Source: Clostridia bacterium (GTDB taxonomy: Bacteria > Bacillota > Clostridia > TANB77 > CAG-508). Taken from it: 64,000 nt of DNA. The stretch spans positions 69,499-133,498 of the forward strand of contig JAFRNM010000004.1 of the NCBI GenBank assembly GCA_017430135.1, given 5' to 3'. Below the pieces are notes generated by a model. That model was given only the letters and a program-made list of their open reading frames with translations. It was not told the DNA's origin and did not search any database. Below are positions 1 through 64,000 of the stretch, one piece after another. Numbering within the stretch: the first letter of the stretch is position 1; the number at the start of each line of letters is the position of its first letter. The translations under genes were made by a program, and so were the position numbers.

Positions 1-1
1 G

Positions 2-3000
2 GTAGAATTACTTGGAATTACTGAAAAAGCTTTAAGTAGTAACGAAGCTGAAAATGGAGAAAATATTGAAGAAGGGAATGAAAAGGCAGTTAAAGATGTT
101 ACGCAAATTGGCGGAAGAGAGCCTGAAAAAACGACAGTAAACATAAATGGAATGGATTTTGCAAGTAAGAATCATATACTTAGATTTGAACTTGAAGGAA
201 CTGATAATAATATGATTAGAAACTCTACATTGACCATCGATGATATTGTTGTTAAGCTTAATGATAATACTAAAATTAAAGCGACTAAAAGATTTGAGAG
301 TGGCCCAACTGATATTAATGATGGCAAGAATGGTAAGAGCTATGTGCTTGCTTTAGAAGATCTTGAAGGTGATGGTCAGCTTACTATTAGTATTCCGGAA
401 AAAAAACTAACGGATGAAGCTGGCAACAAGAATATTTCATGTAATTATACTTTAAATATTTACATAGATAATACTGCTCCAACTATCATTTCTCCTGATG
501 AGTTTAATGGAGGCAATATTGAATTTACTGCTAAAGATATTTTATCAAACATAGGTGTACGTAATAAATATCCATCAGGCACTTCAGGTTACCAAATTAC
601 AGATAATAATATTCCTCCAATTGATGGATGGACAGATATTGAGGTTCCAGAAGCAAAAAGAGTAAATGATACAATGGAAATCACAAGTGAAATAACTTTA
701 ACAAATACAAACCTTTCAGCTGGAACACATTATATATGGGTAACTGACGCAGTAGGAAATAAAGCAAGTAAACAAATAAATGTTAATTATTCAGTTACTT
801 TAAATAACCAAGGTGCAACAACAGCAGGAACAACAAGTGTAAGTGCATCAGCAACTACTTTACCAAATATTGCAGTACCTACGAAAACTGGATATGCATT
901 TGGAGGATATTATACAGGAACAAATGGTAGTGGAACACAATATTACAATGAAAATGGTGTACCAGTAAGGGCAAATGATCTTACTCAAGATTCAACTTTA
1001 TATGCATACTGGATAGCAAACAATTATGTAGTTCGCTTTAATAAAAATGCAAAAAATGTGCAAGGCACAATGGAAGACCAAAGTTTTTCTTATACTGAAC
1101 AAAAAAGATTAAGTGCTAATAAATTTGTAAGAATTGGTTATGTATTTAATGGATGGAATACACAAGCCAATGGAACAGGGGCAAATTACACAGATGAGCA
1201 ACTGGTTAAAGATTTAACAACAACTCAAAATGGAGTAAGAAATTTATATGCACAGTGGATAACAGCAGATGCTACTTTTAGAGAAGGTACAGCTTTTAAT
1301 ACTGTAATTAAAAGGCTAGCTGGTAATGATACTGCCAACGCTGAATCAGATGATAATATGATTACTGAAATAAAATATGCAACCATTGGAAATGAACCAG
1401 ATCAAATAACTTTAGAGCGTTTATATCATATAAGAGAGACAGCTGTAAAAGCTTCTGAATCTGTAACAAGTGCAAATACATATGTGGATATTTCTCATAG
1501 TTCATCTAATACACCAATTTATGTATGGTGTGATTTTGGAATTGTATATTGGTTTAGTGAGGATAATTCACCAAAGTTATATTCTAATTGTATGAATATG
1601 TTTAGAGGTTTGAAAAAACTAACTGAAATTGAACAATTAAAGGTACTTGGAGAAGGAGAAACAAGATTTGCAAATTTTGAGGCTTCTAATGTAAGCAATC
1701 CATTAAGAATGTTTTACGAGTGTGAAAAATTAACCAGTTTGGATTTAAGAGGAATTAGTATAAATAGTGCAACTAGTCTTAACGAAACATTCCGTGATTG
1801 TAAAGCTTTGGAAGAATTAAACATAAGTAATTGGAATACAGGTAATATTACAGACATGGGCAGTACATTTTTAGGATGTGAGTCATTAACAAATTTAGAT
1901 GTAAGCGGTTTTGATACAAGTAAGGTTACTAAAATGAGTGAAATGTTTTTTGATTGTAAAAATTTAAAAACAATAAATGTTTCTGGTTTTAGCACAAGTA
2001 ATGTTACAACTATGTCTTCAATGTTTCAACAATGTGATGAATTAAGAGAATTGGATTTAAGCCATTTTGATACAAGAAAAGTAGAAAATATGCAAGGTAT
2101 GTTCTACAATTGTGATGAATTAAAAGAATTGGATTTGAGAAATTTTAATACTAGTAAAGTAAAAAATATGTATTTTATGTTTTCTAGTTGTACATCATTA
2201 GAAAGAATATATACTACAGATAGTTTTGTTACTACTCAATTATCAAATACACCATTTGACTCTGCAAAAACTAGCGAAACACCATCTTCACATTTGTTTA
2301 ATGGTTGTACAAATTTAGTTGGTGGTTCTGGAACAGCTCATAGTACATCACATTTAAATTCTGATTATGCAAGAATAGATGGCGTAAATGGGCTACCAGG
2401 ATATTTTACAAATCATTTCTTTGTAGAATTTGACCCAAATACTACAAGATCTTCAGGAACCATGGAAACTCAAGGAATTCCATTTGAATATGGAACAGCC
2501 TTATCTTTAAATGCTTATACAAAAACTAATTCTGGATTTAGAGAGTGGAACACAAAGCCAGATGGTACTGGAACATCTTTTACAAATGGACAAGTTTTAA
2601 ATTATACATTAGACCAAATTAAAGCAATTGCACAAGATACAACAGATGATAGAAAGGTTAAAATAACTCTATATGCACAATGGAATGAAAATGCAAGAGC
2701 TGTGTTCAAAACAGGTAAAGAAGTTAATTTAGCAATTAAAAGATTGGTTAAATCAAGTGAACAAAGTTATGAGAGTTTAAATACAAATATTAAGCATATT
2801 ACTCGTTCTCCGACATTAAAATCAGAAAATGAGACACAAATACAAACTAGTACATCTAGTACGCAAATTTATATTTGGGCAGATGGAAGCACATCAACAA
2901 TTTATTGGTATTCAGCAGATGAAGATCCTGAGATGAACCCAGATTCATCATACATGTTTTATGGATTAAGAGCACTTCAAGATATGGATGGTTTAAACAC

Positions 3001-6000
3001 TATTGATACTGGAAATGTAACAACAATGGAATCTATGTTTGAAAAAAGTGATACTATTGCTTCTTTAGATTTAAGCTATTTTAGCACAAAAAATGTAGTA
3101 GACATGCAAAAAATGTTCCAAGATGCTAAAGGTATTACAAGCTTAACATTTGGGAATGGTTTTGATACAGCTAATGTCACAAATATGTCTAATATGTTTT
3201 ATGGATGTACTTCTTTAGCAAGTATTAATTTTGGGAATAGTTTTAACACAAGAAGTGTTCAAAATTTTTCAAACATGTTTAGAAATACAGCATTAACAAG
3301 TTTGGATTTATCAAATTTTGATACAAGTAGTGTTACAAGTATGAATAGAATGTTTGCCGAAAGTGGCAGTTTAACAAATATTACTTTTGGAGAGAATTTT
3401 AGTGCAAGTAGTGTTACAGATTTTTATGGAATGTTTGGAGCTTGTTCAGGTTTAACTGTTTTGGATTTATTAAATTTTAGTACAAGTAGTGCAACAGATA
3501 TGGGGGTAATGTTTAGCGGTTGTTCAAATTTAAGAACAATTTATGCAAGTGATGGTTTTGTAACAGACTCAGTTACGTCTTCATCTAATATGTTTAGCGG
3601 ATGTTCAGCTATAGTAGGTGGTAGTGGTACTGCTTATAGTGCTAATGCAACAAATAAAGTTGGTGCAGTAATTGATGGTAAAGGCGGACCAGGATATTTT
3701 ACAAATCATTTCTATGTAGAATTTAATAAAAATGATTCTAGTGCGACAGGTACAATGGCAAACCAAGCAATTCCTTTTAATTACGATACTGCGATAAAAG
3801 CAAATAGCTTTTCTAAATCAGGTTATACTTTGTTGAACTGGAATACTATGGCAGATGGAAGTGGAAGAACTTTTTCAAATTCAGAAACTATAAATTATGA
3901 TTTGGCTGGAATTAAAGAAATTGCACAAGATACATCAAATGATAAAGCGGTTAAATTAACATTATATGCACAATGGTATAAAAATAATTATCAAAATACA
4001 ACAACAAAGAAATATTATGATAATTTAACTGGAGCATTATCAGAGGCTAGTAATGGTGAAACAATTAAGGTTATGAATAATACAACAGAGCCAAGTAATT
4101 TGGAACCAATTATAGATGCTGGAAAATCAGTAGTTTTAGATTTAAATGGTAAAACTATAACATTAACTAGAAAATTAGTTAATAATGGAACATTGGATAT
4201 TAAAACATCAGTAGGTGGTGGAGTTTTAAGAAATGACACTAGCGGATATGTTACTGTTAGAAATAATGAAGATGGTGTGCTAAACTTAATGAGCGGATCA
4301 ATTATTTCTGGAAAAAATATTGCGGTAGTGAATTATGGAAATCTTGCGGTAACAGGGAATACTCAAATTAGTTCTGATAATAATACATATTCGGCATTTG
4401 AGAATAATGGAACTGCGACAATAAATGGTGGAACATTTACGTGCAATGGTACTTATTCAATTAGAAACAGCACAAATGCTAGTTGTGCAATGAGTGGCGG
4501 AAGTGCAAATGGTTTGTATAATACTGGAACCTTTGAACTTACTGGTACAGCAGAGATAATAGCTACTAATCAAGTTGCTATTATGAATTTGAATCTTTTG
4601 ACCATATCAGGGGGAGCGGTAAGCAGTACTGAAGGTAATGGGGTATACCAATATGGTAATAGTGCTATGCTTAATGTAACAGGAGGAACTATTTCTGGAA
4701 ATATAGGTATTGTAGCTTATGAAAAAAGTACAATAAATATAAGTGGAAATGCTACTATTGTTACAGGAAATGAGTATGAAGGAATAAGAGGAGAATATTC
4801 GAATATCTCAATCACTGGAGGAAAAGTAGAAGGAAAAACTGATGGTATTATGGTTTCTGCTAGTGGCAGCAATGTTGGTATAGTTAATTTATTAGGCGGA
4901 ACTATTAGTGGTGAAGAGAATGGAGTTCGTGTTCTTTATAATGCGATTTTAACAATGGGAGAAAATAATGGAAATGCACCAAGTAAGGAAACACCAGCGG
5001 TAATATCTAATGCTTCATCAGGAGCATTCTATGGTGTAAACTTGAGCGATAATGCAACATTTAATTTCTATGGTGGTAAGATTACTGGGCAAGAAGGAAA
5101 ATCTATAAACAGAGATGCTTCAAATATTTTAGTTAGTTACCATGTAAATAAAACAACAACTAGCGGTAAAGAAACAGCAGTGCTAGATAAGGAAATGGGC
5201 GTAACAGCAGATGCCAATGGTGGTACCATTTCTGCAACTACTGGATGGACCGGTACTGGAGCATCAGCAACAAAACAATGCGCTGAAAATACAACTTATG
5301 GAACTTTACCAATGGTTACAAGAACAGGCTATACTTTAAAAGGATGGCATGGAGATGGATGGTTCGACCAAGATAGCATTTTGATGGCTATAGATGGAAC
5401 AACAAAGACAAATGAGGGTTATTACAAAGTAATACCTAGAAATGCATATAATTTGTATGGAAATGAAAATGGTGTAGGAACTTTAAGTTTTGAAGAAGGT
5501 AAGAAATATGTTGTTGAAATGGAAGGTTATACAGAGTCTGGTAATACCAAATTGTCTATAGGCGCTGTATATACTGATGGAAGTAGATCACCAACAATCT
5601 CAATAGCTGGAAATGAAAAAGTTGTTAGTGCTTCAACTGATAGTAATAAGAGTGTTAAAACTTTATATTTAACATATTCAGCAACTAACAATAGTGAATT
5701 TGCTTATGTAAAAAATATTAAAGTTTACGAAGCAGGTACGGAATATGTACCATATTATGTAGCGCCAACAACAAATATTACAAAAATTGAAGACCATACA
5801 ATAACAGCTTTATGGAGTGCAAACAAGTACACAATTCACTTTAATGCAAATGGTGGAAAGGGTACAATGGCTGACCAAGTATTTGCATATGATGAAATTA
5901 AAAACTTATCAGCAAATGCGTATACTAGAGCAGGGTATAGATTTGCCGGCTGGAATACTTCAGAAAATGGAAGTGGAACAAGTTATACAGATGCTCAAAG

Positions 6001-7300
6001 TCTAAGAAATATAACAGATGTAGATGGGCAAACTATAAATTTATATGCTCAATGGGCTCAAAACAATTATTTAAATACTACAACAGGTATTTATTATGAC
6101 ACTTTAGCTACTGCGTTGGCAGACATTCCAACGTTTGAAGAAGGCGATTCAATACAAACAATTCAAGCAGTAAAAAGTAGAAAAGAAACGGATGAACCTG
6201 TACTAGCTTCAGGAACGAAAGCAATATTAGATTTAAATGGTATGACTGTGACATTATCACAAGCATTAAAAAATAATGGAACACTTGAAATAATATCATC
6301 ACAAGAAAATGGTGCAATGTTGAGAGTGACAGATAAAACCATAAATAATAATGGAGATGGAACTCTAACTATTAGTAGTGGAATAATTAATAATACTAAC
6401 GGATATGCAATATACAATAATTCAACTGGAACAGTTAATGTAACAGGAGGAAGCGTATCTGGCGATTATGCTATTTACGATAGATTTTCAGGAAGAATAA
6501 ATATTACAGGAGGAACAATTTCGGGAGATTTATATGGTATATATATGTCTGGCTATGGGGTGCTAAGAATCGGAACTAATGATGAAATAGTAAGTAAAGA
6601 TTCTCCAGTAATAGGAACAACAGCAGAAACAGGAGATTATTATGGAGTTTATGTAGAAGATGATGTAGATTTCAGTTTTTATGATGGTATAATAGCAGGT
6701 AGAGAAGGAAAATCTATAAATACTCAAACAATGAATAAACCAACTGATTTCCAAGTTACAACAAAAATGGTAAATGGTTATGAAAGAGCATATTTGGTAA
6801 AACCTATTATTGTTATGGTGGGATTAATAAATGGCGAATCATTTGCTTCAGCAGATGGATGGACTATTACTGGAAATTATGCAGTAAAAACATTAATGGT
6901 AAATGAAGAATATGGTACATTGCCAACATTGAATTCAAGAGTGGGCTATAAAGGCTATTCTTGGAAAGTACAAGGTGAAGGACCAGATATTACAGAATCA
7001 ACAACTATTACAACAGCTCGAGATCATTCATTAATACCAGTATGGGAACCTAAAACAAGTACAATAGTATTTAATTCTGATGGTGGTACTGGCGGACAAT
7101 CAGATGCTGTTATTGCTACTTTTGGTGAAGAAATGCCAGAAATTTCAACAACTCCTCCAACAAAAGAGGGATATACATTTGATGGATGGTATGATCAATA
7201 TTTATCATTAAAATATTACAATGCTGATGGCACAAGCGCAAGAATTTTTACTGAAGATGCATCATTTGTGATTTTAAGAGCCAAATGGATAGAAAATTAA
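2..7300 (+). CDS. Giant modular surface protein, 5'-truncated by the window edge. It combines Listeria-Bacteroides (Flg_new-type) repeats, two arrays of DUF285/BspA-like leucine-rich repeats and two parallel beta-helix-like Gly/Asn-rich modules.
   Basis: The frame of the 152..7300 ORF stays open back to nt 2 with no stop (VELLGITEKALSS...), so the N-terminus lies upstream of the window. Listeria-Bacteroides repeats follow the pattern GYxFxGWNT...LYAQW. DUF285 units follow the pattern FxxCxxLxxLDLSxFDTSxVTxMxxMF. The beta-helix modules are GGTISG / NGVxV runs. An internal duplication is visible: NHFFVEF and NHFYVEF each follow a DUF285 block, and two NNYxNTTT...YYD modules follow. Confidence 0.85.
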   Translation, partial: VELLGITEKALSSNEAENGENIEEGNEKAVKDVTQIGGREPEKTTVNINGMDFASKNHILRFELEGTDNNMIRNSTLTIDDIVVKLNDNTKIKATKRFESGPTDINDGKNGKSYVLALEDLEGDGQLTISIPEKKLTDEAGNKNISCNYTLNIYIDNTAPTIISPDEFNGGNIEFTAKDILSNIGVRNKYPSGTSGYQITDNNIPPIDGWTDIEVPEAKRVNDTMEITSEITLTNTNLSAGTHYIWVTDAVGNKASKQINVNYSVTLNNQGATTAGTTSVSASATTLPNIAVPTKTGYAFGGYYTGTNGSGTQYYNENGVPVRANDLTQDSTLYAYWIANNYVVRFNKNAKNVQGTMEDQSFSYTEQKRLSANKFVRIGYVFNGWNTQANGTGANYTDEQLVKDLTTTQNGVRNLYAQWITADATFREGTAFNTVIKRLAGNDTANAESDDNMITEIKYATIGNEPDQITLERLYHIRETAVKASESVTSANTYVDISHSSSNTPIYVWCDFGIVYWFSEDNSPKLYSNCMNMFRGLKKLTEIEQLKVLGEGETRFANFEASNVSNPLRMFYECEKLTSLDLRGISINSATSLNETFRDCKALEELNISNWNTGNITDMGSTFLGCESLTNLDVSGFDTSKVTKMSEMFFDCKNLKTINVSGFSTSNVTTMSSMFQQCDELRELDLSHFDTRKVENMQGMFYNCDELKELDLRNFNTSKVKNMYFMFSSCTSLERIYTTDSFVTTQLSNTPFDSAKTSETPSSHLFNGCTNLVGGSGTAHSTSHLNSDYARIDGVNGLPGYFTNHFFVEFDPNTTRSSGTMETQGIPFEYGTALSLNAYTKTNSGFREWNTKPDGTGTSFTNGQVLNYTLDQIKAIAQDTTDDRKVKITLYAQWNENARAVFKTGKEVNLAIKRLVKSSEQSYESLNTNIKHITRSPTLKSENETQIQTSTSSTQIYIWADGSTSTIYWYSADEDPEMNPDSSYMFYGLRALQDMDGLNTIDTGNVTTMESMFEKSDTIASLDLSYFSTKNVVDMQKMFQDAKGITSLTFGNGFDTANVTNMSNMFYGCTSLASINFGNSFNTRSVQNFSNMFRNTALTSLDLSNFDTSSVTSMNRMFAESGSLTNITFGENFSASSVTDFYGMFGACSGLTVLDLLNFSTSSATDMGVMFSGCSNLRTIYASDGFVTDSVTSSSNMFSGCSAIVGGSGTAYSANATNKVGAVIDGKGGPGYFTNHFYVEFNKNDSSATGTMANQAIPFNYDTAIKANSFSKSGYTLLNWNTMADGSGRTFSNSETINYDLAGIKEIAQDTSNDKAVKLTLYAQWYKNNYQNTTTKKYYDNLTGALSEASNGETIKVMNNTTEPSNLEPIIDAGKSVVLDLNGKTITLTRKLVNNGTLDIKTSVGGGVLRNDTSGYVTVRNNEDGVLNLMSGSIISGKNIAVVNYGNLAVTGNTQISSDNNTYSAFENNGTATINGGTFTCNGTYSIRNSTNASCAMSGGSANGLYNTGTFELTGTAEIIATNQVAIMNLNLLTISGGAVSSTEGNGVYQYGNSAMLNVTGGTISGNIGIVAYEKSTINISGNATIVTGNEYEGIRGEYSNISITGGKVEGKTDGIMVSASGSNVGIVNLLGGTISGEENGVRVLYNAILTMGENNGNAPSKETPAVISNASSGAFYGVNLSDNATFNFYGGKITGQEGKSINRDASNILVSYHVNKTTTSGKETAVLDKEMGVTADANGGTISATTGWTGTGASATKQCAENTTYGTLPMVTRTGYTLKGWHGDGWFDQDSILMAIDGTTKTNEGYYKVIPRNAYNLYGNENGVGTLSFEEGKKYVVEMEGYTESGNTKLSIGAVYTDGSRSPTISIAGNEKVVSASTDSNKSVKTLYLTYSATNNSEFAYVKNIKVYEAGTEYVPYYVAPTTNITKIEDHTITALWSANKYTIHFNANGGKGTMADQVFAYDEIKNLSANAYTRAGYRFAGWNTSENGSGTSYTDAQSLRNITDVDGQTINLYAQWAQNNYLNTTTGIYYDTLATALADIPTFEEGDSIQTIQAVKSRKETDEPVLASGTKAILDLNGMTVTLSQALKNNGTLEIISSQENGAMLRVTDKTINNNGDGTLTISSGIINNTNGYAIYNNSTGTVNVTGGSVSGDYAIYDRFSGRINITGGTISGDLYGIYMSGYGVLRIGTNDEIVSKDSPVIGTTAETGDYYGVYVEDDVDFSFYDGIIAGREGKSINTQTMNKPTDFQVTTKMVNGYERAYLVKPIIVMVGLINGESFASADGWTITGNYAVKTLMVNEEYGTLPTLNSRVGYKGYSWKVQGEGPDITESTTITTARDHSLIPVWEPKTSTIVFNSDGGTGGQSDAVIATFGEEMPEISTTPPTKEGYTFDGWYDQYLSLKYYNADGTSARIFTEDASFVILRAKWIEN

Positions 7301-7335
7301 AATTTTTTAGAAGCTAAAGAGGAAATTTTTGAAAA

Positions 7336-7408
7336 CGACTTTTTGGGACACCCTGACTTTTGGGGATGACTTTTTAAGAGTGTCCCAAAAAGTCATCCCC
7401 AAAAGTCG
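7336..7408. repeat. Post-genic palindromic element (family member A), related to the TTTTTGGGACACTCTTAAAA family, with interleaved inverted repeats.
   Basis: CGACTTTTTGGGACACCC / TGACTTTTGGGGATGAC / TTTTTAAGAGTGTCCCAAAAAGTC / ATCCCCAAAAGTCG. Segment 1 pairs with segment 3 and segment 2 with segment 4. It lies immediately 3' of the giant CDS stop. Confidence 0.6.
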
Positions 7409-7517
7409 TTTCAAGTCGGGGCAAATTTTCTATAATTTACTATGGACATTTTTTTGGCGTTTTGTTATAATATATGTGTAGAATTTTGTAGAAAACCATT
7501 AGAAAGGGGGAGAAGTC

Positions 7518-9029
7518 TTGGTAACTGATAGAAGAGACAGGGAGCAGTTTGTAAATAGGAATAATAATTTCAGAAATAATCAAATGAATAATAACATGAG
7601 AAATTCTCAAGGAAGAACTCTAACAGAAGCGTTTGCAGAATTACAACAAGCTCGTATGGAATATGAATTAGATAATAATAGCAAAAAAAATAAAACTCAT
7701 AAAACTAAAAATAAAACTTATGATGTTTATTATACTGGGTCTATTAAAACTAAGAAAAATAAAGCAATTAACCAGGACAAGCTTTCTTTTAAAGAATGGT
7801 TTAGATATAGAATAAATAGATTAAGATATGATAAAAAACAAATTAAAAGATTAGCTTTAGTTACAACAGGTGCATTTGCAGTTTGCATTGCTGTAATTTC
7901 AACTAATAGTATATTTGCCGGATATCAAAAAGAAGAGGAAATTAAGAAAAAGATTGCAACAAATGTGTTTGAAACAAATAGAGAATCTTTAAATTTAGAA
8001 AAAATAATTATTGAAAATGTTGGAATTACTAAGTCTAAAACGATTGTGGAAGATGAGGAAAGACCAATCGATTTTGAAATAAAAAAAGAAGACGAGCCTA
8101 CTTTACCAAAAGGCGAGGAACAAACTGTGCAAGAAGGTGTTCAGGGTAAAAAACTTGTTGATTGTATAAAAAGCTATGAAGATGATAAATATATAGATGA
8201 AACAATTTTAAATGAAGAAGTTGCAGAAGAGCCAGTTCCACAAATTATAAAGGTTGGAACATCTGAATTTTTGGCAAATTACAAGATTCACCTTGGAGAC
8301 AAATTGTATGCGGTAAGTAATGTTAGTTTAAAGGAAAAAGCTGAAGATACAGCTGAAAATTTATGCATTATTTTAGCTTCTTTGGATGTTGATTTACAAG
8401 AACTTAATGAAGATGAAACATGGTGCAAGGTTAAATATGGTAATTATGAGGGATATTTAAAAACAGATAACTTAACATCAGAGGCTGTAACACCTGGTAT
8501 TGGCGAATTAAACAGAAAACAAAAATTATATGCAACACTTGATGCAAACATGGATTTAACAAAACCAAGTGGTTTAACTTTAGATGACTTTAAAAAAGTT
8601 TTAAGCGGAAATCCATCTGATATATTAAACATTATTGAAAGCAATGCTGAAGCATTTTACAATGCTGAACAAAAATATAAAATAAATGGAATTTTCTTGG
8701 CATCAATTGCAATACATGAAAGTGCCTGGGGAACATCTTACATAGCAAAAGATAAGCACAACTTATTCGGATTTGGTGCTTACGATAGTAGCCCATACGA
8801 ATCTGCAAATACTTTTGAAGAATATGCAAATGGAATTGATGTAGTTGCAAAATATTTGGCTGTAAATTACTTAAATAAGGCAGGTACAGAAATTTCAGAA
8901 GAATTAAAAGCTACAGGTACATATTATAATGGACCAACAATAGCTGGTGTAAATACTAGATATTGTACAGACAAAGAGTGGTGCACGAAAATTTTCAAAT
9001 ATATGGATTATTTGTATAATAGATTATAG
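7518..9029 (+). CDS. Membrane-anchored cell-wall hydrolase. The C-terminal domain is a mannosyl-glycoprotein endo-beta-N-acetylglucosaminidase (glucosaminidase/FlgJ-like); an SH3b-like segment and a G5-like segment lie upstream.
   Basis: N-terminal TM segment LALVTTGAFAVCIAVISTN. The motif NGIFLASIAIHESAWGTSYIAKDKHNLFGFGAYDS is typical of the glucosaminidase domain. WCKVKYGNYEGYLKTDNL is SH3b-like. A likely TTG/GTG start sits after the GAAAGGGGGAGAAG RBS. Confidence 0.75.
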   Translation: MVTDRRDREQFVNRNNNFRNNQMNNNMRNSQGRTLTEAFAELQQARMEYELDNNSKKNKTHKTKNKTYDVYYTGSIKTKKNKAINQDKLSFKEWFRYRINRLRYDKKQIKRLALVTTGAFAVCIAVISTNSIFAGYQKEEEIKKKIATNVFETNRESLNLEKIIIENVGITKSKTIVEDEERPIDFEIKKEDEPTLPKGEEQTVQEGVQGKKLVDCIKSYEDDKYIDETILNEEVAEEPVPQIIKVGTSEFLANYKIHLGDKLYAVSNVSLKEKAEDTAENLCIILASLDVDLQELNEDETWCKVKYGNYEGYLKTDNLTSEAVTPGIGELNRKQKLYATLDANMDLTKPSGLTLDDFKKVLSGNPSDILNIIESNAEAFYNAEQKYKINGIFLASIAIHESAWGTSYIAKDKHNLFGFGAYDSSPYESANTFEEYANGIDVVAKYLAVNYLNKAGTEISEELKATGTYYNGPTIAGVNTRYCTDKEWCTKIFKYMDYLYNRL

Positions 9030-9050
9030 GGTTTAAAAAGGAGACCAACT

Positions 9051-9593
9051 ATGAAAAGTATAGAAAATTATATTAAACAAATAAAAAATAATGAGGATAT
9101 AGAAAATTACTTATCAAGTGAATGCGATGTGGATTTTGAGAGTAAAGAGGACTTAAAAGATGATTTGGATTTTTTAATGGAAGGTGCAAAGTGTAATTAT
9201 GAATTGACTCCATTTGCTTGTGATGGTTCAGGGGGAATATATGCAGTATTAGATAATAGTAAAATAGGATATATTGATTCAGAAGGACAAGCGGGAATAA
9301 TTGCTAATAATATAAAAGATTTTTTTAATATAATTATTAATTGTGGAATTATAAGTGATTATGCAAAATTTAATTGTTTAAAAAATTTAGAAAAATTTAT
9401 TGAATATTACAATGAAATAGAAATACCAAGAGAAGAAGTATTTATTAAAGAATTTATTAAAGATAATTTATTGGAAAATAATCCAAATAAGATTTATGAA
9501 CTATTAAAAGATGCGGTAATGTCAGAGCCTAAATTAGTTATAGAGGCAATTGATGAAGATTATGTAGATTATATTCAATTATTTAATATATAA
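9051..9593 (+). CDS. Hypothetical cytoplasmic protein with a SUKH/SMI1-KNR4-like immunity-protein signature.
   Basis: Central motif FACDGSGGIYAVLDNSKIGYIDSEGQ resembles the conserved G-x-D-G-x-G core of SMI1/KNR4 (SUKH-1) immunity proteins. RBS AAAAGGAGA lies before the ATG. No signal peptide. Confidence 0.45.
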   Translation: MKSIENYIKQIKNNEDIENYLSSECDVDFESKEDLKDDLDFLMEGAKCNYELTPFACDGSGGIYAVLDNSKIGYIDSEGQAGIIANNIKDFFNIIINCGIISDYAKFNCLKNLEKFIEYYNEIEIPREEVFIKEFIKDNLLENNPNKIYELLKDAVMSEPKLVIEAIDEDYVDYIQLFNI

Positions 9594-9653
9594 TATGCAA
9601 TAATCTTAATATTTTGATATTCGGTATAAAATATAAAATGTTTATCGGAGGAT

Positions 9654-10127
9654 ATGATGAAAAAACAAAGAGGCATTTATAGAAAAGTAAATACATTATT
9701 TAATAAAATAGATTTATTTGAACCAGTAATGAAAAATAATGTGTATGAAGAATTTGTAGTACCTAGTAATAATTTTTTAGATGAATCTCCAAATAGTATT
9801 AAAAGAAAATTCATACTTAAATGGCTCGAAATAACGGAAGAATTTATTAAACACAAAGATAATAATAAATTTTGTAAAATTGTAGGAATGATTGAGACTA
9901 ATGGAATAAGTAATTCCAGAATTATATTATTTTATGATGAAGAATATTATAATAATTTTTGGAAAAGAGAAAATTCGTATCAAACTTGGAAAAGATTAGA
10001 TTCAGAGGAATCATTAAAGCAAAGATTGAATATTCAAACCAATCTAAAAGAAATAGGCTTTAAAGAAACTTTAAATGATGATGATTTTAAATATGAAACA
10101 GAATTATGGTTTTATGGAGAACTATAG
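9654..10127 (+). CDS. Hypothetical small cytoplasmic protein, possibly an immunity-type protein.
   Basis: ORF with GGAGGA RBS (start at 9654 or 9657). No recognisable catalytic motifs. Follows the SUKH-like gene in tandem. Confidence 0.6.
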   Translation: MMKKQRGIYRKVNTLFNKIDLFEPVMKNNVYEEFVVPSNNFLDESPNSIKRKFILKWLEITEEFIKHKDNNKFCKIVGMIETNGISNSRIILFYDEEYYNNFWKRENSYQTWKRLDSEESLKQRLNIQTNLKEIGFKETLNDDDFKYETELWFYGEL

Positions 10128-10141
10128 TATAGGAGTTAATA

Positions 10142-10972
10142 ATGAAAATTCGAGTAAAACATGAAAGTAAAGCATTAATAATTGCATTTATATCCTTAGC
10201 AGCAATATTATATGCATACTGGTACTTTGTTGTTTCACCAATTGTAAATAATATAAGTTTTGCTAATGAAGTTTCGAAATTTATTATAAAAAACGATGAT
10301 CCAATTTTTAAAATAGATGAAGTAATCCTTTACAGCAGTGCGGCAGCGGAGGATAAAAGTGAAGGACAGATTTTAAAAGATTTGGACATTTCTCAATTTA
10401 CTGATATTTCGATAAAAATAGATAACAAATCTTACATTTCAGAATTAAATAATAAAAATACAGTTAGTGAACTTTATATTGATAATATTAAGATTACAAG
10501 GGAAACAGACCAAGGTGAAAGTAGATTGAACTACAAAAGTCCAATTATTTTTGGAAAATATAGCGATTCAATTGAGCAAACTGATAGGATAGATTTTAAT
10601 ATTTTGCACACAAATGAGGATAATAAAAATAACGATTTCTCAAAACCTACATTTTTTACAGATTGTTCAAACCCTATTACTTTGGGTTATTTAAATAAAA
10701 ATGTTAAAACAAATGCTGAGATTTCAACTACTAATGAAAAAATTGATTTTAATGGAAAATTGCTTAAACTTGCCGATGTTCCAATTAAGGACGTTGCGTA
10801 CAGGGTTAGTTTCCAAATTCATTTGAAAAACAGCTTGGAAGAGTCTTTTGTTTATTCAATGGATTTGAATTTGCCAATGCAGGAGAAGAGCTCAAGTATT
10901 TATGATGGTTATATTTTTAAGAAGATGCTTAACCAATCAAAATCTTACTACTTTTTGAGGGAAAATTTATAG
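10142..10972 (+). CDS. Hypothetical protein with an N-terminal membrane anchor.
   Basis: RBS GGAGTTAATA before the ATG. N-terminal TM segment ALIIAFISLAAILYAYWYFVV. No known motifs. Confidence 0.6.
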   Translation: MKIRVKHESKALIIAFISLAAILYAYWYFVVSPIVNNISFANEVSKFIIKNDDPIFKIDEVILYSSAAAEDKSEGQILKDLDISQFTDISIKIDNKSYISELNNKNTVSELYIDNIKITRETDQGESRLNYKSPIIFGKYSDSIEQTDRIDFNILHTNEDNKNNDFSKPTFFTDCSNPITLGYLNKNVKTNAEISTTNEKIDFNGKLLKLADVPIKDVAYRVSFQIHLKNSLEESFVYSMDLNLPMQEKSSSIYDGYIFKKMLNQSKSYYFLRENL

Positions 10973-10978
10973 AAAATA

Positions 10979-11007
10979 TTGACATTTTATAAAAATAGTA
11001 GTATAAT
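10979..11007 (+). promoter_or_regulatory. Consensus sigma-A promoter: TTGACA, 17 bp spacer, TATAAT.
   Basis: TTGACA at 10979-10984, spacer ttttataaaaatagtag (17 nt), TATAAT at 11002-11007. It drives a ~75 nt transcript that ends at a hairpin (11059-11083) followed by TTTTTT. Confidence 0.6.
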
Positions 11008-11013
11008 CTTATT

Positions 11014-11090
11014 AAATAACTCGAGTATCATCTGTGCTCGTAGAAAGTCATGAAAGCTGGGATATGTTGGTCGCATATCTCATTTTTTAT
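11014..11090 (+). ncRNA. Candidate small RNA or leader-peptide transcript, from the perfect promoter to an intrinsic terminator.
   Basis: Predicted TSS ~11014. Hairpin GGGATATG-ttggtcg-CATATCTC followed by a TTTTTT tract. Contains a 15-codon ORF MKAGICWSHISFFIK with a weak RBS. Confidence 0.35.
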
Positions 11091-11142
11091 TAAATAAAAA
11101 ATGAGCAGTTGGTCAAACTGCTCTCGAAATAGGTTTTGAATC

Positions 11143-11238
11143 CTATTTCTCATCTGTGTTTGTGTTATTAATATTAGAGCTTTCGTTATTATGTAATATT
11201 TTTTCAATTAACAACCAAATTAAATCGTAAGATGTCAT
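11143..11238 (-). CDS. Small ORF (31 aa, MTSYDLIWLLIEKILHNNESSNINNTNTDEK) with a strong Shine-Dalgarno and its own terminator. It is absent from the ORF track because of its length.
   Basis: On the minus strand GAAAGGAGGAAACTTTC precedes the ATG. Stop TAG at 11143-11145. Intrinsic terminator (GAGCAGTT-tgaccaa-CTGCTC plus T-tract) at 11095-11123. Confidence 0.45.
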   Translation of the reverse strand: MTSYDLIWLLIEKILHNNESSNINNTNTDEK

Positions 11239-11516
11239 GAAAGTTTCCTCCTTTCTTATAGATTTCCTATAATTAGGATTGAAGCTATTATACAATAAAA
11301 AGATGACAAAAACAATAGTTTGTATGAAAAAAATTCAACAAATTATTGCTTTTTTTTTCACTATATAATAAAATAAAAAACAAATCTTGATATAAAAAAT
11401 AAAATAATAAAAATATATATCACAAAAAGTAGAAAACTTTTTATATTAAGCTTCCCTAAAGCGACAAAAAACACAAAAGACAAGTAGTAAAATAAGCCTA
11501 TAAAAAGTTAAAGAGG

Positions 11517-13997
11517 GTGATAAGGATGTTTCAAAATATAGAAGGAGTAGCGGAAGAGAGAGCAAACTACTCAAAAATAAAAGTAAGAAAGTTTGGTATG
11601 CTTGCAAATGTATTTGAACTACGAAATATTGCAATATACATTGTAAGCTTAATGGTTTCAATGGTCGGAATGGAAAATACAATTTCACCATTTGCGGTCA
11701 GCATTTTTGCGGCGTGTTTTGCCACGCAAATACCTTTGCTGGGAGTAGTGGTAGTTAGCCTAATAGGAACTGGGATAAGCTTTGGAATTGAAGGCTTGCT
11801 GACATATATGCTTACAGCATTGGTAATGATAGCAACATTTTTTATAATAAAACCTAAATACAATTTAGATGAAAGAAACGAAAAACTGAAGGTTGCAAAG
11901 CATGTATTTATTGCTAGCATTATAGTTCAGCTTGCTAAAATGTTTATGGCTGGATTTACAATATATGATTTTTTGGTTAGTTTCACATTTTCAATAATTA
12001 GCGTAGTTTTTTACAAAATATTTGTAAATTCTCTAACAGTTTTACAAGATTTCAAAGAAAGCAGGGCGTTTTCGATAGAAGAAGTAATGGGGACAAGTCT
12101 TCTACTTGCTATTGCCGTAAGCTGTTTTGGAGATTTAGCAATATTTGGTTTTGGAATAAGAAACATTTTAAGTATTTTAATTGTAATGTTTTTAGGTTGG
12201 AAAAATGGAATTTTAGTTGGAACAACTTCTGGTGTTACAATTGGCGTAACACTTGGAATAATTGCAAATACAGAACCTATAATGATTGCAGCATATGCAA
12301 TTTCTGGAATGGTTGCAGGTGTATTAAATAGATTTGGTAAACCTGGTGTAATAGTAGGGTTCTGCCTTGGAAATATTGTTCTTGCTTATGTTTCAAATGG
12401 TTACACAATTGAACTAATCCATTTTAAAGAAATTTTAATTGCATCAATTGGTTTACTTGCGATTCCTAAAAAAGTCAATATAAATATAGAAGACTTTATG
12501 CAAAATGGTTCAAAACTTTTTCCGGATTTTCCAAATAGAGGATTAAACAGAAGCAAAGAAGCCGCTGAACAACTAAATAACGTATCTCAGACAATTAAGC
12601 AAATGGCAAAAACTTATAAAAAAATAGAAGATGCACACATAACAAATAATGTATGGAATGATAATAAAAAAATCTTTATATCAGAATTATTGGATTGTTT
12701 AGAGCCATATAAAGAAAACATGTTATATGATGATTTGGCTAAAACAGAGAGTAAACTTGTAGATGATGTTTTTAAATATGTTATGGACAAGCAAGAAATG
12801 AGCAAAGAAGCCCTATTGGGGATTTTTGCAGACAACAATAATTACATAGTTAGCCCTCAAGATGAGGCTTTGAGCAAAAAGTTAGAAACAAATATCGAGC
12901 AAATGGTAAGGTGTGTTAACACAGCATTTAAGCTTAGTAAAACAAATTATGTTTGGATGAAAAAAATGGAAGAAACTAAGCAAAATATGGAGGCACAACT
13001 AAACCATGTTTCAGATGCGATTTCTGGAATTGCTCAAAATATGGAAAATGACATTAAAAAAGAAGTTGAATTTGGAGAAGAAAAACGCCAAATTATTGAT
13101 AAATTAAAGCTAAAAAGTATTATGGCAGAGGAACTTGCAATAAAGAAAAATGGCAGATTTTTTGTAGAAATCTTTTTAGAAAATTCGCAAGTTCAAGAGG
13201 CTGGAACCATTGAATATTACTTGCAAGAGGGAGAAAATAAGAATCAAATAGAGCAAATAGTTTCAGAGGTTTTAAAAGAGAGAATAGTTGTTAATCAAGA
13301 TGAATGTGTGGCAAATAAAATTAGCCTTATTTCAGATGATAAATTCATTATGGCAATTGGTACAGCAAGCAAAAATAAGGACAAGCAAGAGATTAGCGGA
13401 GATAACATTATAACAACTAAGTTAAAGGATGGAAAATATCTTGTAGCAATAAGTGATGGAATGGGCTCAGGAGAGGCCGCAAATCAAAGCAGTATACAGG
13501 CTCTGAACATGCTAGAAAGTCTTCTGCTAACAGGTTTTGATAAAAACACTTCAATAGAATTAATAAATACAAGCCTAATAAATAATGGCGAAGAAAACTT
13601 TGCAACACTTGATATTGCTATAGTTGACCTATATGCTGGAACAATAGAAATGATAAAAAATGGAGCTTGCCCAACATACTTTAAAAATAAGAAAAAAGTG
13701 CAAGTTATAAAATCAAAATCACTTCCTGCAGGAATGATTGAAAACCTTCAGCTAGAAGTGTTTGAAAAAGACATACAAAGCCGTGAAATAATGTTAATGT
13801 GCACAGATGGAATATTAGATTCAAATGTTGAATACAAAAACAAAGAACTATGGATTAAATACTTGCTAGAAGACATGGAAACAGACAACACTAAAAAAAT
13901 GGCAGACTTAGTTCTAAACGAAGCAATAGACAACAACTTTGGCGTACCAAAAGATGACATGACAATATTTGTTTGTAAATTTAGAGAAAAAGAATAA
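11517..13997 (+). CDS. spoIIE: Stage II sporulation protein E (PP2C-type serine phosphatase with a polytopic N-terminal membrane domain).
   Basis: About 10 N-terminal TM helices, a long central linker, and a C-terminal PP2C domain (LVAISDGMGSGEAA ... MLMCTDGILD). RBS AAGAGGGTGATAAGG before the ATG. Synteny with tilS and ftsH as in Bacillus. Confidence 0.85.
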   Translation: MIRMFQNIEGVAEERANYSKIKVRKFGMLANVFELRNIAIYIVSLMVSMVGMENTISPFAVSIFAACFATQIPLLGVVVVSLIGTGISFGIEGLLTYMLTALVMIATFFIIKPKYNLDERNEKLKVAKHVFIASIIVQLAKMFMAGFTIYDFLVSFTFSIISVVFYKIFVNSLTVLQDFKESRAFSIEEVMGTSLLLAIAVSCFGDLAIFGFGIRNILSILIVMFLGWKNGILVGTTSGVTIGVTLGIIANTEPIMIAAYAISGMVAGVLNRFGKPGVIVGFCLGNIVLAYVSNGYTIELIHFKEILIASIGLLAIPKKVNINIEDFMQNGSKLFPDFPNRGLNRSKEAAEQLNNVSQTIKQMAKTYKKIEDAHITNNVWNDNKKIFISELLDCLEPYKENMLYDDLAKTESKLVDDVFKYVMDKQEMSKEALLGIFADNNNYIVSPQDEALSKKLETNIEQMVRCVNTAFKLSKTNYVWMKKMEETKQNMEAQLNHVSDAISGIAQNMENDIKKEVEFGEEKRQIIDKLKLKSIMAEELAIKKNGRFFVEIFLENSQVQEAGTIEYYLQEGENKNQIEQIVSEVLKERIVVNQDECVANKISLISDDKFIMAIGTASKNKDKQEISGDNIITTKLKDGKYLVAISDGMGSGEAANQSSIQALNMLESLLLTGFDKNTSIELINTSLINNGEENFATLDIAIVDLYAGTIEMIKNGACPTYFKNKKKVQVIKSKSLPAGMIENLQLEVFEKDIQSREIMLMCTDGILDSNVEYKNKELWIKYLLEDMETDNTKKMADLVLNEAIDNNFGVPKDDMTIFVCKFREKE

Positions 13998-14012
13998 AAA
14001 ATAATCAAAAAA

Positions 14013-14037
14013 ATCTCGGGTAAACCGGGATTTTTTT
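14013..14037 (+). terminator. Intrinsic terminator of spoIIE.
   Basis: TCTCGG-gtaaa-CCGGGA hairpin followed by TTTTTTT. Confidence 0.6.
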
Positions 14038-14043
14038 CGATAC

Positions 14044-14170
14044 TTTTTGGGACACTCTTAAAATTCCAGACTTTTTGGGACACTCTTAAAAGTCAAGGTT
14101 TGTTTAACCGAACCTTGACTTTTAAGAGTGTCCCAAAAAGTCTGGAATTTTAAGAGTGTCCCCAAAAGTT
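14044..14170. repeat. About 127 bp near-perfect palindrome carrying four copies of the 20-mer TTTTTGGGACACTCTTAAAA, two per arm (family member B).
   Basis: TTTTTGGGACACTCTTAAAA-TTCCAGAC-TTTTTGGGACACTCTTAAAA-GTCAAGGTT-tgtttaaccg-AACCTTGAC-TTTTAAGAGTGTCCCAAAAA-GTCTGGAA-TTTTAAGAGTGTCCCCAAAA. Confidence 0.8.
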
Positions 14171-14343
14171 TGATGTAATATAAATGTAATATAAATTTAA
14201 AATTTGAAACAGAAAATCCCTCAAAAGCCCTTCCGTAGCAAGATATTTAACGTTTTTTGCTTGCTGTAAAAATCATCTATTTACTTTTATAAAAATATTT
14301 TGTAGTATTTAGATAAGAAAATAATTTTTAAAGGAGAAAAATT

Positions 14344-17300
14344 ATGGATAGGTTTAAGGGAAAGAAAAAGCAAATTATTTTAGGACATTTAGTGGCATTA
14401 TTGATTTTAATGTCATACATTTTGCCTGATGTTTTGATGGTTGCTAAATCAGTTACAACTATTAAAACTGCAGATATGAAAAAAACATTGAGCAGAAGAA
14501 GCGAAGAAGACGAAATACGATTTGAACAAAGAGGACCAATCGAGATAGATCTAGCTAATGAATACTTATATTTATTTTTAGAAAATTATGAAAATTATGA
14601 TATATGGGATAGCATAACTTCGAGTTTGACTGGTTCAGGCACTGTCCTTAAAAAATATAGTGTTAAAAATGATGATCCAAGTGTGGCTGAGGTAGTAGAA
14701 GAAGCTGAAACTTATATTAAATTAAAATTAAAAAAAGAAGGAAAAACGTATATAACAGTTTACTATGACGATTATGATCCTTTTGATTCTATTGAAGTGA
14801 GAGTTAAAGATTCACATAAAGAAGAAGCAGAACAGGAAGCCAACCAAGAAATAGTTTCTGAGTCTGTAAGCTTATATAAAAAGAATGTTGTATTACGCGT
14901 TGGTCAAATAGTACCTGTAAATTTTGATGCAAATGTACGTGTAATGCCTTGGTTTATAAATCCAAATCAAAAATGTGCTGATGTAGAAGTAATACAAGAT
15001 AATGTGGGATATTCAGGACAGAAAAAACATGTTAATGTTTTAGGAAAACAAGTTGGACAAACAAGATTAGTATTAGTTAGTGCTAATGGAACCTCCGATT
15101 ATGTTGATATTACTGTTATTAAAGCAGGGAATAATGGACAAGCAAGCAGTACAGAACCAGGACAACAATCAAACAATCAACAACAGTCAAGCAACCAACA
15201 ACAATCAAACAATCAACAACAGCAACAAGAATATATACCTGAACCACAAGCAATGATTAATCCAGATTCAACAGGTGATATTTACTTAAAACCAGGAGAA
15301 AATCACGAAATTCATTTACTTAATGTAGATAGATGGGAAAATGCTGTTATAGATAATAATAGTGTAATAGACGGATTTAACTTTGATCCTAATAATTATA
15401 CACATCTTGGTATTTGGGCTCAGTCTGATATAAAATACAATACATGGACACAACTTCATCTTTTAAATTATGGAAATAGAGATTGGAGTGGAGGAAATTA
15501 TCACTGGATGGTATATGTTCAAGCTGAACCAATAATAGAACAAAGAAACGATATCCATTTATATGTAGGCGAAGAACTAACTTTAATGGAAAATGGAGAT
15601 AAAACAAATTATGGTTTTATGGATTCAACTAATGGCGCAGTATCTTACCAGGTTGGAGATGGTACAACTCATCCAATAACAATTAAGGCTGACAAAGTTG
15701 GAACAGGAAGATTAAAAGTTGAAGGATATGGAAATTCAAAATGGGGATATGGATATACAAAAACATATAATATTATAGTAACAGAAAGACCAGTAATAAA
15801 CTATACACAAAATACTATAAAACTTGTAAGAGGTGAAACTGCAACTGCAGTATTCAAACCAGCTAATTACAGAACAATAACTTTAAATACTGATAATAAT
15901 CATGCATTAGTAAATAATACTGATGAAGGTTATGTTAAAGATGCTAATGGAAATATAACAGGTTTAAAAATAACAGGAAATACAACAGGGAAAACAACAA
16001 TAAAAGCAACAATAACAGATGACTGGGGTAAAACGGCAGTAGTAACATACAATGTTGAAGTTTATGAACCTTTAACAGTTACATCAATAACACCAAAAAA
16101 TTTAGTACAAGATTCAGAAGGAAATTATTGGGGAACCGAAAAAGACTTAGTATTTAGAGTACAATTCAATCAAAAAGTTAGTGAACTTTCAAAAAGCAAT
16201 ATATTAAATTACTATAATGGTACATCTGTTGGAACAGTAACAAATATTGAAAGAAAAAATGATGCAACATTTGATGTTACTGTAACTTTAAAAGATTCTA
16301 TTACATTTAGAAATGGTGTTCAATTTAATGTGATTTCACCAATCACAATTTATGGAACAAATATAATGTTATCAGATTCAGCAAGTTTTACGTATAATAT
16401 TGATACAGAAGGACCAAAAGTAACAAGTGTAAAACCATACATAAGCACAGAGAACCTAAATGATATTGTTGTGGAATTCACAGTAAAAGACAATAATAAA
16501 ATGAAAGTTGAAGATGGAGTAGACTATAGATATGTAAACCCTACTGGAATAACAGCTGATATAAGAGAATTAAAATTCTTAATTGATGGTAGTGCTATAA
16601 GTAATATAGATTTTGAAGCATTAAGTAAAACAGAAGAAAAATTTACATATAAAGCAACTCTACATTTAGCTGACTTAGAAAGCAAAAGAGATTCAGACTT
16701 AACATTCAAATTATTGCCTGATTTTAACGAAAGTGTAAAAGACATAGCTGGAAATAGGACTGAAAGATTTGAAAAATCATATAATATTGGATATTTATTA
16801 GATAGTTATCAAAATGCTGGAAATGAAGGCGAGGCAAAAGAATATAAATATTTATTTGATGACCAAGATGATGTTGATACAATTAAACCAGACATTAGTT
16901 TAACAAGATTTACTAAAAAATATATAAAAGAAAATGGAAAAGTATATGTTATTTTAACATCTCAATTGGCTGTAACTGATGAAAATTACTTAGATCCAGA
17001 AGCTCCTGGGTTAGTGAATAATAGCAATGTTATTGCATTGAAAAAAGCACCAGCTACAATATCACTTGATGCAAATTTAACAACAGTAGAAGAAGTTATG
17101 ACTACTTCTAAAATGCGCGTATTTTTAGTTACAACAAAGATAGAATTAGATAGTAATGGATTTACTGAATGGACATATGATTTAAATTTAAATTCTGTAA
17201 ATGGTGCATGTGCAGATGTTGCAGGAAATAGATTTGATGCTGATTCTTTAAGTGAGTTAATAGATGATGAAAATGATTTAGTAATTAGTTCAGAAGATAG

Positions 17301-19209
17301 AGAATTTATAGAAACTGTAGCTTCTGAAGGTGATACTCAAGACACACAAAAACCAACAATATCAGCATATAATACTACAAAGAAAATTACTGAATTAGGT
17401 GGAAAATATTATATATCATTTATTACAAATGTTGTTGTAAATGATGAAACAGAAATTAAAGCTGATGCAGCAAATATAGATAGTTCTAATTTAACAATAG
17501 AATTTTCAAAAGAAGTTGGGAACTATCAATCAAGAATAACAAACAAAACAATTGAAGGTTCAACAAAAGAAAGAGCTTACACTATAACAACCATAGCAGA
17601 AATTACTATAGAAATGCTAGAAGCTGGGGATTTATATTATAGTTTTGAAATAGATTCATCAGGCAATAATGCATGTGAAGATACTGCAGGAAACGTGTTT
17701 GATAAATTAACTAAAGCAAATACTGCAAGTATTTCTAAAACAGAACTAGAAACATTCAAAAATACAGATAATGTTAGACCTGAAATAACAATGAATAGTA
17801 TAACAAAAGAAATAAAAGAAGATACAAATGGAAAATATGCAGAAGTTGTAGCAAACTTTACAATATCAGATGACAGAGCTATGGATACAAATTTAGAAGC
17901 TTTAATAAGAGATAGAGATATAATGATATATAGATATACTTATGATAGCGATAATGAATTTAAAGATTGTGCTCCAGCTGTGTTTAGTATAAGTGAGCCT
18001 GAGTGGGATATGGAGAATTCAAAACATCCTTGTACATATACAGTAACAATAACTGATAGAAATATTGAGGATGAAGATACAATAGAATATGAAATTTCAA
18101 TTACTCCAAAATATATTAAAGATACTAGTGGTAATATACCAAATGATTATTTATTAAGAAGTTCAAAAGATTATACAAAATATATAAGACAAGTCCAAGT
18201 AGTAAATAAAGAAGTTGAAATCGACGTAGAATCTGATGCAAACGCTGGATGGCAAAAATCACATTATGTAATAGTAGACTTAATGGATAGTGAAGATGAA
18301 AACTATGTTGATGAAAGCTATTCATTTAAATGGGTAAATGCTGAAAATAATAAAGTCGTAGAAAGCGGAAAAGCGCTACTTGGCGATAGAATTACAAAAG
18401 GAAATTTAAACGGATTATATAACTTTGTATATGAAGTTAATAGTAGTACAGCTGAAGGAAAATTAACTGGAATAGTTGGGCCATTTAAGTTTGATAATGA
18501 GGTATCAGAAGCGGAAAAAGCAAAACTTGTATTTAAAGAGGTTGGAACAAATAATAATGTATTTAATGAAAATGACATTGTAGAAGATGAAGAAACTAGG
18601 TCTGCTATAAATGCAATTTTAGGAAATACTGGAATAAGTATTGCTAAAGCTTATAAAACATCTTATACAAATAAAGACATAAATGTTTCAATTGTTAATG
18701 GCAATGGAACAGAAAACGGAAGCGGATTCAAACAAGCAGGATTTATAGTTGATATAGAAAGCTTATTAAATGGTGAAGATTTTGTTGCATCTACAAATCT
18801 TACAGAAGATAGAAAATATTTTATTATTCTAGGAACAGAAGATAATTGTGGAAATAAACTATATGAACTTTATGTTGTAGACAAAGAAGAAATTACACAA
18901 AGTGAGGAAGGCGAATCAAAAATTTCATCTACTAATAACGAAGGTGGAAGCCAAGGAGAAAATAATCAAGGCGGAAACGAAACTGGAACAGAAGGTGAAC
19001 TAAGCGAAGAAGAGAAAAAATTAATAGAAGAAATGGAAAAAGAATTGGCAGAAAAACAACAAATAGAAAAAGCAAAAGAAACTGCACAAGAGACATCAAA
19101 GAAAATGGGCGAAATAAACAAAGCAGGTATGGAATATTTCATGGTTCCAGCAATAATTGGATTAGTGGCAATTGCGGTTATTTCAATAAAAAAATATAGA
19201 AATTTATAA
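14344..19209 (+). CDS. Giant cell-surface protein (1621 aa). It has an N-terminal signal/anchor, Ig-like (Big-type) beta-rich repeats, a Gln/Asn-rich low-complexity linker and a C-terminal transmembrane anchor.
   Basis: RBS AAAGGAGAAAAATT before the ATG. N-terminal hydrophobic segment LGHLVALLILMSYILP. QQSNNQQQSSNQQQSNNQQQQQ linker. C-terminal YFMVPAIIGLVAIAVISIKKYRNL with no LPXTG motif. Acidic tail with EEEKKLIEEMEKELAEKQQIEKAKE. Confidence 0.8.
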   Translation: MDRFKGKKKQIILGHLVALLILMSYILPDVLMVAKSVTTIKTADMKKTLSRRSEEDEIRFEQRGPIEIDLANEYLYLFLENYENYDIWDSITSSLTGSGTVLKKYSVKNDDPSVAEVVEEAETYIKLKLKKEGKTYITVYYDDYDPFDSIEVRVKDSHKEEAEQEANQEIVSESVSLYKKNVVLRVGQIVPVNFDANVRVMPWFINPNQKCADVEVIQDNVGYSGQKKHVNVLGKQVGQTRLVLVSANGTSDYVDITVIKAGNNGQASSTEPGQQSNNQQQSSNQQQSNNQQQQQEYIPEPQAMINPDSTGDIYLKPGENHEIHLLNVDRWENAVIDNNSVIDGFNFDPNNYTHLGIWAQSDIKYNTWTQLHLLNYGNRDWSGGNYHWMVYVQAEPIIEQRNDIHLYVGEELTLMENGDKTNYGFMDSTNGAVSYQVGDGTTHPITIKADKVGTGRLKVEGYGNSKWGYGYTKTYNIIVTERPVINYTQNTIKLVRGETATAVFKPANYRTITLNTDNNHALVNNTDEGYVKDANGNITGLKITGNTTGKTTIKATITDDWGKTAVVTYNVEVYEPLTVTSITPKNLVQDSEGNYWGTEKDLVFRVQFNQKVSELSKSNILNYYNGTSVGTVTNIERKNDATFDVTVTLKDSITFRNGVQFNVISPITIYGTNIMLSDSASFTYNIDTEGPKVTSVKPYISTENLNDIVVEFTVKDNNKMKVEDGVDYRYVNPTGITADIRELKFLIDGSAISNIDFEALSKTEEKFTYKATLHLADLESKRDSDLTFKLLPDFNESVKDIAGNRTERFEKSYNIGYLLDSYQNAGNEGEAKEYKYLFDDQDDVDTIKPDISLTRFTKKYIKENGKVYVILTSQLAVTDENYLDPEAPGLVNNSNVIALKKAPATISLDANLTTVEEVMTTSKMRVFLVTTKIELDSNGFTEWTYDLNLNSVNGACADVAGNRFDADSLSELIDDENDLVISSEDREFIETVASEGDTQDTQKPTISAYNTTKKITELGGKYYISFITNVVVNDETEIKADAANIDSSNLTIEFSKEVGNYQSRITNKTIEGSTKERAYTITTIAEITIEMLEAGDLYYSFEIDSSGNNACEDTAGNVFDKLTKANTASISKTELETFKNTDNVRPEITMNSITKEIKEDTNGKYAEVVANFTISDDRAMDTNLEALIRDRDIMIYRYTYDSDNEFKDCAPAVFSISEPEWDMENSKHPCTYTVTITDRNIEDEDTIEYEISITPKYIKDTSGNIPNDYLLRSSKDYTKYIRQVQVVNKEVEIDVESDANAGWQKSHYVIVDLMDSEDENYVDESYSFKWVNAENNKVVESGKALLGDRITKGNLNGLYNFVYEVNSSTAEGKLTGIVGPFKFDNEVSEAEKAKLVFKEVGTNNNVFNENDIVEDEETRSAINAILGNTGISIAKAYKTSYTNKDINVSIVNGNGTENGSGFKQAGFIVDIESLLNGEDFVASTNLTEDRKYFIILGTEDNCGNKLYELYVVDKEEITQSEEGESKISSTNNEGGSQGENNQGGNETGTEGELSEEEKKLIEEMEKELAEKQQIEKAKETAQETSKKMGEINKAGMEYFMVPAIIGLVAIAVISIKKYRNL

Positions 19210-19240
19210 AAAATTCTCGGCATAGCCGAGAATTTTTTTA
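19210..19240 (+). terminator. Intrinsic terminator.
   Basis: ATTCTCGGC-ata-GCCGAGAAT hairpin followed by TTTTTTT. Confidence 0.7.
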
Positions 19241-19352
19241 AAATCCCTTGCCAAAAAATAAATTTTAGTCTAAAATACTATATGCAAACTAGGGGAAACA
19301 AAAGATTTAAGAAAGGAGCCGTTTTTCTTACGGCAATAGGTATTTAGAAAAA

Positions 19353-21434
19353 ATGGCAGATAAATTAGTAATAGTGGAATCACCTGCAAAGGCGAATACA
19401 ATAAAAAAATTTTTAGGTGGAAGTACAAAGGTTATGGCATCTATGGGACATATTAGAGATTTGCCTAAATCTAAGCTTGGAGTAGATGTTGAACATAACT
19501 TTGAACCAGAATATATAAATATTAGGGGAAAAGGAGATTTAATAAAGTCCCTAAAAAAAGAAGCTAAATCTGCAAAAAAAATATATATCGCAACCGACCC
19601 TGACCGTGAGGGAGAAGCAATTGCATGGCACTTAGCCTATATTTTAAAAGATGAAGAAAAGAAAATTTGTAGGGTTACTTTTAATGAAATTACAAAACCT
19701 GCAGTAAATAAGGCAATTAAGGAACCAAGAGAAATCGATATGAATACAGTAGATGCCCAACAAGCAAGAAGAGTGCTAGATAGAATTGTCGGATACAAAA
19801 TGAGTCCGGTTTTGTGGAAAAAGGTAAAAAGAGGGCTTTCAGCAGGTCGTGTGCAATCTGTTGCAGTAAAACTAATAGTGGATAGGGAAACTGAAATCGA
19901 GCAATTTGTTCCAGAAGAATATTGGAATCTTTATGCAGATTTAAAAGATTCAAAGTCTAAAAAAGAATTTCATGCAAAATTTTATGGAAAAGACGGCAAA
20001 AAGCTAGAAGTACATTCACAAGAAGAAGTAGACAAGATTTTAAATGATATAGATGGTGCAAAATATATTATAGATGAAATTAAAAAAGGAGAAAAGAAAA
20101 GAACTCCAGCGCCACCATTTACTACTAGTACAATGCAACAAGAGGCTTCAAGAAAATTAGGCTTTACATTAAAGAAGACAATGTCGGTTGCACAAGGATT
20201 ATATGAAGGTGTGAAAATACCTGAACATGGCACAGTTGGTTTAATTACCTACATGAGAACAGATTCTACAAGAATTTCAGAAGTGGCTAGAGCTGCTGCT
20301 AAAACACATATTGAGAATACTTATGGCGAAAAATATTATGAAAACAGATATTACAGAACAAATAAAGATGCACAAGACGCGCATGAGGCTATAAGACCAA
20401 CTTATATTGATATTGAACCAGATTCAGTTAAAGAAAGTTTATCAAAAGACCAATATAAGTTATACAAGCTAATTTATAACAGATTTATTGCAAGCCAGAT
20501 GAGTCAAGCAATTTACGATACAATGCAAGTTAATATAAAAGCAAATAATTATGACTTCAAAGCAAGCGGTCAAACTCTTAAATTTAAGGGATTTATGGTT
20601 CTATACGTTGAAGGAACAGACTCAAAAGAACAAGAAGAAGATGGAACATTGCCAGATTTACAAGAAAAACAAGAAGTAAAACTTGTAAAGTTAGAGCCTA
20701 AGCAAAGCTTTACAGAACCACCTGCAAGATATACAGAAGCAAGTCTTGTAAAAACTTTAGAGGAAAAAGGAATAGGAAGACCTTCAACATATTCTCCAAC
20801 AATTACAACAATTTTGGAGAGAAGATATATTCAAAAGGAACAAAAACAATTAGTTCCTACAGAACTTGGAAAGATAGTAAATAAATTACTTACAGAAAAT
20901 TTTGCAGATGTTGTAAATGCTGAGTTTACAGCACAAGTTGAAAGCGAATTTGATGAAATTTCTGAAGGGAAATTGCAATGGAAAAAGATGATAGAAAAAT
21001 TTTATGGACCATTTGCAATTCAAATCGAAAAGGTTGAGAAAGAGCTAGAACATGTAGAATTAGTTGATGAAGTTTCAGATGTACAATGTGAAAAATGTGG
21101 CAGAATGATGGTTTACAAATTTGGCAGATATGGAAAGTTCTTGGCTTGCCCAGGTTACCCAGAATGTAAAAATGCAAAACCAATTATTGAAACAATAGAT
21201 GTACCTTGCCCAAAATGTGGAGCAACTGTGCAAGTAAGAAAGACAAAACGTGGTAAAAAATATTTTATTTGTGAAAATAATCCGGCATCATGTGATTATA
21301 TTTCTTGGAATAAACCAAAACCAGGAGAGGAATGGAATCCAGAAGATATGGCTGAAGTTGAAACAAAGCCAAAAGCTAAAAAGAAAACTACAACTAAAAA
21401 GAAGGCTACAAAAAGAAAAACAACAAAAAAATAA
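19353..21434 (+). CDS. topA: DNA topoisomerase I.
   Basis: Toprim domain (LVIVESPAKA...DPDREGEAIAWH), topoisomerase IA core (ITYMRTDSTRIS), C-terminal Zn-ribbon repeats (CEKCGRMMV...CPKCGA) and a Lys-rich tail. Confidence 0.95.
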   Translation: MADKLVIVESPAKANTIKKFLGGSTKVMASMGHIRDLPKSKLGVDVEHNFEPEYINIRGKGDLIKSLKKEAKSAKKIYIATDPDREGEAIAWHLAYILKDEEKKICRVTFNEITKPAVNKAIKEPREIDMNTVDAQQARRVLDRIVGYKMSPVLWKKVKRGLSAGRVQSVAVKLIVDRETEIEQFVPEEYWNLYADLKDSKSKKEFHAKFYGKDGKKLEVHSQEEVDKILNDIDGAKYIIDEIKKGEKKRTPAPPFTTSTMQQEASRKLGFTLKKTMSVAQGLYEGVKIPEHGTVGLITYMRTDSTRISEVARAAAKTHIENTYGEKYYENRYYRTNKDAQDAHEAIRPTYIDIEPDSVKESLSKDQYKLYKLIYNRFIASQMSQAIYDTMQVNIKANNYDFKASGQTLKFKGFMVLYVEGTDSKEQEEDGTLPDLQEKQEVKLVKLEPKQSFTEPPARYTEASLVKTLEEKGIGRPSTYSPTITTILERRYIQKEQKQLVPTELGKIVNKLLTENFADVVNAEFTAQVESEFDEISEGKLQWKKMIEKFYGPFAIQIEKVEKELEHVELVDEVSDVQCEKCGRMMVYKFGRYGKFLACPGYPECKNAKPIIETIDVPCPKCGATVQVRKTKRGKKYFICENNPASCDYISWNKPKPGEEWNPEDMAEVETKPKAKKKTTTKKKATKRKTTKK

Positions 21435-21536
21435 AAGTTGCTGGAGCAACTTTTATTTTTTATTGAATTTTACTTGACAAATTTATAATAATTTGGTATT
21501 ATTTTAAATGCTTAGTCATATAATTAAATAACAGAT

Positions 21537-21612
21537 GCGGGAATAGCTCAGTTGATAGAGCGCTGCCTTGCCAAGGCAGAGGTCGCGGGTTTGAGCCCCG
21601 TTTCCCGCTCCA
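21537..21612 (+). tRNA. tRNA-Gly (anticodon GCC).
   Basis: Acceptor stem GCGGGAA/TTCCCGC. Anticodon stem-loop CTGCC-ttGCCaa-GGCAG. T-arm GGTTTGAGCCCC. Ends CCA. Confidence 0.85.
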
Positions 21613-21625
21613 TTTTATGACAACA

Positions 21626-21915
21626 CATCTCATAAATTGAATATTCGGCGACATAGCCATGCTGAAGCTGTTCGAGCATAAGCGAGTTACAGATTCAGTA
21701 CACTGCGTAGCAAGAAATTCAAGCGTAGCGAAGGATTTCTGGTCAGCGGAGCAGTGAGTGGTATACATTAGTTCATATCTCATAAATTGAATATTCGGCG
21801 ACATAGCCAAGTTGCTGAGGCTGTTGAGGCTTTGCCGATTACAGCGTCAGTATGCAGGGAGCGAAGCGAGTCGCAGGTAAGTATAGTTATTCATGAGTAC
21901 AAATTGGAGTTATTC
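21626..21915 (+). repeat. Two tandem degenerate ~150 bp units. Each begins with CATCTCATAAATTGAATATTCGGCGACATAGCCA, i.e. it carries the first 17-18 nt of the downstream tRNA-Cys.
   Basis: The direct repeat TATTCGGCGACATAGCCA occurs at 21643, 21792 and 21911; the last is the genuine tRNA-Cys 5' end. The intervening 120-nt bodies are diverged copies sharing GCTGARGCTGTT, GATTACAG and GCGAAG. Confidence 0.6.
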
Positions 21916-21989
21916 GGCGACATAGCCAAGTGGTAAGGCACGAGTCTGCAAAACTCTGATCCCCGGTTCAAATCCGGGTGTCGCCTCCA
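21916..21989 (+). tRNA. tRNA-Cys (anticodon GCA).
   Basis: Acceptor GGCGACA/TGTCGCC. Anticodon loop ctGCAaa. T-arm GGTTCAAATCCGG. Ends CCA. Confidence 0.85.
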
Positions 21990-22643
21990 TTAAATAATAA
22001 TTTTAGGCATTTGGTATAGGTTGATACAGAGTATCACAACTGATTACGGAATGCCTATTTTCATTCTCATTGGACATTTAATTTCGAAATTACTTGATAC
22101 AGTTTAATATAAATTACTACATATATTGCAATAAAAAATGCAATAGAATTATAAGGCAATTAAGTAAAGAATATATAATATCAACCCATATATGAAATAT
22201 ATGTTTAAAAAGTTGTATAAAGCAGAATTTGGTGATAGAGTATAAATTAATAAAAATAAATTTATTACTTGTGCACATTATAAGTAATATTCCGAACAAA
22301 AGAAATAAAAAAAGTATAATAGACAAATATATGGTCAATGCAATGGCAGTCATATAATAATTGATGAAAATAATGTTGCAACAATATATGGAGATACTTA
22401 TCTTATTGAAAATGGAAACATTACTAAAATCTGTGATAATAAAAATAATAGAATAATAAATGTAAATGTTAAAACTTTATAATTAAAATGTACAATAAAG
22501 ATAAAATATTAAAAAAATATTGATTTTTTAAAATAATTTTAGTATAATAAATATAGGAAATGACAATTCCACAAACGTGGTTTTGCCGAAATAGATATAA
22601 AAACTCACATCTAAATCGTCAAATTTACAGATGTGAGCTTTTT

Positions 22644-22883
22644 TTATTTATGTAGTTGCTTATCAACCCAGTTCTTATAAAGAACTGATGCCAAGGCAAC
22701 GTTTAATGTTAAAGATAACATCAAGGATATTATTAAAAATAGTATCACTTCAACCATAAACATCACCACCCTTCCTACGATGTTTCGTAAAGATTGGTGG
22801 CAAAACCACATCTGCTTATTATCATTTCCTGTGAAAGAATAATACCATAAATGCGATTTAAAGTCAAGAACATTTTTTTGCAT
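22644..22883 (-). CDS. Possible small membrane protein (79 aa). Weak call.
   Basis: Hydrophobic stretch VVMFMVEVILFLIISLMLSLTL. A bidirectional terminator hairpin lies immediately downstream at 22624-22650. No good RBS. Confidence 0.25.
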   Translation of the reverse strand: MQKNVLDFKSHLWYYSFTGNDNKQMWFCHQSLRNIVGRVVMFMVEVILFLIISLMLSLTLNVALASVLYKNWVDKQLHK

Positions 22884-23069
22884 TTTATATTTTTTTATAA
22901 ATCTTATCTATTATGCAAAATTACAATTTGCTATAAGTTACAAAATATGACAAATAGCTATTTAGCTTATTTAAACATTTGCAAAAAAATTGCAAGATAT
23001 ACTTGAAAAAAAACTTAAAATAGTATATAGTGGGAGCTAGAAAAATTATAGAAAAGGAATGTTGAAAAT

Positions 23070-26057
23070 ATGAATAAAGAAATGGTTGAGATACTTGAAA
23101 TTAGAGAAAATTTAAAAGATTTAAAGAAAACAACAGAAGCAGAAATTGAGAAAATCTCTAAAAAGTTAAAAGATAATAAAGCAGAAAACAGAAAACTTAT
23201 ACAATCTAAATTTGAAGAAATTATGGAATCTTATAGCTATAGTATTAACAACAATCCTAATTTAGAAAAATTTTTGAACGAAGACGAAATATATAAATTG
23301 ATCGATAGCAAAATTAAAGAAAACAGCAAAGAAACTGAGATAGATGAATTAACAGGATTAGTAGAAGAAATTGCTGATAAAGTAGTTGATGAAAATAAAA
23401 AATTAAAAGATAGAATAAAAAATTTAGAAGAATCTGATAAATTGACAGAAACTCAAAATACTTTGGAAGATAATATTGCAACATTAGAAGGAAAATTTCA
23501 AGGAAATAAACTTGAAACAACTGAGCAAATTCAAAGTATAAAGGAACAAATTGATTTACTTAAAGAAAAGGTTCTAAACGAAGAAGATATAGAAAATTTA
23601 ATAGAGCAAAAAACTGATACAACTATTGATAATAAAGAAATAAAAGCTTTAAAAGAAAGTGCTGAAGAAATACAATTTTTAAAAGAAAGAGTTGAAGTGA
23701 TACAAGCTCTAAAAGAAAGAATAGAAGAAATAAGAGACACACAAAACAAGCAAGAGGAAAAGCTTGGACAAGTTGAAGGCTTACAAATATATCAAAATGA
23801 AAAGCAAAAAGAGATTGAAGAAACAAATTCTAAAATAAAAGACATTGAAAAGCAATTAGAAAAATTGGAAAAAAATTATAAACAAGATTCTGACCAAGTT
23901 AATGAACTAAATGAACAAAATCTTGCTTATGGTGAAAAAATAGATACTTTAATTGCATTGGTTCAAGAACAAGAAAAACAGCTTGACAAATACGAAGAAG
24001 AAATTAACAGATTAGAAGAAAATACTGAAAAACATGAAGAAAAGCTACAAACAATTGGGGTTGGAACTGATGAGTTAAAAGAACAAATAAAGAAAGAATA
24101 TGATAAGAAAATTATTAATTTTGAAGATAGGTTAAATCTTGCAGAAAAATATCAAAATGATCATGAAGAAAAATTAGAAAAAACAAGTGAGGAATTGAAA
24201 GAGGTACAAGGCTTTGCAGAAATACTTCAAGGAAAGATAAATGATAAAGTAGTCGAATTTGAAGAAAAACTAACTGAAAATTCAGAAGATTTAAAAGAAA
24301 AAATAAATGAAAAAGATGCAACTATTGAAGAAATAAATAAAAATGTTGAGGGATTAGAGCAAAAGCTAAATGAAAAGATAGAAGAACTAGATGAAAAACA
24401 AGAAAGCTTTGAAAATAATGTTGAGAAAAACATTACAAAAATGAACGAAAAACATCAAAATTATGCTGTAAGTCTAAATTTCTTAAACAAAAATATTGAA
24501 GAGCATAAAGAAGAAACACAAAATTCAATTGAAGGTTTAAATGATAAAACAGGAGAGATTGAACAACAAATTGAAAAAATTCAAAATATATTAGAAAACT
24601 ATAATTTAGAGAAGCTTCATGAAAAAGTAGATGAGATAGAAGAAAATACTACTCAAATACAAGAAACAACGATTGCAACTGAAGAAAAAACAAATATTGC
24701 AATAAAAGAAATTGAAGAGAAAATTCAAGAATTACAAGAAAATGTAGAAGTTCAAGAACAAATAAATAATAAAATTACTCTATTAAAAGAACAAATTAAA
24801 AAATTGCAAGATAATTCTAAAATTGAAGAACAATTGAATGAAAAAACTGAATCTTTAGAAGAAAAAATTAATGTTAAAACAGAAGAATTTGAAGTAAGAA
24901 TCGAAGAATTAAATGAAATAAATAGTGAAAAGTTTGTTGAATTTAAGACTTTAAATGAGGAAAAAATGGAAGAATTGGAAAATTCTTTTACTGAAAAGCT
25001 TATAAAATTGGATAATTCTTATAACGAAAAAATAGAAGAAGTCAAAAATTTATATAACGATAAATTTGAAGAAATTGAGATTTCAAACAATGAAAAAGTT
25101 GAAAAAATAGAAGAATCTTATAATGAACAAATCGAAAAAATAGAAGATTTATACAATGGTAAGATAGAGAAAATAGAAGAAGCTTATGAAGGTTATAATG
25201 AAAAGATAGAAGAAGTTAACGCGAAAACAGAAAAAATCGATGATATTACTAAAAAACAAGAAGAGACAGCTAGAAAGGTTAAAAATCTAGCAATTGCAAT
25301 GGAAGAAAGATTGGAAGTTGCAGAACAAGGAATAGAAAATTCAATTAAACAGGCTATTGAAGAATTAGGCGTACAAGCACAATATGAAGAACTAAATGGG
25401 CAAGTAGAAGAAAGAATTTCCACATTAAATGAAGAAATTGTGGAAAAAGTCAACCAAGAAATTGAAAATGCAAATTCTAAAATGCAAGCAGAAAATGAAC
25501 TTCTAGTAGACAATAAAATCCATTCTATGCAAACAAAGGTAAATAAAGTATTTACAAAGCAATTAGATGAACTTCAAGTACAAAACGAAATGAGAATGCA
25601 AGAGCAAATAGAAAATGTAAAAAAACAAGCAAATGAAGTTTTAAATAAGGAACTTGCTAAGATAAAAGTTGAAAGTAAAAAACTTATAAATGAGAGCATA
25701 GCAAGAATCCAAATTGAAAACGAAGAAAAGCTTTCTAAACAGATTAAGTCTATGCAGGTACAAACAAGCGGAATTGTAGATAAAAAATTAAAACTAATGC
25801 AAGCAGATTATGATAATAAATTACAAAAATTAGAAAAAATGATTACTGCTTTAACAGAAGGTGCTACAGATTCCACAACAGCTAGAAGAAAAACTACAAG
25901 AAGTGGAATAACAACTCAAGTATTTTCTTATGAACCAGTAGATAATTATGATAATAATTTAATTGGCTCAATAAAAGAAACTAAAGTAAAACAAGCAGCA
26001 AAAAATATTGAACCAATGGATTATGAAGATTCTGGAATTATAAATTTCTTTGAATAA
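23070..26057 (+). CDS. Very long (995 aa) Glu/Lys-rich coiled-coil protein of unknown function.
   Basis: RBS AAAAGGAATGTTGAAAAT before the ATG. Almost entirely heptad-like E/K/I/L repeats (EEKIEE..., KIEEV...). No TM segment and no signal peptide. C-terminal globular tail. Confidence 0.75.
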   Translation: MNKEMVEILEIRENLKDLKKTTEAEIEKISKKLKDNKAENRKLIQSKFEEIMESYSYSINNNPNLEKFLNEDEIYKLIDSKIKENSKETEIDELTGLVEEIADKVVDENKKLKDRIKNLEESDKLTETQNTLEDNIATLEGKFQGNKLETTEQIQSIKEQIDLLKEKVLNEEDIENLIEQKTDTTIDNKEIKALKESAEEIQFLKERVEVIQALKERIEEIRDTQNKQEEKLGQVEGLQIYQNEKQKEIEETNSKIKDIEKQLEKLEKNYKQDSDQVNELNEQNLAYGEKIDTLIALVQEQEKQLDKYEEEINRLEENTEKHEEKLQTIGVGTDELKEQIKKEYDKKIINFEDRLNLAEKYQNDHEEKLEKTSEELKEVQGFAEILQGKINDKVVEFEEKLTENSEDLKEKINEKDATIEEINKNVEGLEQKLNEKIEELDEKQESFENNVEKNITKMNEKHQNYAVSLNFLNKNIEEHKEETQNSIEGLNDKTGEIEQQIEKIQNILENYNLEKLHEKVDEIEENTTQIQETTIATEEKTNIAIKEIEEKIQELQENVEVQEQINNKITLLKEQIKKLQDNSKIEEQLNEKTESLEEKINVKTEEFEVRIEELNEINSEKFVEFKTLNEEKMEELENSFTEKLIKLDNSYNEKIEEVKNLYNDKFEEIEISNNEKVEKIEESYNEQIEKIEDLYNGKIEKIEEAYEGYNEKIEEVNAKTEKIDDITKKQEETARKVKNLAIAMEERLEVAEQGIENSIKQAIEELGVQAQYEELNGQVEERISTLNEEIVEKVNQEIENANSKMQAENELLVDNKIHSMQTKVNKVFTKQLDELQVQNEMRMQEQIENVKKQANEVLNKELAKIKVESKKLINESIARIQIENEEKLSKQIKSMQVQTSGIVDKKLKLMQADYDNKLQKLEKMITALTEGATDSTTARRKTTRSGITTQVFSYEPVDNYDNNLIGSIKETKVKQAAKNIEPMDYEDSGIINFFE

Positions 26058-26110
26058 AAAAGCAAATTTTTGGGAGCAAACTTTTGGGAATAAATCCTAA
26101 AAGTTTGTTT
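26058..26110 (+). terminator. Terminator of the coiled-coil gene. Weak member of the TTTTGGGA palindrome family.
   Basis: CAAACTTTTGGGA-ataaa-TCCTAAAAGTTTG followed by TTTTTTT. Confidence 0.55.
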
Positions 26111-26246
26111 TTTTGCACCGACAATGTTATTAAATTTTGTCTTTTGCAATTATAATAATGCCCACTATTGTTCTTGCAAATTTTTTAAAATTGTAGTATA
26201 TTTACAAGGTAAAATGCAGAAACAAAGGAAAGGATTTTGAATAGAT

Positions 26247-28433
26247 ATGGAAAAAATTATTAAAACAATTGCTGAGGAACTTAACATTAAGCCTACTCAA
26301 GTTGATGCGACAATAAAATTGATAGATGAGGGAAATACTATTCCGTTTATTGCTCGTTATAGAAAAGAAGTTACAGGTGGCTTGAGTGATGAAATTTTAA
26401 GAGATTTAGCTGACAGATTGAATTACTTGAGAAATTTAGAACAAAGAAAACAAGAGGTTATAAATTCTATTGAAGAGCAAGGTAAACTTACAGATGAAAT
26501 TTTGCAAAATGTTGCAATTGCTAAAACATTAGCAGAAGTTGAGGATATTTATAGACCTTATAAACAAAAGAAAAAAACAAGGGCAACAGTTGCAAAAGCA
26601 AAGGGCTTGGAACCACTTGCTGAAATTATTTTAGCTCAAGAGGAAAAACAAGATATTTTTGAGATCGCAAAACAATATATAAATGTAGATAAATTATCAG
26701 ACGAAGATAAGAAAAATAAAGATAAGGTAGTTAATACTGCAGAAGAAGCGGTACAAGGTGCTTTAGATATTATTGCAGAAAGTATTTCTGATGATGCAAA
26801 ATACAGAAAAGAAATTAAAAGACTATGTTATAGAGAAGGCTTGATTGTTACAAAGGCATCAAATGAAGAAGAAAAGACAAATTATGAGATGTATTATGAC
26901 TTTAATGAAGCAATAAAATTTATTCCAAGCCATAGAATTCTAGCAATCAACAGAGGGGAAAAGGAAGACGCTATTAAGGTTAAAATTGAAAAGCCAGAAG
27001 AGAAGATTTTAAATTATATTGAAAGAGACATTCTTAAAAAAGAAGAAACTCAATTTACTGGAATGTTAAAAGAGACAGTTTTAGATGCTTTCAAGCGTTT
27101 GATTGAGCCATCAATTGAAAGAGAAATTCGTTCAGATTTAACAGAAAAGGCAGAGGAAAAAGCTATAAAGGTATTTGGTCAAAATTCAAAACAATTACTT
27201 TTAGGAGCTCCAATTAAGGGAAAAACAGTTATGGGATTTGACCCAGCATATAGAACTGGTTGCAAAATTGCTGTAATTGACGAAACAGGAAAGGTGCTTG
27301 ATTATACAACAGTATATCCTACAGAGCCACAAAATGACGTTGTTGGGGCTAAAAAAGAGCTTTTAAAACTTATTGATAAAGATAAAATTGACATGATAGC
27401 AATTGGTAATGGTACAGCTTCTCGTGAATCTGAAATGTTTGTTGCTGATATGTTAAAAGATACTTCAAGAGATGTAAGCTATGTAATAGTAAGCGAAGCA
27501 GGTGCTTCTGTTTATTCTGCTTCTAAGCTTGCAACAGAAGAATATCCAGATATAAATGTTTCAATAAGAGGTGCAATTTCAATTGCAAGACGTTTACAAG
27601 ATCCATTAGCAGAACTTGTAAAAATAGATCCTAAAGCAATTGGAGTTGGACAATATCAACATGATGTTAATCAAAAAAGATTAGCTGAAAGTCTAGCAGG
27701 AGTAGTAGAAGATAGCGTTAACAAAGTTGGAGTTGATGTTAACACTGCAACACCATCACTTTTGAGTTATGTTTCTGGAATAAATTCTACAATTGCTAAA
27801 AATATAGTAAAATATAGAGATGAAAATGGAAAATTAAAAAATAGAAAACAATTATTAAAAGTTCCAAAACTTGGAAAAGTAGCGTTTGAACAATGTGCAG
27901 GATTCTTAAGAATTATGGATGGAGATAACCCATTAGAAATAACTGCTGTTCACCCTGAAAGCTATGAAGCAACAGAGAAACTTTTAAAATCAATTGGCTT
28001 TGACAAAGAAGATTTAAGAAATAAAGAAAAAATAACAGATTTAAGACAAAAATTAAAAACAATAGATGTTAGCAAAACAGCCACAGAACTTGGCATTGGA
28101 GAAATGACTTTAACAGATATAATTGCAGAGCTTGCAAAACCTGGTAGAGACCCAAGAGACGAAATGCCTAAGCCAATTTTAAGACAAGATGTATTAAAAT
28201 TAGAAGACTTAAAAGAAGGAATGATACTAACAGGAACAGTAAGAAATGTAATAGACTTTGGAGCATTCGTAGATATAGGCGTAAAATATGATGGTTTAGT
28301 TCATATTTCAGAAATGAGTGAAAAATTCATAAAAAATCCTTCTGATATAGTTTCAGTTGGAGACATTGTAAAAGTTCGTGTAATAAAAATAGATATGGAA
28401 CGTAAAAAAGTTGCATTATCTATGAAAATATAG
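26247..28433 (+). CDS. tex: Transcription accessory protein Tex (YqgF/RuvC-like, HhH and S1 domains).
   Basis: N-terminal PTQVDATIKLIDEGNTIPFIARYRKE is the Tex hallmark. A C-terminal S1 domain (GMILTGTVRNVIDFGAFVDIG...VHISE) is also present. Confidence 0.9.
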   Translation: MEKIIKTIAEELNIKPTQVDATIKLIDEGNTIPFIARYRKEVTGGLSDEILRDLADRLNYLRNLEQRKQEVINSIEEQGKLTDEILQNVAIAKTLAEVEDIYRPYKQKKKTRATVAKAKGLEPLAEIILAQEEKQDIFEIAKQYINVDKLSDEDKKNKDKVVNTAEEAVQGALDIIAESISDDAKYRKEIKRLCYREGLIVTKASNEEEKTNYEMYYDFNEAIKFIPSHRILAINRGEKEDAIKVKIEKPEEKILNYIERDILKKEETQFTGMLKETVLDAFKRLIEPSIEREIRSDLTEKAEEKAIKVFGQNSKQLLLGAPIKGKTVMGFDPAYRTGCKIAVIDETGKVLDYTTVYPTEPQNDVVGAKKELLKLIDKDKIDMIAIGNGTASRESEMFVADMLKDTSRDVSYVIVSEAGASVYSASKLATEEYPDINVSIRGAISIARRLQDPLAELVKIDPKAIGVGQYQHDVNQKRLAESLAGVVEDSVNKVGVDVNTATPSLLSYVSGINSTIAKNIVKYRDENGKLKNRKQLLKVPKLGKVAFEQCAGFLRIMDGDNPLEITAVHPESYEATEKLLKSIGFDKEDLRNKEKITDLRQKLKTIDVSKTATELGIGEMTLTDIIAELAKPGRDPRDEMPKPILRQDVLKLEDLKEGMILTGTVRNVIDFGAFVDIGVKYDGLVHISEMSEKFIKNPSDIVSVGDIVKVRVIKIDMERKKVALSMKI

Positions 28434-28451
28434 CCTAAAAATTTTTAAAAC

Positions 28452-28500
28452 TTTTTGGGACACTCTTAAAATTCAAGACTTTTTGGGACACTCTTAAAAA
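28452..28500. repeat. Two direct copies of TTTTTGGGACACTCTTAAAA (family member C, half element).
   Basis: CTTTTTGGGACACTCTTAAAATTCAAGACTTTTTGGGACACTCTTAAAAAG, immediately 3' of tex. Confidence 0.75.
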
Positions 28501-28596
28501 GTTTCTAAAACTTTTAATTGATAAATTAGCACAAAATACTTGCTTTTTATACATTTTACTAATATAATGTATAAAAATGTTCAGAGGTGATGCCAA

Positions 28597-29280
28597 TTGA
28601 ATAAAGACACAATTGCATTGGAAGAAAATGAAGAAATTTCAGAAATGAAAAAAATTAATGAAGAGTTAAGCGAATCAAATACCATATTAGAAAATGCGTA
28701 TTTAGAGCTTGTAGAAACTTTAAGACTTGCAGTTGAAGCCAAAGATACATATACAAGAGGTCATTCTGATAGAGTGTCAGCTTATTCTGTTTTGTTGGGT
28801 GAAAAACTAGGTTTATCATCTAGAAAATTGAAAACACTGAAAATAGGTGGGATATTCCACGATATAGGAAAAATTGGGGTGCCAGACAGTATTTTATTAA
28901 AGGAAAGAGGTCTTACAGAAAGCGAATTCGCAGAAATAAAAAAACATCCTTTAGTTGGCGCTGAAATGCTTGCACCTGTTTCATATTTTAAAAATATCAT
29001 ACCTATAATAAAATATCACCATGAAAGATATGATGGAACTGGCTATCCTGCTGGTTTAAAAGGAGAAGATATACCATATTTAGCAAGAATAGTAGCTGTG
29101 GCAGATAGTTTTGATGCTATGACTTCTAAGCGTTCTTATAGGAATTCCTTAACAAGAAAAAAAGTTATTAAACAGCTTGAAATTGGCAAAGGAACTCAAT
29201 TTGACCCACAAATTGCTGATGCAATGCTGGATATTATTATCAATGAACCTGAAAAAATAAAAGAGGTTCAGAAAATATAA
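28597..29280 (+). CDS. HD-GYP domain phosphohydrolase (probable c-di-GMP phosphodiesterase).
   Basis: HD motif HSDRVSAYS...GGIFHDIGK and HHERYDGTGYP (the GYP motif). RBS AGAGGTGA before a TTG start. An alternative ATG lies at 28645. Confidence 0.8.
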   Translation: MNKDTIALEENEEISEMKKINEELSESNTILENAYLELVETLRLAVEAKDTYTRGHSDRVSAYSVLLGEKLGLSSRKLKTLKIGGIFHDIGKIGVPDSILLKERGLTESEFAEIKKHPLVGAEMLAPVSYFKNIIPIIKYHHERYDGTGYPAGLKGEDIPYLARIVAVADSFDAMTSKRSYRNSLTRKKVIKQLEIGKGTQFDPQIADAMLDIIINEPEKIKEVQKI

Positions 29281-29301
29281 AAGTAAAAAGAGGAGGAAAA
29301 A

Positions 29302-30036
29302 ATGAAGTATAAAAGAATCTTATTAAAACTAAGCGGAGGAGCTCTAGGAGGAAGTAATGGAGAAAATTTTAGCAAGGAAAAACTTGAAAACATTACAAAC
29401 CAAATAATTGCAGCAAAAAATAAAGGAATAGAAGTAGCTGTATTAGTTGGTGGAGGAAACATTTTTAGAGGTAGAACAGCTGAAGAATGGAACATTGAAA
29501 GAGTTGAAGCAGATAATATTGGAATGATGGCTACAATTATAAATAGCTTAATGCTAAGAGGTGCTATATCTTCAAAAACTGATGATGATGTAAGAGTAAT
29601 GACATCAATACCTGTACCATCAGTTGCAGAACCATATATTAGATTAAAAGCTAAAAAACACTTAGATAAAGGTAGAATAATTATTTTTGGTGGGGGATTA
29701 GGACAACCATTTGTAACAACAGATTATCCTTCAGTTCAAAGAGCAATTGAAATAGATGCAGACATTGTTTTAATGGCAAAGAGTGGAGCAAACGGAGTTT
29801 ACACAGCTGATCCAAGAAAAGATGCAAATGCAAAAAGATATAAGAACTTAACTTATGATGATGTTATTAGTCAAAACTTACAAGTTGCGGACCAATCATC
29901 ATTTGTATTAGCAAGAGATTATAATATGCCACTATATGTTTTTGATTTTGATGAACCAGATGCAATTTCAAAAGTTTGCAATGGTGAATTAATTGGAACT
30001 TATGTTGGTAGTGATTGTGAAACAGAATTATATTAA
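29302..30036 (+). CDS. pyrH: UMP kinase (uridylate kinase).
   Basis: YKRILLKLSGGALGG, VGGGNIFRG, MMATIINSLML and TTDYPSVQRAIEIDADIVLMAKSGANGVYTADP match the PyrH family. RBS AGAGGAGGAAAAA before the ATG. Confidence 0.85.
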   Translation: MKYKRILLKLSGGALGGSNGENFSKEKLENITNQIIAAKNKGIEVAVLVGGGNIFRGRTAEEWNIERVEADNIGMMATIINSLMLRGAISSKTDDDVRVMTSIPVPSVAEPYIRLKAKKHLDKGRIIIFGGGLGQPFVTTDYPSVQRAIEIDADIVLMAKSGANGVYTADPRKDANAKRYKNLTYDDVISQNLQVADQSSFVLARDYNMPLYVFDFDEPDAISKVCNGELIGTYVGSDCETELY

Positions 30037-30042
30037 AAACAA

Positions 30043-30078
30043 AAACAATTCTCGTAAAAGACGGGAATTGTTTTTAAT
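30043..30078 (+). terminator. Intrinsic terminator of pyrH.
   Basis: AATTCTCGTaaaagACGGGAATT followed by GTTTTT. Confidence 0.55.
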
Positions 30079-30090
30079 TTGTGAAACTTA

Positions 30091-30176
30091 TTGGGACACC
30101 CTTGAATTTGGGGACACTCTTAAAAATCAAGGGTTTTCAAAAACCTTGATTTTTAAGAGTGTCCCCAAATTCAAGT
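30091..30176. repeat. Palindromic member D of the GGGACACTCTTAAAA family.
   Basis: TTGGGACACCCTTGAA-TTTGGGGACACTCTTAAAAATCAAGG-gttttcaaaaa-CCTTGATTTTTAAGAGTGTCCCCAAA-TTCAAG. Confidence 0.75.
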
Positions 30177-30260
30177 TTTCCAAAATCTCAAAAATTTGAC
30201 AAATATAGGCATTTTAGGGTATAATATACTTGTGTAAGAATGCAAATAAGAAAGGAGTGT

Positions 30261-32300
30261 ATGATACAAAATATCATACAAAGGAAAATGCAAAGTCCAA
30301 ATAGAAAGGTTTTTGATAACTTAGTTTCAAGAACTAAAATTTATTTAGTAATTATATTACTATTATTGGTTTATATTTGTATAAAAGAAAATGCATTGAT
30401 TTTGCCTTCTATTATTGTGTTTTTGGTAATTATGTTTTATGCATATTTTGCAAACAATAAAAGAAAAAGCGAAATTTCTGAAACATTGCAAGATTTAACA
30501 CTAACAGTAGATAGCACAGCAAAAAGCAGTTTAATAAACTCGCCTTTTCCACTTGTAATATTGGAAACTGACGGGAACATTGTTTGGAAAAGTTCAAAGT
30601 TTGTTACTGAATTCCAAAATATACAAATAAATCATTATATTGACGATTTGGTTTATGACATAAAAAATGATATTGAAAAAGAAGAAAACAAAAAAGATAT
30701 TGAAAAACAGATTCGAATAGGAAAAGATATTTACAAAGTATTTGCAAAAGTTGTCCATTCTAAAAACAAAGATAAAAAGAACAAAAATGAATATATGATG
30801 GTTATTTACTTCCTAAATGAAACTGAAAAAATCAATTTAGAACAAGAATATGAGAATTCTAAAACATGTGTTGGATTGATAATGGTAGATAATTATGAAG
30901 AAACAACACAGCTTTTAGAAAGCGAAGAAGCTTTAAATAGCAAAGCTGAAATAGATAAATGTATGTATGATTGGATTAACAAATGGAATGGAATCCTTGT
31001 TAAAACTGATAGAGATAGATATGTTTGCTATTTTGAACAAAGATATTTAGAGGAAATAAAAGAAGAAAAGTTTAGCATATTAGATCAAATAAAAGATATC
31101 AACTTAAAGGGAAAAGGTCAGTTAACTCTAAGTATTGCAATTTCTAATGAAGGCGAAAATTTAAAAGAAAAATATAAAGCTGCACAAGCAGCAATGGATG
31201 TTGTACTTGGTAGAGGTGGAGACCAAGCGGTTATAAGAGAAAATGACATTTATAAATTCTATGGTGGAAGAGCGCAAGAGGTTGAAAAGAGGACTAAAGT
31301 TAAGGCAAGGGTTGTTGCTCATGCTTTAGAAAATTTAATTAAAGAATCTAGTAAGGTCATGATAATGGGACATACAAATCCAGATATAGACGCAATGGGT
31401 TCAGCTCTAGGAGCTTATAGATTTGTAAGAAGTCTTGATAAAAAAGGATATATAGTTACAAGTGACAATTCAAGTGCATTAGATAGTTTTAATGAAATAT
31501 TAAGTGAAGACGAAGAATACGAAGATGTTCTTATTTCTAAAGAAGTAGCACTTGAAAACATTGACGAAGATACACTTTTAATAGTTGTAGATACTCATAA
31601 GAAAAATTTCGTTGAGTCAGTTGAAGTTTTAGAAAAATGTTCAAAAATTGTTGTAATTGACCACCATAGAAGAAGTGCAGACTATATAGAAAATGCAACT
31701 TTGATATTCCAAGAAGTTTATGCATCTTCTGCTGCAGAACTTGTAACAGAGTTGATTCAATATGCAACATCTGAAATTGAATTAAAAACTATTGAAGCAG
31801 AAGGTTTATATGCTGGAATAATGATGGACACTAAGAACTTTACATTTAAAACAGGTGTAAGAACTTTTGAAGCGGCTGCATATTTAAGAAAATGCGGTGT
31901 TGATATAATTAAAGTTAAGAAATGGTTCCAAAGTAGTTTAAGTGGATTCACAAAAATTGCTGATATTGTTAAAGATGCAGAGATAGTAAATGATACAATT
32001 GCAATATCTCAATATGAAGGAAAAGAAAGAGATGCAAGCATTACATGTGCAAAAGCTGCTGACGAACTTCTTACAATTAGTGATATTACTGCATCATTTG
32101 TACTTGGATACATTGGAGATAGAATCTGCATAAGCGGGCGTTCAATTGGTGATGTAAATGTTCAAGTAATTCTAGAAAAACTTGGAGGCGGAGGACACCT
32201 AACAGTTGCCGGAGCCCAAGTTGAAGGAATGACAATGGAACAAGTAAAAGAAGAACTTAAAACAAGAATAGATGAATACTTTGCTGAATTAACAAACTAA
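30261..32300 (+). CDS. gdpP: Cyclic-di-AMP phosphodiesterase GdpP (TM, PAS-like, degenerate GGDEF, DHH and DHHA1 domains).
   Basis: Two N-terminal TM helices. DHH motif MGHTNPDIDAMGS. DHHA1 motif GGGGH. Gene order gdpP-rplI-dnaB as in Bacillus. Start moved to the ATG at 30261 after the AGGAG RBS. Confidence 0.85.
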   Translation: MIQNIIQRKMQSPNRKVFDNLVSRTKIYLVIILLLLVYICIKENALILPSIIVFLVIMFYAYFANNKRKSEISETLQDLTLTVDSTAKSSLINSPFPLVILETDGNIVWKSSKFVTEFQNIQINHYIDDLVYDIKNDIEKEENKKDIEKQIRIGKDIYKVFAKVVHSKNKDKKNKNEYMMVIYFLNETEKINLEQEYENSKTCVGLIMVDNYEETTQLLESEEALNSKAEIDKCMYDWINKWNGILVKTDRDRYVCYFEQRYLEEIKEEKFSILDQIKDINLKGKGQLTLSIAISNEGENLKEKYKAAQAAMDVVLGRGGDQAVIRENDIYKFYGGRAQEVEKRTKVKARVVAHALENLIKESSKVMIMGHTNPDIDAMGSALGAYRFVRSLDKKGYIVTSDNSSALDSFNEILSEDEEYEDVLISKEVALENIDEDTLLIVVDTHKKNFVESVEVLEKCSKIVVIDHHRRSADYIENATLIFQEVYASSAAELVTELIQYATSEIELKTIEAEGLYAGIMMDTKNFTFKTGVRTFEAAAYLRKCGVDIIKVKKWFQSSLSGFTKIADIVKDAEIVNDTIAISQYEGKERDASITCAKAADELLTISDITASFVLGYIGDRICISGRSIGDVNVQVILEKLGGGGHLTVAGAQVEGMTMEQVKEELKTRIDEYFAELTN

Positions 32301-32414
32301 AAAATATAAGAGAGAAGGGGTCTAAAATTAGGACCCTTTTAAAATTCAAGATAAAAAAACACTTGAAAAATACAACAAAATATTGTAGAATAAAAAACAC
32401 GAGGAGTGATGAAA

Positions 32415-32861
32415 ATGAAAGTTATTTTATTAGATAATATAAAGGGAGTAGGAAAGAAAGACGAGATTATAAATGCAGCAGATGGTTATGCAAGAAATTT
32501 CTTATTACCAAAGAATTTAGCTGTTGAAGCAAATGCCGAAAACTTATCAAAATTAAAAGCTAAAAACGATTCTAAAGCTTACCAAAAAGACCAAGATAGA
32601 GAAGCTGCAAAAAAAGTTGCAGAAAAGATGGAAAAGATAAGACTAAAAATGCCTGTAAAAACGGGAGAAAATGGTAAAGTATTTGGTGGAGTTTCTTCTA
32701 AAGAAATAGCAGAAGTTCTTGAAAAACAATATGGCATAAAGGTTGATAAAAAGAAGATTGAATTAAAAGAAACTATTAAAGAACTAGGAACTAGAACAAT
32801 TGACATCAAGCTATTTGAAGGCGTGGTTGGAAAATTAAAAATTGACGTAATTTCTGAATAA
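32415..32861 (+). CDS. rplI: 50S ribosomal protein L9.
   Basis: [36 protein letters not shown] is the classic L9 N-terminus. RBS GAGGAGTGA. Confidence 0.95.
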
Positions 32862-32900
32862 TATATTTACAAAGATATAAATTAACAGGAGGAGAGTTTT

Positions 32901-34235
32901 ATGGAACTAGGAAAAATACCACCACATGACATAGAAGCAGAGCAAGCTGTAATAGGCAGTATGCTAACAGACTTCGAGGCAGTAGTAACTGCAATAGAAA
33001 TGCTAAAACCGGAAGATTTTTATAGAGAAGATAATAAACTAATATATGTAGCAATTGTTAGCTTATTTAATAAGGGCGAGCCTGTTGATATTATCACCGT
33101 AAAAGCAGAATTAGAGAGCATGGGAAAGTTTGATAATGTCGGAGGAATTGAATATTTGGCAGAATTACCTGATAAAGTTCCAACAACTGCAAATGTTACA
33201 AAATACATAAAAATTGTAGAGGAAAAGTCAACATTAAGGCAACTTATTAAAACAGCAAATGAAATAATCGATTTAGGATATGATACAACAGAGGATGTAG
33301 ATGCAATTGTTGAAGGTGCTGAAAAGAAAATTTTTGATACAATTCAAAATAAAAACACCAAAAGCTATACTCCAATAAAAGATGTTTTGGTTGACAGCTT
33401 TACACAATTGGAAGAATTATATAACAGAAAACAACATGTAACGGGGGTGCCATCTGGATTTAAGGAATTAGATTACAAAACTGCAGGATTCCATGGGTCT
33501 GAATTGATTCTTATTGCTGCAAGACCTGCTATGGGTAAATCTGCATTTGCTCTAAATATTGCCACAAATGCTGCGTTAAAAGCAAATACGCCAGTTGCAA
33601 TTTTTAGCCTGGAAATGAGCAAAGAACAAATGGTAAACAGAATTCTTTGTAGTGAAGCAATGGTTGATAGTAACAAGGTTAGAACAGGTAAACTTGAAGA
33701 GGATGACTGGACTAAACTTGCAGAGGCTATTGGTCCTCTTTCAGAAGCAGAAATTTTTATAGATGATACACCTGGTATTTCAGTTACAGAAATAAGGTCA
33801 AAATGTAGAAAACTAAAAATGGAGAAAAACATAGGGCTAGTGATAATTGACTACCTTCAACTTGTTCAAGCTAGTAGCAGAAGAGGTGGAAGCCGTGAAC
33901 AAGAAATTTCTGAAATTAGTAGATCTTTAAAAATTCTAGCAAAAGAAATAGGGGTTCCTGTAATTGCTCTTTCTCAGCTATCCAGAGCGGTTGAACAAAG
34001 ACCTGACCATAGACCAATGCTTTCAGATTTGCGTGAATCTGGAGCGATAGAACAAGATGCTGACTTGGTTATGTTTTTATATAGAGACGATTATTATAAT
34101 CCTGAAAGCGAAAAGAAAAACGTGGCAGAAGTAATAATTGCAAAACACAGAGGTGGTTCAACAGGAACACTAGATTTATTATGGCTTGGAAGTTATACAA
34201 AATTTGTGGATTTGGAAAAAAGATTTGATGATTAA
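32901..34235 (+). CDS. dnaB: Replicative DNA helicase DnaB.
   Basis: PPHDIEAEQAVIGSML N-terminus. Walker A GARPAMGKSAF. IIDYLQL. RecA-like C-terminal domain. Confidence 0.95.
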   Translation: MELGKIPPHDIEAEQAVIGSMLTDFEAVVTAIEMLKPEDFYREDNKLIYVAIVSLFNKGEPVDIITVKAELESMGKFDNVGGIEYLAELPDKVPTTANVTKYIKIVEEKSTLRQLIKTANEIIDLGYDTTEDVDAIVEGAEKKIFDTIQNKNTKSYTPIKDVLVDSFTQLEELYNRKQHVTGVPSGFKELDYKTAGFHGSELILIAARPAMGKSAFALNIATNAALKANTPVAIFSLEMSKEQMVNRILCSEAMVDSNKVRTGKLEEDDWTKLAEAIGPLSEAEIFIDDTPGISVTEIRSKCRKLKMEKNIGLVIIDYLQLVQASSRRGGSREQEISEISRSLKILAKEIGVPVIALSQLSRAVEQRPDHRPMLSDLRESGAIEQDADLVMFLYRDDYYNPESEKKNVAEVIIAKHRGGSTGTLDLLWLGSYTKFVDLEKRFDD

Positions 34236-34444
34236 AAGTTGCTATATAGCAACTTTTTTAGCTTATTTGTAAATGAGGACTAATAATACTTAAGCCAATG
34301 CGTACTAATGAACACATTTGAAGCTTTTCTCAAAATATAGTCAATAAGGAAAAATTTTCCATTTTTTTAAAATATACTAGCTTTTGAAAAAAAAATGTGA
34401 TATAATAACACATGCGGGAAAATTATATATAGGAGTAAAATTTT

Positions 34445-35443
34445 ATGAATAATTTAGAAGAAAAAATTTTAAGAACAATAAAAGAAAACAAATTGATAAA
34501 AGATGGAGATAAACTCGTATTGGCAGTTTCAGGTGGACCAGATTCAATAGCTATGCTAAATGCATTAAATAACATTAAAAATAGCAAAGAAATCAACTTT
34601 GAATTTGTTGTTTCACATATAAATCACATGATTAGGGAAGAAGCTGAAGAAGACGAAAATTTTGTTAAAGATTTTTGCGAAAAAATTGGTGTTCAATTTT
34701 TTTCTAAAAGTATAGATGTTAAAGAAATTGCTAATAATAATAAAATAGGACTAGAAGAAGCAGGAAGAATTGCAAGATATAAATATTTTGATGAGGTTGC
34801 AAAGCTTACGGATTCAAAGAAAATTGCAATTGCTCACAATAAAAACGACAGCGTAGAAACAACAATTATGCATATTTTAAGAGGCTGTGGAACTTATGGT
34901 CTACACGGAATTGTAGCAAAAAATGGTAAGTATATTAGACCTTTAATTGATTGCCAAAGACAGGAAATAGAAGATTATTGCAAAGAAAGTAATATTGAAG
35001 CTAGAATAGACAAAACAAATTTTGAAAATGTTTATACAAGAAATAAAATCAGGAATGTCGTTATTCCGTATATAAAAGAGGAATTCAATCCAAACATTAT
35101 TGAAACAATTTCAAGACTTTCTGAGGCTGTTAGACTAGAAGATGAATTTTATGATGCATTTACTAAAAGAGTTTTTGATATTTTGAAAAGAGAAGACACT
35201 TCAAAACAAATTATTTATGATATCGGGTCATTTAATATGCAAGATAAGGTTATAAAATCTAGATTAGTTTTATATACTATAAAGAGGCTTATGGGTACAA
35301 GCAATGGTATTGAAAAGATACATATTGATGATATTTTGAAGCTCTGTGAGAAAAATATTGGAAATAAGTTTTTAATGCCTAATAAACATTTAAAGGTTTT
35401 AGTAAAAAATAAAAAGATATATTTTATAAAAAATGATAATTAA
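34445..35443 (+). CDS. tilS: tRNA(Ile)-lysidine synthetase.
   Basis: PP-loop LVLAVSGGPDSIAML. Sits upstream of ftsH, as in Bacillus. Confidence 0.85.
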   Translation: MNNLEEKILRTIKENKLIKDGDKLVLAVSGGPDSIAMLNALNNIKNSKEINFEFVVSHINHMIREEAEEDENFVKDFCEKIGVQFFSKSIDVKEIANNNKIGLEEAGRIARYKYFDEVAKLTDSKKIAIAHNKNDSVETTIMHILRGCGTYGLHGIVAKNGKYIRPLIDCQRQEIEDYCKESNIEARIDKTNFENVYTRNKIRNVVIPYIKEEFNPNIIETISRLSEAVRLEDEFYDAFTKRVFDILKREDTSKQIIYDIGSFNMQDKVIKSRLVLYTIKRLMGTSNGIEKIHIDDILKLCEKNIGNKFLMPNKHLKVLVKNKKIYFIKNDN

Positions 35444-35728
35444 ATAAATGTATTTTTAAAAATTTTTAATATCTTTAATAACAAATATCCGTAGTAAAAG
35501 CTTCAAATACGCGATTTTGTAACAAAAAAGACATATAAAAATGTATTGTATTTCTTTCAATTATATGTTATAAAACAAATAAATATAAGGAATACAATTT
35601 TTCTTTATTGCAAAAATACTTAGCTTTACTAGCATTTTTGCGAAAAATTGCATAAGTTATCTGTAACACTCGAAGCTAAAAACTTCTCGTTAACAGCTAA
35701 CTCAACAGCTAATTAAGGAGGAAAAGAA

Positions 35729-37534
35729 GTGAAAAACGGAATTAAAACTTTAGCCATGTGGCTAATTATAGGAGTAATTTTTTTAGTAGTGTTATCAGCT
35801 ATTATGGAAAATGATAGTTCTAAGCTAAAATATTCTGAGCTTATTACACTAATAAATGAGGGAAAAGTTCAAAGTGTTTTATTAGATAATGATAAACCAA
35901 AAGCTATTGTTTCTTTAAAAGATAATAACATAAAGAAAGAAGTGAACATTCCAGATGTTGAAGGATTTATTAATACTACCCAAGACTATTTAAAACAGGG
36001 AACTTTTGAATTAGAACAAAAATCAGAAACGATTTGGAATAATATTTTAAATATATTATCACCATTTGGTATTTTAATTATTTTCTTTATTTTCTGGTTT
36101 ATCATGATGGGTAAAACTTCGGGAAATGGTATGGGAAATAAAGGTATGTCCTTTGGAAAGAGCAAAGCTAGAATGATTTTACCAGGTGAAAAAGGCAAGA
36201 TTACTTTTGATGATGTAGCAGGTGTAGATGAAGAAAAAGAAGAATTAGAAGAAATTGTTCAATTTTTAAAAAATCCAAAAAAATATACAGATATGGGAGC
36301 AAAGATTCCTAAAGGTGTATTACTTGTAGGGCAACCAGGTACTGGTAAAACATTACTTGCAAAAGCTGTTGCTGGAGAAGCAGGAGTGCCATTCCTTATT
36401 ATAAGTGGTTCTGACTTTGTTGAAATGTATGTTGGTGTTGGAGCATCTAGAGTAAGAGACTTATTTGAACAAGCTAAAAGGAATTCTCCATGTATTGTAT
36501 TTATAGATGAAATTGATGCAGTTGGACGTGAAAGAGGAGCAGGAGTTGGTGGAGGACATGATGAAAGAGAGCAAACTTTAAATCAATTATTAGTTGAAAT
36601 GGATGGATTTGCTCCAAATGAAGGAGTTATTGTTTTAGCAGCAACAAATAGACCAGATATATTAGATAAAGCGCTTTTAAGAGCTGGAAGATTTGATAGA
36701 CAAATTATGGTTGGTGCTCCAGATGTAAAAGAAAGAGAAAGAATTTTAGAGGTTCACGCTAAAAAGAGAAGATTAGCTGATGATGTAGATTTAAAAATTA
36801 TTGCAAAAAATACATCAGGCTTTGTAGGAGCTGACTTAGAAAATGTTTTAAACGAAGCTGCACTTTTGGCTGCAAGAAGAAATTTAACAGAAATTGGAAT
36901 GCAAGAAATTGAAGATGCTATGGTTAAAGTAACTATGGGACCTGAAAAGAAAGCAAAAGTAAGAAGTGAAAAAGAAAATAGATTGGTTGCATACCACGAA
37001 GCAGGTCATGCAGTTGTAAGTCACTTCTTAGAGACACAAGATCCAGTTCATCAAATATCAATAGTACCAAGAGGTATGGCTGGTGGTTATACAATGTATA
37101 GACCTTCAGAAGATAAGTCTTTCATGTCTAAGACAGAAATGGAAGAAAACATTGTATCACTTTTAGGTGGTCGTGTAGCAGAAGCTATAATTCTTAATGA
37201 TATTTCAACAGGTGCTTCAAATGATATAGAAAGAGCTACAAAGATTGCTAGAAGCATGGTTACCAAATATGGTATGAGTGAAAGAATTGGTACAGTAATG
37301 CTTGGTTCTAACCAAGAAGAAGTTTTCTTAGGAAGAGACTTTGCACAAGGTAAAGAATATTCTGAAGAAACTGCTGGAATAATTGATGAAGAAACAAAGA
37401 GAATTATAGATAATGCATATAATAGAGCAAAACAGATTTTAACAGATAATATTGATAAATTACATCAAGTTGCTGGAGTTTTACTTGAAAAAGAGAAAAT
37501 TGAAGGTGAAGAATTTGATGCAATATTTGCATAG
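35729..37534 (+). CDS. ftsH: ATP-dependent zinc metalloprotease FtsH.
   Basis: Two TM helices. AAA module [26 protein letters not shown] motif. HEAGHA zinc motif. GTG start after the AGGAGGAAAAGAA RBS. Confidence 0.95.
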
Positions 37535-37575
37535 AGATAGAGAGAAGAAAAGATTTGGCTACGCCAAATCTTTTT

Positions 37576-38019
37576 TTAAGCTTCTTCATCACATCTTGGC
37601 ATTGGTTTATTGTCATCAGCGAAACAATCACATTTTCCCATGTCTTTTCCTCTTAAGCATTTGCCTTCATGATGGCATTTAGCACATATTTTTATTTGTT
37701 TTGTGTCATTAACCCAAATTTGTACTGCATATTTTTTATCTGGGCATAATGGTCCAAATACGAATTCTCCTTCTTTATCTGTAAATGTGTGACCTACTGG
37801 TCTTCTTTCTTCTTTTCCGTGTTCATATACTATTTCAACTAATTTTACAACTGCATCTGCAACGGGTTCTTTAAAGCAGTTTTTAACTGTTCCATAAATT
37901 GCGTTTCTATGGTCTTCTGGTAATGTTATATCTAAGTCATATTGTTTGCCTTTATTGATTACGCCATCAATATCAAACTTTGGGCAATCTGGTTTATTAA
38001 ATTCTTCCATTTTTATCAT
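37576..38019 (-). CDS. Hypothetical cytoplasmic protein with a carboxypeptidase-regulatory-like (transthyretin-like) beta-sandwich segment and a Cys/His-rich C-terminal tail.
   Basis: IYGTVKNCFKEPVADAVVKLVE...HTFTDKEGEFVFGPL...YAVQIW fits the CarbopepD_reg pattern. Tail CAKCHHEGKCLRGKDMGKCDCF...PRC. No signal peptide. Confidence 0.5.
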   Translation of the reverse strand: MIKMEEFNKPDCPKFDIDGVINKGKQYDLDITLPEDHRNAIYGTVKNCFKEPVADAVVKLVEIVYEHGKEERRPVGHTFTDKEGEFVFGPLCPDKKYAVQIWVNDTKQIKICAKCHHEGKCLRGKDMGKCDCFADDNKPMPRCDEEA

Positions 38020-38048
38020 CCTTCCTAATTGAATTTATTTTTTATAAA

Positions 38049-38240
38049 AGTGCTAAAAATGATTTTGAAATCCGCGAAAGCGCCAAACGAACGAAGTGAG
38101 TGCGACCTGGAGCAACCCTCAGCAGAATTAGTGCAAACATACAATTTCTTATAGCGAAGAGCTATTAGAAATTGGCAGTTTGCAGTAATTTTAAGATTGA
38201 AGGTTGCGACGACAAGGATAAAAAATCATTATTTAGCACT
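38049..38240 (+). ncRNA. GC-rich structured repeat element, copy 1. Candidate structured sRNA or miniature inverted-repeat element.
   Basis: Conserved core CCGCGAAAGCGCCAAACGAACGAAGTGAGTGCGACCTGGAGCAACC ... GGTTGCGACGACAAGG. It is flanked by the copy-specific inverted repeat AGTGCTAAAAATGATTTT / AAAATCATTATTTAGCACT. A GNRA-type CGC-GAAA-GCG hairpin is present. Confidence 0.55.
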
Positions 38241-38359
38241 AAATAAAAACTAAATCCTACTATAATATATGAAAAAAATGTCAAAAAAGTGTATATATAA
38301 AATGGAATAATTATAAAAAAAAATCATATAAATAAAAGAGAAATATGGAGGGAATTAAA

Positions 38360-38602
38360 ATGTTCTTAGTATTGAACAAAGAAAAAATTTCAGCATATAT
38401 TGTTTCAGTTTTAACAGTATGCTTTTTATTTTTTATTGCAAGTAATGCTACAACAAACGAAATGGAAAACACAGAACCTACATCCGTAAAAGTAGAAGCA
38501 AATGAAACAAAAGAAGAAAACAAAACTACTAATAATACTACAAATGTGAATAATGTAATAATTTATGGAAATACTATACAAAAATACAATTTTACACATT
38601 AA
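38360..38602 (+). CDS. Small membrane-anchored protein with an Asn/Thr-rich tail.
   Basis: GGAGGG RBS 7 nt before the ATG at 38360 (the ORF-track start at 38345 is less likely). TM segment ISAYIVSVLTVCFLFFIA. Confidence 0.5.
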   Translation: MFLVLNKEKISAYIVSVLTVCFLFFIASNATTNEMENTEPTSVKVEANETKEENKTTNNTTNVNNVIIYGNTIQKYNFTH

Positions 38603-38635
38603 AAACTTGTGAAGCTTAACAAGGAGAAGGTAAAA

Positions 38636-39139
38636 ATGATTTTTGTTGGTGTTGTTTCAGATAATAAAAAATTTGAAATTCTAAGAAAAATAATCTATAA
38701 AAATAAGAATAAAAGTGAAGTATCTTTAATAAATATAAATTATAAGAGTATAGACAACTTGAAAAAAATCAAATTTGAAATAATAGTATTACTGGATTTA
38801 CCAAATCAATTGGAAGATAATATTGATAGTTTAGAAGAAGTTTGCAAGGATTCTAATTTTTTAATAGTTAATTCAGATATAGAATTCAAAAAGGATGCAC
38901 TAAAAAATGTGCAAACCAATATTATTACATTTGGAATGAATCATTTGTCATCTGTAACATTTTCAAGTGTTACAGATGAAAGTTTGATGATTTCAGTACA
39001 AAGGAATTATCCCAGTATCAATGGTGATTTGATAGATGTGGGAGAGTATAGCTTATCAATACAAAAGATTGAACGAAATTATTTACACGAACTTTTAGCG
39101 TGTTATATAATTATGAGTTTAATTGATGTAAATCAGTAG
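38636..39139 (+). CDS. Hypothetical protein.
   Basis: AAGGAGAAGG RBS before the ATG at 38636. No recognisable motifs. Confidence 0.5.
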   Translation: MIFVGVVSDNKKFEILRKIIYKNKNKSEVSLININYKSIDNLKKIKFEIIVLLDLPNQLEDNIDSLEEVCKDSNFLIVNSDIEFKKDALKNVQTNIITFGMNHLSSVTFSSVTDESLMISVQRNYPSINGDLIDVGEYSLSIQKIERNYLHELLACYIIMSLIDVNQ

Positions 39140-39283
39140 TATGATTGGAAAACTGAAAAAAAATTAGAAAAAATTAACTTTTTATGTAGACAAAACCAGA
39201 AAAACATGATATAATGGTTAAAGATTAAATAAGCTTGAAAGAAAAAAGTACAATTGATAAATAAAAAATAGGGAGGAAATATT

Positions 39284-39991
39284 GTGGAAACAAATTATTT
39301 AGAAAACAACTATATTACATTAGTTGGAAAGGTTACAGGAGAAAAAAAATTAAGTCATGAAATTTATGGAGAAAAATTCTACGTGTTTAACTTAGAAATC
39401 CCAAGATTAAGTGGAAATTCAGATATAATTCCAGTTACAATTTCAGAAAGAATTATAAATGATGACACATTAGTTGAAGGAAAAAAATTATTAGTAAAAG
39501 GACAATTTAGATCATACAATAGCTATGTAAATGAAAAAAATAAACTTATATTAACAGTATTTGCAAAAGACATTGTAGAAGTAAAAGAAAATGAAGTTGA
39601 AGAAGAAAATGAAATGGTTAAAAAAGATGTTGTAACTAACGAAGTTGTTCTTATAGGTTACATATGTAAAAAACCAATTTATCGTCAAACACCATTTGGT
39701 AGAGAAATTGCAGATATTTTATTAGCTGTAAACAGAGCTTATAACAAATCTGATTATATCCCTTGTATAGCATGGGGAAGAAATGCTAGATTCTGCCAAA
39801 CAATTGATGTTGGTGTTCAAGTAAAAATAGTAGGTAGAGTTCAATCAAGAACTTACGAGAAGAAATTTGAAGACGGAACAGCAGAAACAAGAGTTGCTTA
39901 TGAAGTTTCAATTGGTAGTTTAGAAGTAATTAACGAAAATAAAGATGAAGCTGAACGTTCAGAACAAACAGAAGAACAAGAAGCTGTATAA
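39284..39991 (+). CDS. Protein with two tandem OB-fold (SSB-like) domains and an acidic C-terminal tail.
   Basis: GTG start after GGGAGGAAATATT. Two repeats with SSB-like beta-strand patterns (ITLVGKVTGE...KLILTVFAKDI and VVLIGYICKKP...VKIVGRVQSRTYE). Acidic tail EAERSEQTEEQEAV with no DDIPF motif. Confidence 0.45.
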   Translation: METNYLENNYITLVGKVTGEKKLSHEIYGEKFYVFNLEIPRLSGNSDIIPVTISERIINDDTLVEGKKLLVKGQFRSYNSYVNEKNKLILTVFAKDIVEVKENEVEEENEMVKKDVVTNEVVLIGYICKKPIYRQTPFGREIADILLAVNRAYNKSDYIPCIAWGRNARFCQTIDVGVQVKIVGRVQSRTYEKKFEDGTAETRVAYEVSIGSLEVINENKDEAERSEQTEEQEAV

Positions 39992-40080
39992 ATAAATGTT
40001 AAAATAAAACTTAAAAATCTAGAGGTAATCTAGATTTTTTAAGTTTTATTTGGTATAATTAAAAAAGTGAAAGGAATTGA

Positions 40081-41725
40081 TATGGAAAAATTAAAAAAAC
40101 TAAGTAATACTTTTAAATTTTCTTTAATTGCAATAGTATTGATTGCAGTATTTTGTATTGCAATTACGCCTGTAACGCTTCAAAATGATACATATTATAC
40201 AATCAAAATTGGCGAACATATTGAAAATAACGGATTAGACATGAAAGACCCATTTTCGTGGCATGATAATTTAGACTATACATACCCACATTGGCTCTAT
40301 GATTTATTGACTTTTAAAATATTCTCTCATTTTGGATTTGAAGGAATATATGTTACCACAGTCATTTTAGCAGTGATATTGGGATTATCATTATATTTTG
40401 TGAGTTCTAAAATTTCAAAAAATAATATTGTTTCATTTTTTGTTACATTTGGAGCGTTGTATTTATTAAAAGACTATATTGCTGCAAGGGCACAGCTGGT
40501 TACATTTATATTGTTTATATGGTCAATTTTTTGTATAGAAAAGTTTTTAGAAAATCGTAAAATAAGATATGGTATTGCTTTATTTGGAATTGCTACTTTA
40601 ATTGCAAATCTGCATGTTGCAGTTTGGCCATTTTTCTTTATACTATTTTTACCATATATTGGAGAGTATATTGTTGCAAGTTTAGCTGACTTTTTAATAT
40701 ACCAAAAATTCAAACATTTTAAATTAAAATTCAAAATAAAACATTTAAAAAATGAAAATAAAATTGAAAAATGCAAAAAACAATTGAGTGAGTTGGAAGA
40801 GAAACTTGATAGAATAAAAATTAAAAGAACTAAAAATTTACAGGAACCATATAAGATAAAATTAGAAAAAAATAAAAATGTAAAATGGTTAATATTAGTG
40901 ATGATAATCTGTGTTATAACAGGATTTTTAACTCCATTAGGTGATACACCATTTACATATTTGGTAAAAACAATGCAAGGAAATACAACCAAAAACATAA
41001 ATGAACATTTACCAATGACACTTTCTGCACAACCAGAGACATTATGCACATTAGTTCTATTTTTAAGTATTTTAATATTCACAAAAACAAAAATAAAACT
41101 TAGAGACCTGTTTATGATAGGGGGATTATGCTATTTGATGCTTTCTAGCAAAAGGCAGGTAACAATGTTTGCACTGGTCGGAACAATAATCTTGAGCAAA
41201 TTGATAGTGGATTTACTTACTATATATGATAAAGAAAAGCTAGAAAAAATAAATAAATTTGTATTAAAACCAATACCTGTAATATTACTATTAACTATTG
41301 TTGGTTGGTGTTCTTGGCAAAATTGCAAGGGAAAATTTGAAGATAAAATAGTAGATGAAAAAACTTATCCTGTACAAGCTAGTAACTACATTTTAGAAAA
41401 TATAGATTTGAGCAAAGCTAGATTTTACAATGAATATAATTATGGAAGCTATTTGCTTTATAGAGGTATTCCTGTGTTTATAGATTCTAGAGCAGATTTA
41501 TATGCACCTGAATTTAGTGGCTTAGAAGATGATATTTTTATGGATTTTATAAATGTTTCAAGTATTGGAACATTTTACGAAGATATTTTTGAAAAATATG
41601 ATATTACACATGCGATTATGTATAAAAATGCGAAAATTAGCATGATTATAGATAAGACACAAGATAGTAATTATAAGAAGATTTATTCGGATGATTATTT
41701 TGTTATTTATGAACGACTTAGATAA
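40081..41725 (+). CDS. Polytopic integral membrane protein (10 or more TM helices) with a C-terminal extracytoplasmic domain. Possibly a lipid-linked glycosyltransferase-like protein.
   Basis: Many hydrophobic helices throughout. An internal coiled-coil loop (KCKKQLSELEEKLDRIKIKR). C-terminal soluble region of about 130 aa. Confidence 0.6.
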
Positions 41726-41749
41726 TTTGTATGGAGGAATAAAATATAA

Positions 41750-42643
41750 ATGGATATAATAAAGGTAAAAGAAGATAGTAAAAAAAGAATTGATGCCTTT
41801 GTTGCAGAGAATACTGAATTTTCAAGAGTTGCAGTTCAAAGGCTAATTGAAGAACAAAAAATATTGGTTAATGGAAAACCAACAAAATCTTCTTATAAAG
41901 TGCAAAGTGGAGATGAAATTCAAATTGAAAAGGTTGAGGCAAAGGAAATTTCTTTAGAAGCACAAGATATTCCGCTTGATGTTTTATATGAAGATAATGA
42001 TATTATTGTAATAAATAAACCTAAAGGTATGGTCGTTCATCCTGCAAATGGTAATCCAGATGGAACTTTAGTAAATGCTGTTATGGCTATATGCAAAGAT
42101 TCTTTATCTGGGATTGGTGGAGAAATTAGGCCAGGTATTGTTCACAGGCTTGACAAAGATACTTCTGGGGTTATTATAGTTGCAAAAAATGATAAGGCTC
42201 ACATAAATTTAAGTGAACAAATAAAAAATCATGAGGTTGAAAAGACGTATATTGCGCTTGTTAGAGGTAATGTTCCAGAAAATGAAGCAACTATAAATAT
42301 GCCTATTGGTAGAAGTACCAAGGATAGAAAGAAGATGGCTGTAACAAAGTCTGGCAAAAATGCTGTAACTCATTTTAGGGTTCTAAAAAGACATAATAAT
42401 TATACTTTATTAGAAGTTAAGATTGAAACAGGCAGAACTCACCAAATTAGGGTACATTTGGCTGAAATTGGTTTTCCTATTATTGGGGATAGCGTATATT
42501 CAAATGGAAAGAATGAATGGGGCATAGAAGGTCAATGTCTTCATGCTAAATCTATAAGATTTAAGCATCCAATTTCTAACAAAGATATGTTTATAGAGGC
42601 TCCTTTGCCATCATATTTTCAAAATATTATTGATAATTTTTAA
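41750..42643 (+). CDS. rluD: 23S rRNA pseudouridine synthase, RluA/RluD family.
   Basis: S4-like N-terminus. Catalytic motif HRLDKDTSGVIIVAKN. Confidence 0.85.
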   Translation: MDIIKVKEDSKKRIDAFVAENTEFSRVAVQRLIEEQKILVNGKPTKSSYKVQSGDEIQIEKVEAKEISLEAQDIPLDVLYEDNDIIVINKPKGMVVHPANGNPDGTLVNAVMAICKDSLSGIGGEIRPGIVHRLDKDTSGVIIVAKNDKAHINLSEQIKNHEVEKTYIALVRGNVPENEATINMPIGRSTKDRKKMAVTKSGKNAVTHFRVLKRHNNYTLLEVKIETGRTHQIRVHLAEIGFPIIGDSVYSNGKNEWGIEGQCLHAKSIRFKHPISNKDMFIEAPLPSYFQNIIDNF

Positions 42644-42653
42644 AGTTATAATA

Positions 42654-42815
42654 GTCAAACAATATTAGTTTTTATTCCTTGTCGTCGCAATTTTCTTTGT
42701 TGTACAGAAAAATTGCATAGCAATTTTTCGCACAACTAGTCTGTAAATTGCTCCAGGTCGCACTCACTTCGTTCGTTTGGCGCTTTCGCGGAATTAAAAA
42801 CTAATATTGTTTGAC
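42654..42815 (-). ncRNA. GC-rich structured repeat element, copy 2 (reverse orientation).
   Basis: Its reverse complement matches the core CCGCGAAAGCGCCAAACGAACGAAGTGAGTGCGACCTGGAGCAATTT...AAAATTGCGACGACAAGG. It is flanked by its own perfect inverted repeat GTCAAACAATATTAGTTTTTA / TAAAAACTAATATTGTTTGAC. Confidence 0.55.
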
Positions 42816-42846
42816 TTCATAATAATTTAAATAATAGGAGAATAAA

Positions 42847-43575
42847 ATGGAACAAGTTAGATTGCAAAAGTTTTTGGCAGAAGCGGGAGTAGCTTCTAGG
42901 AGAAAATGTGAAGAACTTATCAGTGAAGGTAAGGTATCAGTTAATGGAAAAGTGGTAACTGAATTGGGGACTAAAGTAAATCCTGATATAGATAAAGTCA
43001 CATTTAATGGACAAATTGTGGAAAACAAAGCAAAAAAAGTTTATATTTTGCTAAATAAACCTATTGGATATGTTACAACAGCAAATGATCAATTTAGCAG
43101 AGATACAGTTTTAGATTTAGTGAAAGTAAAAGAAAGAGTTGTACCTTGTGGTAGGCTAGATATGTACACTTCTGGAGCTTTGATTCTTACAAATGATGGC
43201 GATTTTATTTATAAAATTACTCATCCAAAACATGAAATTACAAAAACTTATACAGTTACTTTAAAAGGAATTGTAACAAATGAAGAAGTAGAAAAATTGC
43301 GCAATGGAGTTGTTATAGATGATGACGGAGTGCCTTATAAAACAAAGGAAGCAAGAGTTAAAATTTTAAAAACTGATATTGAAAAAGACATCTCTCGTTT
43401 AGAAATTGTAATTCATGAGGGAAAAAACAGACAAGTTAGGAAAATGTGTGAGGCAGTTGGCAGAAAGGTTTTAGCATTGCATAGAACAAAGATTGGCGAT
43501 ATTGTTGTAAAGGACATAGCGCTTGGTAAGTGGAGATTTTTAAAAGATTATGAAATCAAAAAGTTGTTGAAGTAA
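42847..43575 (+). CDS. rluB: Pseudouridine synthase, RsuA/RluB family.
   Basis: S4 domain (RLQKFLAEAGVASRRKCEELI) and catalytic motif GRLDMYTSGALILTNDG. Confidence 0.85.
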   Translation: MEQVRLQKFLAEAGVASRRKCEELISEGKVSVNGKVVTELGTKVNPDIDKVTFNGQIVENKAKKVYILLNKPIGYVTTANDQFSRDTVLDLVKVKERVVPCGRLDMYTSGALILTNDGDFIYKITHPKHEITKTYTVTLKGIVTNEEVEKLRNGVVIDDDGVPYKTKEARVKILKTDIEKDISRLEIVIHEGKNRQVRKMCEAVGRKVLALHRTKIGDIVVKDIALGKWRFLKDYEIKKLLK

Positions 43576-43660
43576 AATTCAATGGCTTTTTTTTTATAAA
43601 AACCTTGAAAAATCAAAAAAGAAAATATATAATATAAAAAACTAAAGATGGGAGAAACAA

Positions 43661-44461
43661 ATGATACAAAATAATTTTATGCCAGAGGGTTGGGACAACG
43701 TGGTTTCAACATTAGATGGAAACAATATAAATGAAGTAATAAATAATAAAACGACTTTACAAGGTATTGTAACAGATTGTGATAATGATTTTAATTTGCA
43801 CATTGATTTAGGAAATTATCAAGGGATAATGCCTAGAAGCGAAGTGGAGGGAATAAACCTTCAAAGAAATGGATTGCCAAAAACTAATCTTTGTACTGGA
43901 AAGGTAAATAAATTCGTTCAATTTAAAGTAAAAGATGTAGGAAACAATGGAATTGCAATTTTATCTAGGAAAGATGTTCAAAGTGAAGCTTTAAACTGGG
44001 TAAAAAAAGATTTAAGTGTTGGAGATATTGTAACAGGTATAGTAAAAAGAGTTGAAAGCTATGGAGTTTTTATTGAAATTGGCGGAGGAGTTGTTGGACT
44101 AGCTCATATAGAAGATTTGTCTGTTGCAAGAATAAAGTCAGCATTTGAAAGAGTAAGCATTGGGCAAAAACTTGAAGTTATGGTTAAATCTATTGACAGA
44201 GAAAGTGGAAAACTTATTTTATCTTACAAGGAACTTTTGGGAACTTGGGAAGAGAATGCTGATAAATTTGATGTGGGGCAAAGGACTAAAGGAATTGTAA
44301 GAGAAACTGAAAAACATAAAAATGGTATTTTCATTGAACTTTTGCCAAATCTTGTTGGAATGGCTGAATATGTAGATGGGCTAGAATATGGGCAAGAAGT
44401 AAATGTTTATATAAAACGAATCGATTACGAAAGAAGAAAGGTGAAATTGCTTGTGGTTTAA
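43661..44461 (+). CDS. RNA-binding protein with three S1-like domains.
   Basis: Canonical S1 motif GDIVTGIVKRVESYGVFIEIGGGVVGLAHIEDLS, plus two flanking degenerate S1 repeats. Confidence 0.7.
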   Translation: MIQNNFMPEGWDNVVSTLDGNNINEVINNKTTLQGIVTDCDNDFNLHIDLGNYQGIMPRSEVEGINLQRNGLPKTNLCTGKVNKFVQFKVKDVGNNGIAILSRKDVQSEALNWVKKDLSVGDIVTGIVKRVESYGVFIEIGGGVVGLAHIEDLSVARIKSAFERVSIGQKLEVMVKSIDRESGKLILSYKELLGTWEENADKFDVGQRTKGIVRETEKHKNGIFIELLPNLVGMAEYVDGLEYGQEVNVYIKRIDYERRKVKLLVV

Positions 44462-44524
44462 TTTCACTTTTATAATATTAAAATAATTATATATAAGATT
44501 TAAATTTAGAAAGGAAGTTTAAAG

Positions 44525-45466
44525 ATGATTAAAGACAATGAAATTAAAGCCCAAGTTTCACCATTTGCAATGAGAGAAGGAGAAATTAAAACTTTTGATG
44601 GAAAAGATGGATATGTATCTATGAACCAAATTGTTCATAAAATAAATATTGGTCATATTACAGATATTCATTTTGCAATTTTAGATTTAGTAAATGAATT
44701 TGAATTTATTACATCAAGACAAATTTATCAATTACTAGAACTAAAAGGAATTGACCCACAATCACAAGATAAGTTAAACAATAAATTAGATAGTTTAGTA
44801 AAATCAAAAATTTTAACAAGATATTACTTTACTTCTGATGAAGGTAAAGGTGTTTATAGAATTTATTGCTTAGAAAAAATGGGAAAATACTTATTAAATT
44901 CTAAAGAAATTGAATGTAAATGGCAACAATCAGATAATACAAAACCGGTTGCAATGATAAAGAAAAGACTTGCTGGAAATCAAATTTTAATTGCCTACAA
45001 AACAAAGGTAAAAGCATTTGAGAGTTTTAAAGTTAAGCCAGTGCTTCAAGCAAAGCAAATTGGAAAACAATTTAAAGCAACAGCTGGTGGTGTTAAACTT
45101 TCTAAAGGCGGAAAATCAATTGATTTTATTTTTGAAGCAGTAAGAAGGGAAGAAGAATGGAAAGAAAAATTAGTAGATAAAATGAAATTATATAAAGATT
45201 TCTATGAAAACTATGTAATTGGGGATTCAGGATATAGCACAATGCCTCAATTGATAATAGTTGCAGAAGATGATAAGCACATGGCAGAATGTTTTAAAGT
45301 AATTGTAACATCTGGAACAGAGATTTCTAAAATTTCATTATTATTTACAACAGATTTACGCCAAAATGAAGTAGAGTTATCAAAGTCTTTGGTTCAATTT
45401 AAATTGGATGAACAAACAAACAAATATAAAGTTGAAAATGTAAGTTTAAAACTTTTAGAAGGCTAA
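44525..45466 (+). CDS. Winged-HTH protein resembling the replication-relaxation (Replic_Relax) family found in plasmids and integrative elements.
   Basis: HFAILDLVNEFEFITSRQIYQLLELKGI...KLDSLVKSKILTRYYF....GVYRIYCLEKMGKYLL matches the Replic_Relax HTH-wing pattern. RBS AAAGGAAG before the ATG. Confidence 0.4.
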   Translation: MIKDNEIKAQVSPFAMREGEIKTFDGKDGYVSMNQIVHKINIGHITDIHFAILDLVNEFEFITSRQIYQLLELKGIDPQSQDKLNNKLDSLVKSKILTRYYFTSDEGKGVYRIYCLEKMGKYLLNSKEIECKWQQSDNTKPVAMIKKRLAGNQILIAYKTKVKAFESFKVKPVLQAKQIGKQFKATAGGVKLSKGGKSIDFIFEAVRREEEWKEKLVDKMKLYKDFYENYVIGDSGYSTMPQLIIVAEDDKHMAECFKVIVTSGTEISKISLLFTTDLRQNEVELSKSLVQFKLDEQTNKYKVENVSLKLLEG

Positions 45467-45480
45467 TGGAGACACTAATT

Positions 45481-45548
45481 GAACAATTTGGGGACACTTC
45501 TAAAAATGTACAAGCTTGTACATTTTTAGAAGTGTCCTCAAATTGTTC
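45481..45548. repeat. 68 bp near-perfect palindrome, family member E of the GGGACACT family (variant core GGGACACTTCTAAAAA).
   Basis: GAACAATTTGGGGACACTTCTAAAAATGTACAAG|CTTGTACATTTTTAGAAGTGTCCTCAAATTGTTC. It lies between the wHTH gene and the AAA ATPase gene. Confidence 0.8.
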
Positions 45549-45582
45549 GGAAGTGTTCTTAATAAAAAAAGAGGGGGCAAAC

Positions 45583-47328
45583 ATGGACAAAAAAGATATT
45601 TTGAAGAGTGTTTATGAAGATTTTTTTGGAATTGAAAAATTAGCAAGAGAAAACGAGAGAATTGCTCAAGAATTAGAGGAAATGAATAGCAAATATAAGC
45701 CACTAAAAGAAGAGGAAATTCCAGAAATAATTGTTAATAAAGCTGAGGAAAATAAAGCAGATGATGGTGCTGAACCTCAAGAAGAATTTGACAAAGATAA
45801 ATACATGAAGGATACCTTTGAAGATATTGATAGTTTGTATATTGACGAAGCGTCTAAAGATTTATTGAAGAGAATTATTGAATACATGAGAAAATATAAC
45901 GAAAAAATTGAAAAACAATACATTTCTTTCAATTTAAAAATTTATTCAAATAATAAAGAGACAATATCAAAAATAGTAAAAATTCTTTTAGATTCTGGAG
46001 ACATATTTAAATATTTAAAAGATGGGGAAGCAGCATATTATTCAATGTATGATATTGAAGAAGTAAAGCAAATTGAGGGGGTATATGCAAGCAAAAATAG
46101 TGTTGTCGTTTTCCAAAATTTTGAAGGTTTTACCGAGAAAGAAGATAGCTTTAAAAATAAGTTTATAAGCAAATTTGACGAGACATTAAGCAAAAATGAA
46201 AATCAAGTTTTAACAATACTTTGTGCTAAAAATAAAGATTTAATAAATGAAGCTTTTTCTAAAAATGATGAGCTTTTACAAAAATATTTTGACTTTGAAA
46301 TTACAGGTATAGAGCCAGATGTGCAAGATGCTTATCAAGATATATTAAATAATTTAGAAGAAAAAATGGAAGTAACAGATGATTTCAAAGTTAAACTTCT
46401 AGACTATATCACAAAATACTATGCTGGTAATAGCTTGCCATACCCAGAATACAGGGATAAATTATGTGGAAAAATATTGTTTACAAAAGAGCTTCCAGAG
46501 GTAGAAAAAGAAAAAACTATGGAGGAAATATTTGAAGAATTAAATGGTTTAGTTGGTCTTGATAAAGTTAAAAATATGCTACATGATTTAGTTGATTTAA
46601 TAGAACTAAAAAATAAAACTAAAGATGATTTAAAAATTAAAAATATAAATCTTCACATGGTATTTTTAGGAAATCCAGGAACAGGTAAAACAACAGTTGC
46701 GAGAATAGTTGCAGAAATGCTTTACAATTTAAAATATATAAAACAAAATAAATTAATTGAAGCTTCAAGCAAAGACTTAGTTGCAGAATATGTAGGACAA
46801 ACAGCACCTAAAACAAATGCAGTAGTTCAAAAAGCATTAGGTGGAGTGCTATTTATAGATGAGGCATACAGCTTGGCGTCAGGACAAGGTCAAGGAAATT
46901 CATTTAATGAAGAAGCAATAGCAACATTAATTCAAGCAATGGAAAATTACAGAGATGACTTAGTTGTAATATTTGCAGGATACACAAGAGAAATGCAAGA
47001 TTTCTTAAATGCAAACTCAGGTATAGTTTCAAGAATTGGGTATACAGTTGAATTTGAAGACTATACACCAGATGAATTAATCCAAATATTTAATCAAATG
47101 ATGGAAAAATCAGGCTTTGTTGTAACAAAAGAAGCGCAAGATAAAGTTAGAGAAATAATAGATGAATATAAAGGAACTCAAAACTTTGGTAATGCACGTT
47201 TTGTAAGAAATATCTATGAAAAATCAATAGTAAAACATGCATCAAATACTAAGGGTAAAAAAGGCAAAAAAGTGCTTAAAACTATTTCAAAAGATGATAT
47301 TAGTACAGAAAATTTATTGAAAATGTAA
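45583..47328 (+). CDS. SpoVK/CbbX-family AAA+ ATPase with a long (~350 aa) N-terminal extension of unknown function.
   Basis: True start is the ATG at 45583 after AAAGAGGGGGCAAAC; the ORF-track start at 45466 runs through the palindrome. C-terminal motifs LVGLDKVKNMLHDLVDLIELKN, Walker A MVFLGNPGTGKTTVARIVAEML and Walker B VLFIDEAYSL are typical of SpoVK. Confidence 0.8.
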   Translation: MDKKDILKSVYEDFFGIEKLARENERIAQELEEMNSKYKPLKEEEIPEIIVNKAEENKADDGAEPQEEFDKDKYMKDTFEDIDSLYIDEASKDLLKRIIEYMRKYNEKIEKQYISFNLKIYSNNKETISKIVKILLDSGDIFKYLKDGEAAYYSMYDIEEVKQIEGVYASKNSVVVFQNFEGFTEKEDSFKNKFISKFDETLSKNENQVLTILCAKNKDLINEAFSKNDELLQKYFDFEITGIEPDVQDAYQDILNNLEEKMEVTDDFKVKLLDYITKYYAGNSLPYPEYRDKLCGKILFTKELPEVEKEKTMEEIFEELNGLVGLDKVKNMLHDLVDLIELKNKTKDDLKIKNINLHMVFLGNPGTGKTTVARIVAEMLYNLKYIKQNKLIEASSKDLVAEYVGQTAPKTNAVVQKALGGVLFIDEAYSLASGQGQGNSFNEEAIATLIQAMENYRDDLVVIFAGYTREMQDFLNANSGIVSRIGYTVEFEDYTPDELIQIFNQMMEKSGFVVTKEAQDKVREIIDEYKGTQNFGNARFVRNIYEKSIVKHASNTKGKKGKKVLKTISKDDISTENLLKM

Positions 47329-47329
47329 C

Positions 47330-47394
47330 TTTTTGGGACACTCCCCAAAAAACTGAAATAAAACCTGTCCTATAAGGCGACAGGTTTTATTTTT
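47330..47394 (+). terminator. Family member F (TTTTTGGGACACTCCCCAAAAAA) followed by an intrinsic terminator.
   Basis: CTTTTTGGGACACTCCCCAAAAAAC, then AAAACCTGTCC-tataagg-CGACAGGTTTTATTTTTG. Confidence 0.7.
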
Positions 47395-47510
47395 GTATAA
47401 AAAAGCGCTTTTGGGGGCTTTAAATATTTGATTTTATATGAAAAATATGGTATAATATTTACATAACACTGTTTTAATCATGGGATAATAATTTGCTATG
47501 ATGAAAACAA

Positions 47511-48665
47511 ATGTCTACAAAGGAGTGTGATATCACAAACAAAAAAGTAAAACCAAAAACCAGAAGATCAAAAACTATAAAGGAGGAATCAGCAGTGCTA
47601 CAACTGCAAGTAAAAGACATTAACATCTGTCGGATTAGTCAAATTCTTGTAAGGCATAATATCAAAGCAAGCATTTCTAATTCGCAAATCACATTGGATG
47701 GTGATATTTCCGATGAATTGCTCACCCAGATTTGTGGTGACTCTGAAATGGAGATAAAATCCATTCAGAACTTTGCTAGCGAAGAGGCGTCAGACTTACT
47801 GATGCCAGTCTTTGTTCAAAAACCTGAATTTGACCTATTGTATCCAAAGGTCAAGTTTGGAGAGTTGTATTTATGTGATTTTGGTGATCCCTATGAACAT
47901 GAGCAGGGATTCATCAGATATGCTATTGTTGTACAAAATGACTTCGGAAATGAAGTTTCTCCTATAACAATAGTTGTACCTTGTACGACTCAAACTAAGA
48001 GAGTTATCCCTTCTAGCTATTATACTACCTTTTCTTATGAGAATATGGTAGACTATGATGCACATAAAGTGGGAACGCGTGAAAATGCCATAAAAATCGA
48101 ACAAATTCGTGCGGTTGATAAAACCAGGCTGAGAAAGTATCTGGGAACGCTGAAAACTGAACTAATGAGCAAGATTATTGAAAAGATAAATGAAACAATA
48201 CGTCTTGACGAAGATTCTAACAATGAGGATTATAAAACAGTCTACATTTCCAGGAAGAAAGAACCTTTAAGGAAACGGAAAGACCTTAATATGGTTCAAA
48301 TTCAGCTATTATCTCTTGTAGATATAAAAAAGCTGATAGAAATTTCCGAAAGTAGCTTTGAGGATGAGATTAAAGTCGAAAAAATCCTAGAGCTGTTCGG
48401 ATTTAATCTCACTCAAAAGGGTGTAAAACTGCTAGCAAAAGCTATTCTTGCTTCTCCCAAAGATGACTATTTTAATCTTGAAACTTTATCTGGAATTGTT
48501 TCACAAGATGAAGGAATTAGTAGGGAGGAAATTAAAAGATTAATAGTTGCAAGAGTTAAAGAAACACTTGGCTTTAGCAAAGCTCCTACAATTGATTTCA
48601 TTAGACTCATTAACGCATTTTTAGCCAAACAGGAGGAAAATAAAGATGAAGAAATTGTTTTTTAA
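47511..48665 (+). CDS. Fusion protein with a central MazF/PemK (EndoA-like) endoribonuclease-toxin domain. An AbrB/MazE-like segment may lie upstream and an HTH-like C-terminal domain downstream.
   Basis: VKFGELYLCDFGDPYEHEQGFIRYAIVVQNDFGNEVSPITIVVPCTTQ...KIEQIRAVDKTRL aligns nearly position for position with B. subtilis EndoA [48 protein letters not shown]...LLEQIRTIDKQRL. A more likely start is the GTG at 47595 after AAAGGAGGAA. GC content and codon usage are clearly above local background. Confidence 0.65.
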   Translation: MSTKECDITNKKVKPKTRRSKTIKEESAVLQLQVKDINICRISQILVRHNIKASISNSQITLDGDISDELLTQICGDSEMEIKSIQNFASEEASDLLMPVFVQKPEFDLLYPKVKFGELYLCDFGDPYEHEQGFIRYAIVVQNDFGNEVSPITIVVPCTTQTKRVIPSSYYTTFSYENMVDYDAHKVGTRENAIKIEQIRAVDKTRLRKYLGTLKTELMSKIIEKINETIRLDEDSNNEDYKTVYISRKKEPLRKRKDLNMVQIQLLSLVDIKKLIEISESSFEDEIKVEKILELFGFNLTQKGVKLLAKAILASPKDDYFNLETLSGIVSQDEGISREEIKRLIVARVKETLGFSKAPTIDFIRLINAFLAKQEENKDEEIVF

Positions 48666-49461
48666 AGTTAGTCAAATAAAAGATGACTCGTTGCTTCCGC
48701 TGATCAAGGAAATCAACAAAATATCATGTAAGATTTGCATTAATCTTAACAAGGGCATGGTTGATGTAGAGAATGTTGAAGAAAACATGCTCGAAACAGT
48801 AATAGGGCTGGTAAATGATTATTTTTCCATTTCTAATGTTGATATTGACAACACCATTGAAGCTGCAACTGAAACAAATGATACTGAAAAGACGACGGCT
48901 TTAGAAGCAGAACTTTCAGAGGAAGATGTTGTGCGTAAAGTTGGAAACGAATATGTTGATAACAAAATAAATACACTTTGTAAGACTGTATATTGGGCTT
49001 TATCCACAGTTCATGCACCTGAGAAGGAATTGAGTGATTACCTTCAAACATGTATAAGCGAAATTTCTCTCAGATACTCAAACAAATCAGGCATAGAGTT
49101 TGAGGTCGGAGACATTGTTGATATTAATTTTGGTTCTGGTCTTCCAGGTGAGGTTTATAGAAACCATATCCATGCAATTGTAGTTAGCTTGGGGAATGAA
49201 GGGTTGGTGTACGTTGTACCCATAACCAAAAATAAAACAGATTTGAAATCTAAATCTTATATATGTTTTGAGGCTCCTGAGGATGCCATTTATTATAATG
49301 ATTATTTCACTGGAGGTGCTGCACTGGCTGACAAGACAAGGTGTATAAGAGTTGAAAGGTTGAATTCTGTTGTTGGTAAAACCAAGAAAGAATTCTTTGA
49401 AAAATTGGTTGATATTATACCAAATGCATTTGATTTTAAGAAAGAATGCATTGATTGGTAG
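48646..49461 (+). CDS. Second MazF/PemK-domain protein, with a C-terminal toxin fold and a ~150 aa N-terminal extension. It is translationally coupled to the preceding gene by a 20 nt overlap.
   Basis: VGDIVDINFGSGLPGEVYRNHIHAIVVSLGNEGLVYVVPITKNK...ADKTRCIRVERLNSVVGK fits the PemK/MazF pattern. GGAGGAAAATAAAG RBS lies inside the upstream gene. Confidence 0.65.
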   Translation: MKKLFFKVSQIKDDSLLPLIKEINKISCKICINLNKGMVDVENVEENMLETVIGLVNDYFSISNVDIDNTIEAATETNDTEKTTALEAELSEEDVVRKVGNEYVDNKINTLCKTVYWALSTVHAPEKELSDYLQTCISEISLRYSNKSGIEFEVGDIVDINFGSGLPGEVYRNHIHAIVVSLGNEGLVYVVPITKNKTDLKSKSYICFEAPEDAIYYNDYFTGGAALADKTRCIRVERLNSVVGKTKKEFFEKLVDIIPNAFDFKKECIDW

Positions 49462-49465
49462 ACAT

Positions 49466-49500
49466 TATCTGGGCAGGATTTATATCCTGCCCACTTTTAA
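49466..49500 (+). terminator. Intrinsic terminator ending the MazF-domain cassette.
   Basis: TCTGGGCAGGAT-ttatat-CCTGCCCA followed by CTTTT. Confidence 0.7.
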
Positions 49501-49673
49501 ATTCATAAATAAAAAATCATCTAATATATTTATATTAGATAATTTTTTTGCTTAAAAACTCTATACAAAAATAAAATTTAGATATATAATGTAAAAAAAT
49601 ACGGACTAAGGAATGTCTTCCAAAATTTTGGAATTCAATATATTTAGTATAAAAATTGAAGGGATGATTATAC

Positions 49674-51146
49674 ATGAAATTAGAAAAAATTCTACAAGGC
49701 TTAACAGAACTAAAACTTAGAGGAGACTTAAATACAGAAATTTCAGGAATTGAAAGTAATTCTAAAAATGTAAAACCAGGATTTTTATTTATAGCAATTA
49801 AGGGCTTTTCAGTAGATGGCCATAAATATATAGAAAGTGCAATAGAAAATGGAGCAACAGCTGTAATGGTACAAGAAGGTTGCGATTTAAAAGCACTTAA
49901 GATTCCAAATGATATTACAATAGTAATGGCAAAAGATACAAGATATGCATTAGCAATATGTTCAGCCAATTTCTATGGTAATCCATCAAGAAAATTTAAA
50001 TTGATAGGTGTTACAGGAACAAAAGGAAAAACAACAACAACTTTTATGATTAAAGAAATTTTAGAAAAAGCGGGAAAAAATGTTGGCTTAGTTGGAACAA
50101 TTGCTACATACATAAATGGAAAAATGCTTAAAGAAAGTGATAGAACAACACCAGAGAGTTTAGAACTTCAACAAATTTTTAGTCAAATGGTAGAAGAAAA
50201 AGTAGAATATGTTGTAATGGAAGTTTCATCACAAAGCTTAAAGTTACATAGAGTTGCTGGATGTGATTTTGATGTTGTATTGTTTACAAACTTCTCAGAA
50301 GATCATATAAGTGAAAAAGAACATCCAGATATGCAAGACTACTTTAACTCTAAAATGATGTTATTCAAAATGTGTAAAACAGGCTTTGTAAATGCAGATG
50401 ATTTATATGGTGCAAAAATTCCAAAATTATTCCCAGAAAGTGATATTACAACTTATGGAATTGATAATTCTGCAAAAATAATGGCAAGAGACATAACAAT
50501 TACAAATTCTTTTGTTGATTTCAAAGCAAAATTGGGAGAAAGAAATGACAGAGTAAAAGTTGGAATACCTGGAAGATTTAGTGTGTATAATTCATTAGCT
50601 GCAATTTGTGTTGCAAAAAAATTTGGAATTGCCCCAGAGATAATAAAGGAGGCTCTTTTAGATGTAAGAGTTCCAGGACGTTCAGAGCTTGTTAAAAATA
50701 AATTAGATTTACCAATAATGATAGATTATGCTCATTCGCCAGAAAGCTTAGAAAACATACTTCAAGCTGTAAAAGGCTATACAAGAGGAAATGTTATAAG
50801 TGTATTTGGCTGTGGGGGAGATAGAGATAGTGGTAAAAGACCAATAATGGGAGAAATATCTGGTAAAATAGCAGATTACACAATCATCACATCAGATAAC
50901 CCAAGAACAGAAAATCCAGAAGAAATAGTAAAACAAATAGAAGCTGGAATTAAGAAAACAAACGGAAAATACAAAGTTATAGTTGATAGAACAGAGGCAA
51001 TAAAAGAAGCTATCAAAATGGCTCACAAAAACGACTTAATTGTACTAGCTGGAAAAGGTCACGAGCCATATCAAGAAATAAATGGTGTTAAATATCCATT
51101 TGATGAAAGAATAATAGTAAATGAAATAATCGATGGATTAGACTAA
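49674..51146 (+). CDS. murE: UDP-N-acetylmuramoyl-L-alanyl-D-glutamate--2,6-diaminopimelate ligase.
   Basis: Mur ligase motifs IGVTGTKGKTTTT and DYAHSPESL. Conserved C-terminal domain. Confidence 0.9.
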   Translation: MKLEKILQGLTELKLRGDLNTEISGIESNSKNVKPGFLFIAIKGFSVDGHKYIESAIENGATAVMVQEGCDLKALKIPNDITIVMAKDTRYALAICSANFYGNPSRKFKLIGVTGTKGKTTTTFMIKEILEKAGKNVGLVGTIATYINGKMLKESDRTTPESLELQQIFSQMVEEKVEYVVMEVSSQSLKLHRVAGCDFDVVLFTNFSEDHISEKEHPDMQDYFNSKMMLFKMCKTGFVNADDLYGAKIPKLFPESDITTYGIDNSAKIMARDITITNSFVDFKAKLGERNDRVKVGIPGRFSVYNSLAAICVAKKFGIAPEIIKEALLDVRVPGRSELVKNKLDLPIMIDYAHSPESLENILQAVKGYTRGNVISVFGCGGDRDSGKRPIMGEISGKIADYTIITSDNPRTENPEEIVKQIEAGIKKTNGKYKVIVDRTEAIKEAIKMAHKNDLIVLAGKGHEPYQEINGVKYPFDERIIVNEIIDGLD

Positions 51147-51167
51147 GGAAAAAAGAAATAGAAAGGT

Positions 51168-52157
51168 TTGAGAAAATTGAATTTTAATATAATAATACTT
51201 TTAATATCTTTTGCAGTATCTGTAATGGCTGGAGTAATAACAATACCACAACTTAAAAGATTAAAGGTTGGGCAAATAGAAAGAGATGATGGACCACAAT
51301 CCCATTTAAAAAAACAAGGTACTCCTACAATGGGAGGAATAATAATAATTGCAACAATGATTATAGTTATAACTGGAATGTCCATATATTTAAATAGTGT
51401 GAATCAAGCTGAGACAGCAAACAAACTACTTCCAATGCTTATTTTAACAATAGGCTTTGGAATAGTTGGCTTTATAGATGATTTTAAAAAATTAGTTTTG
51501 AAAAATACAAAAGGTTTAAAACCAAGTTATAAGATGTTTGGATTACTTCTTATATCTGTTGCGTTTGTGGTTTATTTGGTATATGGATTACAAATTGGAA
51601 CAGATACATATATACCTATAGTAAAAACTTCTGTTACATTGCCAATATATTTTTACATTCCTTTTGCAATTTTAGTAATATTAGGTACTACTAATGCAAT
51701 AAACTTAACTGATGGAATAGATGGACTTTCATCAAGTGTAAGTTCTTTAATAATAACAACATTAACAATTATAGGAATACAAAAGTTTATACCAGAAATA
51801 GGATTTTATGGTAGCGCAGTAATAGGTGCAACATTAGGATTTTTAATGTTTAATTTGCACCCAGCAAAAGTATTTATGGGAGATACTGGTTCACTACTTT
51901 TAGGTGGTGTAATATCTGGAATGGCTTTATATTTAAAAATGCCATTACTACTTGTTATAATTGCTTTAATTCCAGTATTAGAAACAATTTCTGTAATGAT
52001 GCAAGTTGCATATTTCAAAAAAACAGGAAAAAGAATATTCAAAATGGCTCCATTACATCACCATTTTGAACTATCTGGCTGGAGCGAGAACAAAGTTGTT
52101 ATCATCTTTTGCCTTATAACTTTAGCTTTATGCGTTTTAGGTTTACAAATAGTATAA
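51168..52157 (+). CDS. mraY: Phospho-N-acetylmuramoyl-pentapeptide transferase.
   Basis: Ten TM helices. TPTMGG and DGIDGL motifs. TTG start. Confidence 0.9.
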   Translation: MRKLNFNIIILLISFAVSVMAGVITIPQLKRLKVGQIERDDGPQSHLKKQGTPTMGGIIIIATMIIVITGMSIYLNSVNQAETANKLLPMLILTIGFGIVGFIDDFKKLVLKNTKGLKPSYKMFGLLLISVAFVVYLVYGLQIGTDTYIPIVKTSVTLPIYFYIPFAILVILGTTNAINLTDGIDGLSSSVSSLIITTLTIIGIQKFIPEIGFYGSAVIGATLGFLMFNLHPAKVFMGDTGSLLLGGVISGMALYLKMPLLLVIIALIPVLETISVMMQVAYFKKTGKRIFKMAPLHHHFELSGWSENKVVIIFCLITLALCVLGLQIV

Positions 52158-52166
52158 TAATAACTA

Positions 52167-52372
52167 GAATATAATAATTTCGAAGCCCGCGAAAGCGCCA
52201 GCCACTGCATACTGCCGCTGTAACAGGCATAGCCTTAACAGCGGACAGCAAAACGAACGAAGTGAGTGCGACCTGGAGCAACTTACAGACTAGTTGTGCG
52301 AAAAATTGCATCGCAATTTTTCTGTACAACATAGGAAGTTGCGACGACAAGGGCAAGAAATAATTATATTTC
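52167..52372 (+). ncRNA. GC-rich structured repeat element, copy 3, carrying an extra 35-nt hairpin insertion.
   Basis: CCGCGAAAGCGCCA-[GCCGCTGTaacaggcatagccttaACAGCGG]-AAACGAACGAAGTGAGTGCGACCTGGAGCAACTT...AAGTTGCGACGACAAGG. Flanking imperfect inverted repeat GAATATAATAATTTCG / GAAATAATTATATTTC. Confidence 0.55.
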
Positions 52373-52407
52373 AGTTATTTAAAAAAATTTGGAAAGGAAA
52401 AGAAAAT

Positions 52408-53538
52408 ATGGCAAAAAAGAAAAAAAGTTTTTCGAGCTTTTTGAATAATCCAGTAGATTTTCCGCTATTGGTAGTAATACTGCTATTGCTAACAATTGGG
52501 TTAATAATGGTATTGTCTGCAAGTTCTCCGTCGGCATTGTCGGAAAGTGGAAATAGCTACAAATACTTTACAAAACAATTATTATTTGCTGTAATAGGAA
52601 TTGTAGCAATGCTTGCAATTTCTAAAATAGATTATAGATTTTATCAAAAATTTTACAAAAATGCATGGTGGATTTCGCTAATATTATTAGCATTGGTATT
52701 AATTGCAGGTAAAAATGTAAATGGTTCTAAAAGATGGATATATTTAACAGAAACATTATCATTCCAACCATCAGAATTAGTTAAGATATTGATGATTATA
52801 TTTTATGCTGGTATTTTAACGGTTAATAGAGATGAGTTAGGAAACTACAAATTGGGATTTTTAAAGCATATATGCTTATTAGCTCCAATAATAGGACTTC
52901 TAATGTTACAACCACATTTTAGTGCTTCAATAGTTATAGTTGGTATATGTAGTGTTATGATGATAGTTGCAGGGTGCAAATTCAAACATTTTGCTTTAAC
53001 CGCCGGTTCGGTGGGAGTACCCGCAATTGTAGGATTAATTATGTTTTCTCCATATAGATTACAAAGAGTTGTAACTTTCTTAGACCCATGGAAAGATAAA
53101 GCAGGAGACGGATGGCAAGTTATACAAAGTTTATATGCCATTGGCTCTGGAGGATTATTTGGAGCGGGATTAGGAGAGAGTAAACAAAAATATTTATATA
53201 TACCAGAACCACATAATGACTTTATTTTCTCAATTTTAGGCGAAGAGCTAGGATTTATAGGATGCGCGATTGTTATAATATTATTTGCGATTTTCATTTG
53301 GAGAGGTGTTTTGGTTGCAATGAGAGCACCAGATATGTTTGGAAGTCTTGTTGCAGTTGGAATTACAGCATTGGTTGCAATTCAAGTTATCATAAATATA
53401 GCAGTTGTTACATCTTCAATGCCAGTTACTGGTATGCCACTTCCGTTTTTTAGTTATGGAGGAACAGCCCTCTTCATGATTTTGTGTGAGATGGGAATAT
53501 TGCTCAATATTTCACGAGCAAGTAATAAAACAGCATAG
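52408..53538 (+). CDS. ftsW: Peptidoglycan glycosyltransferase FtsW/RodA (SEDS family).
   Basis: SEDS multi-TM topology with conserved DFIFSILGEELGF and PLPFFSYGGT motifs. True ATG at 52408 after GGAAAGGAAAAGAAAAT; the ORF-track start at 52294 runs into the repeat. Confidence 0.85.
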   Translation: MAKKKKSFSSFLNNPVDFPLLVVILLLLTIGLIMVLSASSPSALSESGNSYKYFTKQLLFAVIGIVAMLAISKIDYRFYQKFYKNAWWISLILLALVLIAGKNVNGSKRWIYLTETLSFQPSELVKILMIIFYAGILTVNRDELGNYKLGFLKHICLLAPIIGLLMLQPHFSASIVIVGICSVMMIVAGCKFKHFALTAGSVGVPAIVGLIMFSPYRLQRVVTFLDPWKDKAGDGWQVIQSLYAIGSGGLFGAGLGESKQKYLYIPEPHNDFIFSILGEELGFIGCAIVIILFAIFIWRGVLVAMRAPDMFGSLVAVGITALVAIQVIINIAVVTSSMPVTGMPLPFFSYGGTALFMILCEMGILLNISRASNKTA

Positions 53539-53560
53539 ATTATTAAAAGAGGTGAATGAA

Positions 53561-54694
53561 ATGAGAGTTATTATTGCTGCTGCAGGTACTGCTGGACATA
53601 TAAATCCAGGGCTTGCGATAGCTAATAAAATAAAAAAAGAACAACCTAATTCTGAAATTATTTTTATAGGAACTTCAAGAGGTTTAGAAAATGATTTAGT
53701 GCCAAGGGCAGGCTATGAATTAAAAACAATAGAAGCGTATGGATTAAGCAAAAAGATTTCTTTTGATAATCTAAAAAAATTGGTTAAAACTTTTATAGGA
53801 ATGGGGCAAGCAAAGAAAATTGTAAAACAATTTAAACCAGACATTGTAATTGGAACTGGTGGATACATTTGTGGAGCAGTTATTACAGCAGCGAGCAAAC
53901 AAGGAATTCCAACTCTTTTGCATGAGAGTAATGCTTTTCCAGGTAAAGCTGTTAAGATGTTAGCCAAAAGAACAGATACAATTTTAGTTTCTTTCCAAGA
54001 TGCCAAAGACAGAATTCCGGATGCTAAAAATATAGTTTGCACAGGAACTCCTGTAAAAATTAAAAAGCAAAATTATGGAATAAATGAGAAAAATGAAATT
54101 ATAAAAGAAAATGGTCTAAATGCTTCAAAACCAATTGTTTTAGTTTATGGAGGAAGCCAAGGGGCTCAAAAAATTAATGAAGCTTTAACAGAAATTATAA
54201 AGAAAAAGCTAAATAAAAATTACCAAGTAATCTGGGCAACTGGGCCAAAACAATACGACATAATCAAAGAAAATTTGGGTGAAATTGATATAGAAAACAT
54301 TGAAAATATGAAAGTTGTTCCGTATATTTATGATATGGAAAAAATTATGAATATTGCTGATTTAATTGTAGCAAGAAGCGGAGCAATGACAATTACAGAA
54401 ATATCAAATTTAGGAAAAGCATCAATTTTAGTGCCATTGCCAAATGTAAGTAATAACCATCAAATGTATAATGCGAAGGTACTAGAAAAAATAAATGCAG
54501 CTGAAATTATAGAAAATGACAACATGAATGGAGAACTCTTAAATAAGACAATAAATGAAATTGTGTCAGATAAAGAAAAAATAAAGCTTATGGGAGCAAG
54601 TGCATATAGCATTTCTATAAAAGACACACAGGATAAGATTTTTAAAGAGATTTTAGCATTGTTAAATAGAAATATATTGAAACAAAAAAAATAG
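53561..54694 (+). CDS. murG: UDP-N-acetylglucosamine--N-acetylmuramyl-(pentapeptide) pyrophosphoryl-undecaprenol N-acetylglucosamine transferase.
   Basis: MRVIIAAAGTAGHINPGLAIA N-terminus. GGSQGA motif. ATG at 53561 after AAGAGGTGAATGAA. Confidence 0.9.
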   Translation: MRVIIAAAGTAGHINPGLAIANKIKKEQPNSEIIFIGTSRGLENDLVPRAGYELKTIEAYGLSKKISFDNLKKLVKTFIGMGQAKKIVKQFKPDIVIGTGGYICGAVITAASKQGIPTLLHESNAFPGKAVKMLAKRTDTILVSFQDAKDRIPDAKNIVCTGTPVKIKKQNYGINEKNEIIKENGLNASKPIVLVYGGSQGAQKINEALTEIIKKKLNKNYQVIWATGPKQYDIIKENLGEIDIENIENMKVVPYIYDMEKIMNIADLIVARSGAMTITEISNLGKASILVPLPNVSNNHQMYNAKVLEKINAAEIIENDNMNGELLNKTINEIVSDKEKIKLMGASAYSISIKDTQDKIFKEILALLNRNILKQKK

Positions 54695-54770
54695 CAGATT
54701 TTCTGCTATTTTTTGGTTGAAATTCATTGCCTTATTTGTTATAATATTACCTGGAAAAGAGGAATAATAA

Positions 54771-56181
54771 ATGTTTAAAAATATACAATCTAAAATAATA
54801 TTAATAATGCTTTTATGCGGCTTAATTATTATAACGGGAATAGGGGTTAGAAATATAATGCTTTTAAATGACTTAGCAAACAATTCTGCAGAATTAACAC
54901 GGAAAGATTGAAGAAGTCAGAACAAGTGCAGAAATCACCTTAGTTATAGGAGTTGTAGCATTTATTATAATTGCATTTTTAATAAAATATTATCTTTCAA
55001 AATTTGTAATTTATCCAATAAATAGGTTAATTAAAAGTGCTGAAACTATGCAAAATAAAGATGAGGCAAAAAAAGTAAGCAAAAAGGAAAATATAGAAAA
55101 TGCTGATGAGATTTTTGGGTTAATGACAACAGAACTAAAGGAACAATTAAATGAAGTATCAACAAAGAAAAATCAAATTGAGACAATTTTAAGGCACATG
55201 ACAGATGGAATTGTAGCCTTCAATATGGATGGAGAAATAATTTTAATAAATCCAGAAGCTAAGAAATTGCTAAGTATAAGACCAGAAGATACAACATTTG
55301 AAGATATCTTTAATAAATTTAAATTAGATATAAACATGGAAAAAATTATCTATTTGGAAAATTGGACATCATCTGAACAAAGAGTAGAGGTTGATGATAA
55401 ATATATAAATATTTACTTTGCACCATTCAAAAATCAGGATGATAGACCAGATGGAGTAATTGCAGTAGTTCAAGATATTACAGAACATGTAAAGCTAGAT
55501 AATATGAGAAAAGAATTTGTCGCAGATGTATCACATGAGTTAAAAACACCAATTACTTCAATAATGGGATATGCAGATACATTGCTAGAAGGAGAATATG
55601 ACAAAGAAACGCAAGACAAATTTTTAAATGTAATTGCAACAGAAGCAAGAAGAATGGCTAAATTGGTTACAGATTTATTAACTCTTTCTAGATATGATAG
55701 TAAAAAGAAAAAGACAGAAAAGGTTGCATTTGACTTAGGGGAGTTAGTAAAAAGATGCCAAGATAAGCTTGCAATTGAGATAAAGAAGAAAAATCATACT
55801 GTAAATTGTTTTGTAACAGCAGATGTGCCACCAGTATATGCAGATAAAGATGATATAGAAAGAGTTGTGTTAAATATACTTACAAATAGCATAAAATATA
55901 CAAAAGATGGCGGTGAAATTAAGATATATGTAGGTTTTGTATATAATGATGCATATATAAAAGTTTTTGATAATGGAATAGGAATTCCAGAAGAAGACCT
56001 AAATAGAATATTTGAAAGGTTTTATAGAGTTGACAAAGCTCGAACAAGAGAAATGGGTGGAACTGGTCTTGGACTTTCAATTGCAAAAGAAATACTAGAT
56101 AAAAATGGTGGAAGTATAGATATAAAAAGTGTTGTAGGACAAGGAACAGAAGTTGTAATAAAAATTCCTACAAAGAATTAA
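54771..56181 (+). pseudogene. Orphan sensor histidine kinase (TM1-short loop-TM2-PAS-HisKA-HATPase) interrupted by a 1-nt frameshift near 54898-54911.
   Basis: N-terminal frame (54771-54911) encodes MFKNIQSKIILIMLLCGLIIITGIGV...AELTRKD*. The +1 frame opens at 54898 and continues ...KIEEVRTSAEITLVIGVVAFIIIAFLIKYY...YPINRLIKSAETMQNKDEA into the track ORF 55048-56181. That ORF carries PAS, ADVSHELKTPITSI (the H-box) and an HATPase_c domain (GGTGLGLSIAK). No response regulator is adjacent. Confidence 0.6.
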
Positions 56182-56207
56182 GTGTTTTAAGAAAATTATG
56201 AAAAGAG

Positions 56208-56870
56208 GTGCTTGAATTGAATAAACTTGATCCCAAGTTAAAAGATGCATTAGAATGGATTGGTTGCTTTATAATTGCAATAGTTGTAATATTTTTGGGT
56301 AGATTTTTTATTGGCACACCAACTATAGTAAAACAGATTTCTATGTACCCTACATTAGAACAAGACCAAAGATTATGGCTAAATAGATGGGGAAGAACTA
56401 TACATGCATTGCCAAAAAGAGGAGAAATAATAACTTTTGAAGAACCAAGTAAAATTAGTTATAGTGAAAGCGAAATAGATGTAAAAAATCCTGTGGCTAA
56501 GTTTTATGATAGAAAAGGCTGGGAATGGTTTGTGGATGAATTCTTAGAATTTGGTGATAAAAGAAGTTATATAAAAAGAGTTATTGCACTTCCAGGAGAA
56601 CATGTTAAAATCGAAAATGGAAAAGTTTATATAGATGGAAAAGAATTGCAAGAAGATTATTTACAACCAGGTGTTGTAACTGATGTTGTAGGAGTTGGAT
56701 TCTCAGATTTTGTTGTTCCAGAAAATTGCGTTTTTGCTATGGGAGATAACAGAAATCATAGCACAGATTGTAGGTCTTTTGGATGTATTCCATTAGAGAA
56801 GATTGAGAGCACAGTGGCATTTAGATTTTGGCCTTTTGATAAATTTGGAGAAATTGATGGAACTAAATAG
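56208..56870 (+). CDS. Type I signal peptidase (SipS/LepB family), paralogue 1.
   Basis: SMYPTLEQDQRLWLNRWG (Ser box) and GDNRNHSTDCRSFG motifs. Start probably the TTG at 56217 (MNKLD...). Confidence 0.85.
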   Translation: MLELNKLDPKLKDALEWIGCFIIAIVVIFLGRFFIGTPTIVKQISMYPTLEQDQRLWLNRWGRTIHALPKRGEIITFEEPSKISYSESEIDVKNPVAKFYDRKGWEWFVDEFLEFGDKRSYIKRVIALPGEHVKIENGKVYIDGKELQEDYLQPGVVTDVVGVGFSDFVVPENCVFAMGDNRNHSTDCRSFGCIPLEKIESTVAFRFWPFDKFGEIDGTK

Positions 56871-56957
56871 CAAATTGTTAAGTATCTTGAAAAGCCTAAA
56901 AGTCTTGCTAAAAACAAAAAAATATTATATAATTAGATAGAATTTTTATGAAAAGAG

Positions 56958-57620
56958 ATGATTTTATTGGATAAAATTGATCCAAAGATAAAAAATGTGC
57001 TAGAGTGGATTGGTTGCTTTATAATTGCAATAGTTTTAGCATTATTATTTAGATTTTTTATAGGTACTCCAACTGTTGTAAAACAAGTTTCAATGTATCC
57101 TACATTAGAACAGAACCAAAGACTATGGCTTAATAGATGGGGAAGAACTATACATGCATTGCCAAAAAGAGGAGAAATAATAACTTTTGAAGAACCAAGT
57201 AAAATCAGTTATAGTGAAAGCGAAATAGATGTAAAAAATCCTGTTGCTAAATTTTACGATAGAAAAGGCTGGGAATGGTTTATAGATGAATTCCTAGAAA
57301 AGGGAGACAAAAGAAGTTATATAAAAAGAGTTATTGCACTTCCAGGAGAACATGTTAAAATCGAAAATGGAAAAGTTTATATAGATGGAAAAGAATTGCA
57401 AGAAGATTATTTACAACCAGGGGTTGTGACTGATGTTGTAGGGGTTGGATTCTCGGATTTTGTTGTTCCAGAAAATTGTGTTTTTGCTATGGGAGACAAC
57501 AGAAATCATAGCACAGATTGTAGGTCTTTTGGATGTATTCCATTAGAGAAGATTGAGAGCACAGTGGCATTTAGATTTTGGCCTTTTGATAAATTTGGTG
57601 GAATTGATTCTTCTAAATAA
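56958..57620 (+). CDS. Type I signal peptidase, paralogue 2 (tandem duplicate, ~90% identical to paralogue 1).
   Basis: Same motifs as paralogue 1. Long stretches of identical nucleotides are shared with the upstream copy. Confidence 0.85.
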   Translation: MILLDKIDPKIKNVLEWIGCFIIAIVLALLFRFFIGTPTVVKQVSMYPTLEQNQRLWLNRWGRTIHALPKRGEIITFEEPSKISYSESEIDVKNPVAKFYDRKGWEWFIDEFLEKGDKRSYIKRVIALPGEHVKIENGKVYIDGKELQEDYLQPGVVTDVVGVGFSDFVVPENCVFAMGDNRNHSTDCRSFGCIPLEKIESTVAFRFWPFDKFGGIDSSK

Positions 57621-57835
57621 TTTTTATAGATTATCTAGTTATTTTAAAGATACAGGCTAAATATTATTATTTTTTGCAACTCCCAACTGCATAAGAAACC
57701 ATAATTCAAAATTTTTTGCTCTTCGCAAAAATTTTGAAATGCTTTCTAATTTGTCGGTCCCCCCGAATGTTGCCTAAAAATAATAATATTTAGCCCCAGT
57801 TGTAAAATAAAGTCTTATATAAAGAGGGATAAATA

Positions 57836-58723
57836 ATGTTTAATAGTATAATAGGAAATGATAAAGTTAAAAATTATTTAGAAGCTTCAATTGAGAATGG
57901 TAAGACATCACATAGCTATATGTTTGTTGGAATTGAAGGGATTGGCAAAAGGTTGGTTGCTATGGATTTTGCTAAAAGGGTGCTTTGCTTGAATGAAAGT
58001 GATGGAGATTGTAGTTGTAAATCGTGTCTTGAGTTCAAATCTAGTAATCATCCAGATTTTAATGTTATTGAGCCAGATGGAAATAGTTTGAAGATTGAAC
58101 AAGTAAGAGAGCTTCAGAGGAAAATTCAAGAGAAACCAATTATTTCTAATAAAAAAATATACATAATAGACGATGCTGAGAAGATGACAACAGAGGCTCA
58201 AAACTGCTTGCTAAAGACTTTAGAGGAACCACCAGAGTTTGCAATTTTAATATTAGTAGGAAGTAATGAAAGTTTATTTTTAGATACTATAAAGTCAAGA
58301 TGTATAATTCTTCATTTTGATAAAATTGATAATAATGATTTAAAAGATTTTTTAAATAAAAATTTTGAACTACAAGTTAAGGATGAAGTTTTAAAAATCT
58401 TTCAAGGAAGTATAGGGAAAGCAATCGAACTTAAGGATAAAATAGAAGAGTACGAGCAAATTGGAAATATGTTGAAGCAATTAAATAAAAAGGACATGCT
58501 TGAAATAATCAGCATGGCAAAACCTATTTATGAAGCAAAAGAAGAAATCTATTCAATATTAGAATATATAAATGTTGAATTATTGGAACTTTCTAAAGAA
58601 AATTATCAATTCACAAAATGTATAGAAATTGTGGAAAATACAAAGGAAAGATTGAAAAATAATGGAAATTATGATATGTGTATAGATAATTTGTTATTTA
58701 ACATGTGGAGGGAAGTTAATTGA
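57836..58723 (+). CDS. holB: DNA polymerase III delta-prime subunit.
   Basis: SHSYMFVGIEGIGKRLVA P-loop-like segment. Zn module CLNESDGDCSCKSC. holB-yaaT synteny. Confidence 0.8.
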   Translation: MFNSIIGNDKVKNYLEASIENGKTSHSYMFVGIEGIGKRLVAMDFAKRVLCLNESDGDCSCKSCLEFKSSNHPDFNVIEPDGNSLKIEQVRELQRKIQEKPIISNKKIYIIDDAEKMTTEAQNCLLKTLEEPPEFAILILVGSNESLFLDTIKSRCIILHFDKIDNNDLKDFLNKNFELQVKDEVLKIFQGSIGKAIELKDKIEEYEQIGNMLKQLNKKDMLEIISMAKPIYEAKEEIYSILEYINVELLELSKENYQFTKCIEIVENTKERLKNNGNYDMCIDNLLFNMWREVN

Positions 58724-59619
58724 AAAAAATAGTAGGTGTTAGATTTAAAAAATTGGGTAAAATATATTTCTTTAACCCAGAAAGATTATATATAAAAAAA
58801 GGTGATATGGTTGTTGTTGAAACAGCTCAGGGAGAAGAACTTGGAGAAGTTATGATTCCAAATAGAATGGTAGAAGACGAAAAGATTATTGCACCATTAA
58901 AAAAGGTTGTTAGAATTGCAACTAAGAGAGATATAAAGCATGCAGAAGAATGCAAAAAGAATGAAAAAGATGCTTTTACATTATGCGAAAAGAAAATAAA
59001 AGAACATGGATTAGAAATGACATTGACAGATGTTGAATTTAAATTTGACAATAGCAAGATTTTATTCTACTTTACAGCAGATGGAAGAGTAGATTTTAGA
59101 GAGCTTGTTAAAGACTTAGCAGCAGTTTATAAAACAAGAATTGAATTAAGACAAATCGGTGTAAGAGACGAAGTTAAGAGAATCTGTGGAAATGGCGTGT
59201 GTGGTAGAGAATTATGCTGTTGTACTTTCTTAAGTGACTTTGAACCAGTAACAATAAAAATGGCAAAAGAGCAAAACATATCATTAAATCCATCAAAAAT
59301 TTCTGGAAATTGTGGACGACTAATGTGTTGTCTAAAATTCGAAGACAATGTTTACAAAGAAAAATTAAAACATTTACCTCATATTGGAGCAATTGTTAAA
59401 ACAGAAGATGGTGAGGGAGAAGTAGATGGAGTAGAGACTCTAAAAGAAAGAGTTAGAGTAAAAATAAAAAATGATGATGGAGATGGATTCATATATAAAA
59501 GATATGATGCCAAGGATGTAAAAGTAATAAAAGATGCAGAAGGAGAAAGACTTGATGAAGAAGAATTAAAAAATAAAAAGGAACTTGAAGAATTAGAAAA
59601 ACTAGAAAAAGAAAACTAA
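58720..59619 (+). CDS. ricT: PSP1-domain stage 0 sporulation protein YaaT / RicT.
   Basis: VGVRFKKLGKIYFFNPE... PSP1 C-terminal domain. Cys clusters CGNGVCGRELCCC and GNCGRLMCC. Overlaps the holB stop. Confidence 0.8.
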   Translation: MKKIVGVRFKKLGKIYFFNPERLYIKKGDMVVVETAQGEELGEVMIPNRMVEDEKIIAPLKKVVRIATKRDIKHAEECKKNEKDAFTLCEKKIKEHGLEMTLTDVEFKFDNSKILFYFTADGRVDFRELVKDLAAVYKTRIELRQIGVRDEVKRICGNGVCGRELCCCTFLSDFEPVTIKMAKEQNISLNPSKISGNCGRLMCCLKFEDNVYKEKLKHLPHIGAIVKTEDGEGEVDGVETLKERVRVKIKNDDGDGFIYKRYDAKDVKVIKDAEGERLDEEELKNKKELEELEKLEKEN

Positions 59620-59764
59620 AAAATCGGCTTAGCCGATTTTTTTTAGTTTTCTACTATTGCATATAATTGTGGATACGAAATCATTAACATGATTTCGACC
59701 ACAATTCATTTTTAACATAAATAATTATAATTTAATATTATAAATAAAAAAAGGGGGTGATTTT

Positions 59765-60799
59765 ATAAAAAACAAAATATTAAAAAGTGTATTATTATTT
59801 ATTATTTTATGTATTTCAGGTTATACATCAATTTATGCATTAACTCCTAAAGATGAATTCATTTATGAAGGGATTGATGTTAGTAGTTGGCAAAGAAACA
59901 TAAATTTTGAAGAGGTTAGAAATGCTGGAATTCAAGTTGTATATATTAAGGCGAGTGAGGGGTATGCTTTAAAAGATCCATATTTAGAACAAAATTATGC
60001 AAATGCTAAAGCAAATGGATTAAAAATTGGATTTTATCATTTTGTAACCGCGAAATCGGTTGAAGAAGCTAGAAGACAGGCAGACTTTTTTGCGTCTGTA
60101 ATTGCAGGAAAAGAATATGATTGTAAGCCTGCAATGGATTATGAAAAATTCTTTGGAGAAGGCAAGGCAGAAATAAATGAAATAGCACTAGCATTTATGC
60201 AAAGACTTTCTCAATTAACGGGAAAAGATGTTATTGTTTATAGTAATTTAAACAATATTAAAAATACTTTTGGAGATGATGTCGCTTTAGAAGGTGATTT
60301 GTGGCTTGCATATTATAGCAATCCTAATAATCTGATAAATTTAAATGCTAGCTGGGATACGTATATTGGTATTCAATATACAAGTACAGGTAGAGTTCCA
60401 GGAATATCTGGAAATGTAGATAGAGACAAATTTTCAAAGGAAATATTAATTGGTTCAGGTAGTCCGCCAGAAAATAATCCTCAAAAGATAACATATAAAA
60501 TAAAATGGGGAGATACCTTGTGGGCAATATCAAGGAAATATGGAGTTTCAATACAAGATTTGGTTAATTGGAATAATATAAAAAATCCTAATTTAATATT
60601 TGCTGGAAATACACTTGTAATATACACAAATAGCTCAGGTGGTTATCAAACATCTGAAAATACTTATATAGTAAAAAAAGGAGATACTCTTTGGGGAATA
60701 TCTATGAGGTATGGAACAACAGTAAATAGGCTTGTAGCATTAAATGGAATAAGAAATAGAAACTTAATATATCCAGGACAAATAATAAGGCTTTACTAA
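59765..60799 (+). CDS. Secreted GH25 family lysozyme (muramidase) with two C-terminal LysM domains. No canonical start codon is present.
   Basis: The open frame from 59744 encodes a signal peptide (KNKILKSVLLFIILCISGYTSIYA) and a GH25 catalytic region (GIDVSSWQ...VYIKASEG...GFYHF). Two LysM repeats follow (YKIKWGDTLWAISRKYG and YIVKKGDTLWGISMRYG). There is no in-frame ATG/GTG/TTG before 60134. The best candidate start is the ATA at 59765, downstream of the AAAGGGGGTGA RBS. Confidence 0.6.
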   Translation: MKNKILKSVLLFIILCISGYTSIYALTPKDEFIYEGIDVSSWQRNINFEEVRNAGIQVVYIKASEGYALKDPYLEQNYANAKANGLKIGFYHFVTAKSVEEARRQADFFASVIAGKEYDCKPAMDYEKFFGEGKAEINEIALAFMQRLSQLTGKDVIVYSNLNNIKNTFGDDVALEGDLWLAYYSNPNNLINLNASWDTYIGIQYTSTGRVPGISGNVDRDKFSKEILIGSGSPPENNPQKITYKIKWGDTLWAISRKYGVSIQDLVNWNNIKNPNLIFAGNTLVIYTNSSGGYQTSENTYIVKKGDTLWGISMRYGTTVNRLVALNGIRNRNLIYPGQIIRLY

Positions 60800-60815
60800 A
60801 AAAAAAAACTGAAAT

Positions 60816-61934
60816 CTATGATTTCAGTTTCTCTTTTTTTCTAGATGGTATTAAGAAAAATGCTCCTAATATTATCGGTAAATAGAATGTGTATAGTCTC
60901 CAGAATAGTATTGACAAATTTATTGTACCTTGTTTGAAAATGGAATTAAATATTAATAAAAATCCACCTTCAGCACCGCCTCCTGAACCTGGAGTAGGTA
61001 TAAATGTCATAATTAAAAGTAATATTGCTTGTGCTGGTACAATTTGGAAATAGCTTACTCCTTCATTTCCAAAAGCTCTATAAACAAAGTAGGTAATTGA
61101 ATAATAAAGCATACTTTGAATTATAGCGCTAACAAAAATTCCAACAATTGTTTTTGGGTAGTGTTTCATATTTTTAAATTGTGTGCTAAAATTTGAAACA
61201 CTTTCATCAAATTTTTCAATAGTTTTATCTTTATCTTTAACAATATGAAGTTTTGCCCCAAGTTTTATAAATGGCTTGCAAATGCTTACAATAATTCCCT
61301 TTTTTATTCCTGCTAATAACACAAATACAATAGCTAAAAGATTTACCACAAAGCTTAAAATAACAATCCACATGTAATCTTTCATCAAATCTTTTAAAAA
61401 GTCAAACTGTGCAAGAATTATTACAGTTGTAAAAATGGCTAGAGCTGTTTGAGTTATAATAAATTTCATGGTCATAGCAGAAAGTGAATCACTAACTCTT
61501 TTTCCTTCTTTTGATAACTCATATGCTTGCATAGGTTGTCCACCAGAAGCAAAAGGAGTTATATTGTTAAATAATTGACCTATCATTGCAACTCTAAAAG
61601 AATCTTTAAACTTTTGCTTTTTATACATAGTTTTAAGTGGGAGATGGAGGGTTAGAGCATCACATATAAACCATAAAATCAAAATTCCAATTCCACCAAA
61701 AACCCATCTATAATCAACAGATTTTAAAAGCTGAATTATATTATCAAGACCATCAACAGTTATCATGTAAATTGTTAGCCCTACAAAAATAGCTAAAATA
61801 AGAATAATACTAATAATATTCATTTTCTTATTTTTAGGTTTTTCATTGGGATTTTCTACTATTTCAGCATCAATGTTTTGGTCATCTAAATTTTCTAAAT
61901 TATTTTTATCCATAATTAACCTCATTTTTTTCAA
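60816..61934 (-). CDS. Integral membrane protein of the UPF0104 / lysylphosphatidylglycerol-synthase-TM-region (flippase-like) family.
   Basis: Eight TM helices. Conserved FRVAMIGQLFNNITPFASGGQPMQAYEL motif. GGGAEGG loop near the C-terminus. Confidence 0.65.
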   Translation of the reverse strand: MKKMRLIMDKNNLENLDDQNIDAEIVENPNEKPKNKKMNIISIILILAIFVGLTIYMITVDGLDNIIQLLKSVDYRWVFGGIGILILWFICDALTLHLPLKTMYKKQKFKDSFRVAMIGQLFNNITPFASGGQPMQAYELSKEGKRVSDSLSAMTMKFIITQTALAIFTTVIILAQFDFLKDLMKDYMWIVILSFVVNLLAIVFVLLAGIKKGIIVSICKPFIKLGAKLHIVKDKDKTIEKFDESVSNFSTQFKNMKHYPKTIVGIFVSAIIQSMLYYSITYFVYRAFGNEGVSYFQIVPAQAILLLIMTFIPTPGSGGGAEGGFLLIFNSIFKQGTINLSILFWRLYTFYLPIILGAFFLIPSRKKEKLKS

Positions 61935-62084
61935 TATGAATATATGTTAGCATAAATTTTAACAAAAAGCAATATAGTAAAAGGCGTAATATTTAATAGT
62001 ATTATCAAGCACAAAAAATAAAGACAACATATTGACAATGTATATAAAACATAGTATAATATTTTTACAGGGAAGGTGATTTTT

Positions 62085-62534
62085 ATGGCCCAAACATTAG
62101 TAAATATTCGTATGGACGAAGAATTAAAAAAGAACATGGATGAAATATGTAAAGAATTAGGAATAACAATGAGTGCAGCATTTAATATGTTTGCAAAAAA
62201 GATGACAAGAGAAAAAAGAATACCTTTTGATGTATCAATTTCAGATATTAAAAAAGAAAATTCAGAAGTAGGTCAGTTATCAGTAAATGATGAAGATGTT
62301 ATTTATCTTACTCAAAACGGCTATAATCCTAAAGTTGTTATGAGTTTGGAAAAATATTTTAAAATGACCGAAGAAAAAGAATTAAATAAATCAATTGAGA
62401 AGATGTTTGGAAATGTGGATATTGAAAAAGAATTAGAAGAAGCGGAAGAGGCAATAGATAATCCTAATACAAAATACTTGACTCATGAAGAAATATTTGC
62501 AAAAGCAAGGAGGTTAATTGATGCCAAAAAGTAA
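62085..62534 (+). CDS. Fused antitoxin-like protein: an N-terminal RelB/DinJ (RHH) domain plus a C-terminal Phd/YefM-like domain. No adjacent toxin gene.
   Basis: AQTLVNIRMDEELKKNMDEICKELGITMSAAFNMFAKKMTREKRIPFDVS matches the DinJ/RelB pattern. EDVIYLTQNGYNPKVVMSLEKYFKM matches the Phd/YefM core. Start is the ATG at 62085 after GGAAGGTGA. Confidence 0.55.
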   Translation: MAQTLVNIRMDEELKKNMDEICKELGITMSAAFNMFAKKMTREKRIPFDVSISDIKKENSEVGQLSVNDEDVIYLTQNGYNPKVVMSLEKYFKMTEEKELNKSIEKMFGNVDIEKELEEAEEAIDNPNTKYLTHEEIFAKARRLIDAKK

Positions 62535-62614
62535 TAGCATATTGTAGGAGAAAATTGGAAAATATATTATAGATCAAAAAAGCTGAAATCATTGATTTCA
62601 GCTTTTTATTAATT

Positions 62615-63571
62615 TTATTCAGCTTTATTTGTCATAGCTTCTAGGTCTAATAATTCTTGCCATCTCTTATCAACTTCTTTTTGGAATTCTTCAATCATCC
62701 ATTCATTTCCAGGTTTAAACATGTGTTTAAATCTTTTTTGTGGTTTTAGGAATTCTTCAATTGGAAGTTTATTTTTTGGTTTATAAGTAATTTTATAAAC
62801 ACCATCTACAACTTCATATAAAGGCCAGTAGCATGTTTCAACAGCTAATTTATTTATTTGCATTAAATCTTCTGTTGCATATCCCCAACCTCTAGGGCAA
62901 GGAGACATTACGTTTAAGAAACATGGACCTTCTGTGTAAATTGCTTTTTCAGCTTTTTCATATAAATCTTTTAAATTATCAACTGCAATTGTTTGAGCAA
63001 CATAAGGTAGGTGATGACTTGCCATGATTTCTGTTAAATCTTTTCTAGATTGCATTTTACCAGGTACAACTTTTCCAGCAGGAGAAGTTGTAGTATCTGC
63101 AAATCTAGGAGTAGCAGAAGATCTTTGAATACCTGTGTTCATGTATGCACCATTATCATAGCATACATAAACCATATCATGTCCTCTTTCCATTGCACCA
63201 GATAATGATTGTAAACCTATATCATAAGTTCCACCATCTCCACCAAATGCGATGAATTTTGTATGTTCATCTGCTGGTAATTTTCCTTGTTTTTTAAGTG
63301 ATTTATAAGCAGCTTCTGCGCCAGATAAAGTAGCTCCAGCACATTCAAAAGCTGTGTGTATAAAAGAATCTGTCCAAGCTGAATAAGGGTAGATGAAAGT
63401 AGAAACTTCCATACATCCTGTTGCACAGCATACTACAGCATGATCTTCTGGTTTTACAGCTCTCATTATATGCCTTGCAACAACTGGAGCACCACAACCA
63501 GCACACATTCTGTGACCTTCTGTAAATCTTGAAGGAGTTTCAGCCATTATTTTTCTAACATTATAAGCCAT
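62615..63571 (-). CDS. porB: 2-oxoacid (pyruvate):ferredoxin oxidoreductase beta subunit (TPP-binding).
   Basis: CAGCG cysteine motif and TPP-binding GGDGGTYDIGLQSL...YDNGAYMNTG. Confidence 0.85.
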   Translation of the reverse strand: MAYNVRKIMAETPSRFTEGHRMCAGCGAPVVARHIMRAVKPEDHAVVCCATGCMEVSTFIYPYSAWTDSFIHTAFECAGATLSGAEAAYKSLKKQGKLPADEHTKFIAFGGDGGTYDIGLQSLSGAMERGHDMVYVCYDNGAYMNTGIQRSSATPRFADTTTSPAGKVVPGKMQSRKDLTEIMASHHLPYVAQTIAVDNLKDLYEKAEKAIYTEGPCFLNVMSPCPRGWGYATEDLMQINKLAVETCYWPLYEVVDGVYKITYKPKNKLPIEEFLKPQKRFKHMFKPGNEWMIEEFQKEVDKRWQELLDLEAMTNKAE

Positions 63572-64000
63572 TATTTTTCCTCCTTTCTTAATCCTAAATA
63601 TCTATAAGGATTTTCAACTTTTCCAGTTTTAACAATTTCTTGTAAATCTGAATAAACTGATTCAATTTGTGTTGATGTAGTATCTCTACCACCAATTCCA
63701 TAAACATAGTTTACAGTTGGAACATTAACTCCATTTACAAACATGCTAGATGTAACATCACTAAATAATGCACCACCAATAGCATTTAAAGAATCAGATT
63801 TATCTAAAACTGCAACTGCTTTTACATGAGAAAGTGCTTTTGCAACTTCTTCTCCAGGGAATGGTCTATAAACTCTTATTTTTAATAGACCAGCTTTAAT
63901 TCCTTTATCTCTTAATTCATCTACAACAAATTTTGTAGTTCCAGCAGTTGAGTTCATACAAACTATTGCGATTTCTGCATCTTCTAATTTATATTCTTCA
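63571..64000 (-). CDS. porA: 2-oxoacid:ferredoxin oxidoreductase alpha subunit, C-terminal part. The gene continues beyond the window end.
   Basis: The minus-strand frame stays open to nt 64000 (...EEYKLEDAEIAIVCMNSTAGTTKFVVDELRDKG...). The Met at 63957 is internal. The stop overlaps the porB start. Confidence 0.75.
   Translation of the reverse strand, partial: EEYKLEDAEIAIVCMNSTAGTTKFVVDELRDKGIKAGLLKIRVYRPFPGEEVAKALSHVKAVAVLDKSDSLNAIGGALFSDVTSSMFVNGVNVPTVNYVYGIGGRDTTSTQIESVYSDLQEIVKTGKVENPYRYLGLRKEEK

Follow-up and report, generated by a model that had tools for sequence, protein, structure and literature searches.

The three repeats carried by the window (the whole 64,000-nucleotide stretch of DNA analysed here) are probably members of a new, lineage-restricted family of MITE-like, non-coding and non-autonomous fold-back mobile elements. 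This reading is supported by the insertion of the cores together with their arms, by the presence of copies in both orientations, by a centre that is dispensable, by an arm type that is shared with other elements, and by arms in which the differences between copies are compensated. In their size (below ~500 bp), lack of coding capacity, terminal inverted repeats, dispersed copies and sites that are filled in some genomes and empty in others, the repeats display the features by which MITEs are recognised. On this reading they belong to a known class of mobile repeats, as a new family. A first-pass annotation of this DNA had proposed either a structured RNA or a MITE. The MITE half of that proposal is upheld by insertions at empty sites, whereas the ncRNA half is not, as no Rfam match was found and the core is not unusually stable.

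Each copy consists of a GC-rich core, which stands out in a ~30% GC genome, between two AT-rich arms (Table 1). The 44-nt 5′ part of the core and a 14-nt 3′ box are identical across all three copies in the window, and the 30-mer AACGAACGAAGTGAGTGCGACCTGGAGCAA, the 3′ box TTGCGACGACAAGG and the word CCGCGAAAGCGCCA occur exactly three times each. In dinucleotide shuffles the expectation for core words was 0.00–0.10 per window, and a chance assemblage is thus ruled out. The copies lie where the first-pass annotation had placed them and, as it had reported, each is flanked by a near-perfect inverted repeat of its own. The inner helix of copy 1, GCAACC/GGTTGC, encloses an 88-nt hairpin that is found in no other copy. 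The hairpin insertion described for copy 3 is also present, with a length of 51 nt and not 35 nt. Its sequence is unique in the window, and it is missing in one ~98% identical locus of the same species (L025) and present in another (L029).

Table 1. Positions of the elements, their parts and related elements. Coordinates refer to the window unless a locus handle is given.
Feature	Position	Strand	Remarks
Copy 1 (c1), complete insertion, arms and core	38026..38257	+	by comparison with the sister-species empty site
Copy 1 left arm, near-perfect portion	38050..38071	+	GTGCTAAAAATGATTTTGAAAT
Copy 1 core	38072..38217	+	CCGCGAAAGCG hairpin, GC-rich 5′ region, inner helix, 3′ box TTGCGACGACAAGG
Copy 1 right arm	38218..38239	+	ATAAAAAATCATTATTTAGCAC
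Copy 2 (c2), element	42654..42815	-	115-nt core at 42677-42791; inserted segment by empty-site comparison, about 42645-42824
Copy 2 arms	42653-42674 / 42795-42816		22 nt, perfect
Copy 2 candidate target-site duplication	42645..42653 / 42816-42824		GTTATAATA / TTCATAATA; 7/9 identical, AT-rich context, uncertain
Copy 3 (c3), complete insertion, mraY/ftsW	52158..52386	+	by empty-site comparison; covariance model match 52162-52377
Copy 3 arms	52158-52186 and 52353-52379	+
Copy 3 core	52187-52352	+
GC-rich hairpin nested in copy 3	52201..52251	+	51 nt, strain-polymorphic
Divergent copy	L007 3729-3818		loop GTAA for GAAA; 5′ core differs by indels
Third type	L044 3687-3817		inner helix GCGACCTT/AAGGTCGT in place of GCAATTT/AAATTGC
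Mini type, 44 nt	L044 12449-12491; L027 8801-8844		retains CCGCGAAAGCRCCAAACGAGCC...TGCGATGRCAAGG only
Family B member	57655..57795	+	same architecture and arm type, 20-nt perfect arms GGCTAAATATTATTATTTTT, unrelated core
Other family B copies	L027 4190-4330; L041 10752-10877
Family C	L039 20358-20467		ftsW/murG spacer, site empty elsewhere
Arms-only 40-nt perfect AT-rich palindrome	L044 13526-13565		GAGCTAAATATAATAATTT joined to TAAATTATTATATTTAGCT; tsaD/next gene

Syntenic 20-kb loci were collected through homologues of the RluB-like protein. Among strains of the same species (L029-L038) all three copies were present in every locus. In the sister species (L039-L043) the c1, c2 and c3 sites were all empty, and the arms were missing too. 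Nucleotide identity was 84% for L039/L040, 87% for L041/L042 and 75% for L043; L040 is another contig of the MAG RGIG8360, which carries copies elsewhere. The mraY-ftsW spacer that holds c3 measures 250 nt in the window and 21 or 15 nt in the sister species (15 nt in L041), the rluD-rluB spacer that holds c2 measures 203 nt as against 1 nt (L039), 63 nt or 21 nt (L043), and the spacer at the c1 site measures 325 nt as against 116 nt. At c1, CATCCTTTC is directly joined to TACTATAATATATGA in both L039 and L041 (the armless junction is also given as CATCCTTTC followed by TACTATAAT), and at c3 CAAATAGTATAA is directly joined to ATTTAGAAAGG in L039. Because the sister sites contain neither core nor arms, the two must have been inserted as one unit of 160–230 nt. 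Together, these comparisons show that insertion postdates the split from the sister species, and that the element enters short intergenic spacers in either orientation. They also correct the suggestion that copy 3 occupies the place of murD: mraY and ftsW are adjacent in the sister species, which indicates that murD was never between them in this clade.

At c1 the candidate target duplication is TCCTA (5 bp), which is present at both junctions, in flanks that are AT-rich and of low complexity. The candidate at c2 is given in Table 1, and at c3 no target-site duplication is demonstrable from the flanks. A pre-existing target palindrome, or an inverted duplication of the flank, was considered and rejected for c1-c3, since the empty sites of L039 and L041 are without arms. 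In L041 the rluD-rluB spacer (9940-10000) contains ATAATAGTCAAAATATAT, which matches the c2 flank/arm junction and may be the deletion footprint of a lost element. If this is so, c2 would predate the split between the window and L041, and its core would have been kept identical by conversion or constraint. In L043 (5545-5590) a palindrome formed by TATTAGCA and TGCTAAATAT (TTAGCA/TGCTAA) lies exactly at the c1 site, with arm-like halves joined at their outer ends.

Copies are found inside operons at mraY-ftsW, at rluD-rluB and, in L016, at groES-groEL. The earlier observation of intergenic copies in both orientations extends to the wider set: relative to co-directional neighbours, six copies run in the sense direction and three in the opposite one, copy 2 being antisense to both of its neighbours, the rluD-like and rluB-like genes. 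Both c1 and the L027 copy lie 26–30 nt upstream of a divergent start codon. It is evident that the copies do not act as transcription terminators.

The AT-rich arms are ~22–45 nt long, reaching 35–45 nt, imperfectly, in c1 and c2, and comprise an outer G/C clamp (variants GAGC, GGC, GTGC and TAGC), an AT run and an inner TTTT/AAAA. Within a copy, left and right arms show a mean identity of 0.86 (inner 24 nt, bulge included). Between copies, the mean identity of left arms is 0.66 (0.48–0.83), compared with 0.56 ± 0.06 after shuffling. As judged from their sequences, the arms are diverged variants of one terminal-repeat type and not unrelated sequences. The first-pass annotation had described them as conserved in structure only, which is overstated; the compensated differences on which that description drew are nevertheless clear. 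In an alignment fitted to the structure, which favours pairing, the outer stem has 24 pairs, of which 19 are changed on both sides, and 96% of the cells are paired; even in the unaligned sequences the complementarity is obvious. This degree of pairing was reached by none of 500 shuffles, and no slid register came close.

One extra base is present in the 5′ arm of every copy, 3 nt from the core, and forms a constant bulge, and the 2 nt that adjoin the core are variable between copies yet complementary. The arm pairs are almost purely Watson–Crick, with three G.U cells, as in a DNA palindrome and not as is typical of RNA-only selection; the mismatches are too few for a bias between G.U and A.C to distinguish selection on RNA from selection on DNA. 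Arm likeness cuts across core type, in that c2 resembles L007b and L007a resembles L027f. Moreover, the arm tips are the least conserved part, and arms differ by 17–52% between copies with identical cores. Classical TIR transposons show their strongest conservation at the outermost bases, and the pattern seen here is not one that a simple cut-and-paste model predicts.

With a covariance model built from seven copies, a search of 15 sources (about 320 kb in total) recovered ten family members at unrelated intergenic sites and, beyond them, only generic AT-rich hairpins. The elements range from 95 to 230 bp and include divergent, third and mini types (Table 1). The inner hairpin takes four forms, one of which, in L027, is a perfect palindrome. 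The best conserved parts are the ends of the core, CCGCG-GNNA-GCG... and ...GCGAYRRCAAGG, with a variable centre that can be lost. Such a pattern fits a mobile element but not a functional RNA.

In the M50-TsaD spacer the arms (AGATAATATATTGATTTTTAAAT / ATTAAAAATCAATTATATTATCT) are identical in L007 and in L044/L045/L046, and the cores they enclose are the 115-nt core in L007 (RGIG8360) and the 44-nt mini core in L044/L045/L046. The latter loci represent a sister of RGIG8360 (LysS 97% identical), and the site (L007a) is empty in the more distant L047 and L049. Hypermutability of the arms was rejected, as the arms of L007 and L044 are identical while their cores differ.

A scan with a core 18-mer over one genome per species (185,579 species) gave 24 matches, of which two are real. 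The other 22 are chance matches, 20 of them in unrelated, mostly GC-rich genomes and two in coding sequences of Clostridia MAGs. Both real matches come from a single contig of ‘Clostridia bacterium RGIG8360’, a MAG from buffalo rumen (L007, L016), and the copy number looks low, with two exact matches in the one complete MAG scanned. In JGI metagenomes a 20-mer matched two contigs from one sample only. The first (L025, L026, L028) derives from a strain 98–99% identical to the window, and the second (L027) holds an additional copy. Between the RluB-like proteins of the window and of Clostridium sp. CAG:440 the identity is 80%, which points to an uncultured low-GC Clostridia clade. Copy 2 gave no blastn match against plasmids and phages, and the core 18-mer was absent from the viral contigs scanned.

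The core contains two small hairpins. The first, GCGAAAGC, is found in the window in the three elements only, and is represented by GCGTAAGC in the divergent copy. The conserved CGC-GAAA-GCG hairpin described earlier is indeed kept, and where the divergent copy has the loop GTAA this still conforms to GNRA/GNNA. For the second hairpin the main type has ACGAAGT and the divergent types have GCGAAGC or GCGTAGC; it fits GCGNAGC with a change of the closing pair from G-C to A-T. GCGNNAGC and GCGNAGC are known as ‘extraordinarily stable’ DNA mini-hairpin motifs (PMC13037366). With a GNRA loop as RNA and GCGNNAGC as DNA, the first hairpin would fit recognition on single-stranded DNA or on RNA alike. 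The same motifs are shared with the single-strand initiation sites of phage G4 and ssiA (PMC13037366), where they act in priming or as promoters on the single strands of phages or plasmids, whereas here they occur in repeats dispersed over the chromosome. Nothing points to a replication role for the elements.

No coding potential was found in the core. Indels between subfamilies break every frame, and the six core frames, joined as one query, had no match among 5.8 billion predicted proteins. Promoter-like and terminator-like sites between 37.0 and 53.5 kb were at chance level, with none marking the elements. The heptamer GTGAGTG was seen in main-type, third-type and family C cores as well as in a repeat upstream of tRNA-Cys (window 38086-38101, L044 3701-3711, L039 20374-20381 and window 21753-21760, respectively); this may be a coincidence or a shared signal.

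Under the MITE-like reading, an enzyme encoded elsewhere would move the element in trans and would need the arms to be paired, either as a cruciform or as a single-stranded fold-back. The two strand-specific mini-hairpins (GCGNNAGC / NCGNAGN) and the conserved bulge may be the features recognised. The available DNA yielded no autonomous partner with matching ends, and a search of the related loci for a transposase flanked by the arm consensus found none. The identity of the cores could be due to recent spread together with recombination or gene conversion between copies, and such exchange would also explain the core swap and the cross-cutting likeness of the arms. Where an element is co-transcribed, its stem of 20–40 bp would give an extended RNA duplex that RNase III could plausibly cut, by analogy with Correia elements. 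Processing of this kind would be a side effect and not the reason for the element.

A more speculative reading, which we consider unlikely, is that the repeats exemplify an undescribed class of structure-dependent mobile DNA, characterised by a generic AT-rich fold-back arm module, interchangeable GC-rich cores and a single-stranded DNA hairpin intermediate. In such an intermediate one arm could template or correct the other, which would explain why the arms are copy-specific yet self-complementary. The mini-hairpins (GCGNNAGC / GCGNAGC) and the fixed extrahelical base would then act as recognition signals, and the enzyme could be of the HUH type, primase-like or another single-strand enzyme.

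It is distinctly unlikely that the repeats are functional structured RNAs, whether sRNA genes or cis-acting mRNA elements, with an active core, a stem kept by RNA folding and a spread that is only secondary. Several features are those that a structured RNA would be expected to show. Besides the compensated arm differences, the inner helix covaries between copies as had been claimed (GCAAyyy/rrrTTGC, or GCAAyyy/rrrUUGC as RNA), with both sides changed in three of nine pairs. Beside this helix lies a conserved tandem GA/GA step, followed by a G-C pair and a U.G pair that becomes U-A. The GNRA loop survives the change from GAAA to GUAA, the core is 100% identical though the arms differ, and folds of the whole element reach z = -8 to -9.5. 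These extreme energies, however, arise from the inverted repeats: the core alone, folded as RNA, gives z = -0.8 to -1.9 (main and divergent types), which is not unusually stable, and its reverse strand folds equally well. A GCGC/GUGC core helix predicted by RNAalifold is broken in the divergent copy, and in the mini subfamily the covarying helix is missing, as is most of the core. Also against an RNA are the presence of copies in both orientations to transcription, the chance-level frequency of promoter-like and terminator-like sites, the nearly pure Watson–Crick pairing of the arms, as in DNA palindromes, and the use of the same arms by unrelated cores. Rfam 15 at gathering thresholds called two tRNAs only in the whole window, and E-value scans of copies 1 and 2 returned microRNA-precursor hairpin noise only (E > 0.1).

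Two specific RNA identities were rejected. A K-turn at the GA/GA step lacks the required C-stem pairing. Group II introns are marked by a 5′ GUGYG and a domain V-like hairpin, and GUGAGUGCGAC resembles a 5′ splice region; the core is unlike the resident group II intron of L055 (5′ GGTGCGTTCTGAG, domain V GAGCTGTATACGGTGAAAGTCGTACGTACAGTTC), and the Rfam intron models were silent on the window.

The arm type is not confined to the main family, here called A. The family B core (GCAACTCCCAACTGC...TGTCGGTCCCCCCGAATGTTGC) is unrelated to that of A. The L041 copy of family B is an insertion in the rluB-S1 spacer, a site at which the window carries no element, and comparison of the window and L027 copies reveals a compensated T-to-A change in the arms. 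Families B and C had no match in Rfam at gathering or E-value thresholds. The 40-nt arms-only palindrome of L044 is likewise an insertion, being absent in L007, L052, L049 and L054. One arm type is therefore common to the unrelated cores of the main family, B and C and to the arms-only palindrome, and on the likeness of their arm sequences families A, B and C and the arms-only unit would form one superfamily. Hairpin families D and E and GGGACAC palindromes occur in neighbouring spacers. The number of families in these spacers suggests that the intergenic DNA of the clade is being colonised by fold-back elements. Lineage-specific hairpin insertions were also observed in relatives at L047 15523-15756, L044 11505-11640 and L047 11515-11610; one of them has 59-nt perfect terminal repeats, and two are palindromic in the lysS-M50 spacer.

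A two-step origin was also considered, in which AT-rich palindromes would be primary and GC-rich core cassettes would integrate site-specifically at the hairpin apex, on the model of IS1397 in REP loops or of attC-like single-strand recombination. Such an origin would accommodate the arms-only palindrome, which shares the arm type and was likewise inserted, the identical arms with different cores at one site, the failure of arm relatedness to track core relatedness (c2/L007b; L007a/L027f), the variable but complementary 2 nt beside the core, and the nesting of hairpins in hairpins (the c3 insertion and the inner hairpins). It is nevertheless very unlikely. It needs two successive hits at each of c1, c2 and c3, since the sister species have neither arms nor core there, and arms-only units were rarer than cored ones in the DNA examined (1 against 14). 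In addition, it leaves the constant extra base of the 5′ arm unexplained, and two deletions would suffice to derive the mini core from the full one. The swap is accounted for just as well by recombination between copies.

That the repeats are IS remnants (solo or fused ends), or else chance palindromes or terminators without mobility of their own, is highly improbable: the best conserved parts do lie at the core ends beside the arms, like subterminal binding sites, and IS3-family and other transposases do occur in related loci, but no known IS end was matched, a longer ORF-bearing version was not found among the loci examined, exact-word scans of the 185,579 species genomes and of JGI metagenomes gave short ORF-less copies only, the copies are complete, bounded and represent three independent insertions within 14 kb, and the core motifs occur three times against an expectation of 0–0.1.

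The MITE-like family was compared with known small mobile repeats. In the Correia elements (CREE/NEMIS) of Neisseria the repeat sequence is much the same from copy to copy and a TA is duplicated, whereas here the arms differ between copies, the core ends and not the arm tips are best conserved, and no fixed duplication was seen; the two share no sequence similarity and belong to different phyla. One account of Correia elements describes small non-coding intergenic units that have a conserved core between terminal inverted repeats, are present or absent between close genomes and are inserted in operons and next to promoters, all of which are likenesses to the present family, and reports that their transcribed repeats pair and can be bound or cut by RNase III (PMC2649163).

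An identity with REP/REPIN sequences was rejected, as the pattern of conservation is reversed: REPINs have conserved arms and a variable centre, whereas the present elements have variable arms and conserved centre ends, and lack a GTAG-type foot. REPINs and REPs are mobilised by RAYTs and are short, non-autonomous hairpins with compensated changes, for which a single-stranded fold-back DNA substrate is presumed. The likeness lies in hairpin elements with compensated self-complementarity; such repeats are covered by a general review (PMC3184786). RUP, BOX, ERIC, bcr1 and the Rickettsia palindromic elements resemble the present family in size and in being non-coding and intergenic, and in having strong hairpins, a lineage-restricted occurrence and modular or deleted variants (reviews PMC2229807, PMC10969869). 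They have no sequence relation to the present family, which is distinguished by a core that is GC-rich within a 30% GC genome, by several unrelated cores on one arm type and by a constant one-base bulge. IS200/IS605-derived PATE have subterminal hairpins, no terminal inverted repeats and an insertion point 3′ of a fixed 4–5 nt target; this identity was rejected, as the present elements have long terminal inverted repeats and left-flank bases that differ between copies.

For annotation, these GC-rich islands are to be regarded as mobile repeats and not as ncRNA genes. They also break short-read assemblies, and Logan contigs end inside elements. Several fold-back families are colonising this clade of uncultured rumen Clostridia, a relative of Clostridium sp. 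CAG:440, and they land in essential operons (the dcw cluster, groES-groEL and rluD-rluB), where an RNA duplex of 20–40 bp could alter mRNA processing. If followed in complete genomes, the unusual traits of the elements, namely copy-specific self-complementary arms, DNA mini-hairpin motifs and the swap of cores at one fixed site, could shed light on the way in which they move.

Other repeats were observed in the window. Palindromic repeats built on TTTTGGGACACTCTTAAAA, with arms of up to 64 nt, lie at 7327-7407, 14036-14172, 28442-28502, 30086-30175, 45481-45548 and 47330-47355. They vary between relatives, the 47.33-kb unit being absent from L041 and a large copy being present upstream of lysS in L044. 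In the tRNA-Gly/tRNA-Cys region (21624-21915) the leader and 5′ part of tRNA-Cys (CATCTCATAAATTGAATATTCGGCGACATAGCCA) are repeated twice. After each repeat come ~110 nt that are richer in GC and contain GTGAGTGG and several GCGNAGC motifs; the two tRNAs are all that ARAGORN and Rfam call in this region. Between 1673 and 3985 there are at least nine imperfect 78-nt (26-codon) direct repeats, together with longer repeats spaced 1293 nt, and these seem to be part of a large repetitive coding region with a leucine-rich-repeat-like periodicity. Finally, positions 56196-56495 and 56946-57245 form two 300-nt direct repeats that are 88% identical, with starts 750 nt apart.

Follow-up and report, generated by a model that had tools for sequence, protein, structure and literature searches.

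Do the four same-strand open reading frames (G1 to G4) that lie between an S1-domain gene and murE in an uncultured low-GC gut Clostridia lineage form a single accessory island, possibly devoted to phage defense, or were they brought together from separate origins? We examined this locus within the window, the whole 64,000-nucleotide stretch of contig analyzed here. The initial annotation had described positions 44525-49500 as a 5-kb insertion and a candidate defense island. The four reading frames, with the domains assigned to them, and the palindrome it described all exist (Table 1), but its island and defense readings are largely refuted. The region is probably made of three independently inherited units lying side by side, namely G1, G2 and a G3–G4 cassette for which we propose a mechanism below. 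G1 to G4 are found together only in the three closest species and never as a foursome elsewhere. Synteny, distribution, composition, domain content, residue conservation, and the conservation of a promoter and its leader were all observed directly.

Table 1. Features of the locus between the S1-domain gene and murE (window coordinates)
Feature	Position	Strand	Description
S1-domain RNA-binding protein gene	43661..44461	+	Pfam S1, 74.5 bits; conserved upstream partner of G1
G1	44525..45466	+	Replic_Relax family protein (PF13814), HTH and PD-(D/E)XK-type domain; core gene of the lineage
Near-perfect palindrome, 68 bp	45481..45548	.	Copy of the dispersed GGGACAC intergenic repeat; fold -49.5 kcal/mol, z = -14; at the G1|G2 joint
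G2	45583..47328	+	AAA+ ATPase of SpoVK/CbbX/EccA type with lineage-specific N-terminal region of ~345 aa; from domain profiles and homologues
Single GGGACAC repeat unit	47329..47353	+	Short hairpin immediately past the G2 stop codon
Intrinsic terminator of G2	47357..47392	+	Stem CCUGUC/GACAGG lengthened by A/U pairs, then U run; folds together with the repeat unit
G3–G4 promoter	47428..47456	+	TTGATT, 17-nt spacer, TG-extended TATAAT; 10/12 positions, best promoter match of the region
5' leader of G3	47457..47594	+	Non-coding; nucleotide conservation at 11 loci
G3	47595..48665	+	Three-domain MazF protein: N-terminal domain (47595-47771), EndoA-like MazF (47850-48200), putative Spo0A-like helical DNA-binding domain (48291-48623)
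G4	48646..49461	+	Partner protein; degenerate MazF-like C-terminal half (49099-49446) without catalytic Arg; weak PemK match, hhalign
Cassette terminator	49470..49493	+	-18.6 kcal/mol, z = -6.3; conserved in L009 and L012
murE promoter-like site	49562..49590	+	Right-hand limit of the insertion; same sequence upstream of murE in the cassette-free L092
murE	49674..51146	+	NF001126 at 565 bits; ancestral downstream neighbor of G2

G1 is a vertically inherited chromosomal core gene of the lineage. This follows from its graded series of homologues (n = 5227), its presence in at least 526 species-level genomes, the position of the S1 gene immediately upstream in 76 of 78 species-level loci, a median identity (76.6%) above that of rluD, rluB and S1, and a GC3 typical for the window. 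The protein had rightly been called Replic_Relax-like (PF13814, 33.1 bits against a Pfam cut-off of 25.3), a family described as PD-(D/E)XK plus HTH (PMC3424549). While G1 thus passes the Pfam gathering score and shares this domain make-up with the Replic_Relax proteins of plasmids and integrative elements, it differs from them in being chromosomal, vertically inherited and fixed beside an S1-domain gene in hundreds of species, and no mobile-element genes were found near it. Its proposed status as cargo of a plasmid or integrative element is not tenable.

G2 is likewise conserved in the lineage, and its ancestral links are with murE and a TelA cluster. It encodes a SpoVK/CbbX/EccA-type AAA+ ATPase (AAA and AAA_lid_6 domains); the initial annotation had recognized the SpoVK/CbbX type and a long uncharacterized N-terminal extension, whose ~345 aa gave no family match. 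Its true start is the ATG at 45583, preceded by the ribosome-binding site AGAGGGGG; homologues measure 577-583 aa, full-length homologues range in identity from 100% down to 61%, and GC3 is typical for the window. The last 260 aa can be aligned over their whole length with TIGR02881, TIGR02880 and TIGR03922 (E 1e-77 to 1e-64), AAA_lid_6 included, but score far under the equivalog cut-offs (259 vs 423, 227 vs 459 and 218 vs 467, respectively). G2 departs from this subfamily also by its N-terminal region and by its conserved neighbors, which are TelA, XpaC-like and VWA genes rather than sporulation, RuBisCO or ESX genes. In relatives, a cluster encoding VWA, XpaC-like, 378-aa and TelA proteins ends with G2 as its last gene and is followed by murE (contexts L092, L093 and L094), with direct G2–murE adjacency seen in L092 and L094. 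The TelA cluster is absent from the window.

How did G1 and G2 become neighbors? The four genes had been thought to interrupt a core synteny running from rluD-rluB-S1 to murE. This fails because G1 is part of the S1 block and G2 part of the murE block, two blocks that most relatives keep apart. The G2–murE block would have come to lie right after G1 by a block translocation in the ancestor that the window species shares with its two closest relatives. In the sister species, a single 59-kb contig carries both blocks in reverse order, with ~26 kb between them and no G3–G4.

At the rearrangement joint between G1 and G2 lies a palindrome, one copy of a dispersed repeat. The same palindrome occupies this joint in L012; in L009 and L013 its place is taken by another hairpin of 45 bp that shares its core. 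The palindrome is intergenic, since G2 begins only at 45583; its existence is confirmed, but it is not perfect, with one mismatch in its 34+34 nt. The half-palindrome and terminator reported after G2 also stand, as a single repeat unit and a strong terminator hairpin (47329-47392, combined fold -29.5 kcal/mol, z = -7.3). Rather than bounding an island, both palindromic elements are copies of a genome-wide intergenic repeat family with the core GGGACAC (13 copies vs 1.2 expected), present at six sites in the window. Like REP/BIME-type palindromes and MITEs, these units are short, palindromic and intergenic after gene ends, with a conserved core in direct and inverted order, and in a relative the core lies inside the terminal inverted repeats of a ~330-bp element. 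The sequence family is nevertheless unrelated to described REPs; a search of Rfam returned no match for it, and the window showed neither a RAYT-like nor a transposase gene.

Only the G3–G4 stretch (~47400-49545, ~2.2 kb) behaves as an insertion. The proposal of an accessory insertion upstream of murE holds for these two genes, at ~2.2 kb instead of 5 kb. Composition is host-like for G1 and G2 and not for G3–G4, and the block as such is kept at this position only in the three closest species. As had been noted for the MazF-domain genes, G3 and G4 are compositionally atypical, with the highest GC3 among the 37 genes of the window (0.30; mean 0.179, sd 0.043; z ~+2.8). The cassette is missing between G2 and murE in L092 and L094, and homology with L092 picks up again at ~49545, which sets the right-hand limit. 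G3 and its partner also occur at unrelated sites in L010, L011, L099-L103 and L106, without adjoining G1 or G2. Together with a promoter and terminator of its own, this composition and distribution mark the cassette as a separate unit, which we propose is autonomous and was inserted after the G2 terminator and ahead of the murE promoter. Among related genomes it occurs patchily. Most of its other contexts are housekeeping (rpoB, mnmA, aroA, ABC and MFS transporters); in L011 it neighbors genes for an Eco57I/MmeI-type methyltransferase, a GHKL ATPase and HNH proteins. Within the species the cassette is fixed, being present in all contigs sampled, and two sister species have it at the same site. 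No integrase or flanking direct repeats were found in it, and a link to a mobile element was seen only in L099.

G3 is set apart from G2 by a terminator followed by a promoter. The promoter is kept at all G3 loci, including those where the proteins share 37-52% identity. The leader that follows, interrupted by in-frame stops in relatives, comprises a hairpin (47461-47514), the motifs UACAU (47460-47464) and TGTCTAC (47512-47518), and the ribosome-binding site AAGGAGG; it matches no Rfam family. The 17 pairs of the hairpin are 90.6% paired, vs 25-54% in slid controls, with compensatory changes at 5 pairs, a covariation contributed by few independent lineages. This hairpin may be a cis-regulatory element of the cassette.

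We placed the start of G3 at the GTG at 47595, giving a product of 356 aa, because homologues begin with MLQLQ and, in relatives, the frame further upstream is broken by stop codons. Its N-terminal domain has a beta-alpha-beta-beta-alpha-beta arrangement. The central PemK/MazF domain is a strong match (75.1 bits, Pfam) and aligns with EndoA (PDB 4mdx, E = 4.5e-23), catalytic Arg and Thr included; Foldseek likewise matched the model of this domain to MazF. G3 would be an active, toxic endoribonuclease of the MazF/EndoA type. The C-terminal model is helical (pLDDT 85.5), and in Foldseek each of its top 5 PDB matches is a chain of the Spo0A effector domain (probability 0.97-1.0, TM 0.56-0.70), with non-significant E-values of 0.18-0.45. 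Direct profile searches from G3 did not reach Spo0A, and the window protein gave no significant sequence match; on a divergent family member, the Spo0A C-terminal profile PF08769 scored 24.8 bits, 0.2 bits under the cut-off. Fold ranking and this transitive Pfam match suggest a Spo0A-like domain, resembling the effector domain of PDB 1LQ1 and 1FC3. In contrast to Spo0A, G3 has no receiver domain, its domain is fused to an RNase, and its family numbers only ~90 clusters (92 among 1.84 billion representatives).

G4 overlaps G3 by 20 nt, and in relatives it always lies directly downstream of G3, overlapping it. The description of two MazF-domain proteins is solid for G3 but weak for G4, whose PemK score of 19.5 bits falls below the Pfam cut-off of 23.1. 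Aligned to the MazF domain of G3 with hhalign (E = 8.8e-4, probability 23%), G4 shows Ile/Val at the position of the Arg; no match was found in the PDB. Judging from its sequence, G4 is probably a look-alike of the G3 MazF domain that has lost activity. It diverges faster than its flanks between species (68% vs 90-94%), and nucleotide identity within the species locally drops to 87-94%. Translationally coupled to G3 and devoid of the catalytic arginine, G4 would act as the cognate neutralizing partner, standing in for a MazE antitoxin.

The nearest known systems are the type II MazEF/EndoA–EndoAI (YdcE–YdcD) modules of Firmicutes. The core of G3 resembles their toxin (PDB 4mdx and 1ne8, E ~5e-23, TM 0.78, catalytic Arg and Thr kept), and G3–G4 similarly make up an operon of two translationally coupled genes under a promoter of their own. 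G3–G4 differ from these modules in that no gene for a MazE, AbrB or RHH antitoxin lies nearby, the toxin gene comes first, the 356-aa toxin is extended by a further domain at each end, its partner of 271 aa is a degenerate MazF-like protein, and a conserved structured leader of ~135 nt precedes the operon. Toxin-first type II modules such as higBA, mqsRA and hicAB share the upstream position of the toxin gene relative to the presumed neutralizer and the overlapping frames. In those modules the downstream antitoxin bears the DNA-binding domain, whereas in G3–G4 it is the toxin that has the putative DNA-binding domain, alongside a partner similar to the toxin in fold. Through its Spo0A-type domain the toxin would itself contact DNA, the most likely purpose being autoregulation at the conserved promoter and leader.

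Could the four genes still constitute one long-fixed, palindrome-bounded anti-phage or abortive-infection system combining a DNA binder, an ATPase and nucleases? In three related species they stand side by side on one strand, the G1 family is nuclease-like, abortive-infection contexts are known to include MazF domains, and PADLOC reported a weak similarity of G2 to the IetA and TRIP13 defense ATPases. These were generic AAA+ matches, however; PADLOC gave none for G3 or G4 and no defense-system model was matched. With G1 and G2 host-like and each far more widely and vertically distributed among different neighbors, G3–G4 found elsewhere without them, a terminator and promoter between G2 and G3, and palindromes that are dispersed repeats, we consider this reading highly improbable; the synteny data already contradict it. 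A smaller ensemble, in which G2 and G3–G4 form an ATPase-regulated RNase system newly assembled by rearrangement in the lineage, is scarcely more than conceivable. AAA+ unfoldases such as Lon and ClpXP can activate toxins through antitoxin removal, and the genes are adjacent in three species, but they are separate transcription units, G2 still holds its ancestral place before murE with the cassette simply inserted behind it, and no G2 homologue was found at any other G3–G4 locus.

Two other readings concern the cassette alone. It might be a phage-defense module acting by abortive infection, rather than an addiction-type toxin-antitoxin, with infection freeing the RNase activity of G3. The patchy distribution, varying locations and atypical composition are consistent with this, as are the neighboring genes in L011 and the rapid divergence of G4; the lack of any PADLOC match, the mostly housekeeping contexts elsewhere, and the failure to find phage-borne relatives or counter-defense links make it unlikely. 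Alternatively, being fixed without integrase, repeats or mobile link (except L099), the cassette could have been domesticated as a regulator instead of being a selfish toxin-antitoxin module. Its product would then be both a sequence-specific RNase and a transcription factor acting on 0A-like boxes, with G4 as modulator, and would tune expression in spore-formers, possibly of sporulation or cell-envelope genes near murE. The lineage sporulates, as SpoIVA in relatives indicates, and the fixation at one site across three species, the promoter and leader conserved over deep divergence, and the Spo0A-like domain would all fit. A family this rare and patchy in the lineage is nevertheless an ill fit to a core regulator, its composition is atypical, and G3 keeps intact the catalytic residues of a growth-arresting RNase, so that we regard domestication as doubtful.

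Altogether, once the island and defense readings are set aside, the locus retains a rare MazF toxin module with a new architecture, whose function we infer: a toxin that may itself bind DNA and may be held in check by a degenerate MazF-like partner.

The block between the S1-domain gene (43661-44461) and murE (49674-51146) holds four same-strand ORFs: G1, a Replic_Relax gene; G2, an AAA+ ATPase gene; and the MazF-domain pair G3–G4, here called the cassette. The region very probably has a composite origin in three separately inherited units, and G3–G4 is the sole inserted unit. The initial annotation had read 44525-49500 as a five-kb defence island bounded by palindromes. Insertion of the whole block is contradicted by relatives, in which the S1-side and murE-side flanks are not neighbours and G1 and G2 are both kept. 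The idea of an accessory insertion upstream of murE survives for G3–G4, since G2 lies directly before murE in two loci from other genomes (L092 and L094), and falls for G1 and G2. Atypical composition was likewise upheld for G3 and G4 (GC3 z = +2.8), and not for G1, with a typical GC3 (z = -0.8), or for G2 (z = -0.2).

Integrases and transposases are absent, as had been claimed, and domain and profile searches of the block detect none. A search for direct repeats flanking the block returned just chance-level short repeats. PADLOC matched no defence model with its required partners: G2 gave partial AAA+ matches to IetA (44.8 bits) and TRIP13, no IetS or CBASS partner of the PADLOC models was present beside it, and G1 gave weak HTH matches alone. 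The five-kb defence-island interpretation is not supported. Its appearance is undone by synteny, because two of the four genes are core in a poorly known lineage and the palindromes are ordinary dispersed repeats. The region is a cautionary case in which an odd gene run between housekeeping blocks mimicked a defence island.

G1 is a core gene and not cargo. Its predicted Replic_Relax assignment was confirmed by profile search, with a PF13814 match of 33.1 bits against a Pfam gathering cut-off of 25.3, spanning G1 residues 53-230 and profile positions 1-179 of 191. The Replic_Relax family has been assigned to HTH + PD-(D/E)XK (PMC3424549), and no solved structural relative of G1 was found. G1 homologues (n = 5227) form a smooth identity series, all from uncultured gut 'Clostridia bacterium' or 'Clostridium sp. 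CAG' assemblies, and when a single genome was scanned for each species, carriers turned up in at least 526 species. We mapped the window proteins onto 80 G1-bearing loci, 78 with enough upstream sequence; G1 was present in all 80, and the S1 gene lay directly 5' of it in 76 of the 78 species loci. The usual order is SSB-p552-rluD-rluB-S1-G1, a chromosomal core synteny that replaces the plasmid or integrative-element character once attributed to G1. Median identity to the window is higher for G1 (76.6%) than for rluD (74.0%), rluB (72.7%) and S1 (62.7%). Synteny breaks just 3' of G1: across 73 loci the first ORF downstream is one of 18 unrelated kinds, pflA and pflB (encoded on the other strand) being the commonest, and G2 follows directly only in L012 and L013. 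As G1 is fixed beside the S1-domain gene in hundreds of gut Clostridia species, a housekeeping role is suggested for a member of a family so far linked to plasmids, and G1 gives Replic_Relax a new chromosomal, core-gene context. The S1-domain gene and G1 (43661-45466) were also seen as an almost invariant pair across loci L012-L091 of this large uncultured gut lineage.

G2 encodes an AAA+ protein of the SpoVK/CbbX/EccA type that is specific to the lineage and linked to both murE and a TelA cluster. Its AAA and AAA_lid_6 domains align end to end with the SpoVK, CbbX and EccA models, at scores far below the equivalog cut-offs for SpoVK (TIGR02881, 259.4 against 422.95 bits), CbbX (TIGR02880, 227.2 against 459.25 bits) and EccA (TIGR03922, 218.3 against 466.65 bits). 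Judged by these scores, G2 is kin to the three proteins at the subfamily level only, and its N-terminal 345 aa gave zero family matches. The gene starts at ATG 45583, preceded by the ribosome-binding site AGAGGGGG, and its homologues measure 577-583 aa. An alternative start at 45466, which would place the palindrome inside the gene, was ruled out by homologue length, by the strong ribosome-binding site before 45583 and by differing intergenic sequence in L009 and L013; the palindrome is therefore intergenic. In a separate observation, PHROGs family phrog_4339 (unknown function) matches most of G2 and reaches into the N-terminal region (E = 7e-38), so phage-encoded relatives of the G2-type AAA+ architecture exist.

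The division and cell-wall cluster has been broken up and rearranged in this lineage. Full-length G2 homologues range in identity from 100% down to 61%, and those at 87%, 72% and 62% end a cluster of SBP+VWA, PF10112 (XpaC-like), a 378-aa protein, TelA and G2; murE-mraY-ftsW-murG comes directly after G2 in two of these three clusters (L092 and L094). A search across the window for TelA, XpaC and VWA genes found none, so the window G2 has parted from its usual partners. In the sister species a single 59-kb contig carries both blocks, with the G2–murE block ~26 kb upstream of SSB...S1-G1, and G3–G4 is not present between G2 and murE. The window gene order is common to L012 and L009 (L009 being the same species as L013), which are 94-96% identical to the window in G1 and 87-90% in G2. 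Shared as it is by the window and its closest relatives, the G1-G2 order arose by a block translocation joining G1 to G2. As side observations, the window murE-mraY-ftsW-murG (49674-54694) is without mraZ-rsmH-ftsL in front, and in some relatives (L003/L004 16922-18933) mraZ-rsmH-ftsL lie a few kb downstream of G1.

The palindromes are REP- or MITE-like elements and not island borders, as both belong to a dispersed repeat family. The first, at 45481-45548, is a real 68-bp palindrome (34+34 nt; -49.5 kcal/mol, z = -14), described earlier as perfect and in fact carrying one mismatch between its arms. The half-palindrome and terminator reported after the G2 stop are indeed there, as one repeat unit followed by a strong terminator (47329-47392). 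The GGGACAC core of the family has 13 copies in the window against 1.18 expected, a count reached in 0/100 shuffles. The repeat unit of ~22-28 nt, roughly ACTTTTTGGGACACTCTTAAAA, occurs direct and inverted; some sites have one unit, some a tandem pair and some a long palindrome, such as that of 130 bp at 14039-14170. At the corresponding junctions of relatives the motif is found in other versions, and an Rfam search of the repeats returned no known RNA family. At L074 (15880-16210) the core is located within the terminal inverted repeats (~85 bp each) of a ~330-bp MITE-like element, and the short window palindromes may be minimal derivatives of such elements. Altogether, they are dispersed repeats of an ordinary type, though an undescribed one. 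The G1|G2 joint coincides with one copy, where a role in the rearrangement and a later insertion both fit; a new dispersed palindromic repeat family with a copy at a rearrangement joint is worth keeping. The core was also seen in terminal inverted repeats of more distant species (L046 1220-1300 and L051 5000-5080). Elsewhere, the upstream part of the window holds very large ORFs at 152-7300 (2382 aa), 14344-19209 (1621 aa) and 23070-26057 (995 aa), and two tRNA genes were placed by Rfam at 21537-21609 and 21916-21986.

Coordinates of features in the window and in compared loci (L-numbers); aa, residues of the G3 protein.
Feature	Locus	Position	Strand	Description
G1	window	44525-45466	+	Replic_Relax PF13814
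Cassette promoter	window	47428-47456		TTGATT-17-TG-TATAAT, best match in region
Cassette terminator	window	49470-49493		own terminator
G3 N-terminal domain	window	aa 1-59		beta-alpha-beta-beta-alpha-beta (model)
G3 MazF domain	window	aa 86-202		nearest B. subtilis EndoA/YdcE
G3 C-terminal domain	window	aa 233-343		seven helices (model)
GGGACAC repeat sites	window	7345-7386; 14049-14162; 28457-28491; 30093-30165; 45481-45548 (core 45491); 47329-47353 (core 47335)		all intergenic
Five-gene cluster	L092	5409-11737		with G2 homologue
Five-gene cluster	L093	4865-11752		with G2 homologue
Five-gene cluster	L094	5008-11734		with G2 homologue
Long G4 homologue	L010	11191-12585
Long G4 homologue	L011	11115-12431
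Long G4 homologues	L099, L101, L103, L106

The cassette carries its own promoter and terminator, and the GC3 of G3 and G4 (0.30 against 0.179 ± 0.043) is the highest among the 37 window genes. From ~49545, just before the murE promoter, the window is again homologous to the G2–murE spacer of L092, which has no cassette. G3-like proteins form 275 clusters in a set of 5.8 billion proteins. A profile of the G3 C-terminal domain found 92 matches among 1.84 billion representatives, nearly all of them proteins of 320-450 aa with the domain at the C-terminus, and PemK was present in nine of ten sampled members. G3 relatives at 37-52% identity are always followed by a G4 homologue, overlapping or directly abutting, and no small antitoxin ORF of the MazE/AbrB/RHH type adjoins G3 in the window or in 10 related loci. 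Compared with L097, another contig from the same species, the window is 99-100% identical in the flanks and 87-94% identical (nucleotide) at positions 48700-49100 in G4; this divergence, which falls in the linker and helical part of the gene, may reflect either a recombination tract or rapid evolution.

Several candidate readings of the cassette were set aside. A perfect 15-nt inverted repeat flanks it (47385-47399 and 49562-49576); as an insertion mark it was judged a chance occurrence in AT-rich DNA, by our own estimate about one pair per 5.5 kb, and its right arm belongs to the murE promoter, also found in cassette-free L092. L098 was considered as a within-species recombinant whose G3–G4 allele was foreign, and it proved 100% identical to L012. 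A phage-like origin of G3 was rejected: phage and viral matches are at the level of the MazF domain only, at 28-36% identity over about one third of the protein, and the G3 architecture is absent from phage records and viral contigs.

G3 starts at GTG 47595, behind the ribosome-binding site AAGGAGG, and its homologues begin MLQLQ. A start at ATG 47511 or a leader peptide was rejected, given in-frame stops in L012, L010, L011 and L103 and a frameshift in L009, and small ORFs upstream of G3 are not conserved; the upstream frame is non-coding, with stops or frameshifts in relatives. The structure model of G3 (pLDDT 71.8) has three parts. The MazF domain matches MazF/PemK PF02452 at 75.1 bits (gathering cut-off 23.1) and PDB EndoA (4mdx) at E = 4.5e-23, with a Foldseek TM of 0.78 to 4me7 and 1ne8. 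The near-invariant Arg of the family (motif fkRyaiv, in at least 90% of sequences) aligns with 4mdx GGVRPVLV, and the Thr of CTT with AITAQ. By this alignment, G3 keeps the catalytic Arg and Thr of MazF, which are R25 and T48 in the B. subtilis enzyme.

The C-terminal domain of G3 is predicted by modelling to be Spo0A-like at the fold level, and its membership of Spo0A_C is not established. When the domain was modelled alone (pLDDT 85.5), its top five PDB matches were all Spo0A effector-domain chains (1lq1, 1fc3), with probabilities of 0.97-1.0, TM of 0.56-0.70 and E-values of just 0.18-0.45. Direct tests of sequence homology with Spo0A fail. The domain had zero Pfam matches at E <= 1, hhalign against a Spo0A sequence was not significant (E = 0.24), Spo0A was not among the matches of the C-terminal profile in the PDB, and none of the 92 matches among the 1.84 billion representatives is a protein of Spo0A length. 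There remain the fold ranking and a transitive match close to the cut-off, as the divergent family member P0439 scores 24.8 bits against Spo0A_C PF08769 (cut-off 25).

G4, whose frame overlaps that of G3 by 20 nt, consists of a conserved N-terminal part (~70 aa), a segment of helices and a half that resembles a degenerate MazF. It scores 19.5 bits against PF02452, under the cut-off of 23.1 (relatives 13.3-13.8 bits), and has no match among PDB sequences. An hhalign comparison of the G4 alignment with that of the G3 MazF domain covers 115 columns in the correct register at E = 8.8e-4 and a probability of just 23%, and it places Ile of the window G4, and Val of distant G4s, opposite the catalytic Arg of G3. 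Kinship of the G3 and G4 N-terminal domains, alike by eye, was not supported (hhalign E = 0.12, wrong register). Distant G4 homologues of 370-470 aa have an extra ~100-aa C-terminal helical domain, which the window clade is without and which shows weak similarity to Pfam Tad8 (E = 0.0014-0.07). In L104 (8013-9248) and L105 this extra domain is fused to, or comes directly after, a G3-like protein with MazF and Spo0A-like domains and no N-terminal domain.

The G3 promoter and its leader of ~135 nt (together 47428-47594, aligned across L009-L012 and L099-L106) are better conserved in nucleotide sequence than the encoded proteins, and the leader keeps this conservation even between loci with 37-52% protein identity. 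In a leader hairpin at 47461-47514, 90.6% of cells are paired, compared with 25-54% for slid controls, with compensatory changes in five pairs and G-U intermediates; this covariation is suggestive only, because there are few independent lineages. Rfam returned no known RNA family for the leader. It contains UACAU (47460-47464), the cleavage motif of B. subtilis MazF, and TGTCTAC (47512-47518), which resembles the Spo0A box TGTCGAA.

We tentatively propose, with confidence a little short of even, that G3–G4 is a toxin-antitoxin-like module in which three steps operate jointly. G3 would be an active sequence-specific endoribonuclease. G4 would be made by coupled translation and, having lost the catalytic Arg, would neutralise G3. 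The Spo0A-like domain of G3 would bind its own promoter and leader, leading to autoregulation, and G3 would take over the DNA-binding role usual for antitoxins.

Three other explanations compete with this module. G3–G4 could be an ATPase-coupled system working with G2, its neighbour in the window. Against this, the cassette has varied surroundings elsewhere: it sits ahead of rpoB, next to RM and HNH genes, with two HTH_3 genes on one side and a recombinase fragment on the other, or in the company of ABC and mnmA genes or of MFS and aroA genes, and those loci are free of G1 and G2 homologues. It could also be a stand-alone abortive-infection module, in favour of which is the site next to RM and HNH genes and against which are the zero PADLOC matches for G3 and G4. 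Finally, it could be a domesticated regulator: within the window species the cassette is present in 10/10 contigs with identical G2. The intact MazF catalytic pair of G3 counts against that reading.

The value of the region lies in the cassette and its leader, not in the island idea. G3–G4 is a new architectural variant of MazF modules, in which MazF is fused to a Spo0A-like DNA-binding domain, the partner is a pseudo-MazF and MazE is missing; it is rare (~90 clusters in 1.84 billion representatives). In contrast to classical type II toxin-antitoxin pairs, operator binding may reside on the G3 toxin and the partner may resemble the toxin fold. If confirmed, this architecture would widen the range of known MazF toxin controls. 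We consider it unlikely, although conceivable, that G3–G4 is the first MazF module with operator binding on the toxin, a dead-paralogue antitoxin acting via mixed oligomers and a UACAU leader in the circuit, with a possible effect on 0A-box-controlled genes. As its DNA-binding domain resembles Spo0A, the module might read or perturb such genes; if true, this reach would connect the cutting of RNA with the decision of gut spore-formers to sporulate.

Follow-up and report, generated by a model that had tools for sequence, protein, structure and literature searches.

The locus is a two-gene cassette on the forward strand of the window, by which is meant the whole 64,000-nucleotide stretch of DNA analysed. 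The genes, here g1 and g2, lie between an AAA gene and murE, and the following features delimit them.

47360..47395 (+): left-edge terminator-like hairpin of the upstream AAA gene, from sequence reading (AAAACCTGTC-loop-GACAGGTTTT, then a T run)
47428..47456 (+): sigma-A-type promoter found by promoter scan (TTGATT, 17 nt, TGgTATAAT; extended -10)
47462..47594 (+): conserved 5' leader of about 130 nt, from lineage alignments
47511..48665 (+): mechanical ORF of g1, 384 aa
47595..48665 (+): likely coding span of g1, 356 aa, three domains
48646..49461 (+): g2, 271 aa, short form, translationally coupled to g1
49470..49503 (+): right-edge terminator-like hairpin ahead of the murE promoter (10-bp stem with 6 G-C pairs, T-rich tail)

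The two ORFs overlap by 20 nt, as the original prediction had it, and g2 is preceded by a good RBS. The strong terminator announced before murE was found as the terminator-like hairpin 5' of that gene, its stem-loop occupying 49470-49493. The expected lack of a MazE or RHH gene upstream was also borne out: apart from the extension of g1 treated below, the plus strand of 47329-47594 holds no ORF of at least 20 aa, and hence none of antitoxin size. With a promoter, a leader and terminators on both sides, g1 and g2 are real ORFs in a transcription unit of their own. The composition of the cassette is atypical, but the GC content is 34.9% against 29.9% for the window and not the 38-40% against 28% first given. 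The anomaly is seen in GC3, which is 0.30 in g1 and in g2, the two highest values among the 40 genes of the window (mean 0.179, sd 0.042; z about 2.9).

The protein sizes of 270-384 aa first given are right for g2 (271 aa) and not for g1, the translation of which almost certainly starts at GTG 47595 and yields 356 aa. This GTG follows a perfect RBS (AAAGGAGGAA). The start at ATG 47511, which would add 28 amino acids, was rejected because it has no RBS, because its frame is not kept in other lineages and because the stretch is conserved as DNA rather than as protein; the frame that this conserved ATG begins in those lineages has only 6-13 codons. Both proteins are divided into domains.

47595..47774 (+): g1 N-terminal domain, ORF residues 29-88, beta-alpha-beta-beta-alpha-beta, ferredoxin/HMA-like
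47850..48200 (+): g1 MazF/PemK endoribonuclease domain, ORF residues 114-230
48279..48635 (+): g1 C-terminal domain, ORF residues 257-375, seven helices with a Spo0A_C-like helix-turn-helix (HTH) fold
48646..48855 (+): g2 N-terminal domain, residues 1-70, beta-alpha-beta-beta-alpha-beta in the AlphaFold model of the homologue P0170
49093..49431 (+): g2 degenerate MazF-like barrel, residues 150-262

Both genes had been predicted to encode a MazF-type fold embedded in a much larger protein, and this holds for each of them. The g1 domain has the MazF/Kid/CcdB fold and matches PemK_toxin (PF02452) over residues 116-228 (E 6.3e-21, 75.1 bits, cutoff 23.1), as do all 59 g1 relatives. The core is 34% identical to that of B. 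subtilis EndoA/YdcE (phmmer E 1.3e-12), and the alignment covers the stretch quoted in the prediction as well as EQIRxxDKxRL. R136, T159 and E197-Q198 of g1 align with R25, T48 and E78-Q79 of EndoA and are conserved in 58 (R136), 59 (T159, as T or S), 58 (E197) and 52 (Q198) of the 59 relatives. Judged from these residues, g1 is apparently a catalytically intact MazF with an EndoA-like recognition loop. The N-terminal domain had been likened to AbrB/MazE; its beta-alpha-beta-beta-alpha-beta topology is that of neither AbrB nor RHH proteins, and it has no CxxC metal site of the HMA kind.

The C-terminal, HTH-bearing domain is the most conserved portion of g1. The proposed resemblance to Spo0A_C is upheld at the level of the fold, since structure comparison gives the six-helix effector fold with its HTH, but not by sequence: Pfam Spo0A_C (PF08769) does not match the isolated domain even at E up to 10. 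One of the 59 g1 relatives scores with that profile, at 0.072, and the distant member P0328 reaches 24.8 bits where the cutoff is 25. Spo0A is not among the matches of the C-domain HMM in PDB sequences. The link by sequence was therefore rejected, and the connection is through fold comparison and distant intermediates. Searched with a profile of the domain, 1.84 billion representative proteins gave only 90 clusters. Most of these are 320-440 aa long and have it C-terminally; of the atypical ones, 10 were scanned and 8 contain PemK.

The barrel of g2 in the window is below the Pfam threshold for PemK (E 1.1e-3, 19.5 bits against 23.1), although 39 of 61 members of the g2 family match at E up to 0.1, the best at 8e-7. 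The family profile retrieved no MazF from PDB sequences. The AlphaFold model of P0170, which is 52% identical to g2, matches YdcE/MazF in Foldseek (E 1e-4 to 2e-4, TM 0.73), in searches with whole models where MazF entries dominate the matches. As modelled, the g2 barrel has the MazF fold, so that the claim stands through a homologue and the family and falls short for the Pfam match of g2 itself. In a weak profile alignment the position of the catalytic Arg is occupied by V in 58 of 61 family members and by I in the window; D-K stands in place of E-Q, and the Thr is retained. One residue ahead of the lost Arg lies a conserved His. From this alignment g2 looks like a degenerate MazF without the catalytic Arg. 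The 150 residues in front of the barrel, put down earlier as an unknown domain, resolve into an N-terminal domain of g1-like topology and a two-helix hairpin (about residues 100-146). The g2 of the window clade has lost the C-terminal HTH domain that most g2 relatives (420-530 aa) possess.

The two proteins have a common domain order. The barrels of g1 and g2 are related in hhalign (E 8.8e-4), as are the C domains of g1 and long-form g2 (E 2.6e-4 over 86 columns). For the N domains hhalign found no sequence similarity, even with a broader profile; sequence homology was rejected for them, and the topology alone agrees. Together g1 and g2 look like diverged paralogues of one three-domain protein, in which a ferredoxin-like N domain is followed by a MazF barrel and this by a Spo0A_C-like HTH. 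They are adjacent and intact in every context read, with the 20-nt overlap in 8 of 10 lineages and a 2-nt gap in the other two. A single-chain toxin-antitoxin, as first suggested, is not what is seen here, the genes being always together and g2 resembling a degenerate paralogue of g1.

The promoter has 10 of 12 consensus matches plus the TG and is kept in all lineages that carry the pair. Promoter and leader have a mean identity of 0.70 between lineages, compared with 0.67 in the coding sequence of g1 and 0.52 in the flank, and conservation ends upstream of the -35 box. The invariant blocks of the leader are (T/A)ACATAA at the start site, AACAAATGTCTA, AAAGGAG, GTGATA, TTTGTAAC and the RBS AAGGAGGA. 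One structure was found within it by RNAalifold.

47470..47509 (+): covarying leader hairpin, core stem 47477-47483 with 47496-47502

The pairing is 86.5%, with a compensatory change in all seven pairs and with G-U pairs present; none of 500 shuffles was as high, and slid controls gave 27-57%. The outer arms measure 12 nt in the window lineage. The 5' arm together with the loop is a repeat of the -10 region 33 nt upstream (ATGGGATAATAATT vs ATGGTATAATATTT). The invariant blocks might function in the RNA instead of serving as operators. An upstream ORF in the leader was rejected, since close relatives differ by indels that change its frame.

About ten unrelated sites on the chromosomes of uncultured Clostridia from gut and rumen carry the pair, and the family was seen in no other assemblies. 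The context differs each time (murE, rpoB, dnaJ/rny, TatD, ABC transporters, a restriction-modification-like cluster), and within the clade of the window the pair is stably syntenic. In one lineage, distinct from that of the window, it is the sole cargo of a 5.2-kb large serine-recombinase element, flanked by CATCAAGGAGG, that splits a SpoVD-like gene, a dcw-cluster PBP with a PASTA domain. Precise excision would restore the reading frame. Promoter, leader, g1 and g2 move together as a horizontally mobile, self-contained unit. The scan of genome contigs gave close relatives only, and that of metagenomes mostly ordinary MazF genes, because one search pattern sat in the MazF core. No full-length relative was found in IMG/VR, INPHARED or PLSDB (72,556 plasmids and 50,697 phage records).

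The reading tentatively preferred, at slightly less than an even chance, is that of a mobile two-gene module of the toxin-antitoxin kind, made of two paralogues, in which the pseudo-MazF g2 controls the HTH-bearing MazF g1. The mechanism of this control may be pictured as follows. The g1 protein would be a sequence-specific endoribonuclease. Because MazF barrels natively dimerise, g2 could form a mixed dimer with g1 that keeps it inactive or alters its activity, and so serve as its antitoxin by taking the place of a subunit. By binding the invariant -10 and leader blocks, the HTH of g1 and that of long-form g2 would autoregulate the operon, much as type II antitoxin-toxin complexes do on their own operons, with the leader hairpin as a further stabiliser or means of control in the RNA. 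If the pair were lost or its balance disturbed, g1 would be set free and growth would stop, and this would account for the persistence of the pair on small mobile elements. Against this reading, the presumed toxin gene precedes its partner, an order less often seen; the barrel of g2 in the window is below threshold by sequence; the lost Arg is placed by a weak profile alignment, with a conserved His next to it; and classical plasmid addiction is undocumented, with no member in the plasmid and phage records. The stronger proposition is doubtful: a new class in which the antitoxin is a dead toxin paralogue that replaces a subunit of the MazF dimer, the toxin carries its own Spo0A_C-type operator-binding HTH, and the unit can ride minimal serine-recombinase elements that split sporulation genes.

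The same domains could belong to a domesticated pair of transcription regulators, non-toxic, with MazF barrels that dimerise or sense RNA or a ligand and N domains that bind a small ligand, controlling their own and perhaps host promoters. The particular conservation of the HTH domain and of promoter and leader, the resemblance of both N domains to ferredoxin/HMA/ACT folds and the synteny within the window clade speak for such a pair. It is nevertheless considered unlikely, as the retention of active-MazF residues in 52-59 of 59 g1 relatives is unexpected if catalysis is dispensable, and the patchy, context-free distribution and the GC3 anomaly suit a selfish module better.

MazF-type and toxin-antitoxin modules can act in phage defence, and the original prediction included an abortive-infection or defence role. 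In such a system the extra domains of g1, together with g2, would keep the nuclease in check until phage infection released it to cut RNA. One lineage has the pair next to an Eco57I-type methylase, an HATPase_c_3 protein and an HNH protein, and another next to a transposase, PDDEXK and HNH fragments. These are, however, the only defence-like or mobile neighbours in about 10 contexts, and most neighbourhoods consist of housekeeping genes. No PADLOC-DB family matches g1 or g2 at E up to 1, neither protein has a recognisable trigger or sensor domain, and the phage and plasmid records yielded no relatives. A defence role, which is compatible with the toxin-antitoxin reading, is on these grounds quite improbable.

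A role as sporulation modulator is suggested by the Spo0A_C fold of the g1 C domain, by the restriction of the family to Clostridia assemblies and by the element in the SpoVD-like gene, which resembles known intervening elements (PMC5595907, PMC4191935). The Pfam family Spo0A_C has been reported as enriched on mobile elements of gut Firmicutes (bioRxiv 10.1101/214213), which fits as well. The domain would then bind Spo0A targets or compete with Spo0A and tie the element, including its excision, to host sporulation. Yet no TGNCGAA 0A box was found by eye in the conserved leader (47400-47600), similarity in sequence to Spo0A_C is at or under threshold, most copies lie outside sporulation genes, and the conserved MazF active site is left unexplained, so that this role is very unlikely. 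Least probable of all is a type III-like system in which the leader RNA acts as a pseudo-substrate that binds the MazF domain and inhibits it, g2 being otherwise employed. The leader is as conserved as coding sequence, contains the covarying hairpin and has ACAUA as an invariant 5' end, but the upstream region has no tandem array (TRF gave a trivial 7-nt A-rich run only), Rfam gave sub-threshold noise only, with no known RNA family for the leader, and in the coding regions of nine lineages the EndoA site UACAU shows no bias in either direction against codon shuffles.

Returning to the toxin-antitoxin-like module, the cassette looks like an undescribed variant of such a system. No published description of the architecture was found, in agreement with the original prediction, whose observations are confirmed in part and whose interpretation is supported in part. 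MazF is among the best-studied bacterial toxins and is viewed as a small, single-domain protein under a small, labile antitoxin. Here an apparently intact MazF is fused to Spo0A-type DNA-binding and ferredoxin-like domains and is always paired with what looks like a dead copy. If the dead copy controls it, this would be a distinct toxin-antitoxin design, subunit poisoning by a pseudo-enzyme, and a natural case of a toxin that regulates its own promoter. The family further shows that effector domains of the Spo0A type were put to use beyond the phosphorelay of sporulation, and one lineage ties the module to a minimal element that splits a SpoVD-like gene.

The closest known systems are the type II MazEF/PemIK modules (Kis-Kid, EndoAI-EndoA), with which the cassette shares a bona fide MazF/PemK core with the catalytic Arg and Thr and the EQIR loop, a two-gene operon, autonomous transcription and horizontal mobility. 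It differs from them in that it lacks an antitoxin gene of the MazE/PemI kind (AbrB or RHH), g1 is about three times the size of the usual single-domain toxin (about 110 aa), the predicted DNA-binding domain is on the toxin itself, the toxin gene precedes its partner, and that partner is a degenerate MazF paralogue rather than a small labile protein. Toxin-first or fused and duplicated components are known from higBA, mqsRA, hicAB and the fused CapRel/EzeT-type systems, in which, as generally described, the antitoxin fold is unrelated to the toxin fold. The cassette resembles these in its unconventional gene order and in putative control by protein domains instead of a classical small antitoxin, and departs from them in that its presumed controller shares the fold of the toxin, as a catalytically dead copy, and the pair is not a single chain. 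Unlike type III ToxIN/CptIN, it has a single-copy 5' UTR and not a processed tandem repeat array.

Compared with the Spo0A effector domain (PF08769; PDB 1FC3, 1LQ1), the C domain of g1 is fused to a nuclease, a search for Response_reg found no receiver domain in g1, the g1 of the window has no Pfam Spo0A_C match and the presumed target DNA has no 0A box. The intervening elements of sporulation genes (skin, SPbeta/spsM, gin in gerE) are excised by large serine recombinases (PMC5595907, PMC4191935, PMC5025042). The element in the SpoVD-like gene is like them in its large serine recombinase, its short direct repeats and the split dcw-cluster PBP with PASTA; it is unlike them in belonging to one lineage other than that of the window, in that its excision is predicted, and in carrying the g1-g2 pair as its sole cargo.

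The two genes g1 (a MazF/PemK fusion) and g2 (its translationally coupled partner) form a separate unit with its own boundaries. The features of the cassette are:

47360-47395, hairpin and T run ending the upstream AAA gene
47428-47456, extended -10 promoter of the cassette (TTGATT, 17 nt, TGgTATAAT)
47511..48665, + strand, g1 as a mechanical ORF, 384 aa
48646..49461, + strand, g2 ORF, 271 aa
49470-49493, terminator with a 10-bp stem, 3' of g2

Both ORFs of the original prediction, which overlap by 20 nt, and the terminator before murE are present, and murE has a separate promoter. The most likely start of g1 is GTG 47595, six bases past a perfect AAAGGAGGAA ribosome-binding site, where MLQLQ... 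is the called start in most relatives; g1 is therefore 356 aa. No ribosome-binding site precedes ATG 47511, a conserved ATG that in other lineages opens a frame of just 6-13 codons. Neither an antitoxin-sized ORF, in agreement with the predicted lack of a separate antitoxin gene, nor a tandem RNA repeat was found upstream of g1. The GC content is 34.9% in the cassette vs 29.9% in the window, and GC3 is 0.30 in both g1 and g2, the top two among 40 genes (mean 0.179, sd 0.042); the predicted GC enrichment is right in direction and not in size.

Directly 5' of the cassette (44525-47328) are two genes that are syntenic in 80%-identical relatives: a 313-aa Replic_Relax-like gene and an AAA+ gene of the SpoVK/CbbX type. 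Neither belongs to the cassette, since both have GC3 values usual for the window. For the AAA+ gene the probable start is ATG 45583 (578 aa, cf. the relatives L011 and L012), not 45466. Between the two genes is a 68-nt near-perfect palindrome (45481-45548; 34-nt arms, no spacer), because of which the same peptide is apparently encoded on both strands. The motif GAGTGTCCC(C)AAA is found at 7378, 14045-14166 (four copies), 28453, 28481, 30107, 30157, 45487, 45530 and 47331, the last directly to the left of the cassette. This dispersed, REP-like repeat of the genome often forms inverted pairs and lies outside or at the ends of long ORFs (14 matches vs 3.2 expected; 0 of 100 shuffles as high). An SSB of 235 aa with an N-terminal extension of ~115 aa (39284-39991) and a protein of 552 aa without a Pfam match (40067-41725) are both conserved, with unchanged order, in L011 and L012.

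The g1 protein is a MazF/PemK protein in sequence, fold and active site, as predicted. It matches PemK_toxin (Pfam, E 6.3e-21), and residues 86-202 (356-aa numbering) align with B. subtilis EndoA/YdcE (phmmer, PDB sequences, E 1.3e-12); the Arg, Thr and EQIR..DK.RL loop are among the aligned positions. The active-site residues are conserved among 59 g1 relatives (R 58/59, T or S 59/59, E 58/59, Q 52/59). The AlphaFold model (alignment of 59 sequences, mean pLDDT 71) resolves into three distinct domains (384-aa numbering):

29-88, N domain, beta-alpha-beta-beta-alpha-beta fold
118-230, MazF barrel
261-371, seven-helix domain, pLDDT 84-93

The N domain as modelled lends no support to the proposed AbrB/MazE-like N-terminus. 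The C domain has in the model a Spo0A_C fold, yet is under the Pfam threshold; the predicted Spo0A_C-like HTH holds for the fold but not for the sequence, as sequence methods did not detect Spo0A_C in the window g1. In P0328, a distant family member, PemK is accompanied by Spo0A_C (E 2.3e-5, 24.8 bits vs a threshold of 25). Out of 1.84 billion representative proteins, a profile of the C domain matched only 90 clusters, mostly of 320-440 aa with the domain C-terminal, and PemK is present in 8 of 10 atypical clusters scanned. The domain therefore appears to be confined almost wholly to the MazF fusion. In the relatives P0293, P0298, P0306 and P0330, from the representative proteins, PemK begins at residue 30-48, followed by the C domain; these proteins appear to be without the N-terminal domain, so the three-domain plan is not family-wide.

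The window g2 represents a short form of the protein. Among the 171 g2 relatives, most are 420-530 aa, and the long form has an additional C-terminal helical domain of ~110 aa past a low-complexity linker. The model of a long homologue, P0170 (52% identical to the window g2; mean pLDDT 79), consists of an N-terminal beta-alpha-beta-beta-alpha-beta domain, a two-helix hairpin, a beta-barrel similar to YdcE/MazF (Foldseek E 1e-4 to 2e-4, TM 0.73) and a seven-helix C domain. The MazF fold predicted for g2 is borne out by this model and by the relatives, 39 of 61 of which match PemK at E up to 0.1 (best 8e-7); the PemK score of the window g2 itself is below threshold (19.5 bits vs 23.1). When the g1 and g2 profiles are aligned (E 8.8e-4), 58 of 61 g2 members have V, and the window g2 has I, where g1 has the catalytic Arg; the E-Q of g1 is D-K in g2. 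The C domains align over 86 columns with a broader profile (E 2.6e-4). The domain order is therefore common to g1 and g2, with similarity that is weak but consistent in two of three domains. This suggests that g1 and g2 are ancient paralogues and that the active site has been lost in one of them.

The regulatory region is conserved, and the promoter and a leader of 120-135 nt travel with the genes. Between lineages with g1 proteins ~55% identical, mean identity is 0.70 from the -35 to the start codon, 0.67 in the g1 coding sequence and 0.52 in the 150 nt further upstream. The invariant blocks of the leader, (T/A)ACATAA at the start site, AACAAATGTCTA, AAAGGAG, GTGATA, TTTGTAAC and the RBS, may be operators or RNA signals. 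Between them is a hairpin (47477-47483 with 47496-47502) in which the sequence varies and the pairing is preserved (86.5% of cells paired; 0/500 shuffles as high; slid controls 27-57%), with compensatory changes in 7/7 pairs. Several positions have G-U pairs, which favours an RNA structure; the leader has no Rfam match. The extended -10 region is directly repeated 33 nt apart (47447-47460 ATGGTATAATATTT, 47480-47493 ATGGGATAATAATT), the second copy making up the hairpin's 5' arm and loop. The repeat is also found in other lineages, the two copies in L005 sharing a G variant, and may act as a pair of operators, as a second promoter or as a site of sigma-dependent pausing. Both the -10 box and the AACATAA block persist in the most divergent relative (L021:1215-1321, 35% identity), whose hairpin AAAGGCAAA / TTTGCCTTT resembles an attenuator or terminator because a T run follows. 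That the leader RNA is itself the antitoxin is an alternative with some support and specific weaknesses.

The g1 relatives number 275 at the 90% cluster level, and among the matches listed all are ~350-450 aa with PemK; named sources are uncultured Clostridia of rumen and gut. Pairing is strict: every lineage with readable context has the intact pair, alone amid unrelated genes.

Window clade: AAA gene, pair, murE
L005: HTH_3 gene, pair, rpoB
L014: DUF218, pair, Eco57I-type methylase / HATPase_c_3 / HNH
L097: pair among ABC transporter genes
L100: FtsX gene, pair, histidine kinase
L102: transposase fragment, pair
L103: peptidase M48, pair, TatD
L105: dnaJ, pair, rny

In L014 (11595-16514) the pair adjoins a possible defence island made up of a methylase of the Eco57I/MmeI type, proteins of 751 aa (HATPase_c_3) and 203 aa, and an HNH nuclease. 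PADLOC gave no match to the pair, and no full-length relatives were found in IMG/VR, 50,697 phage records or 72,556 plasmids. An abortive-infection system likewise has some support, together with its own weaknesses.

The pair is mobile. In L008 (4452-9645; likewise L009 and L010) it is part of a 5.2-kb insertion with a large serine recombinase and a 53-aa ORF, bordered by the 11-bp direct repeat CATCAAGGAGG. The insertion interrupts a dcw-cluster PBP (PBP_dimer and Transpeptidase, then PASTA) just 5' of murE. Excision would link GVAAP... and the PASTA domain back to ...GEGGHQGG, restoring ...GEGGHQGGGVAAP... in the product. The element looks like a minimal sporulation-gene intervening element, and its layout is like that of those described (PMC5595907, PMC4191935). 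A sporulation modulator, and a pair of non-toxic regulators, are each backed to some extent and each have particular weaknesses.

The best-supported reading of the pair is a toxin-antitoxin-like selfish module. On this reading g1 would act as a functional MazF endoribonuclease bearing its own operator-binding HTH domain, g2 as a pseudo-MazF partner that would form a heterodimer with g1 and neutralise it, and the operon would be autoregulated at the conserved promoter and leader. The analysis establishes the anatomy, residue conservation, strict pairing, mobility and conserved regulatory region; RNase activity, heterodimer formation, neutralisation and DNA binding are predicted. Coding regions have no bias in UACAU, the EndoA site.

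The literature searched describes neither a fusion of MazF to a Spo0A-like domain nor its pairing with a degenerate MazF, in line with the prediction of an undescribed architecture. In the neighbour counts of Makarova et al. 2009, MazF is found beside MazF/CcdB-type genes in 43 cases, and the g1-g2 architecture is absent. The g1-g2 system departs from MazEF/PemIK modules in two defining features, as it has no small antitoxin gene of the AbrB or RHH kind and g1 is multidomain where their toxin has a single domain; in contrast to Spo0A, the C domain of g1 is found without a receiver domain.
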